Of a stretch of DNA of 64,000 nucleotides, positions 1 through 64,000 are shown one piece after another. This DNA is from an uncultured Chloroflexia bacterium (GTDB taxonomy: Bacteria > Chloroflexota > Limnocylindria > Limnocylindrales > CSP1-4): assembly GCA_963720715.1 (NCBI GenBank), contig CAVRGM010000003.1:385808-449807 (forward strand), in the 5' to 3' direction. The translations under genes and the position numbers were made by a program. Under the pieces are notes generated by a model. That model was not told the origin of the DNA, did no database searches, and was given only the letters and a program-made list of their open reading frames with translations. Numbering within the stretch: the first letter of the stretch is position 1; every line of letters starts with the position of its first letter.

Positions 1-391
1 CGCGGGCATGGCTCGATCCATCGGCTGGCTGGCGATGTACGTCGGGCTCGACTTCGTCTACCGACGAGGCATGGCGATGGCCAGGTTCGCGGCAGCCCGA
101 CTGGACGCGATCTCCGGGGTGACCGTGCTGACCCCGAGGCAGTCGATGGCGACGCTGGTCACGTTCGTCATCGATGGTTGGCCCGCGCGATCCGCGCTCG
201 ACGAGCTCGGGGCTCGGGTCTTCGTGATCGCCCGGACGATCGAGTCGCTGGACGCGCTCCGGATCAGCCCCGCGTTCTTCACGACGGAGGAGGAGATCGA
301 GCGCCTGGCCGACGCCGTCGCGCTGCTTGCCGCGCACACGCCGGAGACGTTGCCGCCGCGTCGGACGCTCAGTCTCCTCGGCGACCCGTGA
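1..391 (+). CDS. PLP-dependent aminotransferase class V / cysteine desulfurase-like, C-terminal fragment (5' end outside window)
   Basis: ORF frame open to window start. The C-terminal sequence (…ISPAFFTTEEEIERLADAVA…) is typical of the class-V aminotransferase small domain. Stop at 389-391. Confidence 0.55.
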   Translation, partial: AGMARSIGWLAMYVGLDFVYRRGMAMARFAAARLDAISGVTVLTPRQSMATLVTFVIDGWPARSALDELGARVFVIARTIESLDALRISPAFFTTEEEIERLADAVALLAAHTPETLPPRRTLSLLGDP

Positions 392-795
392 CCAACCGGC
401 GAGACCCGGCCGCGGTCCCCCGTCCACGCTCGTGGCTCGAGATCCGCTGGCGCCAATTTCGACGCGCCCCGCGGCCGGTGGTCCGGGCCGTCGCCGCGAG
501 CCTGAGCGTTGCGACCCTCCTGGCGATCGGCTATCTCGCCTACGACGTGGCGCTCAGTCGAGGCGCGAACCTGCCCGGTGGCGATCTCCGGACCCTGGCC
601 GTCACCGTGTACGTCATCCTCGTGCTGGCCATCGGCAGCCTGGTGACGTACCTCATCGTCCCGCAACCGTCCGGCTCCGGGACGGTCGTCCGTCGAAGCG
701 CATGGAGCGCGGCACTCGGCTTCTTCGCAGCGGTCCCCATCGCCTACCTGGTCATGGTCGCGGCGATCCAGATCATCCGACCCCTGTTCGACTAG
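388..795 (+). CDS. hypothetical integral membrane protein (about 135 aa)
   Basis: GTG at 388 overlaps the upstream TGA (GTGA coupling). Three predicted hydrophobic helices (LSVATLLAIGYLAY, VTVYVILVLAIGSLVTYLIV, LGFFAAVPIAYLVMVAAIQII). No family recognised. Confidence 0.4.
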   Translation: MTNRRDPAAVPRPRSWLEIRWRQFRRAPRPVVRAVAASLSVATLLAIGYLAYDVALSRGANLPGGDLRTLAVTVYVILVLAIGSLVTYLIVPQPSGSGTVVRRSAWSAALGFFAAVPIAYLVMVAAIQIIRPLFD

Positions 796-1268
796 CGGCC
801 TGGGATCAGAGGTGCGTCGGCGCACCACCTATGCGGCCGGAGTCGCACCGGCGGCTGGCCGAGCACCCGGATTTCGGGGTACGCTCCCTCGGCAATACAT
901 CCCGCCGCGGCCTGCTCATCGAGTCGCGGCGAACGTCTCTTGAGGATCTGCGCGTGTCGATCGACGAACCGAATGTCGCGCTGCCGACGCTGTATGGAGC
1001 TCCCGCCTACGCTCGGCCGCCATCAACCGCGACGGTCGCCCCTCGGCCGTTTGATCCGGACGAACTCCCACTGGAGGTCCATCGGACCGACGAGGAACGG
1101 CAACTGATGGAGTCGACCGCGTCGACCGACGCCGGGCTCGGCTCGGACGGGGGTGACCGACCCGGCGCCGCACGGGGACCGTTCGATCTGCGCGGGATCG
1201 CGGGACGGCTGCTCGGGGGCTGACCGGCCCGACCGACGGGTGACCATCCGGGTGTAGCATCGCCCGGC

Positions 1269-1345
1269 GGGGGAGTAGCTCAATCGGTCAGAGCGGCGGG
1301 CTTATATCCCGCTGGTTCCAGGTTCGAGTCCTGGCTCCCCTACCA
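1269..1345 (+). tRNA. tRNA with anticodon UAU (Ile-AUA-reading type); 77 nt including encoded CCA
   Basis: Hand-folded cloverleaf: acceptor GGGGGAG/CTCCCCT (first pair G:U), D-arm GCTC-AATCGGTCA-GAGC, anticodon stem GCGGG/CCCGC with loop CTTATAT (positions 34-36 = TAT), variable TGGTT, T-arm CCAGG-TTCGAGT-CCTGG, discriminator A, CCA. Confidence 0.8.
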
Positions 1346-2122
1346 ACCGCGGTCGTCCCGATCCGCTCGACGGTCGGGCCCGATGGTCCGTGCGATCCGA
1401 TTCGCGAGACGCTCGCGCCGGCCCGGCGTGAGGCTGCGTTGGCGCGGCAAGGCGGCCAGCCAGTCCGGGATCTGCGCCTCGGTCAGGACCGCGCAGCTGG
1501 GGGACCTGGGTATCGAGACGTCGGCCGTGACGACCGCCGCGTAGACGCGGACGACGAAGTCCAGGTCGCCCTGGTTCAGCCAGTGGCGGACCCGTTCGGC
1601 GTCGCGACCGGCCCGGTCGACCGGATGCTCGGTCGGCACCCAGCCCGCATCCGTCCTGGCCTCCCAGGTCGATCCGATCCGCCTGAGCGCTTCTCCACGG
1701 CCGAGTTCGTGGAAGACGACCAGCCCGAACGGTCCGCCGACCAACTCCGGGATCGGCTGGCCACTGCCCGGCGTGGCCCCAAGCCACACGTCGATGTCCA
1801 ACGGCAGACCGCTCATCGCGCGGCCGACGACCGATCGGCGCGATGCACTGCCACGGATCGATGACAGGGTCCCGGCCAGGCGTTGGGTGCCCGCGACGAG
1901 CAGGCCCACGGCGGCGATCAGGGCGAGGCTCCAGACGGCGATGGTCGTCGGCACGATCGCCGATCCGGATGTCGGCCCACCGGCGACTCGTGTTGCGAAG
2001 GGCGTGGAGACCGCCAGCAATCCGAAGCAGAGGCCGGTCGCCGCCAGCCCGGCACCGACGATCGCCGGACCGAGTATCCCGGCGCGATCGTCGGTTCGGC
2101 GTCGGACAGGGGTCTGCGGCAT
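1340..2122 (-). CDS. hypothetical membrane protein (about 260 aa)
   Basis: C-terminal two thirds of ORF 1340..2743 (-) read protein-like, with two transmembrane helices then a soluble domain (…DLDFVVRVYAAVVTADVSIPRS…). The upstream part of that ORF is low-complexity and overlaps the opposite-strand gene. Start chosen at internal Met (MPQTPVRRR…). Confidence 0.3.
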   Translation of the reverse strand: MPQTPVRRRTDDRAGILGPAIVGAGLAATGLCFGLLAVSTPFATRVAGGPTSGSAIVPTTIAVWSLALIAAVGLLVAGTQRLAGTLSSIRGSASRRSVVGRAMSGLPLDIDVWLGATPGSGQPIPELVGGPFGLVVFHELGRGEALRRIGSTWEARTDAGWVPTEHPVDRAGRDAERVRHWLNQGDLDFVVRVYAAVVTADVSIPRSPSCAVLTEAQIPDWLAALPRQRSLTPGRRERLANRIARTIGPDRRADRDDRGW

Positions 2123-2380
2123 GGGGCTCAGGATGGGAGGATGTCGCCGGTCGGCCAATGAGCATTCCAGCCCATCGCTGCGCGGCGGACGGCCCATCGG
2201 CCGAACCAGACCCCTCCAGACCAGCCCAGGATCGGTGTCCCGATGCACCGGAATCTGACGATCGACCCCGCCTGACGGCGACTCGTGACCGGACCCCCGT
2301 ACCATTGCCCACGCTCGATCGGGCAGACATCCTCGAGTCATCGGACGCGACGGTCCGGGACGAGGAGACAGGCCCACCGC

Positions 2381-3943
2381 ATGCATCGACCGAATCGAGG
2401 GACGCGCGATCCGTGGTCGTGGCTGTGTGCCATCGCCGCAGCCGGGCTCCTGTCCGTCATGATCGCCATCCCGGCCTCCGCCGAGGCGAACAAGTCGCAA
2501 CTCGTCGATCCGGTCGTCTCGCCGAGGACCGGCAACACGAGTACGACCTTCCATCTGTCGGTCGTGTACCTGAACCGGCTCGGCATGCCCGCTGAGTCGG
2601 TGACGGCGATGATCGGATCGACGGCCCATCCGATGACCAGGCGGCCTGGCGGCGACTGGCGTCACGGGGTCACCTATGACTGGTCGGGCACAGTGGCAAA
2701 AGGGACCCATGGGGTCGTTTTCGATGCCATGGCCCACGCTCACAACGACGCGTCGATGGACGCTGGCTCCGTGACGGTCATGTCAGGCCCGGATCCGACC
2801 CCCAAACCCACCCCCAAGCCCACCCCCAAGCCGACCCCCAAGCCGACTCCCAAACCCACCCCCAAGCCGACCCCGAAGCCGACTCCCAAACCCACCCCCA
2901 AGCCGACGCCGAGGTCGACCCCGAAACCCACCGCAAGGCCGACCGCCAGCCCAACCGCTCTGGTCGCCGGTCCGAGTGCCACGCCGACGAGCGCGCTACC
3001 GACACCGAGTGCGCTATCCGACCCGCCGACCTTCGGCCCCGCTGCGACCCCATCACCGAGCCCATCGGCATCCGCCAGCCAACCCGTGACCGCGGTCGTC
3101 CCTGGTCTCCCGACCGACGGTTCGAGTGGGCCCGGCGCGGGACCCGATGATGGGTCATCGCCCGGCGCACCCGGTGGGTCGACGGACTCCGGTGCGGCTC
3201 GTCCGACCGGACCGGTCGCGGCCGTGCTCGCGACGATCGGCCTGCGCCTACCGGTCTGGCCCGGATTCAGTACCGCTCCCACGCTGGTCACGACGACCGG
3301 TGTCGTGACGGTCGCGATGGGCATGGGCCTGTTCGTCCGCCGTCGACGCGAAGACGAACTGCCCGATGAGATGCTGGCCGCTGCTGCCGCGACGGGGGTG
3401 GCCACGCTGCCCCGCGACGTCCCGGCGCCCGGGGACTCGGGCAAGGCCGCTGGTGCGATGCCCGACGCGCTCACGCCCGAGATGGAAGCCCTTCTGCCGC
3501 GCTGGCGTCGGCCGTCGTTGCTCCAGGCACGCAAGGCCGATCCGATCCGCGACGCGGCGATGATGACCACGCCGCGCCTGAGTTTCGACGAAGGTCTGGT
3601 CGGCCCGCTCGACGGCCGGGAACGTCGCTTCATCCGCTACCACGTCGTCAGGCTGCTCGATTCTCCCGATGAGCTGCGCGGAGCGGAGATCGGCTATCTG
3701 GACCAGGGTGACGAGGTCCAGATCCTCGAGAGTTACGGCGCCTACCGGTTGGTCCTGTGCCCGGATGGACGGCAGGGTTGGCTCCACAAGATGACCCTTG
3801 GCGACATCGTCGGCGACGAACCGGAAGCGGACAGCCCGGTGGCGACGATGCCGATCGCGGCCGAGAGCTGGACCATGGGTGAATCCGACATCGACAGTGA
3901 CGTCTTCGAGGCCTACCTGGAGTCGCGCCGTCGCCGCGAGTGA
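2381..3943 (+). CDS. secreted / membrane-anchored protein with (PTPKP)n linker, one transmembrane segment and C-terminal SH3b-like domain
   Basis: Signal peptide [36 protein letters not shown], then a globular domain and about 10 PTPKP repeats. A Pro/Ser/Ala-rich stretch and a transmembrane helix (…[20 protein letters not shown]) follow. The cytoplasmic tail ends in an SH3b-like motif ([28 protein letters not shown]). Confidence 0.6.
2794..2932 (+). repeat. 15-bp tandem repeat (about 9 copies) encoding PTPKP linker
   Basis: Direct reading: cccaa(a/g)cc(c/g)acccc… repeated with synonymous variation. Gives [12 protein letters not shown]… in the protein. Confidence 0.9.
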
Positions 3944-4857
3944 GGACGCGCTTCCTTGCGCAGCACGAGGATGTGCTGGTGGACGATATTCGGCACGAAC
4001 GCCCTGGGATAGCCGTATGGCCGGAGCCGAGTCCCCGCCTGATACCAGATCAGGTCACCCTTTGGCACGAACCCGACCAAGGCCGCCCGGGCCGCCAGAT
4101 CCGAGCCGGTGAACAGGTAGCGGCCATCCTGGTACGCGTCCCGGACGATGACCAGCGCGTACTGACCTGCGCGCAGGACACGGTGCAGTTCCCCGAAAAC
4201 CAGTCCCATCTGATCGAGATACGTCGGGTAATCAGCGACGTTGGCGATGTCTTCTGCGATTTCGCTGACCATCGCGTAGTCCGTTCGCCGGTTCGCATGC
4301 GCCTCGGCTAGTCGTCCGCCGGCCATCGTCATCGGCAGCTGCAGGTTGTAGGGCGGATCCGTTGCCACGAGGTCGATCAATTCGTCGTCCATCCCGGGCA
4401 GGATGGTCAACGCATCACCCACCTGGAGTTCCGACCCGCTCGGGTCGAACGTGCGAAGGCCGCCCGGATCGGCTGTGCCGAGGTCGGCCAGCTTGGGCCC
4501 TGCGCCGTCACGCTCCGCGCGCAGCGCCGCGACCACATCCGCGTAGACCGTCGCCCAGCGATGATCGAGCTCGATCCCGATCGCCCGACGCGGGCCGCGC
4601 GCGATGGCGGCCCCCAGCAGCGTACCGCCGACGCCTGCGAAGGGATCGAGTACGACATCGCCCGTCCTCGTGAAGAATTCGATCAGGCGGGCCATCAGGC
4701 GCGGCGGCTTGTTGGCGCCGTGCGCTCGACGGGCCGCGTGTCCGAGCTCCGATGGGTACGCGGTCGTCAAAAGAGACTTCGTGAAGTACAGCCACTCGGC
4801 ACCCGATAGTTCGTTGAGCGTGTTCGACGGATGCGGAACTGGACGGTCGTCCGACAT
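3913..4857 (-). CDS. DNA methyltransferase, N6-adenine/N4-cytosine type (DPPY motif), apparently solitary
   Basis: Motif [11 protein letters not shown] and motif IV DPPYNL are present. [25 protein letters not shown] block is typical of the PF01555 family. No restriction endonuclease is recognisable nearby. Local GC looks lower than flanks. The 3' end overlaps the convergent gene at 2381..3943 by about 30 nt. Confidence 0.8.
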
Positions 4858-4892
4858 GGGTGGCAGCCTAGCGGACGCCTCTAGAATGGCGC

Positions 4893-7800
4893 ATGCCTGT
4901 CAGGTACACGAGCGCGCGGTTCGTCGGCCGGGATGCGGCCTTCGGGCGGCTCGCGACCGGTCTGGAACGATCCCTCGCGCAGCGGGCCGGGACGATCATC
5001 GTCGGCGCAACGGCCGGCATCGGCGCCACGCGCTTCCTCGACGAGGCGATCGATCGCATCGGTGGAGCGTCCGAGCCGATGACGCTCCTGCGCGCGTCGG
5101 CCTGGGCCGGCGGGGATGAACCCTACGGGCCCCTGATCAGGGCCGTCGGCCCGACGCTGCGGGCGATGTCGACGGACGACCTCCTTGAGCGTCTTGGAGC
5201 CGCGGCATCGGACATCGCTCGCCTGATGCCGGATCTCGGACGCCGACTGGCCGACGAAGCCGGCTGGGTCCCGGACCAGAGCGTCACGGCGCCTGAGCGA
5301 CGTCAGACGCGGATCCTTGAAGGCGTCCTGGGGCTGCTCGGGCGGCTGGGCGAGCAGCGTCCGGTCGTGCTGGTCCTCGAGGATCTGCACCATGCCGACA
5401 GCGGCACGCGGGCGTTGGCGACCTTCCTGTCCCGCGTCGCGCGCGGTCAGCGACTCGCGCTTGTCGCCAGCTATGAGCCCGACATGGTCGGTCGCGATCA
5501 CCCATGGCAGGACGACCTCGCGGCCATCGCATCCGGCCCGCGCCCGGTCGAGCGGATCGACCTGGTCCCGCTCGAACGGGATGAGCTCGCCGAGTTGATC
5601 GAGGGGATCCAGGGGGAACGGGCATCGGCGAGCCTGCTCCTGCTGATCGCGGAGCGGTCCGGTGGTTCGCCGTTGGTCGCCGAGGAGCTCCTGGCGGCGC
5701 GCCGCGAATTGCCGAGTTCATCCCTGACCGGTTCGTTCGACGAGATCGTCGTCGCGCGGATGGCCATCCGATCGGCCGAGTGTCGTCGCGTAGCCCGGCT
5801 GATGTCGCTCGTGGGTCGGCCACTGGCTGCGGCTGAACTGGCGGCCGTCGGCGACGCATACGAGCTCGGATCGGGACGCTCCGCGCCACGCTCGGTGACC
5901 GGACCGCGACACGGTGACGGCGTGCTCGATGCCGATCTGCGTGCCGGCCTTGATGAGGCGGTCGCGCACGGCTTCCTGCTCGACGCTGGCGGTGCCATCG
6001 CGTTTCGGCATGAGGCGATCGGCCGGGCGATCGCGCGTGACCTGCTGCCTGTCGGCAGGACGCGACACCATGAGGCGATCGCGACGGGCATCGCCGGCCA
6101 TCCGGCGACCGCGGCGCGACACTGGCTTGCGGCGCACGCCCCGGGCCCCGCACGAAAAGCCGCGGTCGAGGCGGCCGACGTGGCAGGCGACCGTCATGCG
6201 GCCGCCGATGAGCTCGACGACCTCGAGCTCGCGATGTCGTTGCCCGTCGATCGAGCGATCGCGGCTGATCGAGGTCGACGGGCGAGGCCGTCGGACCTCG
6301 TGGAGCTCCAGATCCGAGCTGCGGAAGCGGCATTCGCGATCGGCCGGACGGCGCGGGCCACGAGCTATCTCGAAGCGGCCATCGCGGCCCTCGATGCCCG
6401 GCGTGACCGGGTCAGGATGGGTCTGCTGTACGAACGGCTGGCGTACATCCTGCGGGCGGGCGGGGACCCCGCACGAGCGATCCAGGCCGCGCAACGAGCC
6501 GTCGAGCTGGTCCCGGGGGCGCCGACGCCGGAGCGCGCCACCGTCCTCGCCACCCTGGCCCAGCAGAAGATGCTCGTGGGAACGTTCTCCGACGCCCAGA
6601 CGCTCGCCCGCGAGGCCATCGACATCGCCCTCGCCTGTGAGCCGGTGGCGCAGACGCAGGAAGTCCACGCCCGGACCACGCTGGCCGTGGCGCTGGCCTG
6701 GGGCAGCGATCCGGCTGCCGCGATCGATCTGCTCCGTCAGGCCGAGCTCGACGCGAGTGGCTTGAACGACCACGAAGCGCTCTTTCGTGTCCGGGCGAAC
6801 CTGACGACGGTTCTCGACCTTCTTGGGCGTCGGTCGGAAGCCGTCGACGTCGCCTATGCCGCGATCGATGAGGCACGTCGCGTCGGCCTTGAAGCGGTCT
6901 ACGGGAACTTCCTGGCCGGTAACGTGGCCGACAGCCTGTTCTTCCTCGGTCGCTGGCCGGAGGCGAGGGCGATGACCCTCAGGGCGATGAGCTGGCTCAC
7001 CGTCGGGGTCATCTATGTCGAGGCGATCCTCGTCCTGGCCGCGGTGGAGATCGAGACGAACGCCGGGGAGGAGGCCTCACGCCTTTTGGGGCTGACCGTC
7101 CTCGAACTGGCCGTTATCGGGGATTCACAGCTTGCCGGACCCTACTATCTGGCCGCTGCGTCGTTCGCGCTGTGGAGGGGCGATATCAGCGATGCGAGCC
7201 GATCGGTCGAGCGAGGCTGGTCGATCGTCCGGGCGACGGAGGAATGGGTCCTTGCCGCGCGGCTGGCCGCGATGGTCGCGCAGGTCGATGCCGTCGCCGC
7301 GACGGACGCTCGTCTGCATCGAAGACTCGCACTGCTGCCGATCGCCAGCCGGCGGACCGCTGAGGTCATCGACGAAGCATCCAGCCTCGTGCGGGCCAGC
7401 GGCGCGCCTTCGACTGCGGGCTCGCGCCGGCTGGCCGAAGCATCGCTGGCCACAGCTCGTGCGTATCAGCGGCGCATCGAGGGCGACGACGACCCCGTCA
7501 CGTGGCGACGGGTGGCTGAGACATGGGCGGACCTGGATGCGCCATACGACGCCGCCCTGGCGCGCTGGCGACAGGCCGAAGCCAGCCTGGCCAGCCGCAT
7601 CGGACGAGCCGGGAGATCCGCTGCGATCAAACCGATGCTGGCCGCGGTGGATGGGGCCGTGACCCTCAGAGCTCGACCGTTGCTGCGAGAGCTGCGCGAA
7701 TTGGCCAGCCGCGCCAGGATCGTGCTTCCCGGCGCGGTCGACGCTGTCCTGGTCGGCGATCCGCCGCCGGCGGTCGGGATCCCGATCGATTCGAGCGGGA

Positions 7801-8099
7801 CGACGGCGGACGAAGCGGCCGGCGGGCCGGGTGGCCGATCAGCGCTCGTTCGAGCCGTGGCCGGCGAACCGCATCCGGCGGATCGGCATCGCGACACCTT
7901 CGGGCTGAGCGGTCGCGAGCGTGAGGTCCTCGCCCTCGTGGCGTTGGGCCGCACCAATCGCGAGATCGGGGAGCGCCTGTTCATCAGCCAGAAGACGGTC
8001 GGCGTGCACGTCGGGAACATCCTGTCCAAGCTCGAGGTATCGGGTCGCGTCGAGGCGGCCGCGGTCGCGATCCGCCTCGGACTGACCGATCGCCAATAA
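4893..8099 (+). CDS. LAL-family transcriptional regulator (AAA+ ATPase - TPR-like repeats - LuxR HTH), Walker-A lysine replaced
   Basis: N-terminus FVGRDAAFGRL…TIIVGATAGIGATRFLDEA (P-loop is GIGAT, not GIGKT). Walker B VVLVLEDLHHAD. Long helical-repeat middle. C-terminal LuxR HTH (LSGREREVLALVALGRTNREIGERLFISQKTVGVHVGNILSKLEV). Confidence 0.85.
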   Translation: MPVRYTSARFVGRDAAFGRLATGLERSLAQRAGTIIVGATAGIGATRFLDEAIDRIGGASEPMTLLRASAWAGGDEPYGPLIRAVGPTLRAMSTDDLLERLGAAASDIARLMPDLGRRLADEAGWVPDQSVTAPERRQTRILEGVLGLLGRLGEQRPVVLVLEDLHHADSGTRALATFLSRVARGQRLALVASYEPDMVGRDHPWQDDLAAIASGPRPVERIDLVPLERDELAELIEGIQGERASASLLLLIAERSGGSPLVAEELLAARRELPSSSLTGSFDEIVVARMAIRSAECRRVARLMSLVGRPLAAAELAAVGDAYELGSGRSAPRSVTGPRHGDGVLDADLRAGLDEAVAHGFLLDAGGAIAFRHEAIGRAIARDLLPVGRTRHHEAIATGIAGHPATAARHWLAAHAPGPARKAAVEAADVAGDRHAAADELDDLELAMSLPVDRAIAADRGRRARPSDLVELQIRAAEAAFAIGRTARATSYLEAAIAALDARRDRVRMGLLYERLAYILRAGGDPARAIQAAQRAVELVPGAPTPERATVLATLAQQKMLVGTFSDAQTLAREAIDIALACEPVAQTQEVHARTTLAVALAWGSDPAAAIDLLRQAELDASGLNDHEALFRVRANLTTVLDLLGRRSEAVDVAYAAIDEARRVGLEAVYGNFLAGNVADSLFFLGRWPEARAMTLRAMSWLTVGVIYVEAILVLAAVEIETNAGEEASRLLGLTVLELAVIGDSQLAGPYYLAAASFALWRGDISDASRSVERGWSIVRATEEWVLAARLAAMVAQVDAVAATDARLHRRLALLPIASRRTAEVIDEASSLVRASGAPSTAGSRRLAEASLATARAYQRRIEGDDDPVTWRRVAETWADLDAPYDAALARWRQAEASLASRIGRAGRSAAIKPMLAAVDGAVTLRARPLLRELRELASRARIVLPGAVDAVLVGDPPPAVGIPIDSSGTTADEAAGGPGGRSALVRAVAGEPHPADRHRDTFGLSGREREVLALVALGRTNREIGERLFISQKTVGVHVGNILSKLEVSGRVEAAAVAIRLGLTDRQ

Positions 8100-8138
8100 T
8101 GCGCATCTGGGCGACGGTCCGAGATCTGGACATGCGAC

Positions 8139-8166
8139 GAGACCCGGAGGGAGGTCTCCGGGTCTC
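8139..8166. terminator. GC-rich hairpin (11-bp stem GAGACCCGGAG / CTCCGGGTCTC, loop GGAGGT) between convergent genes
   Basis: Perfect inverted repeat read directly from the sequence, downstream of the LAL regulator stop. No clear U-tract. Confidence 0.4.
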
Positions 8167-8229
8167 GAAGGGATCGCGCTCGTCTCGCCGGATGGGCTCC
8201 GGCTAGACGGAGAAAACTATGCGAGGATT

Positions 8230-8331
8230 CTTAGCGCCACCTCATGCCGGCCGCGAGGCTCAGCGCGATGACAACGAGCGGGCCGACGGTAACGGCGATC
8301 CGCCAGGTGCGGTGGGCGAAGTCCTTGATCA
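8230..8331 (-). CDS. candidate 33-aa hydrophobic small protein (MIKDFAHRTWRIAVTVGPLVVIALSLAAGMRWR)
   Basis: Not in the ORF track (too short). Found by reading the minus strand: ATG preceded by GGAG 8 nt upstream, single predicted transmembrane helix, TAA stop. Lies in an otherwise empty 490-bp gap. Confidence 0.3.
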
Positions 8332-8586
8332 TGGTCGCGCTCCGTAGTGATATGAGTCCGCCACCTCAAAGAAACGAGGTGGACGGCGAGCCTACGGGCA
8401 ACCTCTGATGCGCCACAACCGGGCTGATGGTACTGGTCGGTCATGGCCCAGGAGTACCAGGACCCCGTCCCGTCCATACCGGACCGCCCTGCACGACCCT
8501 CACGACACGACCCGCCGGTCGCGGTAGATTCCATCCGAACGCCGAATCCGTTGCCGTCAAGCCCCATGCGAGAGGTCTCACCGCCC

Positions 8587-9027
8587 ATGCGACACGCGCG
8601 ATCCCTGTCGGCCGTCGCCCTGTCGACGATCTTCCTGGCCGCCTGCACGAGCGCCAGTGCCGGCTGGACATACACGCCGGCGCCGCCGGCCACACCGGCT
8701 CCGAGTGGGGCCGAGTCCGCTGAGCCGTCGGCATCCGGGAGCCTCGATGTGGTCATGATCACCGCCAAGAACATCCAATACGAGGAAACGAACGTCACCG
8801 CCCCCGCCGACACGCCGTTCCAGATCCTGTTCGACAACGAAGATCCCGGCACGCCCCACAACGTATCCATCCACACCGGCCAGGCGACCGGTGACGCGAT
8901 CTTCGTGGGGACCGTCTTCAATGGGATCGAGACGCGGGCGTACGACGTGCCGGCACTCGACGCGGGCACGTACGCGTTCGTGTGCACCGTCCACCCGACG
9001 ATGGTGGGAACGCTGACGGTCCAGTGA
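8587..9027 (+). CDS. blue-copper (cupredoxin, plastocyanin/amicyanin-like) lipoprotein
   Basis: Lipoprotein signal MRHARSLSAVALSTIFLAAC. Type-1 Cu ligands H…C-x2-H-x2-M (PHNVSIH … FVCTVHPTMVGTLTVQ). Confidence 0.8.
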   Translation: MRHARSLSAVALSTIFLAACTSASAGWTYTPAPPATPAPSGAESAEPSASGSLDVVMITAKNIQYEETNVTAPADTPFQILFDNEDPGTPHNVSIHTGQATGDAIFVGTVFNGIETRAYDVPALDAGTYAFVCTVHPTMVGTLTVQ

Positions 9028-9043
9028 TCAGGGACGTCCGTCT

Positions 9044-9799
9044 ATGACCCCGGTCGGGGAACAGATCTGCTACGTCGACGCCTATGCCAGCACGCTCGAT
9101 GCACGGGTGGTCGCCGTCGAGCAGGACGCCGGGACCACGCTGGTCATGCTCGATTCGACCGTGTTCTATCCCGGAGGGGGAGGCCAGCCGTCGGACCAGG
9201 GGATGGTCATCAGGGCGGCTGACGGGCGCGCCTGGGTCGTGCGTGGCGCACGCAAGCTCGCCGGCGAGATCGTCCATGAACTGGAACCCGTCGCCGATGG
9301 TCCTCCGGCCATCGGTGACCGCCTCCGGGTCGACATCGACTGGTCGCGTCGCCTCGCGCTCATGCGCACCCACACCGCCCTCCACGCCCTGTGCGGGGTC
9401 GTCTGGCGCGACTATGGCGCGCTCGTCACCGGCGGCAACATGGAGCCCGGTCGTGGCCGAATGGACTTCGAGTTCGAGCGGATGTCGGGCGACCTCGTCG
9501 ACGCCATCGAGGCGACGGTCAACACAGAGCTTTCGGCCGCCCGCGACGTGCGCGTGGCCGTCCTGCCCCGCGACGAGGCATTCGCCATCCCCGACCTCAT
9601 ACGGACCAAGGTCAATCTGCTGCCGCCCGGGATCGAGCAGATCCGCACGATCGAGATCGTGGGACTCGACTTGCAGGCGGACGGGGGAACGCACGTCGCC
9701 AACACGCGCGAGGTGGGCGCGATCCGGGTGACCGGCTACGAGTCCAAGGGCCGCATCAACAAACGGATCCGGATCGAGTTGGTCGAAGCCGGAGCCTGA
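9044..9799 (+). CDS. alaX: AlaX-M-type alanyl-tRNA editing protein
   Basis: HTALHAL and GGTHV zinc-binding motifs of the AlaRS editing domain. About 250 aa, the size of free-standing AlaX-M. Confidence 0.8.
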   Translation: MTPVGEQICYVDAYASTLDARVVAVEQDAGTTLVMLDSTVFYPGGGGQPSDQGMVIRAADGRAWVVRGARKLAGEIVHELEPVADGPPAIGDRLRVDIDWSRRLALMRTHTALHALCGVVWRDYGALVTGGNMEPGRGRMDFEFERMSGDLVDAIEATVNTELSAARDVRVAVLPRDEAFAIPDLIRTKVNLLPPGIEQIRTIEIVGLDLQADGGTHVANTREVGAIRVTGYESKGRINKRIRIELVEAGA

Positions 9800-10146
9800 C
9801 GGCGACGCGGCGACGACTACCCGGACAAGGTGGTGGTCCTCGCCGACGATCGACAAGAACCCGGCTGGATCAGGTGTCTATTTTCTGCGCGGAGATGCCA
9901 CCGAGACGAACGACCTGGAGCGGGCCGGGATCACGAATGCTTCCGCGGCAACCCACCGAGCGACTTCGTGTTCCAGCCCGGCGACGACGCGATCGTGGTC
10001 GCGGAGAGTCTGGGCACGCCGGCCCGATGCGGATGCATGACATCTCCACGAAGCTCCGGACCGCGGCGGTCGTCCCCAGCGCCTGAGCGCCGGCTCATCC
10101 ACGTCGAGACGCTGCGCGCCGGCACATGCCGCTCAGGTGATGGTCG

Positions 10147-12312
10147 TCAGGGCAGGACCAGGTGGACGGGGTTGCCGCGGATGCTGACGCCCCAGGTCGT
10201 CGTGTCGTTGGCCTGGTTGATGTTGTACTCGATCAGCCACCAGCCGTCTTCGTCGGTGATGTCACCCGGTGGGTTCAGGCCGGCAGAACCGTAGTTCGCG
10301 GGCAGGGGAACGGAGATCGTGATCTGCTTGTTGTTGAACTGCGCCGCCCCGTTGATCGATGTCTGGATCTGCGTGACACCGGTACCGGATCGCCCGTCGT
10401 CGGACACCCAGTCGAAGGTCGCGTAGTTGTATGCATTGCCATCAGGGCTCAGGAGACGAAGGTACGCGTTGCCGCTCGCCTCGCCGGGATCGAACAGGTC
10501 GACCTGCATCGTCTTGCCCGCGTGTGCCTTCTCGATCTGCGCGAAGTAGAACTTCTGAAGGCCGCCGTCGAGGTTGCTGTAGGCCGCCATCCGGCCGCTG
10601 CCGTAGATCCTCGCGCTGCCGGCCGACTTCGACCAGATCGAGAAGAGGTTCTCTGCACCGACCGCGGAATTCGCCCCGAACAACGTCGTATTGACATTGA
10701 GTCGGTAGTTGCCGGCGGCCAGGTTGCCGCTGCCGATCCGGACCCAGGCGTTGTGCGCCGCGTTGCTCGCGCAATCCTGGTGGGCTGGCTGTCCCGAGTC
10801 CGGCCCCTTGGGCGTACCGAAGGTGCCGCTCAGGTCGGCCAGGGTGTTCGAAGGGCCGTAGGCGAGTGTGTCGACCAGGGTGTCATCGTAGACATTGGCC
10901 AGCGTGCCATTCGTGTTGTACAGCCGATAGGTGATGCCGACCGGTCGGACGACCTGTCCGCCGGGATGATCGGTCCAGTGGTCGCCGGCCCCATACAAGC
11001 CGCCATGCCCGTTGTCTCCGGTCGCACAGAAGATCGGATCGAACAACCGGACGTCACCGGATCCACCCGGCAGTTCGATCGTGTAGTCGTAGCCGTTCGG
11101 GTCGTACGTCGGGCTGCCCGGACCCGGTGCATCCACCGCTCCGTTGCCGAGATTTGCCGGACCGAATCGATCGCCGTTCTCGCGAGTCCCGCCGGACGTG
11201 AACATCGCGCCCCAGAAACCCTGCGAGGCGAGCGGGTTCCCGGTGATCGGGTCGTTGACCGACGCGGTCTGATTGGCGTAGGTCGTGGTCGTCGTGTGGA
11301 ACTGGACACGGACCTCAAGGAGGTCCAACTGGACATCGCGGCTCGAGGCGCAGTTGGCCGTGCCATCTGTCCAGGTCAGCCGCACCCGGAAGTTCGAATT
11401 CGTGAAGTCGCCGCGTGTCCAGGTGTGCCCGCCCCACATGGAGGTGCTCGAGTTCGAGCCGACGACCTTGTCGTCAGAGGCGGTCGTGGTCAATGCCGAG
11501 GTCTTGACCGCCGTCGACCAGGTCGTGCCGCCGTTCCAGGTCGTCTCGACCGTCACCTGGCAGTTGGTCATCGTGCCGCTGCCGGTCAGGCTGACGTCGG
11601 TCAGGGCGACCTCGAGACCATCGATGACCAGCGTGCCGTCGTTCGGGATCTCTCCTTGCAGGTTGAAATTCTGCCAAACCTGCTTCTGGCCGTTGGTGGC
11701 ATCGGTCGCATACTGATTGTTGTTGGTGAACGCCCGGTCCGGGTTCGACCATTGACCGCCGGACGTGGACAGCGCCGTTGCGTTCCATGGGTTGCCGTTG
11801 GTGTCCTGGGCGGTGTTGCCGGGCACCGGTGTCGTGGTCGCCACGCGCTTCTCGAAGAAGCCAACCCCGTAGTAGTTCTGCGGGCTGCCCATCGGCACGG
11901 GCAGCACGAAGTCCGCCTTCGATTCGCGCCTGGCAGGGAACGAGTTGATACCCGCCACGCGCGCGAAGTAGGTGTTGATGTTGCCGGCGATGGAAACCCG
12001 CAGCCGTCGACTGTTGGTCGGATCCTGCCATGGCGTGACCGTGTATCCGCTCGCGGCGCTAAAGCCGTTCTTGGCGGCCTCGTTGCGGGCCGTCTGATAG
12101 GCGCCCGCCACGTCACCGGGCAGGTAGACCACGCCGGCCAGGGCGGCCGCGTCGGCAGCGCGCTGCATCTTGAGATTGCCTGACCAGTACCAGGACAGGT
12201 CGATCACGATCGCGCATAGCAGGACGAACAGGAGCATCGCCCCGGCGAAGATGACGGCCACCTGGCCGCGTGAGCCATTGCGTCGAGTTCGAGGGTCAGG
12301 CATTTGGATCAT
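10147..12312 (-). CDS. tadG: TadG-like pilus-assembly pseudopilin with very large Asn/Thr/Gly/Trp-rich extracellular region (721 aa)
   Basis: N-terminus RRNGSRGQVAVIFAGAMLLFVLLCAIVIDLSWYWSGNLKMQRAADAAALAG matches the TadE/G N-terminal helix (PF13400-type). Start is 1 nt downstream of the tadE-like stop. Confidence 0.7.
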   Translation of the reverse strand: MIQMPDPRTRRNGSRGQVAVIFAGAMLLFVLLCAIVIDLSWYWSGNLKMQRAADAAALAGVVYLPGDVAGAYQTARNEAAKNGFSAASGYTVTPWQDPTNSRRLRVSIAGNINTYFARVAGINSFPARRESKADFVLPVPMGSPQNYYGVGFFEKRVATTTPVPGNTAQDTNGNPWNATALSTSGGQWSNPDRAFTNNNQYATDATNGQKQVWQNFNLQGEIPNDGTLVIDGLEVALTDVSLTGSGTMTNCQVTVETTWNGGTTWSTAVKTSALTTTASDDKVVGSNSSTSMWGGHTWTRGDFTNSNFRVRLTWTDGTANCASSRDVQLDLLEVRVQFHTTTTTYANQTASVNDPITGNPLASQGFWGAMFTSGGTRENGDRFGPANLGNGAVDAPGPGSPTYDPNGYDYTIELPGGSGDVRLFDPIFCATGDNGHGGLYGAGDHWTDHPGGQVVRPVGITYRLYNTNGTLANVYDDTLVDTLAYGPSNTLADLSGTFGTPKGPDSGQPAHQDCASNAAHNAWVRIGSGNLAAGNYRLNVNTTLFGANSAVGAENLFSIWSKSAGSARIYGSGRMAAYSNLDGGLQKFYFAQIEKAHAGKTMQVDLFDPGEASGNAYLRLLSPDGNAYNYATFDWVSDDGRSGTGVTQIQTSINGAAQFNNKQITISVPLPANYGSAGLNPPGDITDEDGWWLIEYNINQANDTTTWGVSIRGNPVHLVLP

Positions 12313-12313
12313 C

Positions 12314-12936
12314 TCACTGCTGCGCGATCGGATTGAGGGCCATCACTGTCCGGTCCGAGATCGTCAGACTGGCCGGCCCGTCCGGGCCGAAGAAGCCGAC
12401 GACCGCCGAAAGCGGGGTCACGAAGTCGTAGTTGTGGACGATGCTCACGCCGATCGAATCGGGCGGGCTGAGGACCGTCCCATCCGTCTTCCGCGGGGCA
12501 CAGGCGCTCCAGTTGACCGAGCTCGGACTGAAGTCCAGCGCCTGCCCATCCACGCTCGGACCGGCGCCCGGGGTGTAATCCCAGGTGTTGACGTTCCCGC
12601 CGCTGACGGTCCCGGAGGACGTGGCCTTGTAGATCTGGATCCTGGTGGACGCTGCCAGCGTCAGCCGGGACCCTGGACCCTTGAGCACGCGCTGGACCGC
12701 CGCGATGATGTTCTTGTCCACATCGGCACAGACCATCGTGGTGCCGTTTCCGGCGCCGAAGGCGGCACCGCTCCGGGCACCTTCGCGTGTCGCATAGCCG
12801 AGCGTGATCTGCTGGTCGAAGATGAACCCGAACTCGAGGATGCCCAGGACGAGCAGCAGGAAGACCGGGATGATCAGGGCGAACTCGACCAGACCCTGGC
12901 CACGCACCGCGTCGGCGGAACGGCGCGGCCGCATCA
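12314..12936 (-). CDS. TadE/TadF-like minor pseudopilin
   Basis: GQGLVEFALIIPVFLLLVLGILEFG = TadE N-terminal domain (PF07811-type). Start chosen at MRPRRSADAVRGQG…, which overlaps the upstream gene stop. Confidence 0.7.
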
Positions 12937-13569
12937 CAGGACCGGTTCCATGCGCATCACGCTGGAGCGGTCGAACGTCAGGCCGCCCGGGCCGCCGCCG
13001 ATGAAGTTCTTGATCGGCGTGACGTACTGGTGGGTGTACGTGATCCGGACGACGACATTGTCGACGGTCGGGTGGTTGGTCACGCCCGGGCCGTTGCAGC
13101 CTCCGAGGTAGTTGCAGCGCACGCTGGGTGGATAGCCATTGGGACTGGGCGCGCCGTACGGCACAGACCCGACGCTCCCGTCCGGGAAGATGCACGGCTG
13201 CGCGGGTCCGTGCGTGTACACGGTCTTCGCCGTGCCCGGCCAGATGGTCCCGTCAGGTTTGGCCTGGTAGATCTCGACGCTCTGGATCCGGGCCGCATCC
13301 GCGGGAGCCGTGATGGCTCGTTCGACCCAATCGAGGATGACGCAGTCGGCGCCGGCAGCGTCTCCGGCTTCAGCGGCCGCCAGCGCCGCGTCGCGGGCGC
13401 CGTAGTTGACGGCGAGGAGGGCATTGAACAGGAAGCTGAATTCGACCAACCCGAGGAGCAGCATGACGAACAGCGGGAAGACCAATGCGAACTCGACGAC
13501 CGTCTGGCCTCGGGTGCCAGTCGATCGATGTGTCGCGAACCTGCCTTGCGAGCGCTTTGATGGCTTCAT
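12934..13569 (-). CDS. TadE/TadF-like minor pseudopilin (second copy)
   Basis: GQTVVEFALVFPLFVMLLLGLVEFSFLF = TadE N-terminal domain. Start chosen at MKPSKRSQG…; alternative upstream Met is possible. Confidence 0.6.
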   Translation of the reverse strand: MKPSKRSQGRFATHRSTGTRGQTVVEFALVFPLFVMLLLGLVEFSFLFNALLAVNYGARDAALAAAEAGDAAGADCVILDWVERAITAPADAARIQSVEIYQAKPDGTIWPGTAKTVYTHGPAQPCIFPDGSVGSVPYGAPSPNGYPPSVRCNYLGGCNGPGVTNHPTVDNVVVRITYTHQYVTPIKNFIGGGPGGLTFDRSSVMRMEPVL

Positions 13570-13594
13570 GGTCGGCGGAGGATAGGGTCGCGAA

Positions 13595-13613
13595 CCTTGC
13601 AGGCATCCTTGCA
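13595..13613 (-). promoter_or_regulatory. direct repeat CCTTGCA-n5-CCTTGCA in the 360-bp gap between the histidine kinase stop and the first tadE-like start
   Basis: Seen in sequence (aaCCTTGCAggcatCCTTGCAttt). Position and direct-repeat form fit an OmpR-family response regulator site. No experimental support. Confidence 0.2.
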
Positions 13614-13929
13614 TTTCGGCCCACCGGGACCGATGCCGGAGACCCACCGCCAGAAGTCTGGTGCGCCCAGGCACGAGCAATCGTGGCCGATCGAATCGCT
13701 CGCCGCGTATGCGCCAGCCGTCCCTGTCGGGTTGGCAGCGAGCGTGTTCGGCTCCATCGTCGTCGCGTTCATCGTTCCCCGTGACTCTTCGACCAGGCTG
13801 GACGACAGCCAGCAGTTCAGGCCCCGCAGGATATGAACGCCAAGCTTGCAGCGGCCATAACGACTGGCCTGCTTGCCGGCTTCACATCGGAGATGGTCAC
13901 GGGATCCCGGTGCGTTCCGGCAACCGGTC

Positions 13930-16005
13930 TCAGTCGCGTCCGGCCGTTTCCGCCGGGAGGGTCAGCACGAAGACCGAGCCACCCGATCCGCCCGGTCGAT
14001 ACGTCATGGAGCCGCCCATCGCCCGCGCCAGTCTTCGGGCGATATCGAGTCCGATACCAGATCCGCCACGCTGCCTCCCGGCCGAGCCACGCCAGAACCG
14101 TCGAAAGATGTGACGACGCTCCCCATTGGGGATCCCCGGTCCCGCGTCCTCCACCGCAACCGTGATCATGGGTGAGGTCGACGAACCTGTGCGGCCTGTC
14201 CGGACTGTGATCGGCCCATCCGGTGCATACCTGATCGCGTTGTCGAGGAGGATCCATGCGATCTGCTCGATCGCCTCCCGATCGCCGACGGCGATCAAGC
14301 CGGTCGCGGCGTCATCGACCAGAAACGTTCGGTCAGCCGCAAGCTCGGTCCATACGCGTCCGATGAGCGGCGCGACGGAGATCGCCTCCTGTTCAAGGTG
14401 GATCCGCCCCGCATCCAGGCGCGAGACGGTCAGCAGTTGTCCGACGAGACGACCCAGGCGGTCTGCCCCCGCGCGGATGGCGGTCGCCCTGGCGACGACG
14501 AAGCCTGGTGATCCCAGCGCCTCGGCCTGTCCGAGGTCGTCGGCCAGGAGCGAGATCGTCGCCAACGGCGTCTGCAGGTTATGGCTGACACTGCGCAGGA
14601 ATTCTCGCTGAAGATCACTGCGCCGCCCCAAACGTGCCATCTGGTCCGCAGCCTGATCGTGAGCGTGGCTGTCGAGAAGGACCCCACCGACGAGCCGTGC
14701 ATACAAACCGAACAACGTCGCGTCGGACTCATCGCGTCGCTGACCGTCAGCAGCATGACCGACCAGCCAAAGTGGTCGGTCCGAACCGACATCGACGGGC
14801 GCCTCGATGACCTGCCGCTCGGTGTCCGTGGGTCTTGGAAGGGAACCTGAGACCGCGACCGCCCCGCCGTCGGCGTCGGTGAGCGTGCATCGATCGAGTT
14901 CGAACAACGACACGGCCGACTCGGTCGCGGACTGCGCGACCGAAGGGTAGCCGTGCTCGGGACGCATGCCGGCGATGGCGATCGACATCTCGCTCAGGAT
15001 CCGGTCGCGCCGGTCCGTTGCGGTGACCAACGTGTCAAGAGCGGCGGCAAGACGGACGATATCTGCATCGTCCGTCAGGGACGGGTTGACGGGACGGCGT
15101 CCCGCTGCGACGGCCGTCAGGCCGTCGTGGACCGCGGCCAGACGGCGGGTCAGCCCTCGACCAAGCAACCCTGCGGCGAGGATCGCCAGGAGCGCGGCGA
15201 CGATGAGGGAGGCGAGCAGGACAGCCGGCAGTTGGGCCATCAAGGTCTGGATCGGCGTTTGGCGATCAGTCACCAACAGCGTGCCGACCCCACCTCCTGG
15301 AGCGGAAGCCCCGATCCATCCCGCCAGGACGCCATCTGCCGTCGCGGCTCCCGGTCCGGACACCGATCGGTCCGCGAACAGGTCTGCTGCGGCCGGGTCC
15401 GTTGCGACCGAGACCGCCCCCTCGGGTAGGACGATGGCGACATCGAACCCCGTCAGTCGCGTGATCTCGTGCACGAACCCGGCATCCAGTCGACGCGCGA
15501 ATCTCAGTTCGTCGGTCGTCCCATCGGCGGTCGCGGCCATGGGTGCGGATGCGACCAGATACAACCCACCGTCCACGGCCAGGATCCGGCTCGTGGCGGG
15601 GGTCGCATCCTTGATCGACGTGAGCGCGCCCACCACGTTGGCGGGGCCAACGGCCACCGGTCGTCCGTCCACGATCGCGACCGCAACGTCGACGGTCCCG
15701 TTATCGACCAGGAAGCCGAGGATGTCCGTCTGCAGCGCATCTGGGGACGCGGCATCCACGAGTCGCCGCGTCACTGACCAGGATGCGTATGCCTCCGTGG
15801 CATCCGTGAGGTCGAGCTGGTAGCGGGCGAGGACATCCTCGACGGCCGACAGTGCCGTGTCGACCCGTCTATCGGCGTCCATCTGAAGCGCGCCCTCGAC
15901 TCGATAGAGAGAGTACGTACCAAACGCGAGTAGCGGCAGGATCGCGAGAACGACCAGGCTGATCCCCAGGCGCCGGCCGAATGTCAGTGAGGAGAGACGA
16001 CGCAC
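13930..16005 (-). CDS. sensor histidine kinase (two transmembrane helices, periplasmic sensor domain, HAMP, HisKA, HATPase_c)
   Basis: H-box LQREFLRSVSHNLQTPLATI. N/G boxes LLDNAIRYAP…VEDAGPGIP…GGSGIGLDIARRLA. Two transmembrane helices flank a sensor domain of about 250 aa. Confidence 0.9.
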   Translation of the reverse strand: MRRLSSLTFGRRLGISLVVLAILPLLAFGTYSLYRVEGALQMDADRRVDTALSAVEDVLARYQLDLTDATEAYASWSVTRRLVDAASPDALQTDILGFLVDNGTVDVAVAIVDGRPVAVGPANVVGALTSIKDATPATSRILAVDGGLYLVASAPMAATADGTTDELRFARRLDAGFVHEITRLTGFDVAIVLPEGAVSVATDPAAADLFADRSVSGPGAATADGVLAGWIGASAPGGGVGTLLVTDRQTPIQTLMAQLPAVLLASLIVAALLAILAAGLLGRGLTRRLAAVHDGLTAVAAGRRPVNPSLTDDADIVRLAAALDTLVTATDRRDRILSEMSIAIAGMRPEHGYPSVAQSATESAVSLFELDRCTLTDADGGAVAVSGSLPRPTDTERQVIEAPVDVGSDRPLWLVGHAADGQRRDESDATLFGLYARLVGGVLLDSHAHDQAADQMARLGRRSDLQREFLRSVSHNLQTPLATISLLADDLGQAEALGSPGFVVARATAIRAGADRLGRLVGQLLTVSRLDAGRIHLEQEAISVAPLIGRVWTELAADRTFLVDDAATGLIAVGDREAIEQIAWILLDNAIRYAPDGPITVRTGRTGSSTSPMITVAVEDAGPGIPNGERRHIFRRFWRGSAGRQRGGSGIGLDIARRLARAMGGSMTYRPGGSGGSVFVLTLPAETAGRD

Positions 16006-16016
16006 GTCGGATCCGT

Positions 16017-16729
16017 TCAGACTGGTGGCCGACCGGGCGACGTCGATGCGACCAGCCTGTACCCGCCGGCTGCGCCGGACAGGAGATGACGCGGGCGCTC
16101 TGGCTCGATCTCGATCTTTCGTCGTAGTCGGCGAACGGTGACCCAGACATAGACAGGCTCGGGCGAATCGGCCTCGTTCCAGACATCGGCCAATAACTCG
16201 TCCGTGGTGACAGTCTCACCCATCCGCCCAGCCAGGGCGGCAAGCAATCGAGTTTCGATGGGCGACAATGCCCGCGCCTCGCCCGCCACCTGTGCTCTGC
16301 GCCGAGGTAGGAACAGGGTCAGATCCGGCCCGAGAACCAGTTCCGGCACCGGGACTCGGCCCTGCATCCGACCAAGGACTCGCTGCATCCGAGCCCGCAG
16401 CTCAGGGTAGTGAAATGGCTTCGTGACGTAGTCCTCGGCATATCTCGAGATGAACTCGACCTTGCTCTCGCTCGCGGATACCGCAGACAGGATGATCACC
16501 GGGATGTCCGCCCGGTCCTTGATCAGCCGGGCGATCTCCTCCCCGTCCATCCCGGGCAACATCAGGTCGAGCACGACCAGATCCGGCCAATCCTTCCCGA
16601 TCTGGGCCATCGCCTCCGCGCCGGACAGGGCCGTCGACACTCGATAGCCCTCCCGTCGGAAGCGGTCGCCGAGGAACGTCACCAGGCTGGGATCGTCATC
16701 GATCAGCAGGACGTGTCGCGTGCCTGCCG

Positions 16730-16733
<4 letters not shown>
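16017..16733 (-). CDS. OmpR-family response regulator
   Basis: Receiver domain (VLLIDDDPSL…DLVVLDLMLPGMDG…) plus winged-helix trans_reg_C (…YVWVTVRRLRRKIE…GYRL). Confidence 0.9.
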
Positions 16734-17626
<893 letters not shown>

Positions 17627-17764
17627 GTGGCCCCCGCGTTCTCGTGAACGGCTCGATCTGGGCGATTCTATGTCACGTCTCGAGCGAGCGAGTCGGGGCC
17701 GCACCAGTATCGCGACAGGGTGGTCGTGGTTCGTCCACTGGGGCGCACGGAGCAGACCAGAGGG

Positions 17765-19201
17765 TCAGAGCTCCTTGACGGCCGCGGTCAGGGCGGCCAG
17801 ACCGTCCTTCGCGTCGGCGAACAGCATCCCGGTCTTGGGGTCGGAGTAGAGCTCGTTGTCGATGCCCGCATAGCCGCGCCCCATCGAGCGCTTGATGACC
17901 ACGATCGACTTGGCGTGATCGACATCGAGGATGGGCATCCCTGAAACGGGCGAACCGGGTCGTCGGGCGGCTGGGTTGGTCACGTCGTTCGCGCCGATGA
18001 CCAGGGCCACGTCACAGCGGTCGAACTCCGGGTTGATCTCCTCCATCTCCTTGAGTTGGGGGTAGGGCACGTTCGCCTCAGCCAGCAGGACGTTCATGTG
18101 TCCGGGCATCCGGCCCGCGACCGGATGGATGGCGTACTTCACGTCGACGCCGCGCGCCTCGAGCAGTTCGGCCAGTTCGCGAACCGCGTGCTGGGCCTGG
18201 GCCACGGCGAGGCCGTAACCGGGCACGATGATCACCGACTGGGCGTAAGCGAGCTGGATCGCGACGTCGTCCGCCCCGATCTCGCGGACCGTGCCGCCGC
18301 TGCCGGCCACGACACCGGACGCTTCGTCGCCACCTCCGAACCCACCGATCATGATGTTCATGACCGAGCGGTTCATGGCGTCGGCCATGAGCTTGGTGAG
18401 GATCGCCCCGGATGCACCCACGAGCGCGCCGGCGATGATCAGGACCGGGTTGCCGAGCACGAACCCTGCCATCGCGGCGGCGGTCCCGGTGAGCGAGTTC
18501 AGCAGGCTGATCACGACCGGCATATCGGCCCCACCGATCGGCAGGACCATGGTGATCCCAAAGATCAGGCCGGCCGCCACGACGATGGCAAGCAGCCCGA
18601 TGGTGGCCGTGCTGTCGAGGGTCAGTGCGCCCGCTGCGCCGAGGATGAGCGCGGCGGTGCCGAGCACGGCGATGACCGCCAGTGCGATCGTCACGACCTG
18701 GCCGCCCGGGACGTAGATCGGCTTGCCGGCGATGAGCCCCTGGAGCTTGCCGCCCGCGATCAGCGAGCCGGAGAACGTGACCGATCCGAACAGCGCCCCA
18801 AGGATGACGAAGATCGTGGTGTCGACGGGTGCGCCCGAGTTGAGCCGGACGAAATCGTCGATGGCGACCAGCGCGGCCGCCCCGCCGCCGACAGCATTGA
18901 ACAGCGACACCAGCTGCGGCATCGCGGTCATCTTCACGGTCCGGGCGGTATACAAGCCGGCCCCGCCGCCGATCACGAAGCCGATGACGATGATCGCGAG
19001 GGCCGTACCGCTCAGGCCACCTTCACGGGTGATCAGGTAGACCAGGGTCGCGACGACCGCGACGACCATCCCGGCAGCACTCAGCTGGTTGCCGCTTCGT
19101 CCGGTCGCCGGCGAATTCATCCGATGGAGACCCAGCACGAAGCACGAGGCTCCGACCAGCCAGGCCAGGTAGACGAACGTGTAGATCCACTCTTGTGACA
19201 T
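17765..19201 (-). CDS. pntB: NAD(P) transhydrogenase subunit beta
   Basis: Multi-pass membrane N-terminus plus C-terminal NADP(H)-binding domain (…GYAGIDNELYSDPKTGMLFADAKD…). Confidence 0.9.
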   Translation of the reverse strand: MSQEWIYTFVYLAWLVGASCFVLGLHRMNSPATGRSGNQLSAAGMVVAVVATLVYLITREGGLSGTALAIIVIGFVIGGGAGLYTARTVKMTAMPQLVSLFNAVGGGAAALVAIDDFVRLNSGAPVDTTIFVILGALFGSVTFSGSLIAGGKLQGLIAGKPIYVPGGQVVTIALAVIAVLGTAALILGAAGALTLDSTATIGLLAIVVAAGLIFGITMVLPIGGADMPVVISLLNSLTGTAAAMAGFVLGNPVLIIAGALVGASGAILTKLMADAMNRSVMNIMIGGFGGGDEASGVVAGSGGTVREIGADDVAIQLAYAQSVIIVPGYGLAVAQAQHAVRELAELLEARGVDVKYAIHPVAGRMPGHMNVLLAEANVPYPQLKEMEEINPEFDRCDVALVIGANDVTNPAARRPGSPVSGMPILDVDHAKSIVVIKRSMGRGYAGIDNELYSDPKTGMLFADAKDGLAALTAAVKEL

Positions 19202-19216
19202 GGACGGGCTCCTCGG

Positions 19217-19549
19217 CTAGGCCCCGGGAGCGCCGTCGGCGCCCTCGGTCGTGGCCTTCGGGGCCGTCGGCTTCTTGCGGAACATCTGGAGCATCCGGTC
19301 GGTGACGACATAGCCTCCGACCACATTCATCGCGCCGAACACCATCGCGACGAAGGCGAGCAGGTAGCTGACCGGGTTGTCCGCCTCTGCCGCGATGATC
19401 ATCGCCCCGACCAGAACGATTCCGTGGATCGAGTTCGCCCCGGACATCAACGGGGTGTGGAGGGTCGCCGGGACCTTGCTGATGACCTCGAACCCGACCA
19501 GGATCGCCAGCGTGAAGATCGCCAGCGAAGTCAGGAGTTGTTCACTCAC
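19217..19549 (-). CDS. pntAB: NAD(P) transhydrogenase subunit alpha part 2 (membrane)
   Basis: About 110 aa, three transmembrane helices, directly between the alpha-1 and beta genes. Confidence 0.85.
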   Translation of the reverse strand: MSEQLLTSLAIFTLAILVGFEVISKVPATLHTPLMSGANSIHGIVLVGAMIIAAEADNPVSYLLAFVAMVFGAMNVVGGYVVTDRMLQMFRKKPTAPKATTEGADGAPGA

Positions 19550-20709
19550 GCGGAACCTCCAGCGGCCGGAGCGGCCGGCTCGAGCAGCTTCTTGACCGGT
19601 TCGGACAACAGTTCGCCGCCGTGGCTGATGACCGTCGCCTTGGTGACCTCGTCCTCGAAGTCGAGATGCAGGGCTCCGTCCTTGGTCATCCCGAGCAACA
19701 GTGCCGAAATATTGCGGGCATAGAAGGCTGAGGCGCCGGCCGGCATCGAAGCCGGCAGGTTGTCGGGCGCGATGATCGTCACGCCATTCGACGACGCGAC
19801 CGTCTCGCCGGCCCTGCTCAGTTCGACGTTACCGCCCAGGGCGGATGCCGCCATGTCGATGATCACGGAACCCGACTTCATCTTCGCGACGGCGTCCACC
19901 GTGACCAGGACCGGAGGCTTGCGGCCCGGGACCTGGGCGGTCGTGATCACGATGTCCATGCCGCCGATGACGTCGTTCAACTCGGCCTGCTGTGACGCCC
20001 GTTCCTCATCGGTCAGCTCGCGAGCATAACCACCGCTGCCCGTCGCATCGATAGTCGTCTTGAGCTTGACGAATTGCGCGCCCAGGCTTTCGGCCTGCTC
20101 TCGGGTCTCGGGCCGCACGTCGTAGGCCTTGACTACCGCCCCGAGTCGTCGGGCGGTGCCGATGGCCTGCAGCCCGGCGACCCCGATACCCAGGATCAGC
20201 ACGTTGGCCGGCTTGGCCGTCCCGGCCGCCGTGGTCAGCAAAGGGAAGTAGCGCCCGTAGGCGTTGGCCGCGATGAGCACGGCCTTGTAGCCACCGACGT
20301 TGGCCTGCGACGAGAGGGCGTCCATCGTCTGGGCCCGCGAAAGTGTCCGTGGGATCGCATCGAGACTGACCGCGGTCACCCCGGCATCCGCGAGCGCTTT
20401 GGCCGTCGTCGGGTCGATCAACGGAGCGAGCAGACCCACGATCGCCTGGCCGCTTCGCGACAGGGCGACCTCCTCCGGCGAGGGCTTCGCGACGCGAAGG
20501 ATCACATCGGCGCCCGCGTAGAGCTCGGCGGTCGAGACGATGACCGCGCCTGCTGCCCGGTAGGCGTCGTCCGGGAACGCCGCCGCGCGGCCTGCGTCGT
20601 GTTCGACGAGGATCTCGAGCCCGGCCGCCGAAAGCTTGCCGAGCGCCTCGGGGACCAGGGCGACCCGTCGCTCTCCGGGCGCGGTCTCCTTGGCGACACC
20701 GACCTTCAT
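19546..20709 (-). CDS. pntAA: NAD(P) transhydrogenase subunit alpha part 1 (AlaDH-like NAD(H)-binding)
   Basis: AlaDH/PNT N- and C-domains. Start set at MKVGVAKE…, preceded by AAGGTGGTG at -6. Upstream in-frame ATG would add 11 aa. Confidence 0.85.
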   Translation of the reverse strand: MKVGVAKETAPGERRVALVPEALGKLSAAGLEILVEHDAGRAAAFPDDAYRAAGAVIVSTAELYAGADVILRVAKPSPEEVALSRSGQAIVGLLAPLIDPTTAKALADAGVTAVSLDAIPRTLSRAQTMDALSSQANVGGYKAVLIAANAYGRYFPLLTTAAGTAKPANVLILGIGVAGLQAIGTARRLGAVVKAYDVRPETREQAESLGAQFVKLKTTIDATGSGGYARELTDEERASQQAELNDVIGGMDIVITTAQVPGRKPPVLVTVDAVAKMKSGSVIIDMAASALGGNVELSRAGETVASSNGVTIIAPDNLPASMPAGASAFYARNISALLLGMTKDGALHLDFEDEVTKATVISHGGELLSEPVKKLLEPAAPAAGGSA

Positions 20710-20914
20710 TGGCACCACCTTGATCTGAGGTTGTTGGTCCACGGACGTGACGCGTCCGCGATGGACACCTGGGGTCCGCCGAAGGATACCTGCTGCTGAG
20801 CCCGGACGCGACCGATCCGAGGTTGCGGCTCGGGGGCGGCGCAGCCCGGCCGACCCCCGAGGCCTACGATAGGCGCGATCGCCGCCCGCCCGTCGGCGTC
20901 GAAGGAGGGTTCAG

Positions 20915-21145
20915 ATGGCTGGTGAAGGCACGTTCGTGTGCGAAGTCTGCGGCGAATCGATCCTGGCGGGCGAGCCCGTCGTCATGGGCCAGGAGAGCGA
21001 CGGCGCGACCCTGCCAGGGATCCTGGACGCCGGGTCCGACGGACGGATCGGCATGTTCCACGAGGACCACTGGCAACTCCGCATCGGTGACTGGCTGGAG
21101 CGAGACCGCGGGCACGCCACCGGGCCGCGCCCCGGCGGGTCGTGA
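20915..21145 (+). CDS. small Cys-containing (zinc-ribbon-like) protein, 76 aa
   Basis: Strong RBS GAAGGAGGgttcagATG. CxxC pair (FVCEVCGES) and an MFHEDHW motif. Ends next to the convergent CPBP protease gene. Confidence 0.4.
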   Translation: MAGEGTFVCEVCGESILAGEPVVMGQESDGATLPGILDAGSDGRIGMFHEDHWQLRIGDWLERDRGHATGPRPGGS

Positions 21146-21149
21146 TGGG

Positions 21150-21881
21150 TCAGGCGGCTGCCGCGAGGGTGACGAGGGTGAGGATGTAGGTGTGACCGAT
21201 CGATCCCCACACGATCGAGCGGGTTCGCCAGGTCAACCAGCCATAGACGAGTCCGCCGCCGAGCGTCGAGAAGAGCTCGAGCTCCGGCTTCCCCAGGTGC
21301 GCGAAGACGAACGGCATCGTCGCGACCAGGACTCCAAGAGGCCCGATCAGTCGGACGAGCGTCAGCATCAGGAACCCTCGAACGGCGAACTCGGTCGCGG
21401 TCAGATCGATCGCGTTCGCCAGGATCAGCCGGCCGGGCGCTGTCAGGTTTGGCGCGTAATAGTCGCGAGCGTCGGGCAACGTGGCGAACCAGAGCACGAT
21501 CGGAGTCATCACCAGGCAGCCGGCGACCACCAGCGCCGCTCCCCACCGCCATTCACCCATGGTCAGCCCGTACCGGGCGGGGCGATCGCGAAAGCCGAGG
21601 AGGACGACGCCGAGCGGCACGAGTCCGAACAGGATCAGGCGGTCGATCGAGGTAGCGAACAGGGTTTCGTCCCTCGACCCGTTCCTGACCTCGTCGGGGA
21701 TGAACGTCCGCGAATAGTCGAATAGCAGGGCGAAGGTGACCACGGCGATGGCCACGCTGGCTCGAACCGGGAGACGCAGGCCGAACAGCCCGACGGTCCG
21801 CAGGTCGGCCGCGTCGGCGGGGTAGTCAGGTCCGTCGGTCAGGGCGAGCCAGGCGCCGCGGAGGTGATACGGTGACGGCAC
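21150..21881 (-). CDS. CPBP-family intramembrane metalloprotease (CAAX protease / Abi-like)
   Basis: Motifs EFAVRGF (EExxxR-like), FVFAHLGKPE (FxxxH) and SIGHTYILTLV (HxxxB), in a protein with about 7 transmembrane helices. Confidence 0.7.
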   Translation of the reverse strand: MPSPYHLRGAWLALTDGPDYPADAADLRTVGLFGLRLPVRASVAIAVVTFALLFDYSRTFIPDEVRNGSRDETLFATSIDRLILFGLVPLGVVLLGFRDRPARYGLTMGEWRWGAALVVAGCLVMTPIVLWFATLPDARDYYAPNLTAPGRLILANAIDLTATEFAVRGFLMLTLVRLIGPLGVLVATMPFVFAHLGKPELELFSTLGGGLVYGWLTWRTRSIVWGSIGHTYILTLVTLAAAA

Positions 21882-21909
21882 GCACCGAGGGTAGCGTCCG
21901 GGTAGTCGG

Positions 21910-22665
21910 TCAGTCGATCTCGAAGACGACGGTCACGTTCGCGGTCAGGTCCTGGCTGCCGGGCTCGACGGGCGTCGCCAGGTCGGTCAGGGCGCCGGCT
22001 CGCACCGGGCCGTAGTAGATGGGCGAGTTCGGTGTCGCGTCCGTGATCGAGATGACGGTTCCCAGCGACACGTTGCCCGCCTTGGCCAGCGCCTGGGCAC
22101 TCGCCCGCGCTGCCGTGACCGCAGATGCCCGCGCGTCATCGAGCGCCTTGGCGGGATCGGCCATCTCGAATGAGATGCCATCCACGTTCGTCGCACCCTT
22201 GGCGGTCGCGGCATCGACGACATCGCCAGCCTTGTCCAGGTCGCGGACGGTGATCCGGACCTGTTCGCTGATCTGGTAGCCGGTGACTCGAGGACTCGGA
22301 CCCTGTGCGTACTGCGGGTAGAGACTCAGGTTCGTCGTCTGGATGTCGGCATCCGCGATACCGAGGGCCTTGATGGCGGCGAGGATGTCGGTCATCGATT
22401 GGGCGGCGGTCGCGCGTGCAGCCTTCACGGTGGGCTTCGAGCTCGTGACGCCGAGTGAGATCCGGGCGACATCGGGAACGACGGTGACCGTCCCGGTCGC
22501 CGAGACCGTGATCGTGTGGGCCGGTGGCTGGGATGCATCGGTCGGCGCGCCATTGACGGGTGCAGTCCGGACCGACAAGGCCGCGATGGCGACGATGGCG
22601 GCCCCCAGGGCGACGCTCCCGAGCGTCCGGATGGTCTGGTTCACGGCGTTCACCTGCAGCAGCAT
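21910..22665 (-). CDS. SIMPL-domain (BP26/OMP28-like, DUF541) secreted protein
   Basis: Signal/transmembrane N-terminus and characteristic repeats (…ITVSATGTVTVVPDVARISLGV… / …QDLTANVTVVFEID). Confidence 0.75.
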   Translation of the reverse strand: MLLQVNAVNQTIRTLGSVALGAAIVAIAALSVRTAPVNGAPTDASQPPAHTITVSATGTVTVVPDVARISLGVTSSKPTVKAARATAAQSMTDILAAIKALGIADADIQTTNLSLYPQYAQGPSPRVTGYQISEQVRITVRDLDKAGDVVDAATAKGATNVDGISFEMADPAKALDDARASAVTAARASAQALAKAGNVSLGTVISITDATPNSPIYYGPVRAGALTDLATPVEPGSQDLTANVTVVFEID

Positions 22666-22854
22666 TGTGGTGACCCGACAGCTCGGTCACCGTCCGGTCG
22701 AGACGGCGCGGCGCGGCCGTGGGTTCCATGCCTATCGGCGCGAAGCGTTCCACGCGAGATCGCGGGGCTTCGCGACTGTAATCGTCGGCCGACTTCGTCG
22801 TTGTCATGGTCAGATCCCCAAACCTACAGGTTCCATGGAAAGGACTGACCGCCC

Positions 22855-23556
22855 ATGCGCAGGACCCTGCTCATCCCGTTCGCCGCGGTCGCGGTGTTGG
22901 CCGCGATGCTGCTTCCGGCAGCTGCACTCGCATCGGAGCCGACCGCGCCCGTCGTCGCCGCCGAGCCCGCCAACCTCCGCCTGGGCTGCTCCGTCACCCG
23001 GTACCATGCCGCCGCGGCTGTGGTCTGCAAGTGGTCGGCGGCCGAGTCTGACAACCTGCGCGGGTACAGGCTCTGGCGGACGGTCGGTGCACCCGGCAGC
23101 CACGCGCGCGTGTTGATCGGCCGGATCGGGGCCGACCAGCGCCTGCGACACCTCGACACCCGGGTCCGACGCGGGCACATCTACACCTACGCGGTCGTCG
23201 CGGTCGCCAAGGATGGCTCCAAGGTCGCCGTCGGTGGTCCCGTCGCCGTCCGCATCCCGGGTCGACACCACGGGCTTCGGATCGCGTGCGCGTTCCGCGC
23301 GGATGGTGACGTGCCGGGCATCGGCTGCAAGTGGTCGGCATCCAAGGCACCCAGGGCCATCGGCTACGTGTTGTGGCGGTCCGTCGACGGCGCTGCCCGA
23401 GAGGCGATCTACCTGACGGCGCTGGACGGCCAGCGACATTTCTTCGACACGGACATCGCGCCCGGCCAGACCATCCGTTACGCCGTCGTGGCCGTGAACG
23501 GACAGGGTCATCGGGTCGGGAGGGGCGGGCCCGTGTTCGTCCACGTGCCGAAGTGA
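22855..23556 (+). CDS. secreted protein made of two tandem homologous domains of about 100 aa (FN3/Ig-like, 2 Cys each)
   Basis: Signal peptide MRRTLLIPFAAVAVLAAMLLPAAALASEP. The two halves align (C..CKWSA….GY.LWR.VG…….D……Y.YAVVAV…G..VG.GGPV.V..P). Confidence 0.55.
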   Translation: MRRTLLIPFAAVAVLAAMLLPAAALASEPTAPVVAAEPANLRLGCSVTRYHAAAAVVCKWSAAESDNLRGYRLWRTVGAPGSHARVLIGRIGADQRLRHLDTRVRRGHIYTYAVVAVAKDGSKVAVGGPVAVRIPGRHHGLRIACAFRADGDVPGIGCKWSASKAPRAIGYVLWRSVDGAAREAIYLTALDGQRHFFDTDIAPGQTIRYAVVAVNGQGHRVGRGGPVFVHVPK

Positions 23557-23630
23557 CGCGACTGGCGATCGCCAGGCAGGATCCCTGAGGACCCGGGACT
23601 ACGGCGACACAGGCGGTCAGACTGGAACCG

Positions 23631-24203
23631 GTGAGACTCGATACCCATGAGGATCTCGACGAGCGGACGTTGGTCGAGCAGGCCCGGGTCGACCCGGAGG
23701 CCTTCGCCGAGCTATACCGCCGGTACGTTGCCCGGATCTATGCCTTCGCCTATCGGCGCACCAGCCGGCCCGAGGTCGCCGAGGACATCACCTCGGCGAC
23801 CTTCGAGCATGCGTTGCGCAGTCTGGCAACCTTCACGTGGCGACGAAGCGGGTTCGGACCTTGGTTGTTCCAGATCGCTTCGAACGAGCTGGTCGATCAC
23901 TATCGACGTTCGACGCGAGCCGGTTCTGACCGGACCATCGCGGCGACTCAGGCCCTCCTGCCCGACGGGCCGCCCGACCCAGCCGAGATGGTCCTCGTTC
24001 GCGACGCGGTTGCGGAGGTCGTCGCAGCCATGGACAACCTGACGCCCCGGTATCAACAGGCGCTCTCGTTGCGCTACCTCTCTGGTCTGACGACCGAGGA
24101 AGCGGCGGCCGCGATGGGCACATCCAGGGCCACGATGGCGGTCGTCGTGTTTCGAGCGACTCGCGCCCTCAGACGAGTCCTGGCAGATGAGCTCGGCCGA
24201 TGA
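23631..24203 (+). CDS. ECF-type RNA polymerase sigma factor
   Basis: Sigma-70 region 2 (…AFAELYRRYVARIYAFAYRRTSRPEVAEDITSATF…) and region 4 (…LSLRYLSGLTTEEAAAAMGTSRATMAVVVFRATRALR). Confidence 0.8.
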   Translation: MRLDTHEDLDERTLVEQARVDPEAFAELYRRYVARIYAFAYRRTSRPEVAEDITSATFEHALRSLATFTWRRSGFGPWLFQIASNELVDHYRRSTRAGSDRTIAATQALLPDGPPDPAEMVLVRDAVAEVVAAMDNLTPRYQQALSLRYLSGLTTEEAAAAMGTSRATMAVVVFRATRALRRVLADELGR

Positions 24204-25198
24204 ACGACGACGTCCGGCGGTCCCTGGAAGAGGCAGGTCGCCGCGAAGTGCCGGACCCGCGCGCCGGGTTCGCACCGGGTCTCCAGGCGCATCTGCAGGC
24301 GATGGCGGCGGAGACCCGACCCGCGGGTGAGCCCCCACCTCCGCCCCGCCGACGGGATCCTCGGTGGTCGCCGGTCGTCATGGTGGCCAGCATCACCGCT
24401 TTGGCCGTCCTTGTGGTCGCGATCGCGGTCCTGGGCGGCGTGGATCGGTCGACCCGCGAACTCGAGCTTGCCGAACCGGTCAATGTCCTGGTCGTTCTGG
24501 CGGACGGGACGACGCTCCAGGACCCGGACGGTCTTTTGCTGCCCGATGGGGCCGTCATCCGCGTCGGCGTCGGTGGTTCGGCCCGGATCGGCGATTCCGT
24601 GCTGGCCGCGGGTGACTCGGCCACGGTCGACGATTCACACCGACTCCGGATCGATCGGCAGTCGCGGTCAGCCTTCACGAGCCCAGAACGGACGTCAGTG
24701 CCGACCCCTCCTCGGACCAACCGGCCGACGCCGGCACCGACCCGATCGCCCGCCCCCACGCCTCGACCCTCTGCGACGAGCTCGACGGGCACTCATGCCC
24801 CGGCCCCGACGGCGACACCACGGCCGACCAGGACCCCGACGACCACACCGACCTCGCCCTCGGCAACCGACCCAGGCACGACTCCGCCGGCCGAGGTCAA
24901 GCCGCCCAAGCTCGCTGCGCGAGCGTCCGGACCGTCAGAGATCCAGGCGTTGTGGACCAAGGTCCCGGGTGCCCGGCGCTACATCCTGATCGCCACCCGG
25001 TCGCGGCACGGCCCAGCCGCGGACCCGATCTACCCTGGATCCTGGGTCATCGGCCGGTTCGTCAGGCGGCCCGCTGATCCGGTCACGATCAGCGTCAACG
25101 AAGCGGTCGTCGAAGTCAGGCTCCAGGTCATCGTGCTCGGTCCGGGGGGCGTCGAGCTGACTCGGAGCAAGATCGTGACCGTGTCACTTCGTCCCTGA
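24200..25198 (+). CDS. putative anti-sigma factor (single-pass, Pro/Thr-rich linker, C-terminal beta-rich domain)
   Basis: ATGA overlap with the sigma gene. Short cytoplasmic N-terminus, transmembrane helix VVMVASITALAVLVVAIAVLG and PT-rich spacer. The C-terminal domain loosely resembles the repeat unit of the upstream secreted protein. Confidence 0.5.
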   Translation: MNDDVRRSLEEAGRREVPDPRAGFAPGLQAHLQAMAAETRPAGEPPPPPRRRDPRWSPVVMVASITALAVLVVAIAVLGGVDRSTRELELAEPVNVLVVLADGTTLQDPDGLLLPDGAVIRVGVGGSARIGDSVLAAGDSATVDDSHRLRIDRQSRSAFTSPERTSVPTPPRTNRPTPAPTRSPAPTPRPSATSSTGTHAPAPTATPRPTRTPTTTPTSPSATDPGTTPPAEVKPPKLAARASGPSEIQALWTKVPGARRYILIATRSRHGPAADPIYPGSWVIGRFVRRPADPVTISVNEAVVEVRLQVIVLGPGGVELTRSKIVTVSLRP

Positions 25199-25244
25199 AA
25201 CGCGGACGCACCCGAACGGCGCGCGGCGCGCCTAAGATGCGTCG

Positions 25245-26975
25245 ATGGCGACCGACTTCAGGGGCGTGTCATCCGACCCGACCACGCTCGTCGAGCTGAT
25301 CCGGGCATCCGTGATCGGGGATGACGAGGCCGTGGCCGGCCCGTTCGGGACGCGTCGGGTGACGTATGCCGACTACACGGCATCCGGCCGCGCCCTGACC
25401 TTCATCGAGGACTACCTGCGAGACGCCGTCCTGCCGTTGTACGCGAATACGCACACGGAATCATCGGGCACGGGTCTCCAGACGAGCCGGTTCCGGGAGG
25501 AGGCTCGGGGCATCATCCGGTCGGCCGTCGGCGGCACCGATGCCCATGCAGTCATCTTCTGCGGATCGGGCATGACGGCGGCCATCAACAAGCTCGTCGA
25601 CGTCCTGAACATCCGGATCCCGGCAGACCTGGACGAGCGGTATTCGCTTCGATCGCACATCCCGGCCCGTGAGCGCCCTCTCGTCTTCATCGGGCCATAC
25701 GAGCACCACAGCAACGAGCTCCCATGGCGAGAGTCGATCGCGGACGTCGTCACCATCGGCGAGGACGCCGATGGCCGGATCGACCTGGCCAGCCTGGAGC
25801 GGGCGCTCGAAGCGAGTGCCGAGCGACCCACCCGGATCGGATCGTTTTCCGCAGCGTCCAACGTGACCGGGATCCTGTCCGACACGCGGGCGATCTCCGT
25901 CCTGCTCCATCGACACGGCGCGCTGTCCATCTGGGACTTCGCGGCGGCCGGGCCTTACGTCGACATCGAGATGTCGCCACACCGTTCGGGGCCGGATGCC
26001 GACCTGGACTACAAGGACGCCATCGTCTTGAGTCCGCACAAGTTCATCGGCGGCCCGGGGACGCCGGGCGTGCTGGTCGCTCGCCGCGAGTTGTTCCGGA
26101 ACCGTGTGCCGACGGCTCCTGGCGGTGGCACGGTCGCCTACGTGAACCCCCTCGAGCACGTCTACCTCGCCGACCCCGAACAGCGCGAAGAGGGCGGCAC
26201 GCCGGCGATCGTCGAATCCATCCGGGCAGGCCTGGCGTTCCAGCTCAAGGAGCGTGTCGGCAGCGAGACGATCCGGGCGCTCGAGGAAGACTTCATCCAT
26301 CGGGCGATGGCTTCCTGGTGCGAGGAGCCCGGGATCGGCCTGCTCGGCAATCCGACCCTGCCGCGCCTGTCGATCGTGTCCTTCACGGTCCGCCACGACG
26401 GCCGGTATCTGCACCACAACTTCGTGGTGGCGCTCCTGAACGACCTGTTCGGCATCCAGTCTCGTGGCGGTTGCTCATGCGCCGGTCCGTACGGGCATCG
26501 ACTGCTCGGGATCGACATCGAGACATCCCACGCCTTCGAGCGCGAGATCTCGCTTGGCTGCGAAGGCATCAAGCCCGGCTGGATCCGGGTCAACTTCAAC
26601 TACTTCATCAGCGAGGCCGTGTTCGACTACATCGTCGACGCCGTCGCCCTGGTGGCACGCGACGGGTGGCGGCTCCTCCCCTGGTACCGGTTCGACCCGG
26701 CCAGCGGCATGTGGCGTCACGCGACGGGATCCCCGGAGGCCCCGCTCTCCCTGCACGACCTTCGCTACGAATTCGGCGGACTGAGCTATCCGGCCCACCG
26801 ACATCGCGAGCCCGAGTCGCGCTTGACCGACTATCTAGCCGAAGCAGCGCGGATCGTCGCGGACCCGATCGGCGCGCTGGGAACGGCGCCCGACCCCGAA
26901 CCCCTCGACCTCGGAGAGGACTTCGAGTCACTGCGCTGGTTCTGGCTCCCGGACGAGATCAGGACCGGCGTCTGA
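25245..26975 (+). CDS. PLP-dependent aminotransferase class V family protein (576 aa, cysteine desulfurase/sulfurase-like)
   Basis: …VTYADYTASGRAL…HAVIFCGSGMTAAINKL…SPHKFIGGPGTPGVLVARREL… is consistent with class-V PLP enzymes, with a long C-terminal extension. Confidence 0.75.
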   Translation: MATDFRGVSSDPTTLVELIRASVIGDDEAVAGPFGTRRVTYADYTASGRALTFIEDYLRDAVLPLYANTHTESSGTGLQTSRFREEARGIIRSAVGGTDAHAVIFCGSGMTAAINKLVDVLNIRIPADLDERYSLRSHIPARERPLVFIGPYEHHSNELPWRESIADVVTIGEDADGRIDLASLERALEASAERPTRIGSFSAASNVTGILSDTRAISVLLHRHGALSIWDFAAAGPYVDIEMSPHRSGPDADLDYKDAIVLSPHKFIGGPGTPGVLVARRELFRNRVPTAPGGGTVAYVNPLEHVYLADPEQREEGGTPAIVESIRAGLAFQLKERVGSETIRALEEDFIHRAMASWCEEPGIGLLGNPTLPRLSIVSFTVRHDGRYLHHNFVVALLNDLFGIQSRGGCSCAGPYGHRLLGIDIETSHAFEREISLGCEGIKPGWIRVNFNYFISEAVFDYIVDAVALVARDGWRLLPWYRFDPASGMWRHATGSPEAPLSLHDLRYEFGGLSYPAHRHREPESRLTDYLAEAARIVADPIGALGTAPDPEPLDLGEDFESLRWFWLPDEIRTGV

Positions 26976-26986
26976 GGGGTCTGGGG

Positions 26987-27063
26987 TGGCCCGCCCGGAG
27001 GGATTCGAACCCCCGACCTACTGATCCGAAGTCAGTCGCTCTGATCCACTGAGCTACGGGCGG
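26987..27063 (-). tRNA. tRNA-Arg (anticodon UCG)
   Basis: Reverse complement folds as ccgcccg-ta-gctc-agtggatca-gagc-g-actga-CTTCGGA-tcagt-aggtc-ggggg-ttcgaat-ccctc-cgggcgg-g-cca. Anticodon TCG, G37. Confidence 0.85.
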
Positions 27064-27132
27064 CTGGTGCGGAGCCAATCATAGCGGCTCCACTTTCGGC
27101 ACCATCGAGGCGGTGTCCCTACACTCGGGCGC

Positions 27133-27786
27133 ATGACCATCGACGTCCTGATCGAGCAGGGTGACAAGCGGGTATTCGCCTCCGCTCTCGACTGGCCGGG
27201 CTGGGCCCGCGCCGCCCGGACGCCCGAGGCCGCTCTCTTGGCGCTCGAAGCTTATGGCCCACGCTATCGACCAGTGGCCGAGCGTGCTGGTGAGCAGTTC
27301 CCGGCTCGGCTGAGCTTCGATGTCGTCGAGACCGTGCCCGGTTCGGCTACCACCGACTTCGGTGCTCCGGACGGGAAGGCCGTCGCCGACGAGCGGGGGC
27401 TCGACAAGGCACAGGCGCATCGACTGGCATCCCTGCTGGATGCGTGCTGGGCCGAGCTCGACCGCATCGCCGCCGAGGCACCCGAGGCGCTCACGAAAGG
27501 CCCGCGCGGCGGAGGTAGGGATCGCTCCAAGATGCTCGCCCACGTGCTCGACGCCGAAGGGAGCTATCTGCGCAGCATCGGGCTCGACAGGTTCGACGTA
27601 TCGACCGGCGACCGGTCCGGCATCGAGCGTCGACGGGCGGTGATCGGCGCGGCATTCCGGGCCGCTCGCGATCCGTTCCCTGAGAGCGACCGCAAGGTCT
27701 GGCCGTACCGGTACGCGGTGCGCCGCTTCGCCTGGCACGTCCTCGACCACGCCTGGGAGATGGAGGATCGAACGCCGCCTGGATGA
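27133..27786 (+). CDS. hypothetical protein: HicB-like N-terminal fold fused to DinB/YfiT-like His-rich C-terminal region
   Basis: N-terminus MTIDVLIEQGDKRVFASALDWPGWARAARTPEAALLALEAYG resembles HicB/UPF0150. C-terminus has LAHVLDAEGSYL … WHVLDHAWEMED. No hicA partner seen. Confidence 0.45.
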   Translation: MTIDVLIEQGDKRVFASALDWPGWARAARTPEAALLALEAYGPRYRPVAERAGEQFPARLSFDVVETVPGSATTDFGAPDGKAVADERGLDKAQAHRLASLLDACWAELDRIAAEAPEALTKGPRGGGRDRSKMLAHVLDAEGSYLRSIGLDRFDVSTGDRSGIERRRAVIGAAFRAARDPFPESDRKVWPYRYAVRRFAWHVLDHAWEMEDRTPPG

Positions 27787-27795
27787 CCTTCCGGA

Positions 27796-28251
27796 TCAGG
27801 CCGAACGCCGAATGTCCTCGAACGCGCCGTTCGCCAGCAGCAACTCGCGGCGTCGAAGGCCGCTCAGTTCGTACCACGACAGGGTGGCCCGGTTGAGGGC
27901 GCTCGGGCTGACATCGACGCCGCGGGCGATGACCGACGCTCGGACTGCGGCACTGACGAGGACGGCTGTCACCTTCGCCGCGACGGTGGCCGGCGGGTCG
28001 CCCTGGGCTATGGCGGTGGCTTCGATCTGACCGGCCCTCGCGAGGGCGGCACACATGAACGCGTCGGCCTGTTCCGCTGGCAGCAGGCTCGCGCCGGACC
28101 GCAGCAGGGCATGCGCGGCCTCGGTCGCGCACAGATCGTCGCCGGCAGCGGTTCGCAATGGGATCTCTCGACCGTCGAAACCGCGCAACGGCAGGCCCTG
28201 CCGCAATCGCTCAACGAGCAGGGGCAGGTCGGTGTCAGTCTGGGGGTCCAT
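27796..28251 (-). CDS. hypothetical Ala-rich protein (151 aa)
   Basis: Longest ORF in this gap. No motif recognised. Weak call. Confidence 0.2.
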   Translation of the reverse strand: MDPQTDTDLPLLVERLRQGLPLRGFDGREIPLRTAAGDDLCATEAAHALLRSGASLLPAEQADAFMCAALARAGQIEATAIAQGDPPATVAAKVTAVLVSAAVRASVIARGVDVSPSALNRATLSWYELSGLRRRELLLANGAFEDIRRSA

Positions 28252-28407
28252 CGGGCGGCGTTCCTCGTGTGTTCAGGTGGCCGCATTCCCGGCCGAGTGC
28301 GTCGACCATACGTTCCGTCGGTAGCGCTGCGGTGCCCGGAACGATGAAGAATCGCTATCGGAGTCGGGGCATTTGCGCTGCGCCGTCCGGGGTGATACAC
28401 ATCCCCG

Positions 28408-29253
28408 GTGCCCAGTCACTCTCGCGGCTTCCGCGGACCCTTGCTCCTGCTGCCCACGGCCGTCGTCCTCGGGCTGGTCATCGGCATCGGTTTCGCGATC
28501 GCCGGCCCGTCAACACCCGTCGTCGGATCGAACGCCGCTACCGCTGCGGCGGCGACCGATCCTATCGAGGCGGGAGCGGTGACGATCGATCCGACGGAGC
28601 CTGACGCCGTGGCCGCGGCCCCGAGCGGATCGTCGGTCGTCCCGCCGGTCGCATCCGACGCGCCGGATCCTGCCGACATCGTCCCGTCGCTCAGCTCATT
28701 GAGCGGCTACCAATGGCCACTCCCACACGCCCGGATCACCCTGCCCTTCGGTCCGACGCCGTGGGGGACCCGCATCGTCGAGGGGCAGAAGTTTCATGAC
28801 GGCGTCGACATGGCGACGTTCTGCGGCGACCGGATCGTGGCTGCCCATGATGGCGAGGTGCTCGCGGCGGGCCGCCATTTCGATCAGGCGATGGGCTGGC
28901 TCGGTGGTCTGCGGCGGTACACGGAACGACTTGATCGCAAGCAGCTGTGGGGCACGTTGCCGATCGTCATCGTCGTCGATGACGGTAACGGCTACCGGAG
29001 CGTGTACGCGCATTTCGGCAAGGTCGTGGTCAAGCGCGGCGACATGGTGACGGCCGGCCAGTTGATCGGCTACGAAGGCATGACCGGCCGGGCGTCCGGC
29101 TGCCACGTCCACTACGGCCTGTTCAGCCCGAACGAGACCTCGGCCTTCCGGATCGAACGGGACGTCGCCCAGCGGATGAAGCTGCCGCTCGAGGAGATCG
29201 CCCGGGTCGATCCATTGGTCGTCCTGCCCCCCCGCGCTAAACCGGCCAGCTAG
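28408..29253 (+). CDS. M23-family (LytM-type) metallopeptidase, membrane-anchored
   Basis: N-terminal transmembrane helix and M23 motifs HDGVD … HFGKV…GYEGMTGRASGCHVHYGLF. Confidence 0.85.
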   Translation: MPSHSRGFRGPLLLLPTAVVLGLVIGIGFAIAGPSTPVVGSNAATAAAATDPIEAGAVTIDPTEPDAVAAAPSGSSVVPPVASDAPDPADIVPSLSSLSGYQWPLPHARITLPFGPTPWGTRIVEGQKFHDGVDMATFCGDRIVAAHDGEVLAAGRHFDQAMGWLGGLRRYTERLDRKQLWGTLPIVIVVDDGNGYRSVYAHFGKVVVKRGDMVTAGQLIGYEGMTGRASGCHVHYGLFSPNETSAFRIERDVAQRMKLPLEEIARVDPLVVLPPRAKPAS

Positions 29254-30647
29254 CGCCGTCGGTAGCGCCGGCCGATCAGCCAATACGCCGGGATCGAGGC
29301 CAGTGCCGCCGACAGGGTCGCCTCGCCGCCATCGCGCGTCTCGAGCGCCAGCAACTCATCGGTCGAGGCGGGATCGGCCGGTCGGGCGTCGACCTCGGCG
29401 AGGTCGATCGCGACCCGACCCGGTTCCGCAGGACCCAGTCCGGCCACCAAGGCGTCGGGCCGGCCGCCGGGTTCGTACTCCGCCCGGATCTCGGCTTCCG
29501 CGCGCCAGCTCGGCCGTCGGAGCAGGATCGCCTCCCAACTCGAGGCCACCGGGGCGCTGACCTTTCCGTCGCCCGGTGACGACGTGGCGCTGACCGCTTC
29601 GCCTCGGGCCCAGCGAGCCGCCTGATGGAGCAGCCCGTACTCGTCGAGATCGGCGTAGCCGGACAGACGCTCGGCCGGCGAGGCGTCGCCGAAGATCGCC
29701 CGGATCGAGGGTCCGAAGACCTCGGCCAGGTCAAGGTCGATGGCCCGGACGGTCCGGTGGAAGTAGACCTGCTGGTAGATGAATCGGCGTGAGGTCAGGA
29801 ACATCTCGAGGGCCGGCAGGCCGGGCTCGAACAAGGTCAGGCCGCGCTCCGAGATGAACGTGTAGCGACGCAATCGCTCGACGTCCACGGGCCCGATCGC
29901 GACACCGGTGAGATAGGCGTCACGTCGGACGTAGTCGAGATTGTCGACCGTGAACACGCCCGACAGGAGTGGCTGGAGGAGACGGACCCAGCGCGGCATC
30001 GTCGGGTCCGCGATGGCTGGTTTCGAGATCAGGAAGGCGACCCAGGACGGATCGATGGCCTCTCCATCGGCCAGGGCGTCGCGTTCCGGAACGGCGCCCG
30101 GTGCCCGCCGGAGGCCCCCGATCAACCCGCCCAACTCGTCACGGATGATCTGCTGCGAGAGGTCTTCATGGGTCAACCGCTTGTCCGTCACTCGACGCGC
30201 ATCCGAGGGGGCCGCGAACCCGGCAAGGACGTGGTCGTCGAAGAAATGGGCGAACGGTCCGTGCCCGACGTCATGGAGCAGGCCGGCCATCCGCAGGGTC
30301 TCCACGACCAGGCCTTCCGACGGGAGCGGGTCGCCCGCGGTCGCCAACGTGCTGCGCAGGCTGGGGTACAGCGAGCGAGCCCAGAGCCCGGCCTCGTGCA
30401 TCACCCCGAGACCATGGGTGAAGCGCGAGTGCTCGGCGGTGGGGAAGACCCAGCGGGCGCTCTGGAGCTGGCTGATCCGGCGCATCCGCTGGACCCACGT
30501 CGTGTCGAGGAGATCCTCCTCCGCGACGTCCTCATCGGCCAGCCCGGCTGCCCCGGATTCGGCCCGTGTCAGACGCTTCGTCAGCTCCACGTAGCCATGG
30601 ATCGGATCGCTGATCAGGTTGACCGCGGTGAACGGGTGGCGTCGCAT
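29250..30647 (-). CDS. dNTP triphosphohydrolase (SAMHD1/Dgt-like HD-domain protein)
   Basis: ISDPIHGYVELT … WVQRMRRISQLQSARWVFPTAEHSRFTHGLGVMH … LLHDVGHGPFAHFFD are the diagnostic dGTPase-type HD motifs. Start ATG overlaps the WYL gene stop (ATGA). Confidence 0.8.
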   Translation of the reverse strand: MRRHPFTAVNLISDPIHGYVELTKRLTRAESGAAGLADEDVAEEDLLDTTWVQRMRRISQLQSARWVFPTAEHSRFTHGLGVMHEAGLWARSLYPSLRSTLATAGDPLPSEGLVVETLRMAGLLHDVGHGPFAHFFDDHVLAGFAAPSDARRVTDKRLTHEDLSQQIIRDELGGLIGGLRRAPGAVPERDALADGEAIDPSWVAFLISKPAIADPTMPRWVRLLQPLLSGVFTVDNLDYVRRDAYLTGVAIGPVDVERLRRYTFISERGLTLFEPGLPALEMFLTSRRFIYQQVYFHRTVRAIDLDLAEVFGPSIRAIFGDASPAERLSGYADLDEYGLLHQAARWARGEAVSATSSPGDGKVSAPVASSWEAILLRRPSWRAEAEIRAEYEPGGRPDALVAGLGPAEPGRVAIDLAEVDARPADPASTDELLALETRDGGEATLSAALASIPAYWLIGRRYRRR

Positions 30648-31648
30648 CAGGCGTACCGCGCCGCCGCCCGACGATGCGTGGCGGCCACGTCATCCCGAAG
30701 GTCGATCGGCGCGACGACCTCCACGTCATCGCCCCACGACAGGATCCACAGTCGGATCTCGATCGTCCCCGACACGGTCGCCCGCCAACGTAGCGAGCCA
30801 TCGGGCTCGGTCGAGATGGCCTGGGTCGGGTGCCAGGTCGCCTCCATGACCCGGCCCGCGACGGCCGGCGAGAACCGAAGGTCGACGGGCACCGGTGGCT
30901 GGTCGGCGATGATGTCCCACGCAGCCCGGAGGGCCGATGTCGTCGCGGCCGCGTCCGGCGGGTCGAACGTCCGAGGGGCGAGCGCGACCGATGAGATCCG
31001 CTCGATCTTGAACGTCCGGAGCGCTGCCCGCTCCTCGTCGAACCCGATCAGGTACAGGGCGTGGGTCTGGAGTGACGGTTCGAGGAGGTATGGCTGGACG
31101 GTCGCCCGACGGGCGGTCGCACCACCTTCATAGCGGGCCGGCGTGTACTCGAGGGTGACCACCCGTCGCTCCGCCCAGGCCTTTGTCAGGAGCCGCACGT
31201 TGGCGCTGAATCGTTCGTCTCGCGGCGCCTTGGAGAGTCCGTCCAGCGTTCGTTCGACGTGTTCGGCCAGCGGCGACGGGAGGCCGCGCTCGAGTTTCTC
31301 GAAGGCGGCGGCCAGGTCCGGGTCGTACTTGTCCGCATAGCGGACCATCAGCCGCGCCGATAACACGACGGCCATCGCCTCCTGTTGGGTCAGCTTGAGG
31401 GGCGGGAGGAAGGCCTTCTCATCGTCGATCCCCCACACGCCGTCCTCGCCCCAGACCGGCAGACGGAGTTCCTCCTGGAGCGCCGTCAGGTCCCGGTAGA
31501 CCGTTCGCACGGACATCCCGACCCGGGCGGCGATGTCGGCCGTGCGGATGCCTTCCGGGTGAGCCTGCAGGAGTGAAACGAGCCGGGTCAGTCGGGCCAG
31601 TCGATCGCGCTTGGTCGAATATCGTTCGCGATCGTCATCGAAGGTCAT
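30647..31648 (-). CDS. WYL-domain transcriptional regulator (HTH - WYL - WCX)
   Basis: N-terminal HTH (…IRTADIAARVGMSVRTVYRDLTALQE…), central WYL region (…THALYLIGFDEERAALRTFKIERI…) and C-terminal extension. ATGA-coupled at both ends. Confidence 0.8.
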   Translation of the reverse strand: MTFDDDRERYSTKRDRLARLTRLVSLLQAHPEGIRTADIAARVGMSVRTVYRDLTALQEELRLPVWGEDGVWGIDDEKAFLPPLKLTQQEAMAVVLSARLMVRYADKYDPDLAAAFEKLERGLPSPLAEHVERTLDGLSKAPRDERFSANVRLLTKAWAERRVVTLEYTPARYEGGATARRATVQPYLLEPSLQTHALYLIGFDEERAALRTFKIERISSVALAPRTFDPPDAAATTSALRAAWDIIADQPPVPVDLRFSPAVAGRVMEATWHPTQAISTEPDGSLRWRATVSGTIEIRLWILSWGDDVEVVAPIDLRDDVAATHRRAAARYA

Positions 31649-32829
31649 GGACCGGGAGGATAGACGAGCGAGTCACGCCCGCGCTGCGTGGCCGTCAAGC
31701 GGACGTCGATCGTGCCGGTCAGGGCGTCGGGGAGGATCCCGGCGGCTTCGCCGTTCGCACTGCCCGCGACTTGACCGAGTTGGCCGTCCAGGAAGACCCA
31801 GTAGTCGAGCTGACCGCGCCAGCGGTGGAGGTCGGCATCTCCGACCAGCCACGCCGCCTGGGCGAACGCCTGCTGGAACGTCTCGCCATCGATCGACACC
31901 CGGCAGCGCCTCGCGCGGGCGCCCTCGAGCACCTCGACCCCGCGGTCCTCGGCGGTCGCCCGGATCTCCGGTGACAGGGCGACCTCGAGGACTCGGGCGT
32001 CGATCGTGCCGTCCGCGACCTGAGCAGCGTCGACCCGCCGCCACGGCCGGCGTGGGGAACTGACCCAGCCGCCTTGACCGACCCGGGCCTCGCCGTACTG
32101 GCCGAGTTCCCGGTCGCCCGCGACGTAGGCCAGCCAGCGGAATTCCTCGCCCACTCGCGTCCCGACCAGGTCCACCTCACCGATCGGCCGCAGATCGACC
32201 GTGGCGGCAAGGTGCAAGGTGAGGCGCGCGCTCGGCCCGACGGCCAGCGGGCCGTCACATGGGGGCGGCTGATCAGGCCCGATGACCGGACCGAATCCCG
32301 AGTAGGAGGCGGCCTGGTCGCGGATCGCGAGATCGTTGGCGACCGCGACCGCGCCGAACGCGACGCCCGAGACCGCCGTCGCGAAGATCGCGATCGCGAC
32401 GCCGGTCAACAGTCGCCGTCGGCGGACCCAGTTCCCACGGCCCAGTCGTCGGGAGATCCCGAAGCCCGCGAAGAGGCTGGTGGCGAGCAGGGCGATCAGC
32501 CACGGATAGATCGCCTCGAGCGACGGCAACAGGGTTCGCGAGCCGTAGGCCAGGAGCTGGGTCACCACCCCCGCGATCGAGGGCACGAGGCACAGGATCG
32601 CCAGGATCCCGAGCCAGACGATCGCAGGAAAGGCGACGTCACCGCGGGCGATCGGCGGCCAGGCCACGGCAGCCAGCGCGATCGCGATCGGCGTCAATGC
32701 GGTCAGCCCGACGAGCAGGTCGAATGGACCGCCCGGTCGATAGGCGAGCAGGACGAGGCCGCCGGCGATCGCCCAACAGACGACGAGCGCGGACGCAAGG
32801 AGTCGGAGTTCGAAGATGCGGACCCGCAT
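31645..32829 (-). CDS. hypothetical polytopic membrane protein with C-terminal soluble domain, first gene of the WYL-dNTPase operon
   Basis: About 5 transmembrane helices in the first 170 aa, then about 220 aa of soluble sequence. Stop overlaps the WYL start. Confidence 0.5.
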   Translation of the reverse strand: MRVRIFELRLLASALVVCWAIAGGLVLLAYRPGGPFDLLVGLTALTPIAIALAAVAWPPIARGDVAFPAIVWLGILAILCLVPSIAGVVTQLLAYGSRTLLPSLEAIYPWLIALLATSLFAGFGISRRLGRGNWVRRRRLLTGVAIAIFATAVSGVAFGAVAVANDLAIRDQAASYSGFGPVIGPDQPPPCDGPLAVGPSARLTLHLAATVDLRPIGEVDLVGTRVGEEFRWLAYVAGDRELGQYGEARVGQGGWVSSPRRPWRRVDAAQVADGTIDARVLEVALSPEIRATAEDRGVEVLEGARARRCRVSIDGETFQQAFAQAAWLVGDADLHRWRGQLDYWVFLDGQLGQVAGSANGEAAGILPDALTGTIDVRLTATQRGRDSLVYPPGP

Positions 32830-33348
32830 CCGCTGAGTCTATCGGTGTGATCCGCAAGTACCGGGTGATGGTGGGACGGCCGGGTCATCGTCCGGTCCCC
32901 GCGCTCAGGCGGACGATGCCAGCGACATGGTCAGCCAGGCAGCCGCCACGACCTCGCAACGAAGGCGAACGACTCGCCAGCGTCCGTCGGCCACGCCTGT
33001 CCCTGCAACCAGGACCGTCTACCGCCTCCTCGTCACCCAGGGGATGACCGCGTCAGAGGCGACCAGCCTGACCGCCCTGGTCTGCGGTTTGCCATCGACC
33101 GACCTGCGCTGGTCGCTGGAGCAACTCAACCACCTCCTCTTCCTGCGGCGTATGCGCGAAACGGGGCGCTTCTGAGAATCGACTTCATCTGACCGTGCCG
33201 GCGCACTCCTTCCGCCGGTCACGACCTCGTTCCGAAGCGGCGTCGACCCTCCTCCCGACGCCGCTTCGGCGCGTCAGGCCCAGTTCGGGCCGGAACGACG
33301 GTCGTCGACGGCCGCAGGTACACTCTCGCGCGTGACCACGACCCTGAG

Positions 33349-34335
33349 GTGCCGCACATGCGCAAGCTGACCACGTTGACGATCGGTCTGATCGCCGTTC
33401 TCACGACGGCCTGTTCCAGCGCCGGGGCATCGGGCACCCCACCCGCATCGATCGTCCCATCGCCATCGACCGCCGTCGTGTCGGCGGCGCCCGACGCCAC
33501 CCCGAACTCGACGACCAGCGCGCCCTCCGCGACCCCGGACGCCTGCGCGGTCGCGGACCTTCCGCTGCTGACCCCGGGCACCCTGACCATCGGCACCGAC
33601 AATCCGGCCTACCCGCCGTACTTCGCGTTCAACGACGATGGCTCGACGACCGCACCATGGAAACTCGGCGATCCGACCAACGGGATGGGGTTCGAGAGTG
33701 CCTTTGCCTACGCCCTGGCCGAACGCCTCGGGTTCACCTCGGACCAGGTCACCTGGGTGTACGTCCCGTTCTCGAGTTCCTTCAAGCCCGGTGACAAGGA
33801 CTTCGACCTGGACGTCAACCAGATCTCGTACCGGCCGAAACGAGCCGAGGCGGTCGACATGTCAGACGGCTATTACTTCGTGAACCAGGCGGTCGTGTCC
33901 GTCGAGGGCAACCCGATCACCGACGTGACCTCCATCGCCGGCCTGGCCGACTATCGGCTCGGGGCGCAGGTCGGCACGACCAGCTACGAGACGATCACCG
34001 GCAGCATCAAGCCGACCGCGCCGGCAAGCGTCTATGACTCCACGGATCAGGCCATCTCCGCATTGAAGGCCAGGCAGATCGACGGGATCGTGGTCGACCT
34101 GCCGACCGCGTTCTACATGGCGGCGGCCCAGCTGAAGCATGGCGTCGTCGTCGGCCAGTTCGAGCTGCCCGACAGCGCCGACGTCGAGCATTTCAGTGCC
34201 GTCCTGCCCAAGGGCAGTGCGATCACGGCGTGCGTGAACGCGGCCATCGCGGCGATGACGGCGGACGGCACGCTGGCCGCGATCACGCAGGAATGGCTGT
34301 CGGACAAGGCCTCGGCGCCGGTCTTCACTCCGTAA
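33349..34335 (+). CDS. polar amino-acid ABC transporter substrate-binding lipoprotein (SBP family 3)
   Basis: Lipobox …VLTTACSSAG, Pro/Ser/Thr linker and an SBP_bac_3-like core (…TLTIGTDNPAYPPYFAFNDDG… … QIDGIVVDLPTAFYMA). Confidence 0.85.
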   Translation: MPHMRKLTTLTIGLIAVLTTACSSAGASGTPPASIVPSPSTAVVSAAPDATPNSTTSAPSATPDACAVADLPLLTPGTLTIGTDNPAYPPYFAFNDDGSTTAPWKLGDPTNGMGFESAFAYALAERLGFTSDQVTWVYVPFSSSFKPGDKDFDLDVNQISYRPKRAEAVDMSDGYYFVNQAVVSVEGNPITDVTSIAGLADYRLGAQVGTTSYETITGSIKPTAPASVYDSTDQAISALKARQIDGIVVDLPTAFYMAAAQLKHGVVVGQFELPDSADVEHFSAVLPKGSAITACVNAAIAAMTADGTLAAITQEWLSDKASAPVFTP

Positions 34336-34351
34336 CCGGCGCGTCCGCCGG

Positions 34352-35215
34352 ATGACCATGGCCGGAGGCTCGCAGGCGACAGCTGGCGGACCTCCGTCCG
34401 TCCGGCCCCGCCGAGCGAGCATCTCGTGGCGCGCGACCGCGGTCACCCTGGTCAGCACCGTCGTCGTCTTCGGCGGGCTTGGCTGGGTCATCGTCAACGC
34501 GCCCAACTGGGCCGAGGTCCAGGCGGCTTTCTTCGACGGACCGTTGTTCTGGTCGACCCTGCCGGGTCTGATCGACGCATTCTGGACCAACGTCAAACTG
34601 TTCCTCATCGCCGAAGCGCTGGTCCTCCCGATCGGCCTGCTGGTCGCCATCCTCCGCGGGCTCCCCGGACCGGTCTTCTTTCCGGTCCGTGGGCTGGCCA
34701 CCGCCTACGTCGACATCTTCCGGGCCGTGCCGGGTCTCGTCGTCATCTACCTGCTCGGGTTCGGCGTCCCCGGACTCGACATCCCAGGCGTTCCGAACGA
34801 CGAATTCTTCTGGGCGGTCGTGGCGCTGACGCTGGTCTATTCGGCATATGTCTCCGAGGTCTACCGGGCGGGCATCGAATCGGTCCACCCCAGCCAGGAG
34901 GCGGCCGCCCGGTCGCTGGGTCTCAGCCGCGCCCAGGCGATGCGCCACGTGATCCTGCCGCAGGCGGTCCGGAGGGTGGTCCCGCCGCTGTTGAATGACT
35001 TCATCGGCCTCCAGAAGGACACCGTCCTGGTCTCGTTCATCGGGGTCGTCGAGATCTTCCGATACGCCCAGATCACAGAGGCCGCCACGTTCAACTTCAC
35101 GCCGATCATCGGCGTCGCGCTCGTGTTCATCGTGGTCACCATCCCGTTGGCGCGGCTCACCGACTGGCTGATCGCCCGAGACAAGCGCCGGGCCGAGTCT
35201 GGCGGCGCCCGATGA
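34352..35215 (+). CDS. amino-acid ABC transporter permease (His/Gln/Glu/Arg/opine family)
   Basis: EAA-like loop …EAAARSLGLSRAQAMRHVILPQAVRRVVPPLLNDFIGLQKDTVL… and about 5 transmembrane helices. Confidence 0.85.
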   Translation: MTMAGGSQATAGGPPSVRPRRASISWRATAVTLVSTVVVFGGLGWVIVNAPNWAEVQAAFFDGPLFWSTLPGLIDAFWTNVKLFLIAEALVLPIGLLVAILRGLPGPVFFPVRGLATAYVDIFRAVPGLVVIYLLGFGVPGLDIPGVPNDEFFWAVVALTLVYSAYVSEVYRAGIESVHPSQEAAARSLGLSRAQAMRHVILPQAVRRVVPPLLNDFIGLQKDTVLVSFIGVVEIFRYAQITEAATFNFTPIIGVALVFIVVTIPLARLTDWLIARDKRRAESGGAR

Positions 35216-35961
35216 CCGAGCCGGCGCTGCGGATCGACGCCGTCCACAAGGCGTTCGGCGACCTGGCCGTGCTGCGCGGCATCGATCTCGAGGTGGCCGA
35301 GCACGAGGTGGTCTGCCTGATCGGTGCGTCGGGGTCCGGCAAGTCCACGCTCTTGCGCTGCGTCAACCTGCTCGAGCCGATCGATGCCGGCCGGATCCTC
35401 CTCGGTGGCGATGAGATCAGTGCCGACGGGGCCCACATCGACCGCGTCCGTCGGAGGATCGGGATCGTCTTCCAGGCCTACAACCTCTTCCCCCACATGT
35501 CGGTCCTCGACAACGTCACGCTCGCACCCCGCAAGGTCCTCCACACACCGAGGGCGCAGGCCGTCGCCGAGGCGACCGAGCTGCTCGACCGGTTCGGCCT
35601 TGCCGACAAGCGTGAGCAGCTACCCGATCGATTGTCCGGTGGCCAACAGCAGCGCGTCGCGATCGTCCGGGCCCTGGCCATGCAGCCCGACCTGCTGCTC
35701 CTCGACGAGATCACCAGCGCGCTCGACCCCGAACTCGTGGCAGAAGTCCTCAGCGTCATCCGTGAGTTGGCCGGAGCCGGCATGACCATGGTCATCGCCA
35801 CCCACGAGATGGCGTTCGCCCGCGACATCGCCGATCGAGTCTGCTTCCTGGATGGCGGGCTGATCATCGAGGATGGCCCACCCGGGCAGGTGCTGCGCGA
35901 TCCCGTGGAGCCCCGGACGCGTCAGTTCCTGCAGCGGATCATCGAGGCAGGCCGGCTGTAG
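35212..35961 (+). CDS. amino-acid ABC transporter ATP-binding protein
   Basis: Walker A GASGSGKST, signature LSGGQQQRVAIVRAL, Walker B LLLLDE. ATGA overlap with the permease gene. Confidence 0.9.
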   Translation: MTEPALRIDAVHKAFGDLAVLRGIDLEVAEHEVVCLIGASGSGKSTLLRCVNLLEPIDAGRILLGGDEISADGAHIDRVRRRIGIVFQAYNLFPHMSVLDNVTLAPRKVLHTPRAQAVAEATELLDRFGLADKREQLPDRLSGGQQQRVAIVRALAMQPDLLLLDEITSALDPELVAEVLSVIRELAGAGMTMVIATHEMAFARDIADRVCFLDGGLIIEDGPPGQVLRDPVEPRTRQFLQRIIEAGRL

Positions 35962-35984
35962 CGACGGCCTCGTTTCAGGCCCCG

Positions 35985-36473
35985 TCAGCCCACGAACGGC
36001 AATTCATCGGGCAGGTCTTCGGGATCGACGCTGGATCCGGGCGCCGGTGTCGCTGACTCGCCAGGAAGATCCTCGGGGTCGACCTCATGGTTGGGGATGA
36101 TGTCGAGAGACCAGCCGACGACCAGGTGATCCGGTCGATAGTGGCGCGAATCCGGGTCCAGGCTCGGGTACCGAAGGCGGTTCCAGTACGCGATGCTCCG
36201 GCCGCTTGTCCCATAGCGCTCGGCGATCTTGACCAGGCTCTCACCCGGCGCGACGACATGGATCAGGAAACTCGGGAGCGGCCGGGGTGTCGGCCGGACA
36301 TAGGTCGGCGATGGGGTCGGGCCGACCGGTGCAGGGGTGGACGTCGGGTCGACGCTGGCCACCGCCGCGGGCGACTGGCTGGGCCGGTTCGTCGGCTCGG
36401 GCACACAGCCGATCAGCCAGATCGAGGCGGCAAGCAATGTGACGCTCAGCTCCCGGGTGCGCATGCCGATCAT
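35985..36473 (-). CDS. LysM-domain lipoprotein
   Basis: Signal plus lipobox (…LLAASIWLIGCVPEP), Pro-rich linker and LysM (HVVAPGESLVKIAERYGTSGRSIAYWNRL). Confidence 0.65.
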   Translation of the reverse strand: MIGMRTRELSVTLLAASIWLIGCVPEPTNRPSQSPAAVASVDPTSTPAPVGPTPSPTYVRPTPRPLPSFLIHVVAPGESLVKIAERYGTSGRSIAYWNRLRYPSLDPDSRHYRPDHLVVGWSLDIIPNHEVDPEDLPGESATPAPGSSVDPEDLPDELPFVG

Positions 36474-36510
36474 GGTGACGACTCGAGCAGAGCCAGGGTG
36501 ACGTCCCGGG

Positions 36511-39339
36511 TCAGCCGGGAGACGCCGTCGAATCGACGGGAGTGGGTGCCTGCAGGGTGAGTTCAGCCGCCAGGGCCAACCCTTCCTCTGCCGTTGCGAT
36601 CTGGTCACGGCCGCTGCGCTTGGCGACGAAGCAGGCCCGATCCGCGGCCAGCAGGACATCGCGGGCGGTCAAGCCGTGCTGGGGATAGGTCGCGGTGCCG
36701 ACCGACGCGCTGACCCTTGGGTTCGCCGTCGAGACCGCGCTCCGCGCACGATCGGCCACCCGACGCGCCCCCGCTTCATCGGTGTGCGGGAGGATGAACG
36801 CGAACTCGTCGCCGCCGTACCGAAAGACCTGGTCGGTCTCGCGGCCCGCTCGGACGAGGGCGCCCGCGATCCGGCGGAGCGCTTCGTCGCCGGCCTGATG
36901 GCCGAGGTCGTTGTTGATATCGCGGAAGTCGTCCAGGTCGAGCATGATCAGGCTGAACGGGGTGCCTTCCCGGACGTGCCGCTCGAGCCACTCCTGGAAG
37001 GTGCCGTGGTTCAGCAGGCCGGTCAGGCCGTCGGTCTGCGCTCGGATCTCGACGGCCTGGAAGATCTCGGCGTTCTGAAGTGCGATGGAGACTTGCGCCG
37101 CGAAGAGCTGGACGAGTTCGAACTCCTCCGCGCCGAGCGCGCTTTCCAGGCCGAGTCGCTCGATGGTCAGGACGCCGATCGCGCCGACCCGGCCTCGCAG
37201 CGGGACCACGATCAGGCTGCCGTCCAGGACCCCGGTGTCCGACCGGAAATGATTGACCCGCGAGTCGTTGCGCTCGTCGGCGATGAGAACGGGTTCGTTG
37301 TGGGCCACGACCCATGTGGCGATTCCGGTCTCGTCTTGCCCCCATGGCTCGAGGAATTCGGCCGCGTGGACCCCGCGCGCCGTCAACGGGGTCAGCCGGC
37401 CGGTCGCGGGATCGATCACCTCGATCGCCACGTTGTCCGACTCCACCAGGCGACCGAGTCGATCAGTGATGCTTTCGAGCACACTTCGGGAGTCGAGCGT
37501 CGCGAGGAGCAATTCGCTGATCTGGAGGAGCTCACGCTGCCCTCGGAGCTGACGTTCCAGGGTGGCGGTCTGCTCGCGCAATCGCTCCGTCGTGTCGGCA
37601 TTGGCCATCGCCTGGGCCGCCAGGCTGGCATAGATCACGAGCAATCGCAGGTCGTCATCGGTGAATCGGTCGAGTCCGAGCTTCGACAGGACTAGCACCC
37701 CGAGGACCCGATCATCGAAGACCATCGGGGCCAGCAGCATCGATTCGTCGAGGTCGTCCTCGGTCCCCGGGATGGTCGATGCACGCGGGTCGGCGGCGGC
37801 GTTGCCGAGGACCTGTGCCACACGATGCTGCGCGACCCAGCCGGTGATCCCTTCGCCGAGCGTGAGTCTGAGCTGATCCGGGGTCTCGTCGACGTATTCG
37901 CCGACCTGGCCGAGCATCGCGACCGGGATAAGGTCCTGTTCGACGATGCGATAGACCCGGGCGTTGTGGTAGTCGATCAGCTCACGAAGCTCCGAGGCGA
38001 TGGACCGGCCGATCTCGGCCACGCTGCTCAACCGGCTCAAGCGGGCTCCGAGCTGCTGGATCGATTGCAGCTGCGCGGCCCAGGTGGCCATCCGCTCGTA
38101 GTCCTGCGCTGCCCGGATGGCGACGCTCGCCTGGGTGGCCAGAGCGGCCACGGTCTCGAGTTCGTCCCAGGCCCAGGCGTGGGGCCGGTCGTGGTAGATA
38201 TCCAGCGTTCCCAGGAGATCTGAGCCATCGGCCAGGGGGGCCGTGCAGATCGTATCGAAACCCTCCTGGACGACGGCCGCCCGAGCGACCGAATCGGCGA
38301 TGCCCGGCCCATATCCGACGGCGAACAACGGACGGCCGGCCTGCGCGGCCGTTCGACCGAGGGACCAGGCGGGCAACTCGCGAGCGACGGCCAGGTAGCC
38401 CGGCGAAAGTCCCCGGCTGACCTCGGTGATGGCCCGTCCATCTGGGCGCTGCAGGAAAACGGCTCCGCGATCGCCTCCGAACAGGACCATCGCATGCTCC
38501 ACGAGACCGGTCAGGATCCGATCGAGATCAAGCCGGCTGCCGATGTCGCCGGCCACGCGCCGGAGGGCATCGGCGCGATGGAGCAGGTGAGCGACCTCCT
38601 CCTGGCGGCGATTCTCGGTCAGGAGCCGAGCGATCGCCTCGGCCGCCACCACCGCGACGTCGTGATCCTGGGTACCCAGCGAGCCCGCGATCTCCCCGAT
38701 GATCTGCAGGACGCCCCAGGGCTCGGGGCCGAGCTCACTCGGGATGTCGACGGTCATCGAGGGCCGGCCATCGAGGCCGGTCCACTGCCCAGGGTCGGAT
38801 GGCCGTTCGGCCGAGGCGATGTCATCCGTCGCCGCCGCACGGATCATCGACCGCCCATCTCGAACCTCCCAGATGCCCACGAAGTGATGTCCGTACGCCT
38901 CGCGAATGGTGCGGGCCACGCCATCGAGGTCGCTGTCCAGGCCAGACTGTCCGTGGCTGCCCCGGATGAGCATCGCCGCGACGGCGATATCGAGGTGCTG
39001 ACGCTCGGCACCGAGTGGGTCACTTGGTTCATTCGCCTCGGGTCGTCCGACCTGCCGCGCGAACCGAGCCGGCGACGCCGGATCGACGGTCCTGCGGCCT
39101 CCCCAGGGCGCGGGTGGTTCGGACCCGCCGTCCGGGTCACCAGACTGGGCGGTGGCCAGGAACCGCTGGAGATCACCAAGCCGATAGCGTCGGTCGCCCC
39201 GCGGGTTGATCCGGTAATAGCGCAGGCGGCCGGCGTCGCTCCAGGCGCGTACCGTGTTCGGGTGAACGCCAAGCAGCCTCGCGGCCTTGGTGACCGAGAG
39301 GGTCGCGTCGATCGGTCGCTGTGGAAGAGAGGTCGGCAC
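36511..39339 (-). CDS. multidomain signalling protein: MerR/excisionase-type HTH - tandem GAF domains - GGDEF diguanylate cyclase
   Basis: N-terminus LSVTKAARLLGVHPNTVRAWSDAGRLRYYRINPRGDRRYRLGDLQRFL (HTH_17-like). About 600 aa of GAF-like repeats. C-terminus …LTGLLNHGTFQEW…RYGGDEFAFILPHTD… (intact GGDEF, RxxD-type I-site not obvious). Confidence 0.85.
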   Translation of the reverse strand: MPTSLPQRPIDATLSVTKAARLLGVHPNTVRAWSDAGRLRYYRINPRGDRRYRLGDLQRFLATAQSGDPDGGSEPPAPWGGRRTVDPASPARFARQVGRPEANEPSDPLGAERQHLDIAVAAMLIRGSHGQSGLDSDLDGVARTIREAYGHHFVGIWEVRDGRSMIRAAATDDIASAERPSDPGQWTGLDGRPSMTVDIPSELGPEPWGVLQIIGEIAGSLGTQDHDVAVVAAEAIARLLTENRRQEEVAHLLHRADALRRVAGDIGSRLDLDRILTGLVEHAMVLFGGDRGAVFLQRPDGRAITEVSRGLSPGYLAVARELPAWSLGRTAAQAGRPLFAVGYGPGIADSVARAAVVQEGFDTICTAPLADGSDLLGTLDIYHDRPHAWAWDELETVAALATQASVAIRAAQDYERMATWAAQLQSIQQLGARLSRLSSVAEIGRSIASELRELIDYHNARVYRIVEQDLIPVAMLGQVGEYVDETPDQLRLTLGEGITGWVAQHRVAQVLGNAAADPRASTIPGTEDDLDESMLLAPMVFDDRVLGVLVLSKLGLDRFTDDDLRLLVIYASLAAQAMANADTTERLREQTATLERQLRGQRELLQISELLLATLDSRSVLESITDRLGRLVESDNVAIEVIDPATGRLTPLTARGVHAAEFLEPWGQDETGIATWVVAHNEPVLIADERNDSRVNHFRSDTGVLDGSLIVVPLRGRVGAIGVLTIERLGLESALGAEEFELVQLFAAQVSIALQNAEIFQAVEIRAQTDGLTGLLNHGTFQEWLERHVREGTPFSLIMLDLDDFRDINNDLGHQAGDEALRRIAGALVRAGRETDQVFRYGGDEFAFILPHTDEAGARRVADRARSAVSTANPRVSASVGTATYPQHGLTARDVLLAADRACFVAKRSGRDQIATAEEGLALAAELTLQAPTPVDSTASPG

Positions 39340-39675
39340 GGCTCATGGAAGGAAATGTGAAGTCGACCTCGCGAGCCTAGCAAGCTCACAGTTCTTGACA
39401 ATGGGCCGATGGTCCCACCTCGGCGCCCGGGTGTGTCAGGCCTCGGGTCGCTCTGTCAACTTGACCCAGACCACCGTTGCCAGGATCGAGATCAGACCGA
39501 TCGCCACGACCGCCAGCAGGGCGAACGCCGGGTCTCCGACCAAGCCGGGGCCTTGTCCGGAACTGCGTGGATCGCCAGCGCCGACGTTCGGGCTGGGCGA
39601 GGCCGCGCTGACCACGGCTGCCCAGGCCAGCGAGAGGATCACGGCCGACCGCGGCCGACACGTACAGGGATCGGG

Positions 39676-40389
39676 TCACGACACGACTCCCACGACGCCG
39701 CCGGCCAGGCCGATGACGATCAGGACGAGACCCGTGACCAGGCACGCGACGGCGATCCGGGGCCGCTGACGGTCACCGCCGACCAGGATCCGCATGGCCT
39801 CGTCGCGGTCGAGCGTGGTCAGGATCAACGGTCGACCCAGACCGGCGGACAGTCGCGGCATGCCCGCCTCGTCACGACCTGGGACCCCGATGACGATGGC
39901 GTGCTCGACCGACGAGATCTGTTCGACGAGCAGACGGACCGCCGTCGCAGCCGCGGTCCCGGGCGGCACACGATCTGGGATGTCGGCCGCGGTCCCGATG
40001 GACTCCCGTGGGATGACGACCAGGCCATCTTCGAGTGCGGCGTCATCGACGACGATCCCATCCAGCCCGTCGCGGACCTCGAACCGCACCCGCTCTCGAC
40101 GATCCTCGAACGAGACCCATCGATCACCGTCACGGAGCTGCAGGCGGGTTCGCCGAAAGACCAATGGTCGGTGAGCGTCATCCTCGAATTCGTCGTCCGC
40201 ATCGATCCGGCCGTCGACGCGGATGAACCGCGCCGGACCGTCGGCGAGCGCGGTCGCTTCGGCGACGCTCACGTGTCGCGCTGTGGCCAGTGATCGACCG
40301 ACCCGATAGCGCGACCCATAGGTTCGAAGGAGAAGGAACCCGACGATGAGCGCGGCGACACCGGCCAGGATCCAGACGATGGGGGACAC
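39676..40389 (-). CDS. hypothetical membrane-anchored protein (N- and C-terminal transmembrane helices)
   Basis: Transmembrane helix at each end (MSPIVWILAGVAALIVGFLLL … IAVACLVTGLVLIVIGLAGGVVGVV) with an acidic soluble middle. Confidence 0.4.
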   Translation of the reverse strand: MSPIVWILAGVAALIVGFLLLRTYGSRYRVGRSLATARHVSVAEATALADGPARFIRVDGRIDADDEFEDDAHRPLVFRRTRLQLRDGDRWVSFEDRRERVRFEVRDGLDGIVVDDAALEDGLVVIPRESIGTAADIPDRVPPGTAAATAVRLLVEQISSVEHAIVIGVPGRDEAGMPRLSAGLGRPLILTTLDRDEAMRILVGGDRQRPRIAVACLVTGLVLIVIGLAGGVVGVVS

Positions 40390-40595
40390 GGCCGCGATGA
40401 TACGCGCCGGGCACGAAAAGGCCCGAAGAAACCTCCGCGAGACGTGGGCGTTGAGGCGATCTCAGCCGTTAGTGTCGCTCGGCCTCTCCGGGCTACGACG
40501 AACCGTAGCGGGCGGCGGCGCGGTGGTCAATCGGATCCGTCCACCGATCTTGACTCGAACGCACGAGTTGTCCACAGCCTGTCCACAGCGTCGGA

Positions 40596-41168
40596 TCATG
40601 GGGCGCCCCGGCCGGTCCGTGGATCGAGCGAGTTCAGCTGGCCATCGAAACCGGTCAGGACGAGGCGACCACCGACGAGTTCCGCACCGGTCACGACGTC
40701 CGAATGGGCGAGCCGCCAGGCAACGGTGCCGTCCCGCTCGATGGCGAATGTCTCGATCTCCGCCTGGACCAGCACGTGATCGAGGCGGGGCGAACCGATC
40801 AGGGCGATCAGGGGTGTCGCCGACCGATGGTTCCATCGATCGGCTCCGGTACTCGTGTCGAGACCATACGTGTCGAACCCGTAGGCCACGACCAGCAGCC
40901 CCGCGCTGTCCCAGTGGACGGCCCGCGGCTGATCGTGGATAAGGGAAGCAAAGCGGACCGTCCAGGCACCCCGTGGACCCTCGATATGGAGTTCGGCCCG
41001 ACACAGTGCGTCGGGATCGGCGCTCACCAGCGAGCCAAGATCGGCCAGGGGAGCACCGGCTTCGGATAGGGCGAAGATCGACGCGGCGGCGCCGCTTCCG
41101 CCCCACCGCCATCGGGCTCTGAGGCCACCCGGGTAGGTGACCGTCGCATCGGTCGGCTGGACGGTCAC
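40596..41168 (-). CDS. hypothetical protein (190 aa, beta-rich)
   Basis: Protein-like composition. No motif recognised. Confidence 0.35.
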   Translation of the reverse strand: MTVQPTDATVTYPGGLRARWRWGGSGAAASIFALSEAGAPLADLGSLVSADPDALCRAELHIEGPRGAWTVRFASLIHDQPRAVHWDSAGLLVVAYGFDTYGLDTSTGADRWNHRSATPLIALIGSPRLDHVLVQAEIETFAIERDGTVAWRLAHSDVVTGAELVGGRLVLTGFDGQLNSLDPRTGRGAP

Positions 41169-41181
41169 CGGGCGATCGCGA

Positions 41182-41742
41182 TCAGGCAGTCACCCGGCGT
41201 GCCACGGTCGGGTCGCTGGCGTCTGGCGCCTCACCGTCTGCCGTCCGGTCCTCGGCGATCGGGGCGACGGTGGCATTGGCCAGGATCCGCAGGGTGGCTG
41301 GGGGGACCGGGAAGACGGCCGTCGAGAGACCGGCTGCGGCCCAGACGATCTGGTAGCGCCCGAGATCCGGGTCCATGATCGCCCGCACCGGCCGAAGGTG
41401 ACCGATGGGCGGGATCCCACCGATCGCGAACCCGGTCAGGTCGTGCGCCTCGCGGGCGGTCGCTCGCCGGAGGTCACCCGACCCGGTCACGGCGGCCAAT
41501 CGGGCGAGATCGACGCGGTTGTGGCCGGCCGCCAGGCAGAGCAGGGGTTCGAGCCCGGTCGCGGACGGGACCACGAAGATCAGCGACTTGACGATCTGCC
41601 CGAGGTCGACTCCGAGCGCCGTGGCGGCTTCGACGGCCGTGTGGGTCGAGGCATCGAACTCTGTGACCTCGAGGGTGACGCCCTTTCGGGCGGCCGCTTC
41701 GAGCACACGCAGGATGGCTGGGTGGACGGGCGCGTCGGGCAC
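41182..41742 (-). CDS. YbaK/ProX-type aminoacyl-tRNA deacylase domain protein
   Basis: …KSLIFVV…GFAIGGIPPIGH… is typical of the YbaK/ProRS-associated editing domain. Confidence 0.7.
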   Translation of the reverse strand: MPDAPVHPAILRVLEAAARKGVTLEVTEFDASTHTAVEAATALGVDLGQIVKSLIFVVPSATGLEPLLCLAAGHNRVDLARLAAVTGSGDLRRATAREAHDLTGFAIGGIPPIGHLRPVRAIMDPDLGRYQIVWAAAGLSTAVFPVPPATLRILANATVAPIAEDRTADGEAPDASDPTVARRVTA

Positions 41743-41792
41743 GGGCCGGAGTCTAGCATCGGGCCAGCCGTGGCACTGGTACGATCGGTCAG

Positions 41793-42467
41793 ATGGTCGC
41801 CCTCATCCTCGCCGCTGGCGACGTGCCGAGCCGGACACAGCTGGACGGAGCCTGGCCGGGCTGGGATGCCGGTGTCGACCTGGTCGTCGCCGCTGACGGC
41901 GGTGCCCGGTTCGCGCACGTCCTCGGCCACACCGTGGACGTGTGGGTCGGGGACGGCGATTCGATCGACCCGACGGGACTGGCGACGCTCGCCAGCAGCG
42001 GGGTCGCCCTCGAGCGATGGCCGAGCGACAAGGACGCCTCCGACACGGACCTGGCGATCGATGCGGCGATGGCGCGTGGTGCCAGCAGCATCGTCATCGT
42101 CGGCGCGCTCGGCGGGCCGCGGATCGATCACGCCCTGGTGAACATCGGCCTGCTGGCTCGACCCGATCGGCTCGGCCGAGTCAGCATCCTCGATGAACGG
42201 TCCAGGCTGACGGCGATCGGCAGCGCCATCGACGGCGAGCCCGGATCGTTGCGACTCGCTGGCGGCCCGGGGGACACCGTCTCATTGCTGGCCATCGACC
42301 CGGACGTCGCCGGGGTCACGACGGCCGGCCTCAGGTATCCGCTGGTCAACGAGCCGCTCGAGATCGGCTCGAGTCGTGGCCTGTCGAACGTGATCGAGCG
42401 TCCATCGGCAGAGATCTCGATCCGGCGCGGCCGGCTGCTGGTCGTCGAGTCGCCTGCTACGCTCTGA
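41793..42467 (+). CDS. thiamine pyrophosphokinase
   Basis: …LVVAADGGA…DVWVGDGDSID… catalytic motif, C-terminal thiamine-binding beta domain, about 220 aa. Confidence 0.7.
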   Translation: MVALILAAGDVPSRTQLDGAWPGWDAGVDLVVAADGGARFAHVLGHTVDVWVGDGDSIDPTGLATLASSGVALERWPSDKDASDTDLAIDAAMARGASSIVIVGALGGPRIDHALVNIGLLARPDRLGRVSILDERSRLTAIGSAIDGEPGSLRLAGGPGDTVSLLAIDPDVAGVTTAGLRYPLVNEPLEIGSSRGLSNVIERPSAEISIRRGRLLVVESPATL

Positions 42468-42469
42468 TC

Positions 42470-42958
42470 ATGACCACGCCGGCCGTCGGAGACCCTGCTC
42501 CGGACATCGCGTTGCCCGATGAAACCGGGACGATCCACCGCCTGTCCGACCAGCTCGGGCGCTGGACCATCCTGTACTTCTACCCGGCCGACGACACGCC
42601 GGGATGCACGACCGAGGCCTGTGAGTTCCGGGACCGGATCGATGTCGTCCACGAGCGCGGCGCCGACGTCTGGGGAGTGAGCCCGCAGGGTGCGGCGAGC
42701 AAGCGCGCGTTCCGCGAGAAGTTCCAGTTGCCATTCGTCCTCCTTGCCGACGAAGGGCATGCCGTCGCTGAACGGTACGGCGCCTGGGGCGAGAAACTGA
42801 ACTACGGCAAGACGACGATCGGGATGATCCGCTCGACGTTCCTGATCGACCCGGACGGTCGCGTGGCACGGGTCTGGCCGAAGGTCAAGGCCGAGGGCCA
42901 CGCCGATCGCGTCATCGCCGAGCTGGATCGCCTTCAGTCGGCTGCTCGATCCTCGTGA
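42470..42958 (+). CDS. bcp: thiol peroxidase Bcp (peroxiredoxin)
   Basis: ILYFYPADDTPGCTTEACEFRD peroxidatic Cys motif. Confidence 0.9.
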   Translation: MTTPAVGDPAPDIALPDETGTIHRLSDQLGRWTILYFYPADDTPGCTTEACEFRDRIDVVHERGADVWGVSPQGAASKRAFREKFQLPFVLLADEGHAVAERYGAWGEKLNYGKTTIGMIRSTFLIDPDGRVARVWPKVKAEGHADRVIAELDRLQSAARSS

Positions 42959-42978
42959 TCCGCTCGTGGATGCATGAA

Positions 42979-43008
42979 GCTTCGCCCGTGGGGGGAGACG
43001 GGCGAAGC
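42979..43008 (+). terminator. hairpin terminator candidate after bcp (11-bp stem GCTTCGCCCGT/ACGGGCGAAGC, loop GGGGGGAG)
   Basis: Perfect inverted repeat 20 nt after the bcp stop. Confidence 0.45.
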
Positions 43009-43046
43009 CTCGGACTCAAGCGTACGCTGCTCCAAGGGCCGGTGCA

Positions 43047-43802
43047 ATGACATCGGACGAGGTGAGCGTCCCGCACACGTGGCGACCGGAACGGTTCATG
43101 GTCATCGCCGGCCATCCGGACGACGCCGACTTCGGTCCCGCGGCGACGGCCGCTCGATGGATCGATGACGGATCGGTCGGCTGGCTGGTGTGTTGCACGA
43201 GTGGCGACCAGGGCGGCGAGGATGCCGATGCCGACCCGCTCGAACTGGCCGCGCTGCGCGAACGAGAACAGCAGGCTGCGGCGGATGTCGTCGGGTACGC
43301 CGGAGTCACGTTCCTGCATGGTCCCGATGGGGCCCTCGCCAACGATCTCGCGCTGCGGGAACAACTCGTCCGGGAGATCCGGACATTCCGCCCGGACGCC
43401 GTGCTGGCCACGGACCCTGAGACGCTGTTCTACCGTGGCGGCGGGGTCAATCACACAGACCATCGCGCGGCTGGCATGGCCGCCGTCGATGCGGTCTATC
43501 CGGCGGCCCGCAATCCGATGGCCTTTCCCTGGCTGGCTCGATCCGGCCTCGGACCGCATCGCGTTCATCGGTTGTACCTGTTCTGGTCGGACCGGAGCGA
43601 TGTCTGGATCGATGTCAGCGGAACCCTGGATCGGAAGCTCGCGGCGCTGGCGGCGCATGCCAGCCAGATCCAGGATGGGGCGGCGCTGGACGGACGGATC
43701 CGCGACTGGGCGGCCGAAGAAGGGCAGCGCATCGGGGTCGCGGCGGCTGAGGCCTTGCGCCTGGTCGTCATCGACGATGACGAGGATGAGGGGCCGGGCT
43801 GA
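43047..43802 (+). CDS. PIG-L family deacetylase (LmbE/MshB-like)
   Basis: VIAGHPDDADFG zinc-binding motif and …HTDHRAAG…. Confidence 0.85.
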   Translation: MTSDEVSVPHTWRPERFMVIAGHPDDADFGPAATAARWIDDGSVGWLVCCTSGDQGGEDADADPLELAALREREQQAAADVVGYAGVTFLHGPDGALANDLALREQLVREIRTFRPDAVLATDPETLFYRGGGVNHTDHRAAGMAAVDAVYPAARNPMAFPWLARSGLGPHRVHRLYLFWSDRSDVWIDVSGTLDRKLAALAAHASQIQDGAALDGRIRDWAAEEGQRIGVAAAEALRLVVIDDDEDEGPG

Positions 43803-45440
43803 TCAGCCTTCGGCCAGCAGCAGGGGTCGGATCCGGCCCCATTCGTTCCAGGCCTCGGCCAGCCCGTCGGCCCGTCGACCCAGCATCGTCACCATCTCGA
43901 CCAGGCTGAGGTCGCCGGCGACCCCGGCCAGGTACTCGTCGGCGGCGACGGACACCTCGCCGAACAGGCGGGCCGTGTCCTCCGCGTCGGGCCACTGGCG
44001 GATCCGCATCGGGTCGAGCCCGGCATAGCCAAGCGCCAGCGACAGGTCGCGTTGAGACGGCAAACGTTCGTCGATCCAGCCGCCGAGCCCGTCGAATTGA
44101 TAGCCGAGTGATGCCAGGGCGTGCGCGATGTCGCGGTTCTGTTCCCGCGTGAAGAGGCCCCAGAACGGATGCTCGGCCGGGAATTCGAGCGATGCCGCTT
44201 CGATCGCGTTGGCAACGATGGCCTCGACCAGGCCGGTCATCAGGAGCTGCCAGTGGCGGCGAGCGTCCCGATCCTCTCCGGCGAGCGTGGCGACCAGCGC
44301 GGTCATCGACTGGCGATCGCCGCGCAGGATCCGGAAGATGACGGGCGCCTCGCCGCTGTCGAGGGCCACGGTCAGCGTCTCGTCCTCGTCAAGTCGGGGC
44401 TGGCTGGCGGCAGCCGCGAGCGGCGGGCTGACGTCGACAACGTCCGCGTCGGCAGCCTCCTCGCAGTCCGCAACGGCCGCGCGTGCGGAAAGGCAGGCCG
44501 CATCGGCCGTCTCGGCTCCGATCCGGGCCGCGTCCGCCTCAAGACCCAGGCGGTCGAGACTGGCTCCGATCTCGGCGGCGGCTGCGTGTTCGCGGGCGGC
44601 GGTCGTGGTCGCGTCACGCGCGTCCGTATTGATCCGGTTGATCTCGTTCAGCCAATCTCGGGCCGCATCCTCCAGCGCCTCGGGCGTCCCCGCCGCCGCG
44701 ACGGCCGTCCGGAAGCCGCCCTGAGCCGCGTCCTTGGCCTGATGGATCGCCCGCGGGTCGGCGCGCCATGAAGCGGTGACCGCTGCGGCCTCGTGCTCGT
44801 CATATCGGCGCTGGGCGGCTCGAAGGGCTTCGGCCGCCGTCGCAGCCTGGGCCTTGGCGCGCGTTGCCAGCTCGCAGCGCTCATCCGCCAGTCTTCGCTG
44901 CTCGCCGCAGCGCTCGACCGCACCCGGCTGCCCCCCGGGACTCCCTCCGGTTGGTGGTTCGAGGACGGCGACGGCCGTCAACTTCCCGGCATCCCGCTCC
45001 GACCGGGCCTCCGTCGCGGGCACGGCGCGATCAAGCGCCAGCACCGTCCCCTGGTGCCCTGAGGTGACAGTGTCGCCATGCCGATCCTGATCTCGCGCGA
45101 CGGCCAGGGCGACCATCCCGTCTGCTGTGGGTACCATCGAGCTGACCGGCGTCCGCGTCTCAGACAGAACGTTCGTTCGACGATCGCCGACGCCCATCAC
45201 CGGTAGGCCGGGACCACTGCGTCGGTCTGCCGGCCCGCCTCGAGCCGGCTCTGGCCGAACCGATGCGAAAGCGTCGTCGGCGAGGGTCAGGGAGCGACGT
45301 GGGATCGCTCCGTGGGCGACCGTCACCCTGACCACGCGTGGTGACGGCGGTCGAGCGCGCATGATCTCGACGAGAGCGGCGCCGCAGACCAGACCGAGGG
45401 CGAGGCCCAGGACCAGGAAACTCCACTCGCTGACCGTCAT
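43803..45440 (-). CDS. hypothetical membrane-anchored Ala-rich coiled-coil protein with C-terminal globular domain (546 aa)
   Basis: Start placed at MTVSEWSFLVLGLALGLVCGAALVEIM (transmembrane helix). The upstream 197 codons of ORF 43803..46031 run through the 19-bp tandem repeats and are judged non-coding. Confidence 0.45.
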   Translation of the reverse strand: MTVSEWSFLVLGLALGLVCGAALVEIMRARPPSPRVVRVTVAHGAIPRRSLTLADDAFASVRPEPARGGPADRRSGPGLPVMGVGDRRTNVLSETRTPVSSMVPTADGMVALAVARDQDRHGDTVTSGHQGTVLALDRAVPATEARSERDAGKLTAVAVLEPPTGGSPGGQPGAVERCGEQRRLADERCELATRAKAQAATAAEALRAAQRRYDEHEAAAVTASWRADPRAIHQAKDAAQGGFRTAVAAAGTPEALEDAARDWLNEINRINTDARDATTTAAREHAAAAEIGASLDRLGLEADAARIGAETADAACLSARAAVADCEEAADADVVDVSPPLAAAASQPRLDEDETLTVALDSGEAPVIFRILRGDRQSMTALVATLAGEDRDARRHWQLLMTGLVEAIVANAIEAASLEFPAEHPFWGLFTREQNRDIAHALASLGYQFDGLGGWIDERLPSQRDLSLALGYAGLDPMRIRQWPDAEDTARLFGEVSVAADEYLAGVAGDLSLVEMVTMLGRRADGLAEAWNEWGRIRPLLLAEG

Positions 45441-45588
45441 CCAGTGCGCACCCCGAAGTCCGCGTCTTCCCGTTGTTCTCGGTGGCCGTCGCCATCGCAG
45501 CGTAGCTGCGACCCAGTCGAGCGTCAAGGACGTGGGGTGCAGCGGTGGCGCAGCGCGTCGAGCACCGCATCGAGGCCGGCAGCCGGCA

Positions 45589-45692
45589 GGTCGGCGATCG
45601 GCTGTCTGGTCGGCGATCGGCTGTCTGGTCGGCGATCGGCTGTCTGGTCGGCGATCGGCTGTCTGGTCGGCGATCGGCTGTCTGGTCGGCGC
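45589..45692. repeat. five perfect tandem copies of the 19-bp unit GGTCGGCGATCGGCTGTCT plus a partial sixth
   Basis: Read directly from the sequence in the 580-bp divergent intergenic region. Copies are 100% identical. Confidence 0.9.
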
Positions 45693-45732
45693 TGCTGTGA
45701 CACGCGGTTCCTGCACGAACACGCTCGCACGT

Positions 45733-45761
45733 ATTCCGACATAGACAGGATCTGTCGGAAT
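45733..45761. promoter_or_regulatory. inverted repeat ATTCCGACA-n11-TGTCGGAAT (operator-like), 40 bp right of the tandem array
   Basis: Perfect 9-bp arms seen in sequence, AT-richer than surroundings. Confidence 0.35.
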
Positions 45762-46023
45762 CGAGGTCTCGGCGTGCACGTTCATCAACGGTTCGCGTCT
45801 GACACACGCAGCCATCAGACCGCGTGCTCGACACCCGGTCGCGGATGCCGACCCGGGCCGGGGCTTCGGCCCGGCAGGCAGGAAGCTGCTGGGCCGGGCA
45901 GGGGGCCATGGCACCCGCTGGATGCACGACGCCGTGGTCCGATGGTAAATTCCGAATGGTCGGCAACGCGCCCGATCCTGTGTTCGCGCCCGAGTCCTGA
46001 GTTCAGGGAAAGGCACGCCCCGC

Positions 46024-47859
46024 TTGGTCATCGAGCAGCCTCAGGAATTCCTCGTCCAGCCGGTCGACGCATCCTGGCTTCAGTGCAACATCGAATGCCA
46101 GGAAGCCTGTCCGGTCGGGACGAACTGCCGCGGCTACCTCAACCTCGCCGCTGAAGGCCGGTTCGAGGAGGGCTACATCCTGTCGCGCGACCCGAATCCG
46201 GTCGCTGCGATGTGCTCGTACGTCTGTTCCGCGCCGTGCGAGCGAGCCTGCCGCCGAGGCGACATCGACCGGCCCTTGGCGATCCGGGCGATGAAGCGGT
46301 TCCTCGTGGAGTGGCACGAGGCCTCGGGCATCCCCGACGTCATGCCCGATATCACACCGCGGGACGAGCGAGTCGCCGTCATCGGCGCCGGACCGGCTGG
46401 CATCGCGGTTGCCCGCGAGCTGGCGACCAAGGGGTACCGGGTTACGGTCTTCGACAGCCTGCCCTATGCCGGCGGGACCATGCTGATCGGCGTGCCGGCC
46501 TTCCGCCTGCCACGGGAAGCGATCGAGATGGATGTCCGGCTCGTCGAACGACTCGGTGTGCGGTTCGTCTACGACACGACGATCGGCAAGGACATCACAT
46601 TCGAACAGCTCCAGCAGGATTTCGATGGGATCGCGATCACTGGCGGCGCGATGGACGCGGTAGCGCTCGACATCCCGGGCGCGGAGCTTGAAGGCGTCCA
46701 GTACGGCGTCGACTTCATGAAGAAGGCCAACCTGGGCCAGCCCCTCGAGGTGGGCACCGACGTCGTCGTCATCGGCGGTGGCTACACCGCGATGGACTGC
46801 TCGCGGACCAGCCTGCGGCACGGAGCGGACAACGTGTCGATCGTCTACCGGCGGACCCGGTCGGAGCTCGTGGTCGACGAGGAAGAGCTGGGCGAGACCG
46901 AACGCGAAGGCGTGCGGATGGAATTCCTGGCGAGTCCGGTCGAGGTCCTCGGCGAGGACGGCAAGGTGACCGGCGTCAAGTTCATCCGGAACCGCCTCGG
47001 TGAGCCCGACGCTTCGGGACGCCGCTCACCGGTCCCGATCGAGGGGTCGGAGTTCGTGATCAAGGCCCAGACCGTCATTCCCGCGGTCTCCCAGGCGGCC
47101 GACCTGACGATGCTCCCGATCGAGGCCAAGTTCGAGATCAACCGCGGTCGCGTCAAGGTCGACCCGGCGACGTACGCCAGCAATGTCAGAGGCGTGTTCG
47201 CGTGCGGCGACTTCGTCACCGGCCCGACGACCCTCATCGAGGCCGCCGGGCACGGCAAGAAATGCGCCTATGCCATCGATCGCTACCTGTCCGGTCGAAC
47301 CGACGTGACCGTTGCCGCGAACGTCAAGATCACCAGTTCGTGGCGCCACGACATGCCCGAGTTCTATGACGTCCTGCCTCGTCAGCACATCCCCATGGTC
47401 CCGCTCAGCGCTCGCATGCCGTCGACCGAGCCGGTCGTCAACTTCAACACGCCGGTCGAGCTGGGCTACGACGCCAACGGTGCGGTCGCCGAGTCGACTC
47501 GATGTCTGATGTGCAACTTCAACATCTGGTTCGACCCGTTCCGCTGCGTCCTGTGTGGTGCCTGCGCGGACGTCTGCCCTGAGGGCGTGATCCACATGGT
47601 CGACGTCAACCAGTTGAAGTCGGAGGGCCTCCTCCCGGAGCTCGAGGAGGCGTACGGCTGGGACAACGGCGGTGCGATGATCCTCGACGAGGAGCGGTGC
47701 ATCCGCTGCGCGCTGTGTGTCAAGCGTTGTCCGTTCGACGCCATTACGATGGAGCGGTTCGAGTTGCAGGAGATCTCGACCGACGGGCGTCTCTACAAGG
47801 AGTCGTACCGTGATGCGCAGCTGGCCGGTACCCCCGGCGTCGCAGGAGGACACCGGTGA
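46024..47859 (+). CDS. GltD-like NAD(P)H-dependent flavo-FeS oxidoreductase with C-terminal 2x[4Fe-4S] ferredoxin domain
   Basis: N-terminal Cys clusters (CNIECQEACP…CSYVCSAPCERAC), two Rossmann motifs (VAVIGAGPAGIAVA ; VVVIGGGYTAMD) and C-terminal CLMCNFN…CVLCGACADVCP … CIRCALCVKRCP. Stop overlaps the GTG start of cytochrome b6 (GTGA). Confidence 0.85.
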   Translation: MVIEQPQEFLVQPVDASWLQCNIECQEACPVGTNCRGYLNLAAEGRFEEGYILSRDPNPVAAMCSYVCSAPCERACRRGDIDRPLAIRAMKRFLVEWHEASGIPDVMPDITPRDERVAVIGAGPAGIAVARELATKGYRVTVFDSLPYAGGTMLIGVPAFRLPREAIEMDVRLVERLGVRFVYDTTIGKDITFEQLQQDFDGIAITGGAMDAVALDIPGAELEGVQYGVDFMKKANLGQPLEVGTDVVVIGGGYTAMDCSRTSLRHGADNVSIVYRRTRSELVVDEEELGETEREGVRMEFLASPVEVLGEDGKVTGVKFIRNRLGEPDASGRRSPVPIEGSEFVIKAQTVIPAVSQAADLTMLPIEAKFEINRGRVKVDPATYASNVRGVFACGDFVTGPTTLIEAAGHGKKCAYAIDRYLSGRTDVTVAANVKITSSWRHDMPEFYDVLPRQHIPMVPLSARMPSTEPVVNFNTPVELGYDANGAVAESTRCLMCNFNIWFDPFRCVLCGACADVCPEGVIHMVDVNQLKSEGLLPELEEAYGWDNGGAMILDEERCIRCALCVKRCPFDAITMERFELQEISTDGRLYKESYRDAQLAGTPGVAGGHR

Positions 47860-48584
47860 GTTTCCTCGAGCGGGTGGATCAGAGCATCCGCCGCAGCGCC
47901 GTCTGGCGCTCGCTCTTCCGCCAGCCCTACCCGCGCGACGAGCGTTCGCGCGCGTACGCGGTCATGAACAACGTCTTCCTGCACATCCATCCAGTCCGGG
48001 TTCGCCAGCACGCGGTGAAGTTCGCGTACACGTTCTGCCTTGGCGGCCTGTCCTTCTTCCTGTTCCTGGTCCTGACCGTGACCGGTGTCTACCTGATGTT
48101 CTTCTACGTGCCGTCGGCGACCCAGGCGTATACGAACATCCTGGAGATCCAGAGCCAGGTCACATTCGGCCTGCTGACCCGGAACATCCATCGGTGGGCC
48201 GCCCACCTCATGGTCTTCTTCGTGTTCCTGCACATGATGCGAGTCTTCTATCACGGCGCCTACAAGCCGCCGCGTGAATTCAACTGGGTGGTCGGTGTCG
48301 TCCTCCTGTTCCTGACGATCATGCTCAGCTTCACCGGCTACCTGCTGCCGTGGGACCAGATCGCCTACTGGGCGATCACGATCGGCACGAACATGGGTGG
48401 CTACGCGCCGCTGTTCAACACGCCGACCAAGCTCATCCTGCTGGGCGGTCTGGAGGTGGCGCAGAACACGCTCCTGCAATTCTATGTCGGTCACGTCATC
48501 TTCCTGCCCGGCATCGCTGCCACGTTCCTTGCCGTCCACTTCTGGCGGATCCGCAAGGATGGCGGGATCAGCGGCCCGCTATGA
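47856..48584 (+). CDS. cytochrome b6-type subunit (N-terminal half of cytochrome b)
   Basis: Four transmembrane helices with conserved heme-ligand His pairs (…NIHRWAAHLMVFFVFLHMMRVFY… ; …GHVIFLPGIAATFLAVHFWRIRK). AGGAGG RBS before GTG. Confidence 0.9.
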   Translation: MSFLERVDQSIRRSAVWRSLFRQPYPRDERSRAYAVMNNVFLHIHPVRVRQHAVKFAYTFCLGGLSFFLFLVLTVTGVYLMFFYVPSATQAYTNILEIQSQVTFGLLTRNIHRWAAHLMVFFVFLHMMRVFYHGAYKPPREFNWVVGVVLLFLTIMLSFTGYLLPWDQIAYWAITIGTNMGGYAPLFNTPTKLILLGGLEVAQNTLLQFYVGHVIFLPGIAATFLAVHFWRIRKDGGISGPL

Positions 48585-48701
48585 CGACCCATCGCCGCGT
48601 TGTCGCCTCCGCTGCTCGCTCACGGACCTTGGGGTGCGCTCGCTCTCTTGCTTGGCTCCGCCTTGCGCTAGGTCGCCCAAGCGGGCCGCTGGGGATCGGG
48701 G

Positions 48702-49310
48702 ATGTCTGACGTGAAGACGCCGCCCGAGACGGAGAAGCGGGTCGTCTTGCCGGTCGACCCGGCGCGCCGAACCGAGATCGACAAGCAACGGGTGCCGATG
48801 TCGGCGCGGCCCTATCGGCTACTCGCCCTCGTCAAGCAGGATGCCGTGGTCCGTGTCCAGAAGGAGCCGGACGACACGGTCATGACCTGGCCGCACCTGC
48901 TCACCATCGAGTTCCTGGCGGCCGGCGTCATGAGCATCTTCCTGTTGATGATGGGCCTGTTCGTGAACGCCCCGCTCGAGGAGTTGGCCAACGGCAACGT
49001 GACCCCTGCGGTCGCGAAGGCGCCCTGGTACTTCCTGGGCCTGCAGGAGTTGCTGGCCTACTTCCACCCAACCGTCGCCGGCGTCCTCGTGCCGACCTTC
49101 GTGCTCGTCGGGGCCGCCCTCATCCCATACATCGACCGCGAGAACATCGCGGTCGTCCGACCGTCCGAGCGGAAGACCGCAGTCATGTTGTTCACGATGT
49201 TCTGCTGCCTCGGCTTGATCCTGACCTTCGTCGGGATCTTCTTCCGAGGTCCCGGCTACACCTTCGTCATCCCGTTCATCACCAGCCCCGGTTTCCACTT
49301 CGCCCTATGA
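48702..49310 (+). CDS. cytochrome bc/b6f complex subunit IV-type (C-terminal half of cytochrome b)
   Basis: PEWY-equivalent APWYFLGLQELL motif and 3 transmembrane helices. Confidence 0.85.
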   Translation: MSDVKTPPETEKRVVLPVDPARRTEIDKQRVPMSARPYRLLALVKQDAVVRVQKEPDDTVMTWPHLLTIEFLAAGVMSIFLLMMGLFVNAPLEELANGNVTPAVAKAPWYFLGLQELLAYFHPTVAGVLVPTFVLVGAALIPYIDRENIAVVRPSERKTAVMLFTMFCCLGLILTFVGIFFRGPGYTFVIPFITSPGFHFAL

Positions 49311-49335
49311 CAGCCCTCGTAAGGATCGCGATCAC

Positions 49336-50010
49336 ATGAGTAACTACCATGTCGAACTCGTCGACAAGCCGGCCGCTCTGACCAAGGAGGCCATCAAGTC
49401 GCTGCGCAAGCAGCAGGTCCAGGGCATGTCGCGGCGTCAGTTGATGCGGACCGCGCTTGGTGCCGGGATCGGCCTGTGGACCGTGGAGGTCCTGGCCGGG
49501 ACGCTCGGTTTCGCCTGGCCGAACCTCAAGGGTGGTTTCGGCGCACCGATCTCGATCGGGGATCTCGACACGGTCAAGCTCCAGAACTCGACACTGCCGA
49601 TCGAGGAGGGGTTCCCGGCCTACTATTCCGAAGCACGGGCTTTCGTGATCCTGTACGACCCGGGACAACAGCGCTTCCTCGCCGGCGAGGATGTGAGTGG
49701 CGACGGCGAAGCGCTGAACGTGCGCGCCTTGTACCAACGCTGCCCGCACCTCGGGTGCAAGCCGAACCCATGCCTCAAGAACTTCTGGTTCGAGTGTCCC
49801 TGCCACGGCTCACGCTATGACCGGCTCGGGATCAAGGCCGCCGGGACCCAGTACGGACCCGCGCCACGGAGCATGGACCGGTTCTCGATCACGGTCGACG
49901 ACTCGGGCGTCCTGACCATCAACACCGGCAAGATCACCCTGGGACCGTTGCCGGTCGCACTCGGCCAGCCAGGGATCATCCCGCCAAGGACGCCGACCGG
50001 ATGCATCTGA
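49336..50010 (+). CDS. Rieske [2Fe-2S] iron-sulfur subunit with Tat signal
   Basis: Twin-arginine SRRQLMRTALGAGIGLW. Boxes CPHLGC … CPCHGS. Confidence 0.9.
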   Translation: MSNYHVELVDKPAALTKEAIKSLRKQQVQGMSRRQLMRTALGAGIGLWTVEVLAGTLGFAWPNLKGGFGAPISIGDLDTVKLQNSTLPIEEGFPAYYSEARAFVILYDPGQQRFLAGEDVSGDGEALNVRALYQRCPHLGCKPNPCLKNFWFECPCHGSRYDRLGIKAAGTQYGPAPRSMDRFSITVDDSGVLTINTGKITLGPLPVALGQPGIIPPRTPTGCI

Positions 50011-50017
50011 TGCGTCG

Positions 50018-51106
50018 ATGAGCGATCCGACCGGTCGCGAACCGGAAGAGCGGCTGCCAGTCCCGCGCCCGGAACCCGAGGTCCCGTCGGCGGAGCGATT
50101 CTCCTCGCCGGCTTCCACGCGCAGCGTTGAACTGTCGCCGGAACGAGCCGCCCAGGTCGTGCGCCAGTCGTCGAATGCGCGCTGGGTCGGCTTCCTTGCC
50201 GTCGTGGTCGTGATCCTGTTCATCACGGTGTATTGGTTCTACGAGCTGGCTCCGCTGGGTATCCGCGAACCGCGCCTGGATACCGAGGCCGCGAACCAGC
50301 AGGTGACATCGGTCGAGCGCGGCTACAACCTGTACGAGGCCAACTGCGCCCGCTGCCACGGTGCCAACGGTGAGGGCGGCATCGGGCCGACACTCAACCG
50401 CCAGGACAAGCTGTACGCCCACTTGTCGGTCGACTACATCAACACCATGCTCCAGGCTGGCGGTCGGTACGCCTGCGGGGATCCGAACTCGATCATGCCC
50501 ATCTGGTCCAACGAAGGCCGGCCGCCAGGCCCGCTCAACTACGCCCAGATCGATGACATCATCGCGTTCATTCGGGCCCCCAGCACGGAGACCTACACGA
50601 TCCGCGATGCGGAACTCGCCGAGCCCAAACTCGATCCCGTGACCGGTGAGGTCCAGACCTTCACCGGCTGGGTGGATCCGGACTACAAGCCGGCGCCCGG
50701 GGCGACGCCCTATCCGGCGTGCTGGAAGGACGAGTTCACGACCGCCTCGGCGGCACCATCGGGCGAACCGGCCGCGTCCGGCGAACCGGCGGCATCCGGC
50801 GAACCGGCGGCTTCCGTCGACCCGAATACGCCGACGGTCTCGGTCGTGGCCCAGAACATCGAATTCACGACGCCGGCCGTCACTGGCCCAGCTGACACGC
50901 CCTTCGTCATCGAATTCGACAACGAAGATGCCAGCGTGCCGCATGACATCCAGATCAAGGACTCGACTGGTGCGGTCGTGTTCACCGGGGATACGTTCGT
51001 GGGTGTCGAGACCAAGGCGTACGAGGTGCCGGCTCTGGCGGCCGGAGCTTACCCATTCGTGTGCACCGTGCACTCGAACATGACCGGGACGTTGACCGTC
51101 CAGTGA
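50018..51106 (+). CDS. membrane-anchored mono-heme cytochrome c fused to a C-terminal cupredoxin (blue-copper) domain
   Basis: Transmembrane helix VGFLAVVVVILFITVYWF. Heme motif CARCHG with distal Met region. (EPAASG)x3 linker. Cupredoxin ligands H…C-x2-H-x2-M (PHDIQIK … FVCTVHSNMTGTLTVQ). Confidence 0.85.
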   Translation: MSDPTGREPEERLPVPRPEPEVPSAERFSSPASTRSVELSPERAAQVVRQSSNARWVGFLAVVVVILFITVYWFYELAPLGIREPRLDTEAANQQVTSVERGYNLYEANCARCHGANGEGGIGPTLNRQDKLYAHLSVDYINTMLQAGGRYACGDPNSIMPIWSNEGRPPGPLNYAQIDDIIAFIRAPSTETYTIRDAELAEPKLDPVTGEVQTFTGWVDPDYKPAPGATPYPACWKDEFTTASAAPSGEPAASGEPAASGEPAASVDPNTPTVSVVAQNIEFTTPAVTGPADTPFVIEFDNEDASVPHDIQIKDSTGAVVFTGDTFVGVETKAYEVPALAAGAYPFVCTVHSNMTGTLTVQ

Positions 51107-51140
51107 CAGACGGCCGGCCTCGGCCGGTCGATGAGGGAGG

Positions 51141-52601
51141 ATGATGGCGCAACAGGCGCTCGGACCGGGAACCGCGGTGCCGCGACGGCGGGCGCTGTTC
51201 GGCCTGCTCGATTCCGGCGGCTGGGCGTGGGCCTCGGTCAAGGCCTTCGTCTGGCTGATCATCATCATCTTCATCCTCGGCTACCTGCCGGATCGGGCGT
51301 ATTACCTGACAGTGGGCCGGACCGTGGACCTCGGCGTCCTGGTCTGGTCGCCGATCAATCTGTGCCCGCCGTCCAACGAGGATCTTCCCTGTCCGCCGCC
51401 CGTCGGCGGGCTCGTCCCGTGGGAGACTTCACCGCCCGAGTTGGCATTGCCCGAACCGCGAACGGATGGGGCGCTCCTCCAGGTCGGCACGCAGATCTTC
51501 TACTTCGGCGGCTCGGACGGTCAGACGGCGACGTCGACCGTGTATGTCGCAACGACTGTCGGGACGGGCAGCTTCGACACATGGATGGACGGCCCACCCC
51601 TGCCCGCACCACGGGCGGATGCATCGGTCGTGTACATCGCCGGCAGCATCTACGTGATCGGTGGCCGCGACGAGACCGGGGCGCCGACGACGACCGTCTT
51701 CGTCCTCAGCCCGGACCCGCAGACGGGTCAGCTGGGCGAGTGGCGAACGGCTGATGAACTCGTCCTTCCCGAACCGCGCAGCGGCGCGGCGACCGCAGTC
51801 ACCCCCGATGGATTGCTGTTGATCGGTGGTAGCGACGCGACGGGCCCGGTGGCCACGACCTGGGCGACCAAACTCGACTCGAAGGGCGCCCTCGGCGCCT
51901 GGACCGCTGAGCAGCAGTTGAACTCACCGCAGACCGACGCGACGGCGGTCCTCGTCGGCGACTACGTCTGGGTCTACGGCGGCAGCGATGCGTCGGGTCC
52001 GGTCGCGACCGTGCAGCGCGGAGCCTTCGGTGAGAAGGCGGCCGAGGGACTCCCCGAGAATCCGAACACGGGCAAACTCGTCGAGTGGGACGTGAGCGAA
52101 GACATCAACCTGCCCGTCGCCCGGACGAATGCCGCCGGCTGGGGTGCCAACGGCGCGATCTACCAGGCCGGCGGTGACGACGGGAGCGGTCCAACGACCG
52201 CCGTCTACTGGGCGGTCCCGACATCGACCGGCGACCTGACCGAGTGGCTCCATCTCGACGTGAGCGATCTGCCAGCCCCGATCGAAGGGGCGCCGGCCGT
52301 CGTCAACGGCCCGACCGTGGCGATCGTCGGCGGGGCCGGTGCCGGAGGCACCGCGCAGGCGTCGAGCGTGCGCGCCAATACCGCGCCACTCAGTCCGTTC
52401 TTCCAGCTCGGCCTGGTCGGGGCGACCGTCCCGGGCCTGACCCTGGACGGCGAGATCGGCCAGCAGCTCGGCTACCTGAACGCCGCGACGGTGGGGGCCA
52501 TCGACTTCATCATCCTGATCCTGATCGGCGTCGCGTTCGCCCACAAGGCAGAAACCAGGGCGCTGTTCGGGCGGGTGCTGCACCGGCTTCGTCGAGACTG
52601 A
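51141..52601 (+). CDS. membrane-anchored Kelch-repeat beta-propeller protein
   Basis: GGAGG RBS. N-terminal and C-terminal transmembrane helices. About 6 Kelch-like blades (…IFYFGGSDG… / …IYVIGGRDETG… / …LLLIGGSDATG… / …VWVYGGSDASG… / …IYQAGGDDGSG…). Confidence 0.65.
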   Translation: MMAQQALGPGTAVPRRRALFGLLDSGGWAWASVKAFVWLIIIIFILGYLPDRAYYLTVGRTVDLGVLVWSPINLCPPSNEDLPCPPPVGGLVPWETSPPELALPEPRTDGALLQVGTQIFYFGGSDGQTATSTVYVATTVGTGSFDTWMDGPPLPAPRADASVVYIAGSIYVIGGRDETGAPTTTVFVLSPDPQTGQLGEWRTADELVLPEPRSGAATAVTPDGLLLIGGSDATGPVATTWATKLDSKGALGAWTAEQQLNSPQTDATAVLVGDYVWVYGGSDASGPVATVQRGAFGEKAAEGLPENPNTGKLVEWDVSEDINLPVARTNAAGWGANGAIYQAGGDDGSGPTTAVYWAVPTSTGDLTEWLHLDVSDLPAPIEGAPAVVNGPTVAIVGGAGAGGTAQASSVRANTAPLSPFFQLGLVGATVPGLTLDGEIGQQLGYLNAATVGAIDFIILILIGVAFAHKAETRALFGRVLHRLRRD

Positions 52602-52620
52602 TCGGCCAGCTCGATCACCA

Positions 52621-52992
52621 TTACCCGGCCGGCAACTCGCCCTCGCCGGGTGCGATGGGGCCGCGTCGGATCGCGAGACCGGCCCGTTCCCAGGCATCCA
52701 TCCCGCCCGCGACATTGACCACATCCGTCCGCCCCGTGCTCATCAGGTACCCGGCGACGGTCGCGGATCTGCCACCGGTGTGACAGATCACGAGCAACGG
52801 TCGGTCGGGCGGGAGTTCGCCGACACGGGCCAGGAACGTCGAGGTCGGGACCAGGACCGCGCCGCTCGCCCGAACGAAGGCGAACTCGCCGGCTTCCCGG
52901 ACATCGAGCAGGATCGGACGATCGGGATCCTCGCGAAGTCGTCGGTCAGCCTCGGTGACGTCGATGGTCGGGATCGCGGGCGGCATCGTCAC
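52621..52992 (-). CDS. single-domain rhodanese (sulfurtransferase)
   Basis: Active-site loop CHTGGRS. Confidence 0.8.
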   Translation of the reverse strand: MTMPPAIPTIDVTEADRRLREDPDRPILLDVREAGEFAFVRASGAVLVPTSTFLARVGELPPDRPLLVICHTGGRSATVAGYLMSTGRTDVVNVAGGMDAWERAGLAIRRGPIAPGEGELPAG

Positions 52993-53453
52993 ACCTGGCT
53001 CCTTCGGATGTCGGGCGGGCCGAGTCTCGGTCCGTCGGGGTGGCTGAGGAGGTCCGCGAGCCGTTGATCGATGGCGACGATCAGCGCCGTCAGGTCGTGC
53101 GGCTCGGCAGCGGCCAGGATGGGGGCCGGGATCGATCCCGGCCAGCCGCTCTCCTTGGCGCCGACGAGAAGCCGTCGCGCGCCCTCGAGATTGCGGGCGA
53201 TGCCGGCGGGGTTGCCGCGCGTGCCGTGAACGTATGCCGCCGCGACCTTGATCAGGCCCTGAAGCCAGGCTCGCTCGACCGGGTCGGCCGAGCCCATCCA
53301 GGCAGGTTCGAGGTCCTCGTGGGCATCGAAGAAGTCGCCACGCTCGTACGCTGCGAGGCCGACCGCGATGGCCGTGGCGCGAGCCTCGACGGGGAGTGGG
53401 CGATACGCCTTGGCTCGGCCGTCACGTCCGATGATGACGGACGGTGTCGTCAT
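52989..53453 (-). CDS. DUF309-family protein
   Basis: Characteristic FFDAHEDLEPAW…GLIKVAAAY motif. Confidence 0.55.
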   Translation of the reverse strand: MTTPSVIIGRDGRAKAYRPLPVEARATAIAVGLAAYERGDFFDAHEDLEPAWMGSADPVERAWLQGLIKVAAAYVHGTRGNPAGIARNLEGARRLLVGAKESGWPGSIPAPILAAAEPHDLTALIVAIDQRLADLLSHPDGPRLGPPDIRRSQV

Positions 53454-53856
53454 CCAGGATCGAGCAGCGGGCGACGATCAGCGAAGCCAGTGTCCAGGTC
53501 ATGCCACCAGGCGATGGCCGGCTCACCGAGTTGCCAGCACAGCCAGATCTGGTCTCCCGCACGCAGCGCCGGGAAGTCGACGAGGCCGTGCTCGATGTCG
53601 CGCAAGGTCAGACCCAGCGCATCGATCCGGGCCACACCGGCTGCCATCTGGTCGATCAGACCCTGCATCCGAAGGCGAGTCAATCGAAGATCGCCGGCGA
53701 TCGCCGTCGGGGCGCCCTCGCCACCGCCGCGTTCGGCCAGGACCTCATCGCGGAGGCGGACCAGTTCGATGCGCTGGTCCGCCAGGAGCCGGACGATGCG
53801 GTCCAACTCGGGGACCGTGGCGTTGGCGCTGTCAAGGTCGAAGATCTGCCTCATCA
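53450..53856 (-). CDS. hypothetical protein (about 135 aa)
   Basis: Start placed at MMRQIFDLDS, with GGAGG 12 nt upstream. ATGA-type overlap with the downstream gene. Confidence 0.4.
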
Positions 53857-53931
53857 TCCCGATTCTAGTCCTCCGGTCGCCTATCATCGACCAGAGGGCC
53901 GACCGAGCCTCTGTCTGAGGAGGATCCAAGA

Positions 53932-54849
53932 GTGCGACGCGTCTTCCTGTGGGCCGCCCGAAACGGGTGGTTGAAGGAGCATCTCCCGCACTTCCGTTTC
54001 ATGCGCCGGGCCGTACGACGGTTCATGCCCGGCGAGACGCTCGAGGACGCGCTCGCCGCCGCGGTCCCATTGCAGGCTGCCGGGATCGGGACGATGTATA
54101 CGCGCCTCGGCGAGAACCTGGACGACCTGGCCGCGGCAGACGCGGTCGCGGACCACTATGTCGAGGCCATCGACAAGATCGTGGCGGCCGGGATCACCGG
54201 CGAGATATCGGTCAAGCCCACTCAGTTGGGTCTTGATCACGATGCCGATGCGTGTCTGGCCCATCTGGTCCGGATCGCCGAACACGCAGCCACGGCGGAT
54301 TCCTATCTGTGGATCGACATGGAAGGCAGTTCGTATGTGGAGGCGACCATCTCGCTGTATGAGCGCCTGCGCGCGGTCCAGCCGCGAACGGGGATCTGCC
54401 TCCAGGCGTACCTGCGCCGGACCGCGGCCGACGTCGAACGACTTCGCCCGCTGGATCCGGCCATCCGGCTGGTCAAGGGCGCATACGACGAGAAGGCGTC
54501 GATCGCCTACCGCGATCGACGTGGCGTGGATGCCAATTACGTGGGGCTGGCCGTCCGGTTCCTGCTGGACGGGCGGGGCCGGCCGATCCGCCTGGGCCTG
54601 GGCACCCACGACGTGGCGCTCATCGAGCAGATCGCGGACCAGGTCGGGGTCGCCGGCATCGGACGAGACGGGTTCGAAGTCGAGATGCTCTACGGGATCC
54701 GGGCCGACGAACAATTCAGGCTGGCCAAGGCCGGTTACCGGGTCCAGACCCTGATCGCCTATGGTGAGCATTGGTATCCGTGGTACATGCGTCGGCTGGC
54801 CGAGCGACCGGCCAACGTCTGGTTCGCCTTGCGCCAGATGCTGCCCTGA
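53932..54849 (+). CDS. proline dehydrogenase (monofunctional PRODH)
   Basis: …GISVKPTQLG…LWIDMEGSSY…IRLVKGAYDE…EMLYGIRADE… (FAD-dependent PRODH barrel motifs). Confidence 0.85.
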   Translation: MRRVFLWAARNGWLKEHLPHFRFMRRAVRRFMPGETLEDALAAAVPLQAAGIGTMYTRLGENLDDLAAADAVADHYVEAIDKIVAAGITGEISVKPTQLGLDHDADACLAHLVRIAEHAATADSYLWIDMEGSSYVEATISLYERLRAVQPRTGICLQAYLRRTAADVERLRPLDPAIRLVKGAYDEKASIAYRDRRGVDANYVGLAVRFLLDGRGRPIRLGLGTHDVALIEQIADQVGVAGIGRDGFEVEMLYGIRADEQFRLAKAGYRVQTLIAYGEHWYPWYMRRLAERPANVWFALRQMLP

Positions 54850-54866
54850 GGCTGGAAGGAACGTCC

Positions 54867-56042
54867 ATGAGGATCGCGAAACGGATGGCGACCATCGGCA
54901 CAGAGAGCGCGTTCGAGGTTTCGGCCCGCGCTCGCGCGCTCGAGGCCGAGGGGCAGTCGATCATCCACCTCCAGATCGGCGAGCCCGACTTCGACACGCC
55001 GGCGAACGTCCGTGCGGCGGCCAAGGCCGCGCTCGATGCCGGAGCCACTCACTACCCGCCATTCCCCGGGCTGCCCGGTTTGCGCGAGGCCATCGCGGCC
55101 GATGCCACGGAGCGCAAGGGGTTCACAGTCGACCCATCGCAGGTCTTCGTCACGGTCGGTGGCAAGGGCGTGATGCTGTACGCGATCCTCGGTCTCGTCG
55201 ACCCGGGCGATGAGGTTCTTGTCCCGGATCCGGGATACCCGATCTATGAATCGCTGACCCGGTTCGTCGGCGCGACACCGGTGCCTGTCCCGATCCGGAT
55301 GACCAACGATTTCCGGCTCGATGTCGATGAGCTGGCCAGCCTGATCACGCCGAAGACCCGGGTGCTCGTCCTGAATTCGCCGGCGAACCCGACCGGCGGC
55401 GTCCTCACCCGAAGCGACCTGGAACGCATCGCCGATCTCGCCATCAAGCACGACCTGTGGGTCCTGGCCGACGAGATCTACGGCCGGATCCTGTACGACG
55501 GCGCGGAACACGTCTCGATCGCATCGCTGCCGGGCATGGCCGACCGGACGATCGTCCTCGACGGGTTCTCGAAGACGTTCGCGATGACCGGCTGGCGGAT
55601 GGGCTACGCCATCGTCCCGCCGAGCCTGATCAAGACCTACGGGCAGTTGATCATCAACACGATCAGCGGCGTTGCCACCTTCGCCCAGGCGGGCGCGATC
55701 GAGGCCCTGGTCGGCCAGCAGGACGATGTCGCCGCCATGGTCGTCGAATTCAAGGCTCGTCGAGACCTCATCGTCGACGGCCTGAACACCATCCCGGGCA
55801 TCTCCTGCCTCCGGCCGTCAGGAGCGTTCTACGTCTTCCCGTCGATCGCCGACACCGGCTTCGACGGTGCCGTTCTCGCCGATCGGCTGCTCCAGGAGGC
55901 CGGCGTGTGCGTCCTGCCCGGGTCCGCCTTCGGTGGCCTTGCCGACGAACACATCCGGATCAGCTACGCGAACTCCCGCGAGAACCTGACCGAGGCACTG
56001 CACCGGATCCGGACGTTCCTTGCGGAGGCGTCCCGTGGCTGA
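54867..56042 (+). CDS. class I/II aminotransferase (aspartate/aromatic aminotransferase-like)
   Basis: RBS GGAAGGAA. …[13 protein letters not shown]… and PLP-Lys motif [13 protein letters not shown]. Confidence 0.9.
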
Positions 56043-57021
56043 GAGCGAGCGACCCCGGGTCTTCGTGGCCCGCGTCATCCCGGACGAGGGATTGGCAATG
56101 GTCCGGGCAGCCTGCGAGATGGACCTGTGGGAGGAAGCGCTGCCGCCGCCCCGAGCCGAACTGTTGCGCCGCATCGCGGGCTGCGACGGCGTGCTGGCCC
56201 TGCTGACCGATCGGGTCGACGACGAGTTCCTGGATGCCGCCGGCCCACAGCTCAAGGTCGTCGCCAACTACGCCGTCGGGTTCGACAACGTCGATGTCGA
56301 GGCCTGCGCCCGCCGAGGCGTGGCCGTGGGCAATACGCCGGGCGTGCTCACCGAGACGACGGCCGACCTGGCCTGGACGCTGCTGATGGCGGCCGCGCGC
56401 CGGATCCCCGAAGGCGACCGCTACGTCCGGGCCGGCCAGTGGCGGACGTGGGGGCCGCTGCTCCTTCTCGGTCCGGACGTCCACGGGGCGACCATCGGGA
56501 TCGTGGGTTTCGGACGGATCGGCCAGGCCGTGGCCCGACGAGCGCAGGGGTTCGGGATGCGCATCCTCTATCACGACCTGCAGACGCTGCCCGTCGAGGT
56601 CACCGAGCCGCTGGGCGCGACCTACGCGTCACTCGACGAACTGCTACCGGCGAGTGACTTCGTTTCGCTCCACGTCAACCTCAGCGAGGCGACCCGCCAC
56701 CTGATCAACGCTCGGACGCTGGCCATGATGAAGCCGACCGCGGTCCTGGTGAACACGTCGCGCGGTCCGGTCATCGACCAGCTCGCATTGGCCGACGCGT
56801 TGCGTGACGGGGTCATCTGGGCGGCCGGCCTGGACGTCACGGACCCCGAGCCGATCCCCATGGATGACCCACTGGTCGGGCTCGACAACTGCCTGATCGT
56901 GCCCCACATCGCCTCGGCGTCGCGGGCGACGCGCGGGAAGATGGCGGAGATGGCCGCCGCCAACCTCATCGCTGGCGTCCGTGGCGAGCCGTTGCCGACC
57001 CCGGTCCCGACCCCGGGCTGA
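56020..57021 (+). CDS. D-isomer-specific 2-hydroxyacid dehydrogenase (glyoxylate/hydroxypyruvate reductase-like)
   Basis: NAD-binding [16 protein letters not shown] and catalytic region …[14 protein letters not shown]…HIASAS…. The 5' end overlaps the aminotransferase gene, so the true start may lie a few codons downstream. Confidence 0.85.
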
Positions 57022-57101
57022 GTTTCGCTTCGCCTCGCCGTCGCCACAGCCCCGCCCGTCGCCACAGCCCAGCCCGATCCGAACGTGATACGGTCCCGCG
57101 T

Positions 57102-57173
57102 GGGCCGGTAGCTCAGTGGCAGAGCACGGGACTTTTAATCCCTTGGTCGTGGGTTCGAATCCCACCCGGCTCG
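57102..57173 (+). tRNA. tRNA-Lys (anticodon UUU), CCA not encoded
   Basis: Hand-folded: gggccgg-ta-gctc-agtggca-gagc-a-cggga-CTTTTAA-tccct-tggtc-gtggg-ttcgaat-cccac-ccggctc-g. Confidence 0.8.
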
Positions 57174-57199
57174 CCGATGATCGTCAGGCGGGTGGAGGC

Positions 57200-58060
57200 A
57201 TGGGACTGCAGCGGTTCGCCGATGTGGGCGAGTTCCTCGATGTGGCCGGCGAATTCCTCGTTGCCCGCGAGGCCGAGCACAATCTGATCCTCGGCATCTG
57301 CTCGAACCTGCGCGACTACCCCGAGACGTTCGACCACCCGCCGTACCTTGCCGTCGTGACCAGTTCGGAACGGGTGATCGGCGTTGCCCTCCAGACACCG
57401 CCCCATCGTCTGGTTCTTTCCGAGGTCGACGACCGACGCGCGATCGAGTGGTTCGCCAGCGACCTCCGGGAACACGTCCTGCCCGGTGTCCTCGGACCCG
57501 TCGCGGTGGCGCGCTCGTTCGTCGCCGCGAGAACGGCGCTCGGCGGCTCGGCCGCCACCCCGTCGGCGCGTGAACGCATCTACCGGTTGACCAGCGTTCG
57601 GCCGGTGCGGCCCACCGGCGGCGCATGGCGGCTGGGCAAACCGGATGATCGCGCGATGGTTGCCGATTGGCTCTGGGCATTCACACGGGAGGCGCTCGAG
57701 GAGGTCGACCGTGAGCGGACGGAGGCGATGGCCGATCGATGGCTCGCCGGGCGTGGCCGGACGATCTATCTGTGGGAGAACGGAGTCGCGGTCTCACTCT
57801 GTGCCGTCGGGAGTCCGACCCCGCATGGGATCCGCATCGGGCCGGTGTACACGCCCATGGAACGCCGCGGACACGGATACGCGAGCGCGCTCGTCGCTGC
57901 CGTGAGCCAGATCCAGCTCGAAGCCGGGCGCAGGTTCGTCTACCTCTTCACGGATCTCGCCAATCCGACCTCGAATCACATCTACCAGACCATCGGCTAT
58001 GAGCCGGTCGCCGATGTCGAGGAGTGGATCTTCGCCTCCGACCCGTCGCGCATCAGGTAG
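57200..58060 (+). CDS. GNAT-family N-acetyltransferase
   Basis: RBS GGTGGAGG. C-terminal acetyl-CoA motif …RRGHGYASALVAAVS…. Start placed after the tRNA (the ORF-track start at 57116 would overlap tRNA-Lys). Confidence 0.6.
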   Translation: MGLQRFADVGEFLDVAGEFLVAREAEHNLILGICSNLRDYPETFDHPPYLAVVTSSERVIGVALQTPPHRLVLSEVDDRRAIEWFASDLREHVLPGVLGPVAVARSFVAARTALGGSAATPSARERIYRLTSVRPVRPTGGAWRLGKPDDRAMVADWLWAFTREALEEVDRERTEAMADRWLAGRGRTIYLWENGVAVSLCAVGSPTPHGIRIGPVYTPMERRGHGYASALVAAVSQIQLEAGRRFVYLFTDLANPTSNHIYQTIGYEPVADVEEWIFASDPSRIR

Positions 58061-58227
58061 CGACCCGCAACCACAACCCTGCGCGCCCGGACCGTTGAGA
58101 TCGCACCCGAACCGATACGTTGTCGGCCCTGGCACGGGGCCGCGACGGTCCCACCCGCCCTCCTAGCCTTTGGTCATGCCCGGCTGCTTGCGTCGGGTGC
58201 CCTGGCTCGACGGAGGTCGGATCGACG

Positions 58228-59448
58228 ATGGACACTGGAGATACCGCGTGGATGCTCACATCCACGGCGCTGGTCATGGTGATGCTGCCGGGGCTGGCGC
58301 TGTTCTACGGTGGCCTCGTCCGCCGCAAGAACGTCCTGTCGACGACGATGCACAGCTTCTTCGGGCTGGCCCTGGTAAGCATCGTCTGGGTCGTCATCGG
58401 GTTCACCCTGGCCTTCGGGCCTGACGTCAACGGCGCCGGCCTCATCGGCGGGCTTGACTTCGCGATGTTCAACGGGGTCGGCCAGGAACCGTCGACGGTG
58501 TACGCGACGACGATCCCGTTCATGTTGTTCGCGATGTTCCAGTTGATGTTCGCGGCGATCACGCCGGCCCTCATCACCGGGGCGTTCGCCGAGCGCAAAC
58601 GGTTCGGCTCCTTCGTCCTGTTCACCATCCTGTGGTCGATCCTCATCTACTCGCCGATCGCGCATTGGGTCTGGTCGGTCGATGGCTGGCTGTTCAAGCT
58701 CGGCGCCCTCGACTTCGCCGGCGGCACCGTCGTCCACATCAGCTCGGGTGTGTCGGCCCTGGTCGTGGCCCTCTTGATCGGCCGTCGCCGAATGAACGGC
58801 GAGAAGTCGGAGCCGCATGACGTGCCGATGGTCGTTCTCGGCGCGGGTCTGCTGTGGTTCGGTTGGTTCGGCTTCAACGCCGGGTCGGCGGTCACCGCCG
58901 GGGGACTGGCTGCCAGCGCCTTCACCGTCACCAACATCGCCGCCGCTGCGGCGACCGTCACCTGGGTCCTGGCAAGCTACGCGCACAGCCGGAAGGTCAG
59001 CGTGGTCGGTGCCGCGTGCGGCGCGGTCGCCGGTCTCGTCGCGATCACCCCGGCCTCCGGCTACGTGACGCCGGGTGGCGCGCTCATCATCGGTCTCGTG
59101 GCCGGCGGGTTGTGCTACAGCGCGACCCTCTTGCGCGCGCGCTCGAAGGTCGATGACGCGCTCGACGTCTTCGCCGTCCACGGTGTCGGCGGGATGTTCG
59201 GGGCGATCGCCACCGGCATCCTGGCCTCGAGCACGGTCCAGGCTGCGTATTCCGGATTGCTCGATGGCAACCCCCAGCAGCTCGTCACCCAGCTGGTCGC
59301 CGTCCTCGCGACGGTCGGGTACGCAGTGGTCGGCACATTCGTCATCGTCAAGGTCGTCGATGCCCTCCTCGGCATCCGGGTCAAGCCGGAGGCCGAAGAG
59401 GCTGGTCTCGACATCTCCGTCCACGGTGAGGTCGCCTATCAGGTGTGA
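58228..59448 (+). CDS. amt: ammonium transporter (Amt family)
   Basis: RBS GGAGG. …AWMLTSTALVMVMLPGLALFYGGLVR… signature and about 11 transmembrane helices. Confidence 0.9.
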   Translation: MDTGDTAWMLTSTALVMVMLPGLALFYGGLVRRKNVLSTTMHSFFGLALVSIVWVVIGFTLAFGPDVNGAGLIGGLDFAMFNGVGQEPSTVYATTIPFMLFAMFQLMFAAITPALITGAFAERKRFGSFVLFTILWSILIYSPIAHWVWSVDGWLFKLGALDFAGGTVVHISSGVSALVVALLIGRRRMNGEKSEPHDVPMVVLGAGLLWFGWFGFNAGSAVTAGGLAASAFTVTNIAAAAATVTWVLASYAHSRKVSVVGAACGAVAGLVAITPASGYVTPGGALIIGLVAGGLCYSATLLRARSKVDDALDVFAVHGVGGMFGAIATGILASSTVQAAYSGLLDGNPQQLVTQLVAVLATVGYAVVGTFVIVKVVDALLGIRVKPEAEEAGLDISVHGEVAYQV

Positions 59449-59489
59449 TGCCCGGGCCACTCCGGCCCGCGCGTCCGCGATCAGAACGA

Positions 59490-59525
59490 GCCGGCCACCG
59501 TCGACCGATTTCGACGGTGGCCGGC
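59490..59525 (+). terminator. strong hairpin (15-bp perfect stem GCCGGCCACCGTCGA / TCGACGGTGGCCGGC, loop CCGATT) between amt and gltB
   Basis: Seen in sequence 40 nt after the amt stop. No U-tract. Could be a terminator or an RNA processing/regulatory element. Confidence 0.45.
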
Positions 59526-59548
59526 CTGTCCCACTCAGGAGCCCGACC

Positions 59549-62500
59549 ATGGTTCGAGCCCACAGACCCGACCGCCGCGCCGACATCGCTCCGCTCTATG
59601 AGGAGCGGTTCGAACATGACGCCTGTGGGGTCGGGTTCGTGGCCGACGCCGGTGGCCGCTCACGCCAGCGGGTCCTGCCGTTGGCCCTGGCCGGTCTTGC
59701 CGCGCTCGGCCACCGCGGGGCGTTCGGGGCTGATGGCGAAAGCAGCGATGGCGCGGGCGTCGCCTTGCCGCTCGATCGAACCCTGCTCGAGTTGCTGGCG
59801 GGCGATCTGGGCGCTGCGCGACCGGGCATCGTCTCGGTCTTCCTGCCGCGTGGCCGGACCGCTTCCGCGGCGGCGCGGAACGTGGTCGAGCGGTCGTACG
59901 CTGCGGCGGAGCTCGAGATCCTGGCCTGGCGCCAGGTCCCGTTCGATGCGACCGCACTGGGCGCCTCGGCCGCCGCCTCTCGCCCGTCGTTCGCGCAGGC
60001 CATCGTCGGCCGACCGATGCGGGCTGGCGACGACCCGCGTCCGCTCTCCGACCGGGCATTCGAGCGTCGGCTGGTCATCGCCAGGCGGACGCTCGAGCGG
60101 GCTGTCCGTTCGGCGAGCGACACGCACCCGGAGTTGTCGATCCCGTCGTCGTCGTCCAGGACCATCGTCTACAAGGGCCTCGTGATCGGGGGCCGATTGG
60201 CCGATCTGTACCCGGACCTGCAGGAGCCGATCTCGCCGACCTACGCCGTCTTCCATCAGCGCTACGCGACCAACACCCGACCGGTCTGGTCGCTTGCCCA
60301 GCCGTTCCGATCGATCGCCCACAACGGCGAGATCAACACCGTCCGCGGCAATCGGGAGCAGATCCGTGGACGGGCTGCCGACTCGACCGGTTCGGCGATC
60401 TCCCGCCAGATCCTGGCGGCCGGACCGCTCGTGTCCCCCGACGGATCGGATTCGCTGGCCCTCGATGAAGGGCTGGAGCTATTGACCACGACCGGTTGGG
60501 ATCTCGCACCGGCACTGCTGACGACGATCCCGGAGGCCCTCGCGCTGCGTCGCTCGCCCCATCCGCACGTCGCCAGCCTCCGACGTCGGACCGCCGGCTT
60601 CCTCGCCCCATGGGACGGGCCGGCAGCGATCGTCTTCGCCGACGGTCGCACGGTCGGTGCCCTGGTCGATCGGAACGGGCTTCGCCCGGTCGCGTTCGCC
60701 GTGACCCGGGATCGGCTCGTGGCGGTCGCTTCGGAGGCCGGGGCCGTCCCATTCGCGTCTGCTGAAACCATCCGCCGAGGGCGTCTCGGGCCGGGTGAGA
60801 TGCTGATCGTGGAGCCGGGTCGTCGGACGATCCTCGAAGATGCCGAGGCGAAGACCCGGGTCCTGCGCAACCTGCCCATCCACGACGCGCCTCGACCCAT
60901 CCACGAGGACCGCTGGGTCGGATCGTCGACGCGGCCACCGACCAGTCACGCCATGCGCTACCTGGCCGGTCTCGACGCAGAACGCGCACGTCTCGATATC
61001 AAGACGATGGCGCTGGAAGGCCACGAGCCGCTGTGGAGCATGGGCGACGATACGCCGACGCCCGGGCGGGCGCGCCTGGACCGGCCCGTCGCCGACCACC
61101 TTCGCCAGTCATTCGCCCAGGTCACGAACCCGGCGATCGATCCTGAACGCGAACGGGTGGTCATGGACCTTCGGGTCGAACTCGGCCGAAGGCCGGCGTT
61201 GCTCGGCGGGTTGCCGCATGGTCCTCGGACGATCCGCCTGCAGCGGCCCGTGGTGGCCGAACTCGGTCCGCTCGTCGAGGCCATCCGGGCGAGCGGTGCC
61301 TCGGTCACGGTCCTCGACGCGACGTGGCCATCAGAGGCCGGTGAAGGTGGACTCTCCGATGCCCTCGTCCGGCTGGCCACGGACGCCGTGCGTGCGGCCC
61401 GGCGCGGGACCCATCTCGTCGTCGTCTCCGACGCGGCATGGTCGACTGACCGGCTGCCGGTGCCCTCGATCCTCGCCACCGGCGCGGTCCACACGGCGCT
61501 CACCGATGCGGGCCTGCGCGGGCGCACGGATGTCGCGCTCAGCGCGGTCGACGTCCTGGACGTCCACGCGATGGCCATGGCCATCGCCGCCGGCGCGACC
61601 GTCGTCGAGCCTCGACTCGCCGTCGAGCTCGCGGCAGAACTCGCGGGCGGCCGCGGGGCCGAGGGGCTGGCGGCCGAGCAGACCGTGGACAACCTGGTGA
61701 CGGCCTTCGAGGCCGGCCTTCGCAAGACGCTCGCCCGGATGGGGATCAGCGCCGTCGCGTCGTATGTCGGCGGGTCCCTGATCGACACGGTCGATCTCGG
61801 TCCTGATGTCGTCCGTCGCTGTTTCCCGGCCGCCGGGGCCTGGCCGGGGCGGACTTCGCTGGCCGACCTGGCGGCCCGACAACTTCGACGTCGGGCGGCG
61901 ACGCTGGCGATCCCGGATCCGCCGGCCGGCCGGGAGCCACGCCATCCCGATCCCGGTTTTGCGAGGTTCCGTGCAGATGGCGAGGCGCACCGCTTCTCGC
62001 CACGGATCGCCGACGAGATCCAGGTCCTGGCGACCGCGGACGCCGAGGCGACGACCGATATCGATGTCGCCCTGGCACGCTACCGAACCGCCCTCGGTCC
62101 GGTCCGCGAGGCGGCCGCGATGCCGCGAGATGAGTTCCGGATCCGCACGGCGCGGTCATCGTCCTCCCTGGCCGACGTCGAAGCGGCCGCAGCCATCGTT
62201 CGGCGGTTCGTCGTCTCGGCCATGAGCGTCGGAGCCCTGAGCCCGGAGGCGCACCAGGCACTGACCATCGGGATCCAGCAGGCGGGCGGCTCGGCCAACA
62301 CCGGCGAAGGCGGGGAGGATCCGGCCTGGTATGCCCCTGACGCCGAGGGTCGTTCGCACGACGCGCATATCAAGCAGGTCGCGTCGGCGCGCTTCGGGGT
62401 CACCGCCGCCTATCTCGCCCGGGCGCACCAACTCGAGATCAAGATCGCACAGGGATCCAAGCCTGGCGAGGGTGGCCAGCTGCCGGGGCGCAAGGCGACC

Positions 62501-64000
62501 GCGTATATCGCGGCCTTGCGACGGGGCCAGCCCGGCCAGAGCTATATCAGCCCGCCGCCCCACCACGATATCTATTCGATCGAGGATCTGGCCCAGCTCA
62601 TCGCCGACCTTCGGGCCATCAACCCGATGGCTCGGATCGGGGTGAAGCTTGTGGCCGGTCGTGGGGTGGGGACGATCGCGGCCGGGGTCGCCAAGGCCGG
62701 TGCGACGTACATCCACCTGTCCGGTCATGCCGGCGGGACCGGCGCGTCACCGCTGTCTTCGATCAAGCATGTCGGCGCCCCATGGGAATTCGGCTTGGCC
62801 GAGGTCCACCAGGTCCTGCTTCGCAACGACATGCGCGACCGGGTAGCGCTGCGCGTCGACGGCGGTCTGCAGACGGGCCGGGATCTACTCATCGCGGCAC
62901 TCCTCGGTGCGGAAGAATTCGCGTTCGGGACGGCGGCCCTGGTCGCGATCGGCTGCGACATGGCCCGCCAGTGCCATCTGGACACGTGCCCGACGGGGAT
63001 CGCCACCCAGCGTGAGGACCTGCGGGCCAAGTTCAGTGGCACGCCCGACGCCGTCGCCCGCTTCTTCACTGCGATCGCCGAGGACGTACGCCGCGAGCTG
63101 GCGGCGGTCGGCGCCCGCTCGATCGGGGAAGTCGTGGGCGAAAGTCGACGATTCCTGACGGTGGCCGCGGGCGTACGGGGCGAGCTGGCGCCAGTCATCG
63201 GGGCGGGAGCGTGGTTGGCGGACGCCGGGCGTCGGGCACACCCGTCCAGCGCCGGCGCCGGCCTTCGTCATGCTCCGGCGTCTCCGCTCGAGGTCGGGAT
63301 CGCGACTGCGTTCCGCGGACAGCGCTCGGTGACTGCCACCGGCCTCGCCCTGACGACCGCCGATCGGTCCTTCGGTGCCGCGCTGACCGGTGCCCTCGAG
63401 CGCGGTGGATCCTACGGTCCGATCCGGCTGGAGTTGCATGGTTCGGCGGGGCAGTCATTCGGGGCATTCGCGGCCGCGGGCGTGGACCTGCACCTGACCG
63501 GACAGGCCAACGACTACGTGGCCAAGGGCCTGTCAGGTGGGTCGGTCACCGTCGTGCCCGAGTCCGACCTTGCCGGCGACCCATCTGGTCAGGCGATCGC
63601 CGGCAATACCGTCCTGTATGGCGCGACCGCCGGACGGCTCCACCTCGTCGGGCGAGCCGGGATGCGTTTCGCCGTCCGGAATAGTGGCGCGGAGGCCGTC
63701 GTTGAGGGGATCGGGCCGCACGGCTGTGAGTACATGACCGGCGGCACGGTGGTGGTACTGGGACCGGTCGGTGCCAACTTCGGGGCGGGGATGACTGGTG
63801 GCCGGGCGTACCTGTTCGACATGACCGGGCGACATTCGGGGAGTCTGGACGACCGAAGCGTCCGGGCCGTCCGCCTGGCGACCGCGGTCTCGGAGCGCCG
63901 TGATGGCCAGGCCAGACTCATCGAGCTCGTCCGGCTCCTGGAGGCGCACCGGGCGGTGGGCTCAGAGCTGGCGGGTCGATTGCTCGAAGATGCCGATCTT
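59549..64000 (+). CDS. gltB: glutamate synthase large subunit (GltB), 3' end beyond window; not in supplied ORF track because no stop is reached
   Basis: Hand-translated: MVRAHRPDRRADIAPLYEERFEHDACGVGFVADAGG… (Ntn amidotransferase), FMN-binding core (…ARFGVTAAYL…IKIAQGSKPGEGGQLPG…SPPPHHDIYSIEDL…) and GXGXG domain (…GQSFGAFAAAGVDLHLTGQANDYVAKGLSGGSVTVVP…). Open through position 64000. AGGAG RBS. Confidence 0.9.
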   Translation, partial: MVRAHRPDRRADIAPLYEERFEHDACGVGFVADAGGRSRQRVLPLALAGLAALGHRGAFGADGESSDGAGVALPLDRTLLELLAGDLGAARPGIVSVFLPRGRTASAAARNVVERSYAAAELEILAWRQVPFDATALGASAAASRPSFAQAIVGRPMRAGDDPRPLSDRAFERRLVIARRTLERAVRSASDTHPELSIPSSSSRTIVYKGLVIGGRLADLYPDLQEPISPTYAVFHQRYATNTRPVWSLAQPFRSIAHNGEINTVRGNREQIRGRAADSTGSAISRQILAAGPLVSPDGSDSLALDEGLELLTTTGWDLAPALLTTIPEALALRRSPHPHVASLRRRTAGFLAPWDGPAAIVFADGRTVGALVDRNGLRPVAFAVTRDRLVAVASEAGAVPFASAETIRRGRLGPGEMLIVEPGRRTILEDAEAKTRVLRNLPIHDAPRPIHEDRWVGSSTRPPTSHAMRYLAGLDAERARLDIKTMALEGHEPLWSMGDDTPTPGRARLDRPVADHLRQSFAQVTNPAIDPERERVVMDLRVELGRRPALLGGLPHGPRTIRLQRPVVAELGPLVEAIRASGASVTVLDATWPSEAGEGGLSDALVRLATDAVRAARRGTHLVVVSDAAWSTDRLPVPSILATGAVHTALTDAGLRGRTDVALSAVDVLDVHAMAMAIAAGATVVEPRLAVELAAELAGGRGAEGLAAEQTVDNLVTAFEAGLRKTLARMGISAVASYVGGSLIDTVDLGPDVVRRCFPAAGAWPGRTSLADLAARQLRRRAATLAIPDPPAGREPRHPDPGFARFRADGEAHRFSPRIADEIQVLATADAEATTDIDVALARYRTALGPVREAAAMPRDEFRIRTARSSSSLADVEAAAAIVRRFVVSAMSVGALSPEAHQALTIGIQQAGGSANTGEGGEDPAWYAPDAEGRSHDAHIKQVASARFGVTAAYLARAHQLEIKIAQGSKPGEGGQLPGRKATAYIAALRRGQPGQSYISPPPHHDIYSIEDLAQLIADLRAINPMARIGVKLVAGRGVGTIAAGVAKAGATYIHLSGHAGGTGASPLSSIKHVGAPWEFGLAEVHQVLLRNDMRDRVALRVDGGLQTGRDLLIAALLGAEEFAFGTAALVAIGCDMARQCHLDTCPTGIATQREDLRAKFSGTPDAVARFFTAIAEDVRRELAAVGARSIGEVVGESRRFLTVAAGVRGELAPVIGAGAWLADAGRRAHPSSAGAGLRHAPASPLEVGIATAFRGQRSVTATGLALTTADRSFGAALTGALERGGSYGPIRLELHGSAGQSFGAFAAAGVDLHLTGQANDYVAKGLSGGSVTVVPESDLAGDPSGQAIAGNTVLYGATAGRLHLVGRAGMRFAVRNSGAEAVVEGIGPHGCEYMTGGTVVVLGPVGANFGAGMTGGRAYLFDMTGRHSGSLDDRSVRAVRLATAVSERRDGQARLIELVRLLEAHRAVGSELAGRLLEDADL

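Follow-up and report, generated by a model that had tools for sequence, protein, structure and literature searches.

The closest analogues of the locus studied here are the Rieske/cytochrome b complexes of the anammox bacterium Kuenenia stuttgartiensis (Kuste4569-4574 and Kustd1480-1485; Kartal 2013; de Almeida 2016; PMC12954380). In these, cytochrome b is split and of the b6 type, with heme cn, and is accompanied by a Rieske protein and a protein resembling subunit IV; the operons also encode a cytoplasmic NAD(P)-FAD-FeS subunit with relatives in NfnABC (9bp5) and FwdF (5t5i). This last subunit, an NAD(P) reductase, migrates together with the complex, and modelling has put it on the n-side (PMC12954380). 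Comparative genomics (Dibrova et al. 2017, PMC5600118) found a cytochrome b subfamily that co-occurs with FeS proteins binding NAD(P). Kao & Hunte (2014, PMC4122944) defined the APWY clade of cytochrome b, which has members in Chloroflexi, Planctomycetes, and Ilumatobacter. This clade, or subfamily G, takes in Geobacter ExtOPQ and has the Qo motif APWY and a short cytochrome b with CxGG (Dibrova et al. 2013/2017, PMC5600118).

Chloroplast and cyanobacterial cytochrome b6f, with bound FNR, offers a second comparison (PMC7908018). Entry at heme cn from the n-side has been discussed for it, as has a spinach b6f activity that takes NADPH electrons to quinone and depends on FNR (PMC7908018, sec. 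3.2, 3.6.5, 4.3). Actinobacterial complexes follow the order qcrCAB, with an unsplit QcrB that lacks heme cn, no n-side FeS subunit, and a diheme cytochrome cc whose built-in second redox domain can replace a soluble carrier. To our knowledge, no member of the APWY clade has been biochemically characterised.

A predicted six-gene operon with a b6-type core

The window, meaning the whole 64,000-nt stretch of DNA that was analysed, contains six genes on the + strand at 46024-52601, encoding in order a flavoprotein, cytochrome b6, subunit IV, a Rieske protein, a cytochrome c-cupredoxin, and a Kelch protein. This is the gene content that the initial annotation had described, and its open reading frames and domain matches hold. 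The features are:

46024-47859, + strand: GltD/NfnB-like NAD(P)H flavo-iron-sulfur protein, 611 aa, TTG start (Pfam and NCBIfam matches)
46078-46326, + strand: its N-terminal Fer4_20 domain, with eight Cys (21, 25, 29, 35, 64, 68, 72, 76)
46369-47256, + strand: its Pyr_redox_2 domain, predicted to bind FAD and NAD(P)H (Pfam; 9bov alignment)
47503-47856, + strand: its C-terminal dicluster ferredoxin module, FwdF-like (a CxxC pair, then 2x CxxCxxCxxxCP)
47844-47859, + strand: coupling junction, with an AGGAGGA Shine-Dalgarno, a 5-nt spacer, and a GTG start overlapping a TGA stop
47856-48584, + strand: cytochrome b6, 242 aa, four TM helices (Cytochrome_B match, 2.6e-42)
48702-49310, + strand: subunit IV, 202 aa, three predicted TM helices (Cytochrom_B_C/petD match)
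49336-50010, + strand: predicted Tat-exported Rieske [2Fe-2S] protein (twin-arginine motif SRRQLMR)
50018-51106, + strand: membrane-anchored monoheme cytochrome c-cupredoxin (Cytochrom_C and Cupredoxin_1 matches)
50757-50824, + strand: 18-nt tandem repeat, 3.8 copies, encoding a Pro/Ala/Ser/Gly/Glu tether between heme and copper domains
51141-52601, + strand: Kelch beta-propeller protein, with Kelch repeats between predicted N- and C-terminal TM helices
52621-52992, - strand: rhodanese gene, convergent; a recurrent downstream neighbour in Limnocylindrales, only putatively part of the complex
52989-53453, - strand: DUF309 gene, convergent; likewise recurrent downstream in Limnocylindrales and only putatively part of the complex

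The coding frames of the six genes are backed by GC3 values of 0.79-0.91. Gaps of 117 nt (b6-subunit IV), 25 nt (subunit IV-Rieske), 7 nt (Rieske-cytochrome c), and 34 nt (cytochrome c-Kelch) separate the genes from b6 onward, and the operon scan returned one terminator-like match, weak and within the cytochrome c gene. Because its close homologues carry the name Candidatus Limnocylindrales or Chloroflexota, the host is on sequence grounds assigned to the Limnocylindrales (Chloroflexota) and is not an actinobacterium; the actinobacterial framing of the initial annotation was wrong. PntAB is encoded within the same window.

In cytochrome b6, the heme b ligands His112/126 and His213/228 have b6-type spacing, the heme cn Cys61 lies in CLGG, and the n-side residues H43, H45, and H52 are conserved. 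Subunit IV carries the Qo motif APWY and has His65 in place of the Asn of PetD WPN; its three predicted helices compare with five in Kuenenia. The Rieske protein has the cluster motif CPHLGC...CPCHGSRY and both potential-raising residues, Ser159 and Tyr161, and among solved structures it is closest to Kuenenia Kuste4569 (9rk4) and Kustd1480 (9rk3). By its Qo motif and short cytochrome b, the core would fall within the still uncharacterised APWY clade, and b6 reaches the NCBIfam ExtP model (291.5 bits; cutoff 290). Geobacter ExtOPQ is nevertheless unlike this operon, being paired with multiheme cytochromes and lacking a flavoprotein. The b6 and subunit IV fold and the heme cn Cys are shared with cytochrome b6f, whose pocket residues F203/I206/R207 have equivalents here, but cytochrome f, chlorophyll, and the small subunits of b6f are not encoded. 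Scores of the operon proteins against NCBIfam QcrA/B/C fall far below cutoff.

The first gene encodes a protein with Fer4_20, Pyr_redox_2, and two C-terminal Fer4 domains (Pfam). The eight Cys of Fer4_20 would suffice for two [4Fe-4S] clusters, and four sites are predicted in the whole protein. The second Rossmann motif of Pyr_redox_2, GGGYTAMDCSRT, aligns with GGGNTAMDAART of 9bov, and the C-terminal module closes in a tail ending in G-x-A-x-G-x-R. Sequence prediction found neither a TM segment nor a signal peptide, so the protein would be cytoplasmic (n-side). Most of 120 homologues share its length of 611 aa at 87-94% identity. The solved structures nearest to it are the NfnB-like modules 9bov/9bp5, 9n5u, and 8oh5 (E about 1e-106), and the structural relatives of the Kuenenia NAD(P) reductase, 9bp5 and 5t5i, are among its best sequence matches too (PMC12954380). 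Against solved GltD and NfnB chains, with which it shares the Fer4_20 and FAD/NADPH fold, it scores 220-290 bits, but it lacks a GltB or NfnA partner and has an extra C-terminal dicluster ferredoxin and tail. An ordinary gltD was rejected: the protein falls below every gltD NCBIfam cutoff, inspection of the neighbourhood found no gltB, and the ferredoxin tail is additional. NCBIfam scores, neighbourhood, and tail thus agree with the original reading of a GltD-like protein with a ferredoxin tail. In source records it is annotated as 'formate dehydrogenase beta subunit'.

The cytochrome c domain has the heme motif CARCH (110-114) and Met160, and the type-1 copper site has the ligands His309, Cys349, His352, and Met355. 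All are invariant in 121 homologues, including the cupredoxin Cys/His/Met ligands whose conservation had been in question. Between the domains, both on the outer side of the membrane, lies a flexible linker of SGEPAA repeats, and this tether is variable and gapped among homologues. The cupredoxin domain has an AF2 model with pLDDT above 90, and its best fold matches are auracyanin A, Roseiflexus auracyanin, and amicyanin; its ligand spacing, C-x2-H-x2-M, is amicyanin-like. In Chloroflexus, auracyanin takes electrons from Alternative Complex III. Auracyanin is a separate lipoprotein, whereas the copper domain here is covalently tethered to the cytochrome c of a Rieske/b complex. The c-type subunit thus does carry its own blue-copper domain, as had been proposed, but the fusion recurs in other Chloroflexota of the clade and is not peculiar to this operon. 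Related Acidimicrobiia operons instead have a diheme cytochrome c, and Kuenenia has hexa- or octaheme cytochromes c and an HAO-like protein. The Kelch propeller is predicted on the outer side of the membrane, and its gene lies directly 3' of the cytochrome c-cupredoxin gene in Limnocylindrales only.

Structural and Rieske matches support the earlier choice of the anammox complexes as closest analogues. Kuenenia is an anaerobic planctomycete and the lineage here is aerobic; by this comparison, the operon would encode a simpler, aerobic relative of the anammox complexes in a soil/freshwater bacterium of the Chloroflexota.

Linkage of the flavoprotein to cytochrome b6

At the junction, AGGAGGA (47844-47850) is followed by cacc and GGTGA, in which the b6 start GTG (47856-47858) overlaps the flavoprotein stop TGA (47857-47859), confirming the GTGA overlap first noted. 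Of 25 Limnocylindria loci, 22 retain a 4-nt NTGA overlap, and with it the translational coupling of the two genes. The synteny is conserved as well: the gene lies upstream of b6 in all 25 loci, at full length in 23 and cut by the contig end in two, and these include a deep clade with only 52-54% identity. The last approximately 110-150 residues of the flavoprotein are homologous to a stand-alone 2x[4Fe-4S] protein of Acidimicrobiia (137-138 aa), whose gene precedes b6 by 10-60 nt in about 45 loci. Finally, b6 His52 and subunit IV His65 are both His in 71/71 partner-bearing operons, while among informative partner-less operons His52 is replaced in 7/9 and His65 in 5/8, a covariation that spans only two to four independent lineages and has one exception (locus L076). 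We therefore favour the flavoprotein as a probable partner of the b6 complex in Limnocylindrales.

The suggestion that the flavoprotein is merely co-transcribed, as a soluble oxidoreductase that passes NADPH electrons to ferredoxin, polysulfide, or a similar acceptor and shares complex III regulation, seems improbable. GltD and ferredoxin fusions are widespread as modules of soluble enzymes, PRK12771 and PRK12814 match the full length (below cutoff), and the source annotations would fit. However, no candidate catalytic partner gene was found in the operon or neighbourhood, the overlap with b6 is kept across deep divergence, the ferredoxin module alone holds the same position in another phylum, and the Kuenenia homologues co-migrate with their complex.

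Direction of electron flow on the n-side

Our preferred reading, to which we tentatively assign a probability of about 45%, is a respiratory complex III in which NADPH feeds an FeS chain to heme cn and Qi, with the copper domain outside. The C-terminal dicluster module and its Arg-ending tail would dock on the n-side face of b6 and subunit IV beside heme cn, with b6 His52 and subunit IV His65 at the docking face. Menaquinol (assumed from the phylum) would be oxidised at Qo, one electron passing through Rieske and heme c to the tethered Cu and a terminal oxidase, so that the copper domain would stand in for the second QcrC heme of actinobacteria. On the n-side, electrons would run from NADPH through FAD, the FeS chain, and heme cn/bn to quinone at Qi. 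Established redox potentials make NADPH to menaquinone downhill. The b6f-FNR hypothesis similarly lets an NADPH flavoprotein deliver electrons to heme cn on the n-side, but FNR has another fold, is loosely and substoichiometrically bound, and lacks an FeS wire, whereas the flavoprotein here is GltD/NfnB-like, operon-encoded, and predicted to hold four clusters.

Of all these steps, the n-side direction is the most uncertain. The heme cn pocket (C61, G63, G64, F67, F229, I/V232, R233, K234) is equally conserved with or without an FeS partner. Since the partner-less relatives must run an ordinary Q cycle, this likeness argues for a functional Qi site, one that would trap electrons. A complex III that burns NADPH nevertheless looks wasteful because PntAB already interconverts NADH and NADPH.

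The main rival, quinol-driven NADP+ reduction as in the Kartal model for anammox, is in our judgement unlikely, though it is the strongest competitor. Here menaquinol would bifurcate at Qo, the high-potential electron running from Rieske through heme c and Cu to O2 and pulling the second from bL through bH/cn and the FeS chain to FAD, forming NADPH. NfnB-type modules physiologically also work towards NADPH, and the subunit set matches that of the Kuenenia complexes for which the model was proposed. Ser159 and Tyr161 would predict a high Rieske potential, which counts against our preferred reading; in Kuenenia, Rieske potentials of +303 and +335 mV with menaquinone were read as allowing a very low-potential b chain and argued for NAD(P)+ reduction (PMC12954380). 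However, the Ser/Tyr pair is unspecific, occurring equally in partner-less relatives and in Acidimicrobiia with only the ferredoxin. A working Qi site, to which the conserved pocket points, would short-circuit the uphill path; PntAB already supplies NADPH, and an aerobic heterotroph lineage has no obvious need of reverse electron flow.

It is also improbable that the n-side module is a redox valve or sensor, draining or poising heme bn/cn against semiquinone and ROS or reducing a soluble ferredoxin/thiol system at low flux: the minimal Acidimicrobiia form, a dicluster ferredoxin without a substrate site, and the conserved rhodanese neighbour would fit, but a four-cluster wire with an intact NADPH/FAD site at 87-94% identity in many genomes suggests a catalytic path, and a sensing output lacks direct support.

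Novelty and implications

An 'undescribed bc-complex variant', as the initial annotation put it, is too strong, because NAD(P)-FeS subunits on such complexes are known from anammox bacteria and comparative genomics (Dibrova et al. 2017, PMC5600118). In our literature search, no paper on the Limnocylindria operon itself turned up. New here are the Limnocylindria-wide conservation of the flavoprotein gene and its 4-nt overlap, the homology of its C-terminal module with the Acidimicrobiia ferredoxin encoded directly upstream of b6, the recurrence of the cytochrome c-cupredoxin fusion in further Chloroflexota, and two cytoplasmic-side histidines that appear to follow the presence of the FeS partner. 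If our preferred reading is true, the complex would act both as NADPH:quinone reductase and as quinol:cupredoxin oxidoreductase, a hard-wired form of the debated FNR/ferredoxin input into b6f.

Organization of the operon and its host

Six open reading frames, all on the plus strand, occupy window positions 46024-52601. Their GC3 values of 0.79-0.91, in a window of 68% GC, mark them as true coding frames. The gene content, coordinates and overlapping GTGA junction described in the initial annotation were right in every particular that we checked, including reading frames, domains and the junction itself.

Genes of the operon (window coordinates, strand, product, features)
46024-47859, +, gene 1, flavoprotein, 611 aa, TTG start; Fer4_20 (eight Cys), Pyr_redox_2 (FAD/NAD(P)), C-terminal 2x CxxCxxCxxxCP
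47856-48584, +, gene 2, cytochrome b6, four helices; His112/126, His213/228, Cys61 in CLGG
48702-49310, +, gene 3, subunit IV, three helices, 202 aa; Pfam Cytochrom_B_C, APWY where PEWY is expected
49336-50010, +, gene 4, Rieske protein; twin-arginine signal, CPHLGC...CPCHGSRY
50018-51106, +, gene 5, cytochrome c-cupredoxin; N-terminal anchor, single CARCH heme site, linker, cupredoxin domain
51141-52601, +, gene 6, Kelch propeller flanked by two transmembrane helices

The stop codon of gene 1 overlaps the GTG start of gene 2 in GTGA (47856-47859), with AGGAGGA five bases before, and the remaining intergenic gaps are 117, 25, 7 and 34 nt. The 117-nt spacer between b6 and subunit IV was considered as a conserved element and rejected, as relatives have anything from about 0 to 120 nt there. 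A scan for promoters and terminators gave nothing informative, its one terminator-like hit being weak and internal to the cytochrome c gene. An additional CxxC precedes the C-terminal pair of cluster motifs in gene 1, and the linker of gene 5 is encoded by an 18-nt tandem repeat. Since we saw no hydrophobic segment or signal in the gene 1 protein, it is expected to be cytoplasmic.

Rhodanese and DUF309 genes converge on the 3' end of the operon (52621-53453, minus strand), and many Limnocylindrales loci have this convergent pair after the operon as well. A rhodanese-like gene (ExtH) also occurs in the Geobacter ext cluster, which holds the related ExtOPQ core, although this may be coincidence.

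The operon had been viewed in an actinobacterial frame, which its homologues do not bear out. The best 120 homologues of the flavoprotein share 87-94% identity, are mostly 611 aa long and, where named, belong to Candidatus Limnocylindrales. The closest genome loci come from Chloroflexota or Limnocylindria metagenome-assembled genomes, with b6 identity of up to 98%. We therefore rejected an actinobacterial origin and assign the host to Limnocylindrales. Soil and fresh water commonly harbor Limnocylindria.

A b6-type core with the APWY motif

An alignment of b6 built from 50%-identity representatives was used to scan one genome per species, yielding 80 loci (numbered L001 and up), onto which the window proteins were then mapped. 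Over its full length, the b6 protein of the window aligns with b6 from spinach and cyanobacteria (E = 3e-48). Its heme-ligand pairs, H112/H126 and H213/H228, have the b6 spacing of 14 and 15 residues and are invariant in all 80 loci. The sequence C61-L-G-G corresponds to the CxGG cysteine motif of heme cn, and F229/I232/R233 match PetB F203/I206/R207; Cys61 and this pocket constitute a predicted covalent heme cn site. The CxGG motif, the equivalents of F203/I206/R207, and the Rieske ligands with their Ser/Tyr pair are likewise invariant across loci. KAPWY is also kept, occurring in the window subunit IV and in 79 of the 80 related sequences.

The operon thus resembles b6f- and b6c-type complexes in having a four-helix b6 with its histidine pairs and CxGG pocket, and a three-helix subunit IV, encoded separately, that bears the Qo motif. 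Unlike b6f it encodes no cytochrome f, gene 5 instead being a class I monoheme cytochrome c joined to a cupredoxin; domain, family and structure searches found no match between gene 5 and cytochrome f. It also differs from actinobacterial QcrCAB, with its unsplit QcrB and diheme QcrC: scores against the QcrA, QcrB and QcrC models were 36, 112 and 28 bits, compared to cutoffs of 275, 500 and 200.

The APWY Qo motif is that of the APWY clade (defined in PMC4122944), or subfamily G, a probable placement based on the motif and, indirectly, on the ExtP score. This clade includes delta-Proteobacteria, Chloroflexi, Nitrospirales, Planctomycetes and Actinobacteria such as Ilumatobacter, and had no characterised member when it was described (Kao & Hunte 2014, PMC4122944). 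The window b6 just reaches the NCBIfam ExtP model. That match brought up a Geobacter-type Ext (selenite/tellurite) system, which we rejected because the ExtOPQ core has multiheme cytochrome partners and no flavoprotein, unlike the window operon.

The closest likeness in overall build is to the Rieske/cytochrome b complex of the anammox bacterium Kuenenia. Both operons encode a cytoplasmic NAD(P)/FAD/FeS subunit of NfnB plus FwdF-like construction. The best solved relatives of gene 1 are NfnB-like modules (9bov/9bp5, 9n5u and 8oh5), with FwdF (5t5i) best for its tail, and in a 2025 paper 9bp5 and 5t5i are also reported as the structural relatives of the anammox reductase Kuste4570, which is modelled there on the n-side (cytoplasmic side) of a b6-type dimer (PMC12954380). 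Two Kuenenia proteins, 9rk4 and 9rk3, are the best solved relatives of the window Rieske protein. The anammox complex differs in its hexa- or octaheme cytochrome c, where the window operon has a single CxxCH and a type-1 copper domain, and in its five-helix subunit IV-like protein, compared to three hydrophobic segments in the 202 aa of the window subunit IV as judged by hydropathy scan.

Hence the "undescribed bc-complex variant" of the initial annotation stands only in part. The architecture is of a known kind, and comparative genomics has already noted NAD(P)-binding FeS proteins alongside cytochromes b of this group (Dibrova et al. 2017, PMC5600118). Our search of the open-access literature turned up no account of the Limnocylindria version, of a ferredoxin-only version in Acidimicrobiia, or of the fusion relation between them.

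A conserved, probable n-side partner encoded upstream of b6

The flavoprotein gene lies directly upstream of b6 in all 25 Limnocylindria loci, although the contig ends inside the gene in two, and its identity falls to 52-54% in a deep clade of five loci. In 22 of the 25, this gene overlaps an in-frame start of b6 by the four bases NTGA, such that the proposed stop/start coupling of gene 1 and b6 is conserved; a matching frame and base would be expected by chance in about one lineage in five. We also considered whether gene 1 is an ordinary gltD beside gltB-like genes. This reading was rejected, as scores against GltD models were below cutoff (205 against 448 for TIGR01317 and 262 against 483 for TIGR01318) and gene 1 sits between a hypothetical gene and cytochrome b6, with no adjacent gltB.

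Approximately 45 loci of Acidimicrobiia and related Actinomycetota encode, 10-60 nt upstream of b6, a protein of 137-138 aa with two [4Fe-4S] motifs. It aligns with residues ~500-611 of the window flavoprotein; the insert separating the cluster motifs and the tail, with its final G-x-A-x-G-x-R, both fall within the alignment. Its closest solved relatives are FwdF/FwdG-type wire ferredoxins and NuoI. Given this homology and its position, the conserved partner of this b6 lineage is a dicluster ferredoxin module. In Limnocylindria the module is, as judged by alignment, fused to an NfnB/GltD-type NADPH module. Nine loci, from Ktedonobacteria, Thermomicrobiales and a few others, have sequence upstream of b6 in which neither a flavoprotein nor a ferredoxin gene was found, and we refer to these as partner-less.

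The Acidimicrobiia operon (loci L026-L081, e.g., L040:9443-17843) comprises the 138-aa dicluster ferredoxin, b6, subunit IV, Rieske protein and a diheme cytochrome c, and in 32 loci it abuts nuoA-D, forming a respiratory super-cluster. One Ilumatobacteraceae locus (L027:7089-10732) has a second, lone b6 paralogue following a 903-aa open reading frame, with no subunit IV or Rieske gene downstream.

Two n-side histidines covary with the partner. His52 of b6 (48009-48011) lies nine residues ahead of the heme cn cysteine, and His65 of subunit IV (48894-48896) directly follows a conserved Trp-Pro. PetD has Asn at the latter position, where it belongs to the heme cn propionate network (Dibrova et al., PMC5600118). 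Both positions are His in 71 of 71 partner-bearing operons. In the informative partner-less operons, Q, Y or T takes the place of His52 in 7 of 9 and S or D that of His65 in 5 of 8, with locus L076 an exception to the correlation. This pattern, drawn from few independent lineages, fits an interface or an extra cofactor site beside heme cn, making the two histidines candidate interface residues or extra-cofactor ligands. In the Kuenenia model an additional heme b is predicted, placed between a reductase arginine and two histidines of cytochrome b, one of the latter being the ligand His43 (PMC12954380).

The outer side: a cytochrome c-cupredoxin and a Kelch protein

The CxxCH, Met160, His309, Cys349, His352 and Met355 of gene 5 are invariant in 121 homologues, as are Cys153 and Cys235, a probable disulfide pair. 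As the AF2 model of the cytochrome c domain was of low confidence (pLDDT ~40), the copper domain alone was used; it has pLDDT above 90, and the folds that match it best are those of auracyanin A, Roseiflexus auracyanin and amicyanin. The C-terminal domain is thus a predicted type-1 copper cupredoxin, with His/Cys/His/Met ligands on a modelled Greek-key beta-sandwich, in agreement with its initial assignment.

Operons of Ktedonobacteraceae, Thermomicrobiales-like and other Chloroflexota share this heme plus cupredoxin build in their fourth gene, and at least the copper domain is present in Dictyobacter alpinus. Specifically, a single CxxCH with one or two C-terminal cupredoxin domains is encoded at L029:12203-13234, L033:6141-7400, L067:11545-13575 and L076:12177-13166, and the copper domain alone was seen at L031:12308-13297. 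The deep Limnocylindria clade has only a monoheme cytochrome c, and Acidimicrobiia a diheme cytochrome c. From these distributions the fusion is a phylum-level trait of Chloroflexota. In our reading, Chloroflexota have the tethered copper domain where diheme cytochromes c have their second heme, as a carrier to the terminal oxidase that is built into the subunit.

The Kelch gene follows the preceding gene by 9-34 nt, in Limnocylindrales only. Its propeller was modelled confidently, and fold searches matched only generic six-blade Kelch domains, giving no functional lead. This membrane protein, confined to Limnocylindrales operons, has an invariant Cys75/Cys84 pair, an invariant His468 within the C-terminal transmembrane helix, and a strongly conserved hydrophobic segment (residues ~411-448) ahead of that helix.

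Upstream region and other features of the window

An rRNA or other RNA was suspected in the weakly coding 42.5-46 kb stretch, but an Rfam search returned only three tRNAs and we rejected an RNA gene there. The stretch (42468-46031, minus strand) has a weak codon-position signal and a long, low-complexity hypothetical reading frame of up to 742 aa, without a match in Pfam. It encodes a transmembrane helix and an Ala/Glu/Arg-rich region that is probably a coiled coil, and locus L001 has a similar unannotated 533-aa gene at the equivalent position. Within a divergent intergenic region of ~570 nt, 330-430 nt upstream of the operon start, lies a perfect 19-bp tandem repeat of GGTCGGCGATCGGCTGTCT (45589-45691; 5.4 copies, 100% matches). 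It occurs once in the window, and the corresponding upstream regions of related operons lack it; most probably the repeat is variable, specific to this strain, and part of a promoter or leader region.

The window also carries a tRNA-Ile with anticodon TAT (1269-1345, plus strand; ARAGORN call); in bacteria, AUA is usually decoded by a lysidine-modified CAU tRNA. On the minus strand at 17765-20742, pntB (17765-19201) and pntA (19546-20742) encode a proton-translocating NAD(P) transhydrogenase. With this pmf-linked enzyme the organism can already exchange NADH and NADPH, a point relevant to the purpose of an NADPH-linked complex III.

Proposed direction of n-side electron flow

Cofactor sites and topology signals are present in the predicted proteins. 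In the mechanism we propose, the FeS module would dock near heme cn, and electrons would follow a path from FAD through four clusters to heme cn/bn. We favor NADPH input to the Qi site over NADP+ reduction, with a probability of roughly 0.45. Partner-less relatives have to operate a normal Q cycle, and the heme cn pocket here is conserved to the same degree as theirs; the path from NADPH to Qi is downhill; and input at this site agrees with a long-debated idea in which heme cn of b6f takes in electrons on the n-side by way of FNR.

The main rival, which seems to us less likely, is the quinol-driven NADP+ reduction put forward for anammox complexes. The high-potential type of the Rieske signature speaks for this route, but that signature is not confined to partner-bearing operons. 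With PntAB encoded in the same window, the cell has a means of making NADPH from NADH already, weakening the need for another route to it. The same enzyme lowers the economy of NADPH input about equally. The remaining probability is split between a flavoprotein that is not a subunit and a low-flux valve or sensor role.

More broadly, we tentatively propose that complexes of the APWY clade in Limnocylindria and Acidimicrobiia have an n-side FeS subunit wired to heme cn via lineage-specific histidines and, in Limnocylindria, fused to an NADPH flavoprotein, in which case complex III would exchange electrons with NADP(H) directly.

Implications

The initial interpretation is partly supported, in that the operon represents a new form of a known, still unexplained type of Rieske/cytochrome b complex. 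Electron entry from the cytoplasmic or stromal side at heme cn of b6-type complexes is the subject of a long-running dispute (PMC7908018), and the function of the anammox NAD(P) reductase subunit is a further question (PMC12954380). With a single heme c, one copper and one flavoprotein, the window operon is a simplified natural example. If the broader proposal is true, abundant aerobic Terrabacteria, Limnocylindria and Acidimicrobiia, would hold one of two things. The first is an externally fed Qi site, which would correspond to the 'donor d' Q cycle that Mitchell originally put forward and would provide a natural, hard-wired model for the contested FNR-b6f route. The second is a quinol-bifurcating NADP+ reductase in an aerobe. 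Relatives supply two comparison states, ferredoxin-only (Acidimicrobiia, including cultured Ilumatobacter) and partner-less (Ktedonobacteria, e.g., cultured Dictyobacter), which makes the role of the n-side module experimentally tractable. This natural series of no partner, ferredoxin only, and ferredoxin plus NADPH flavoprotein could settle what n-side modules do.
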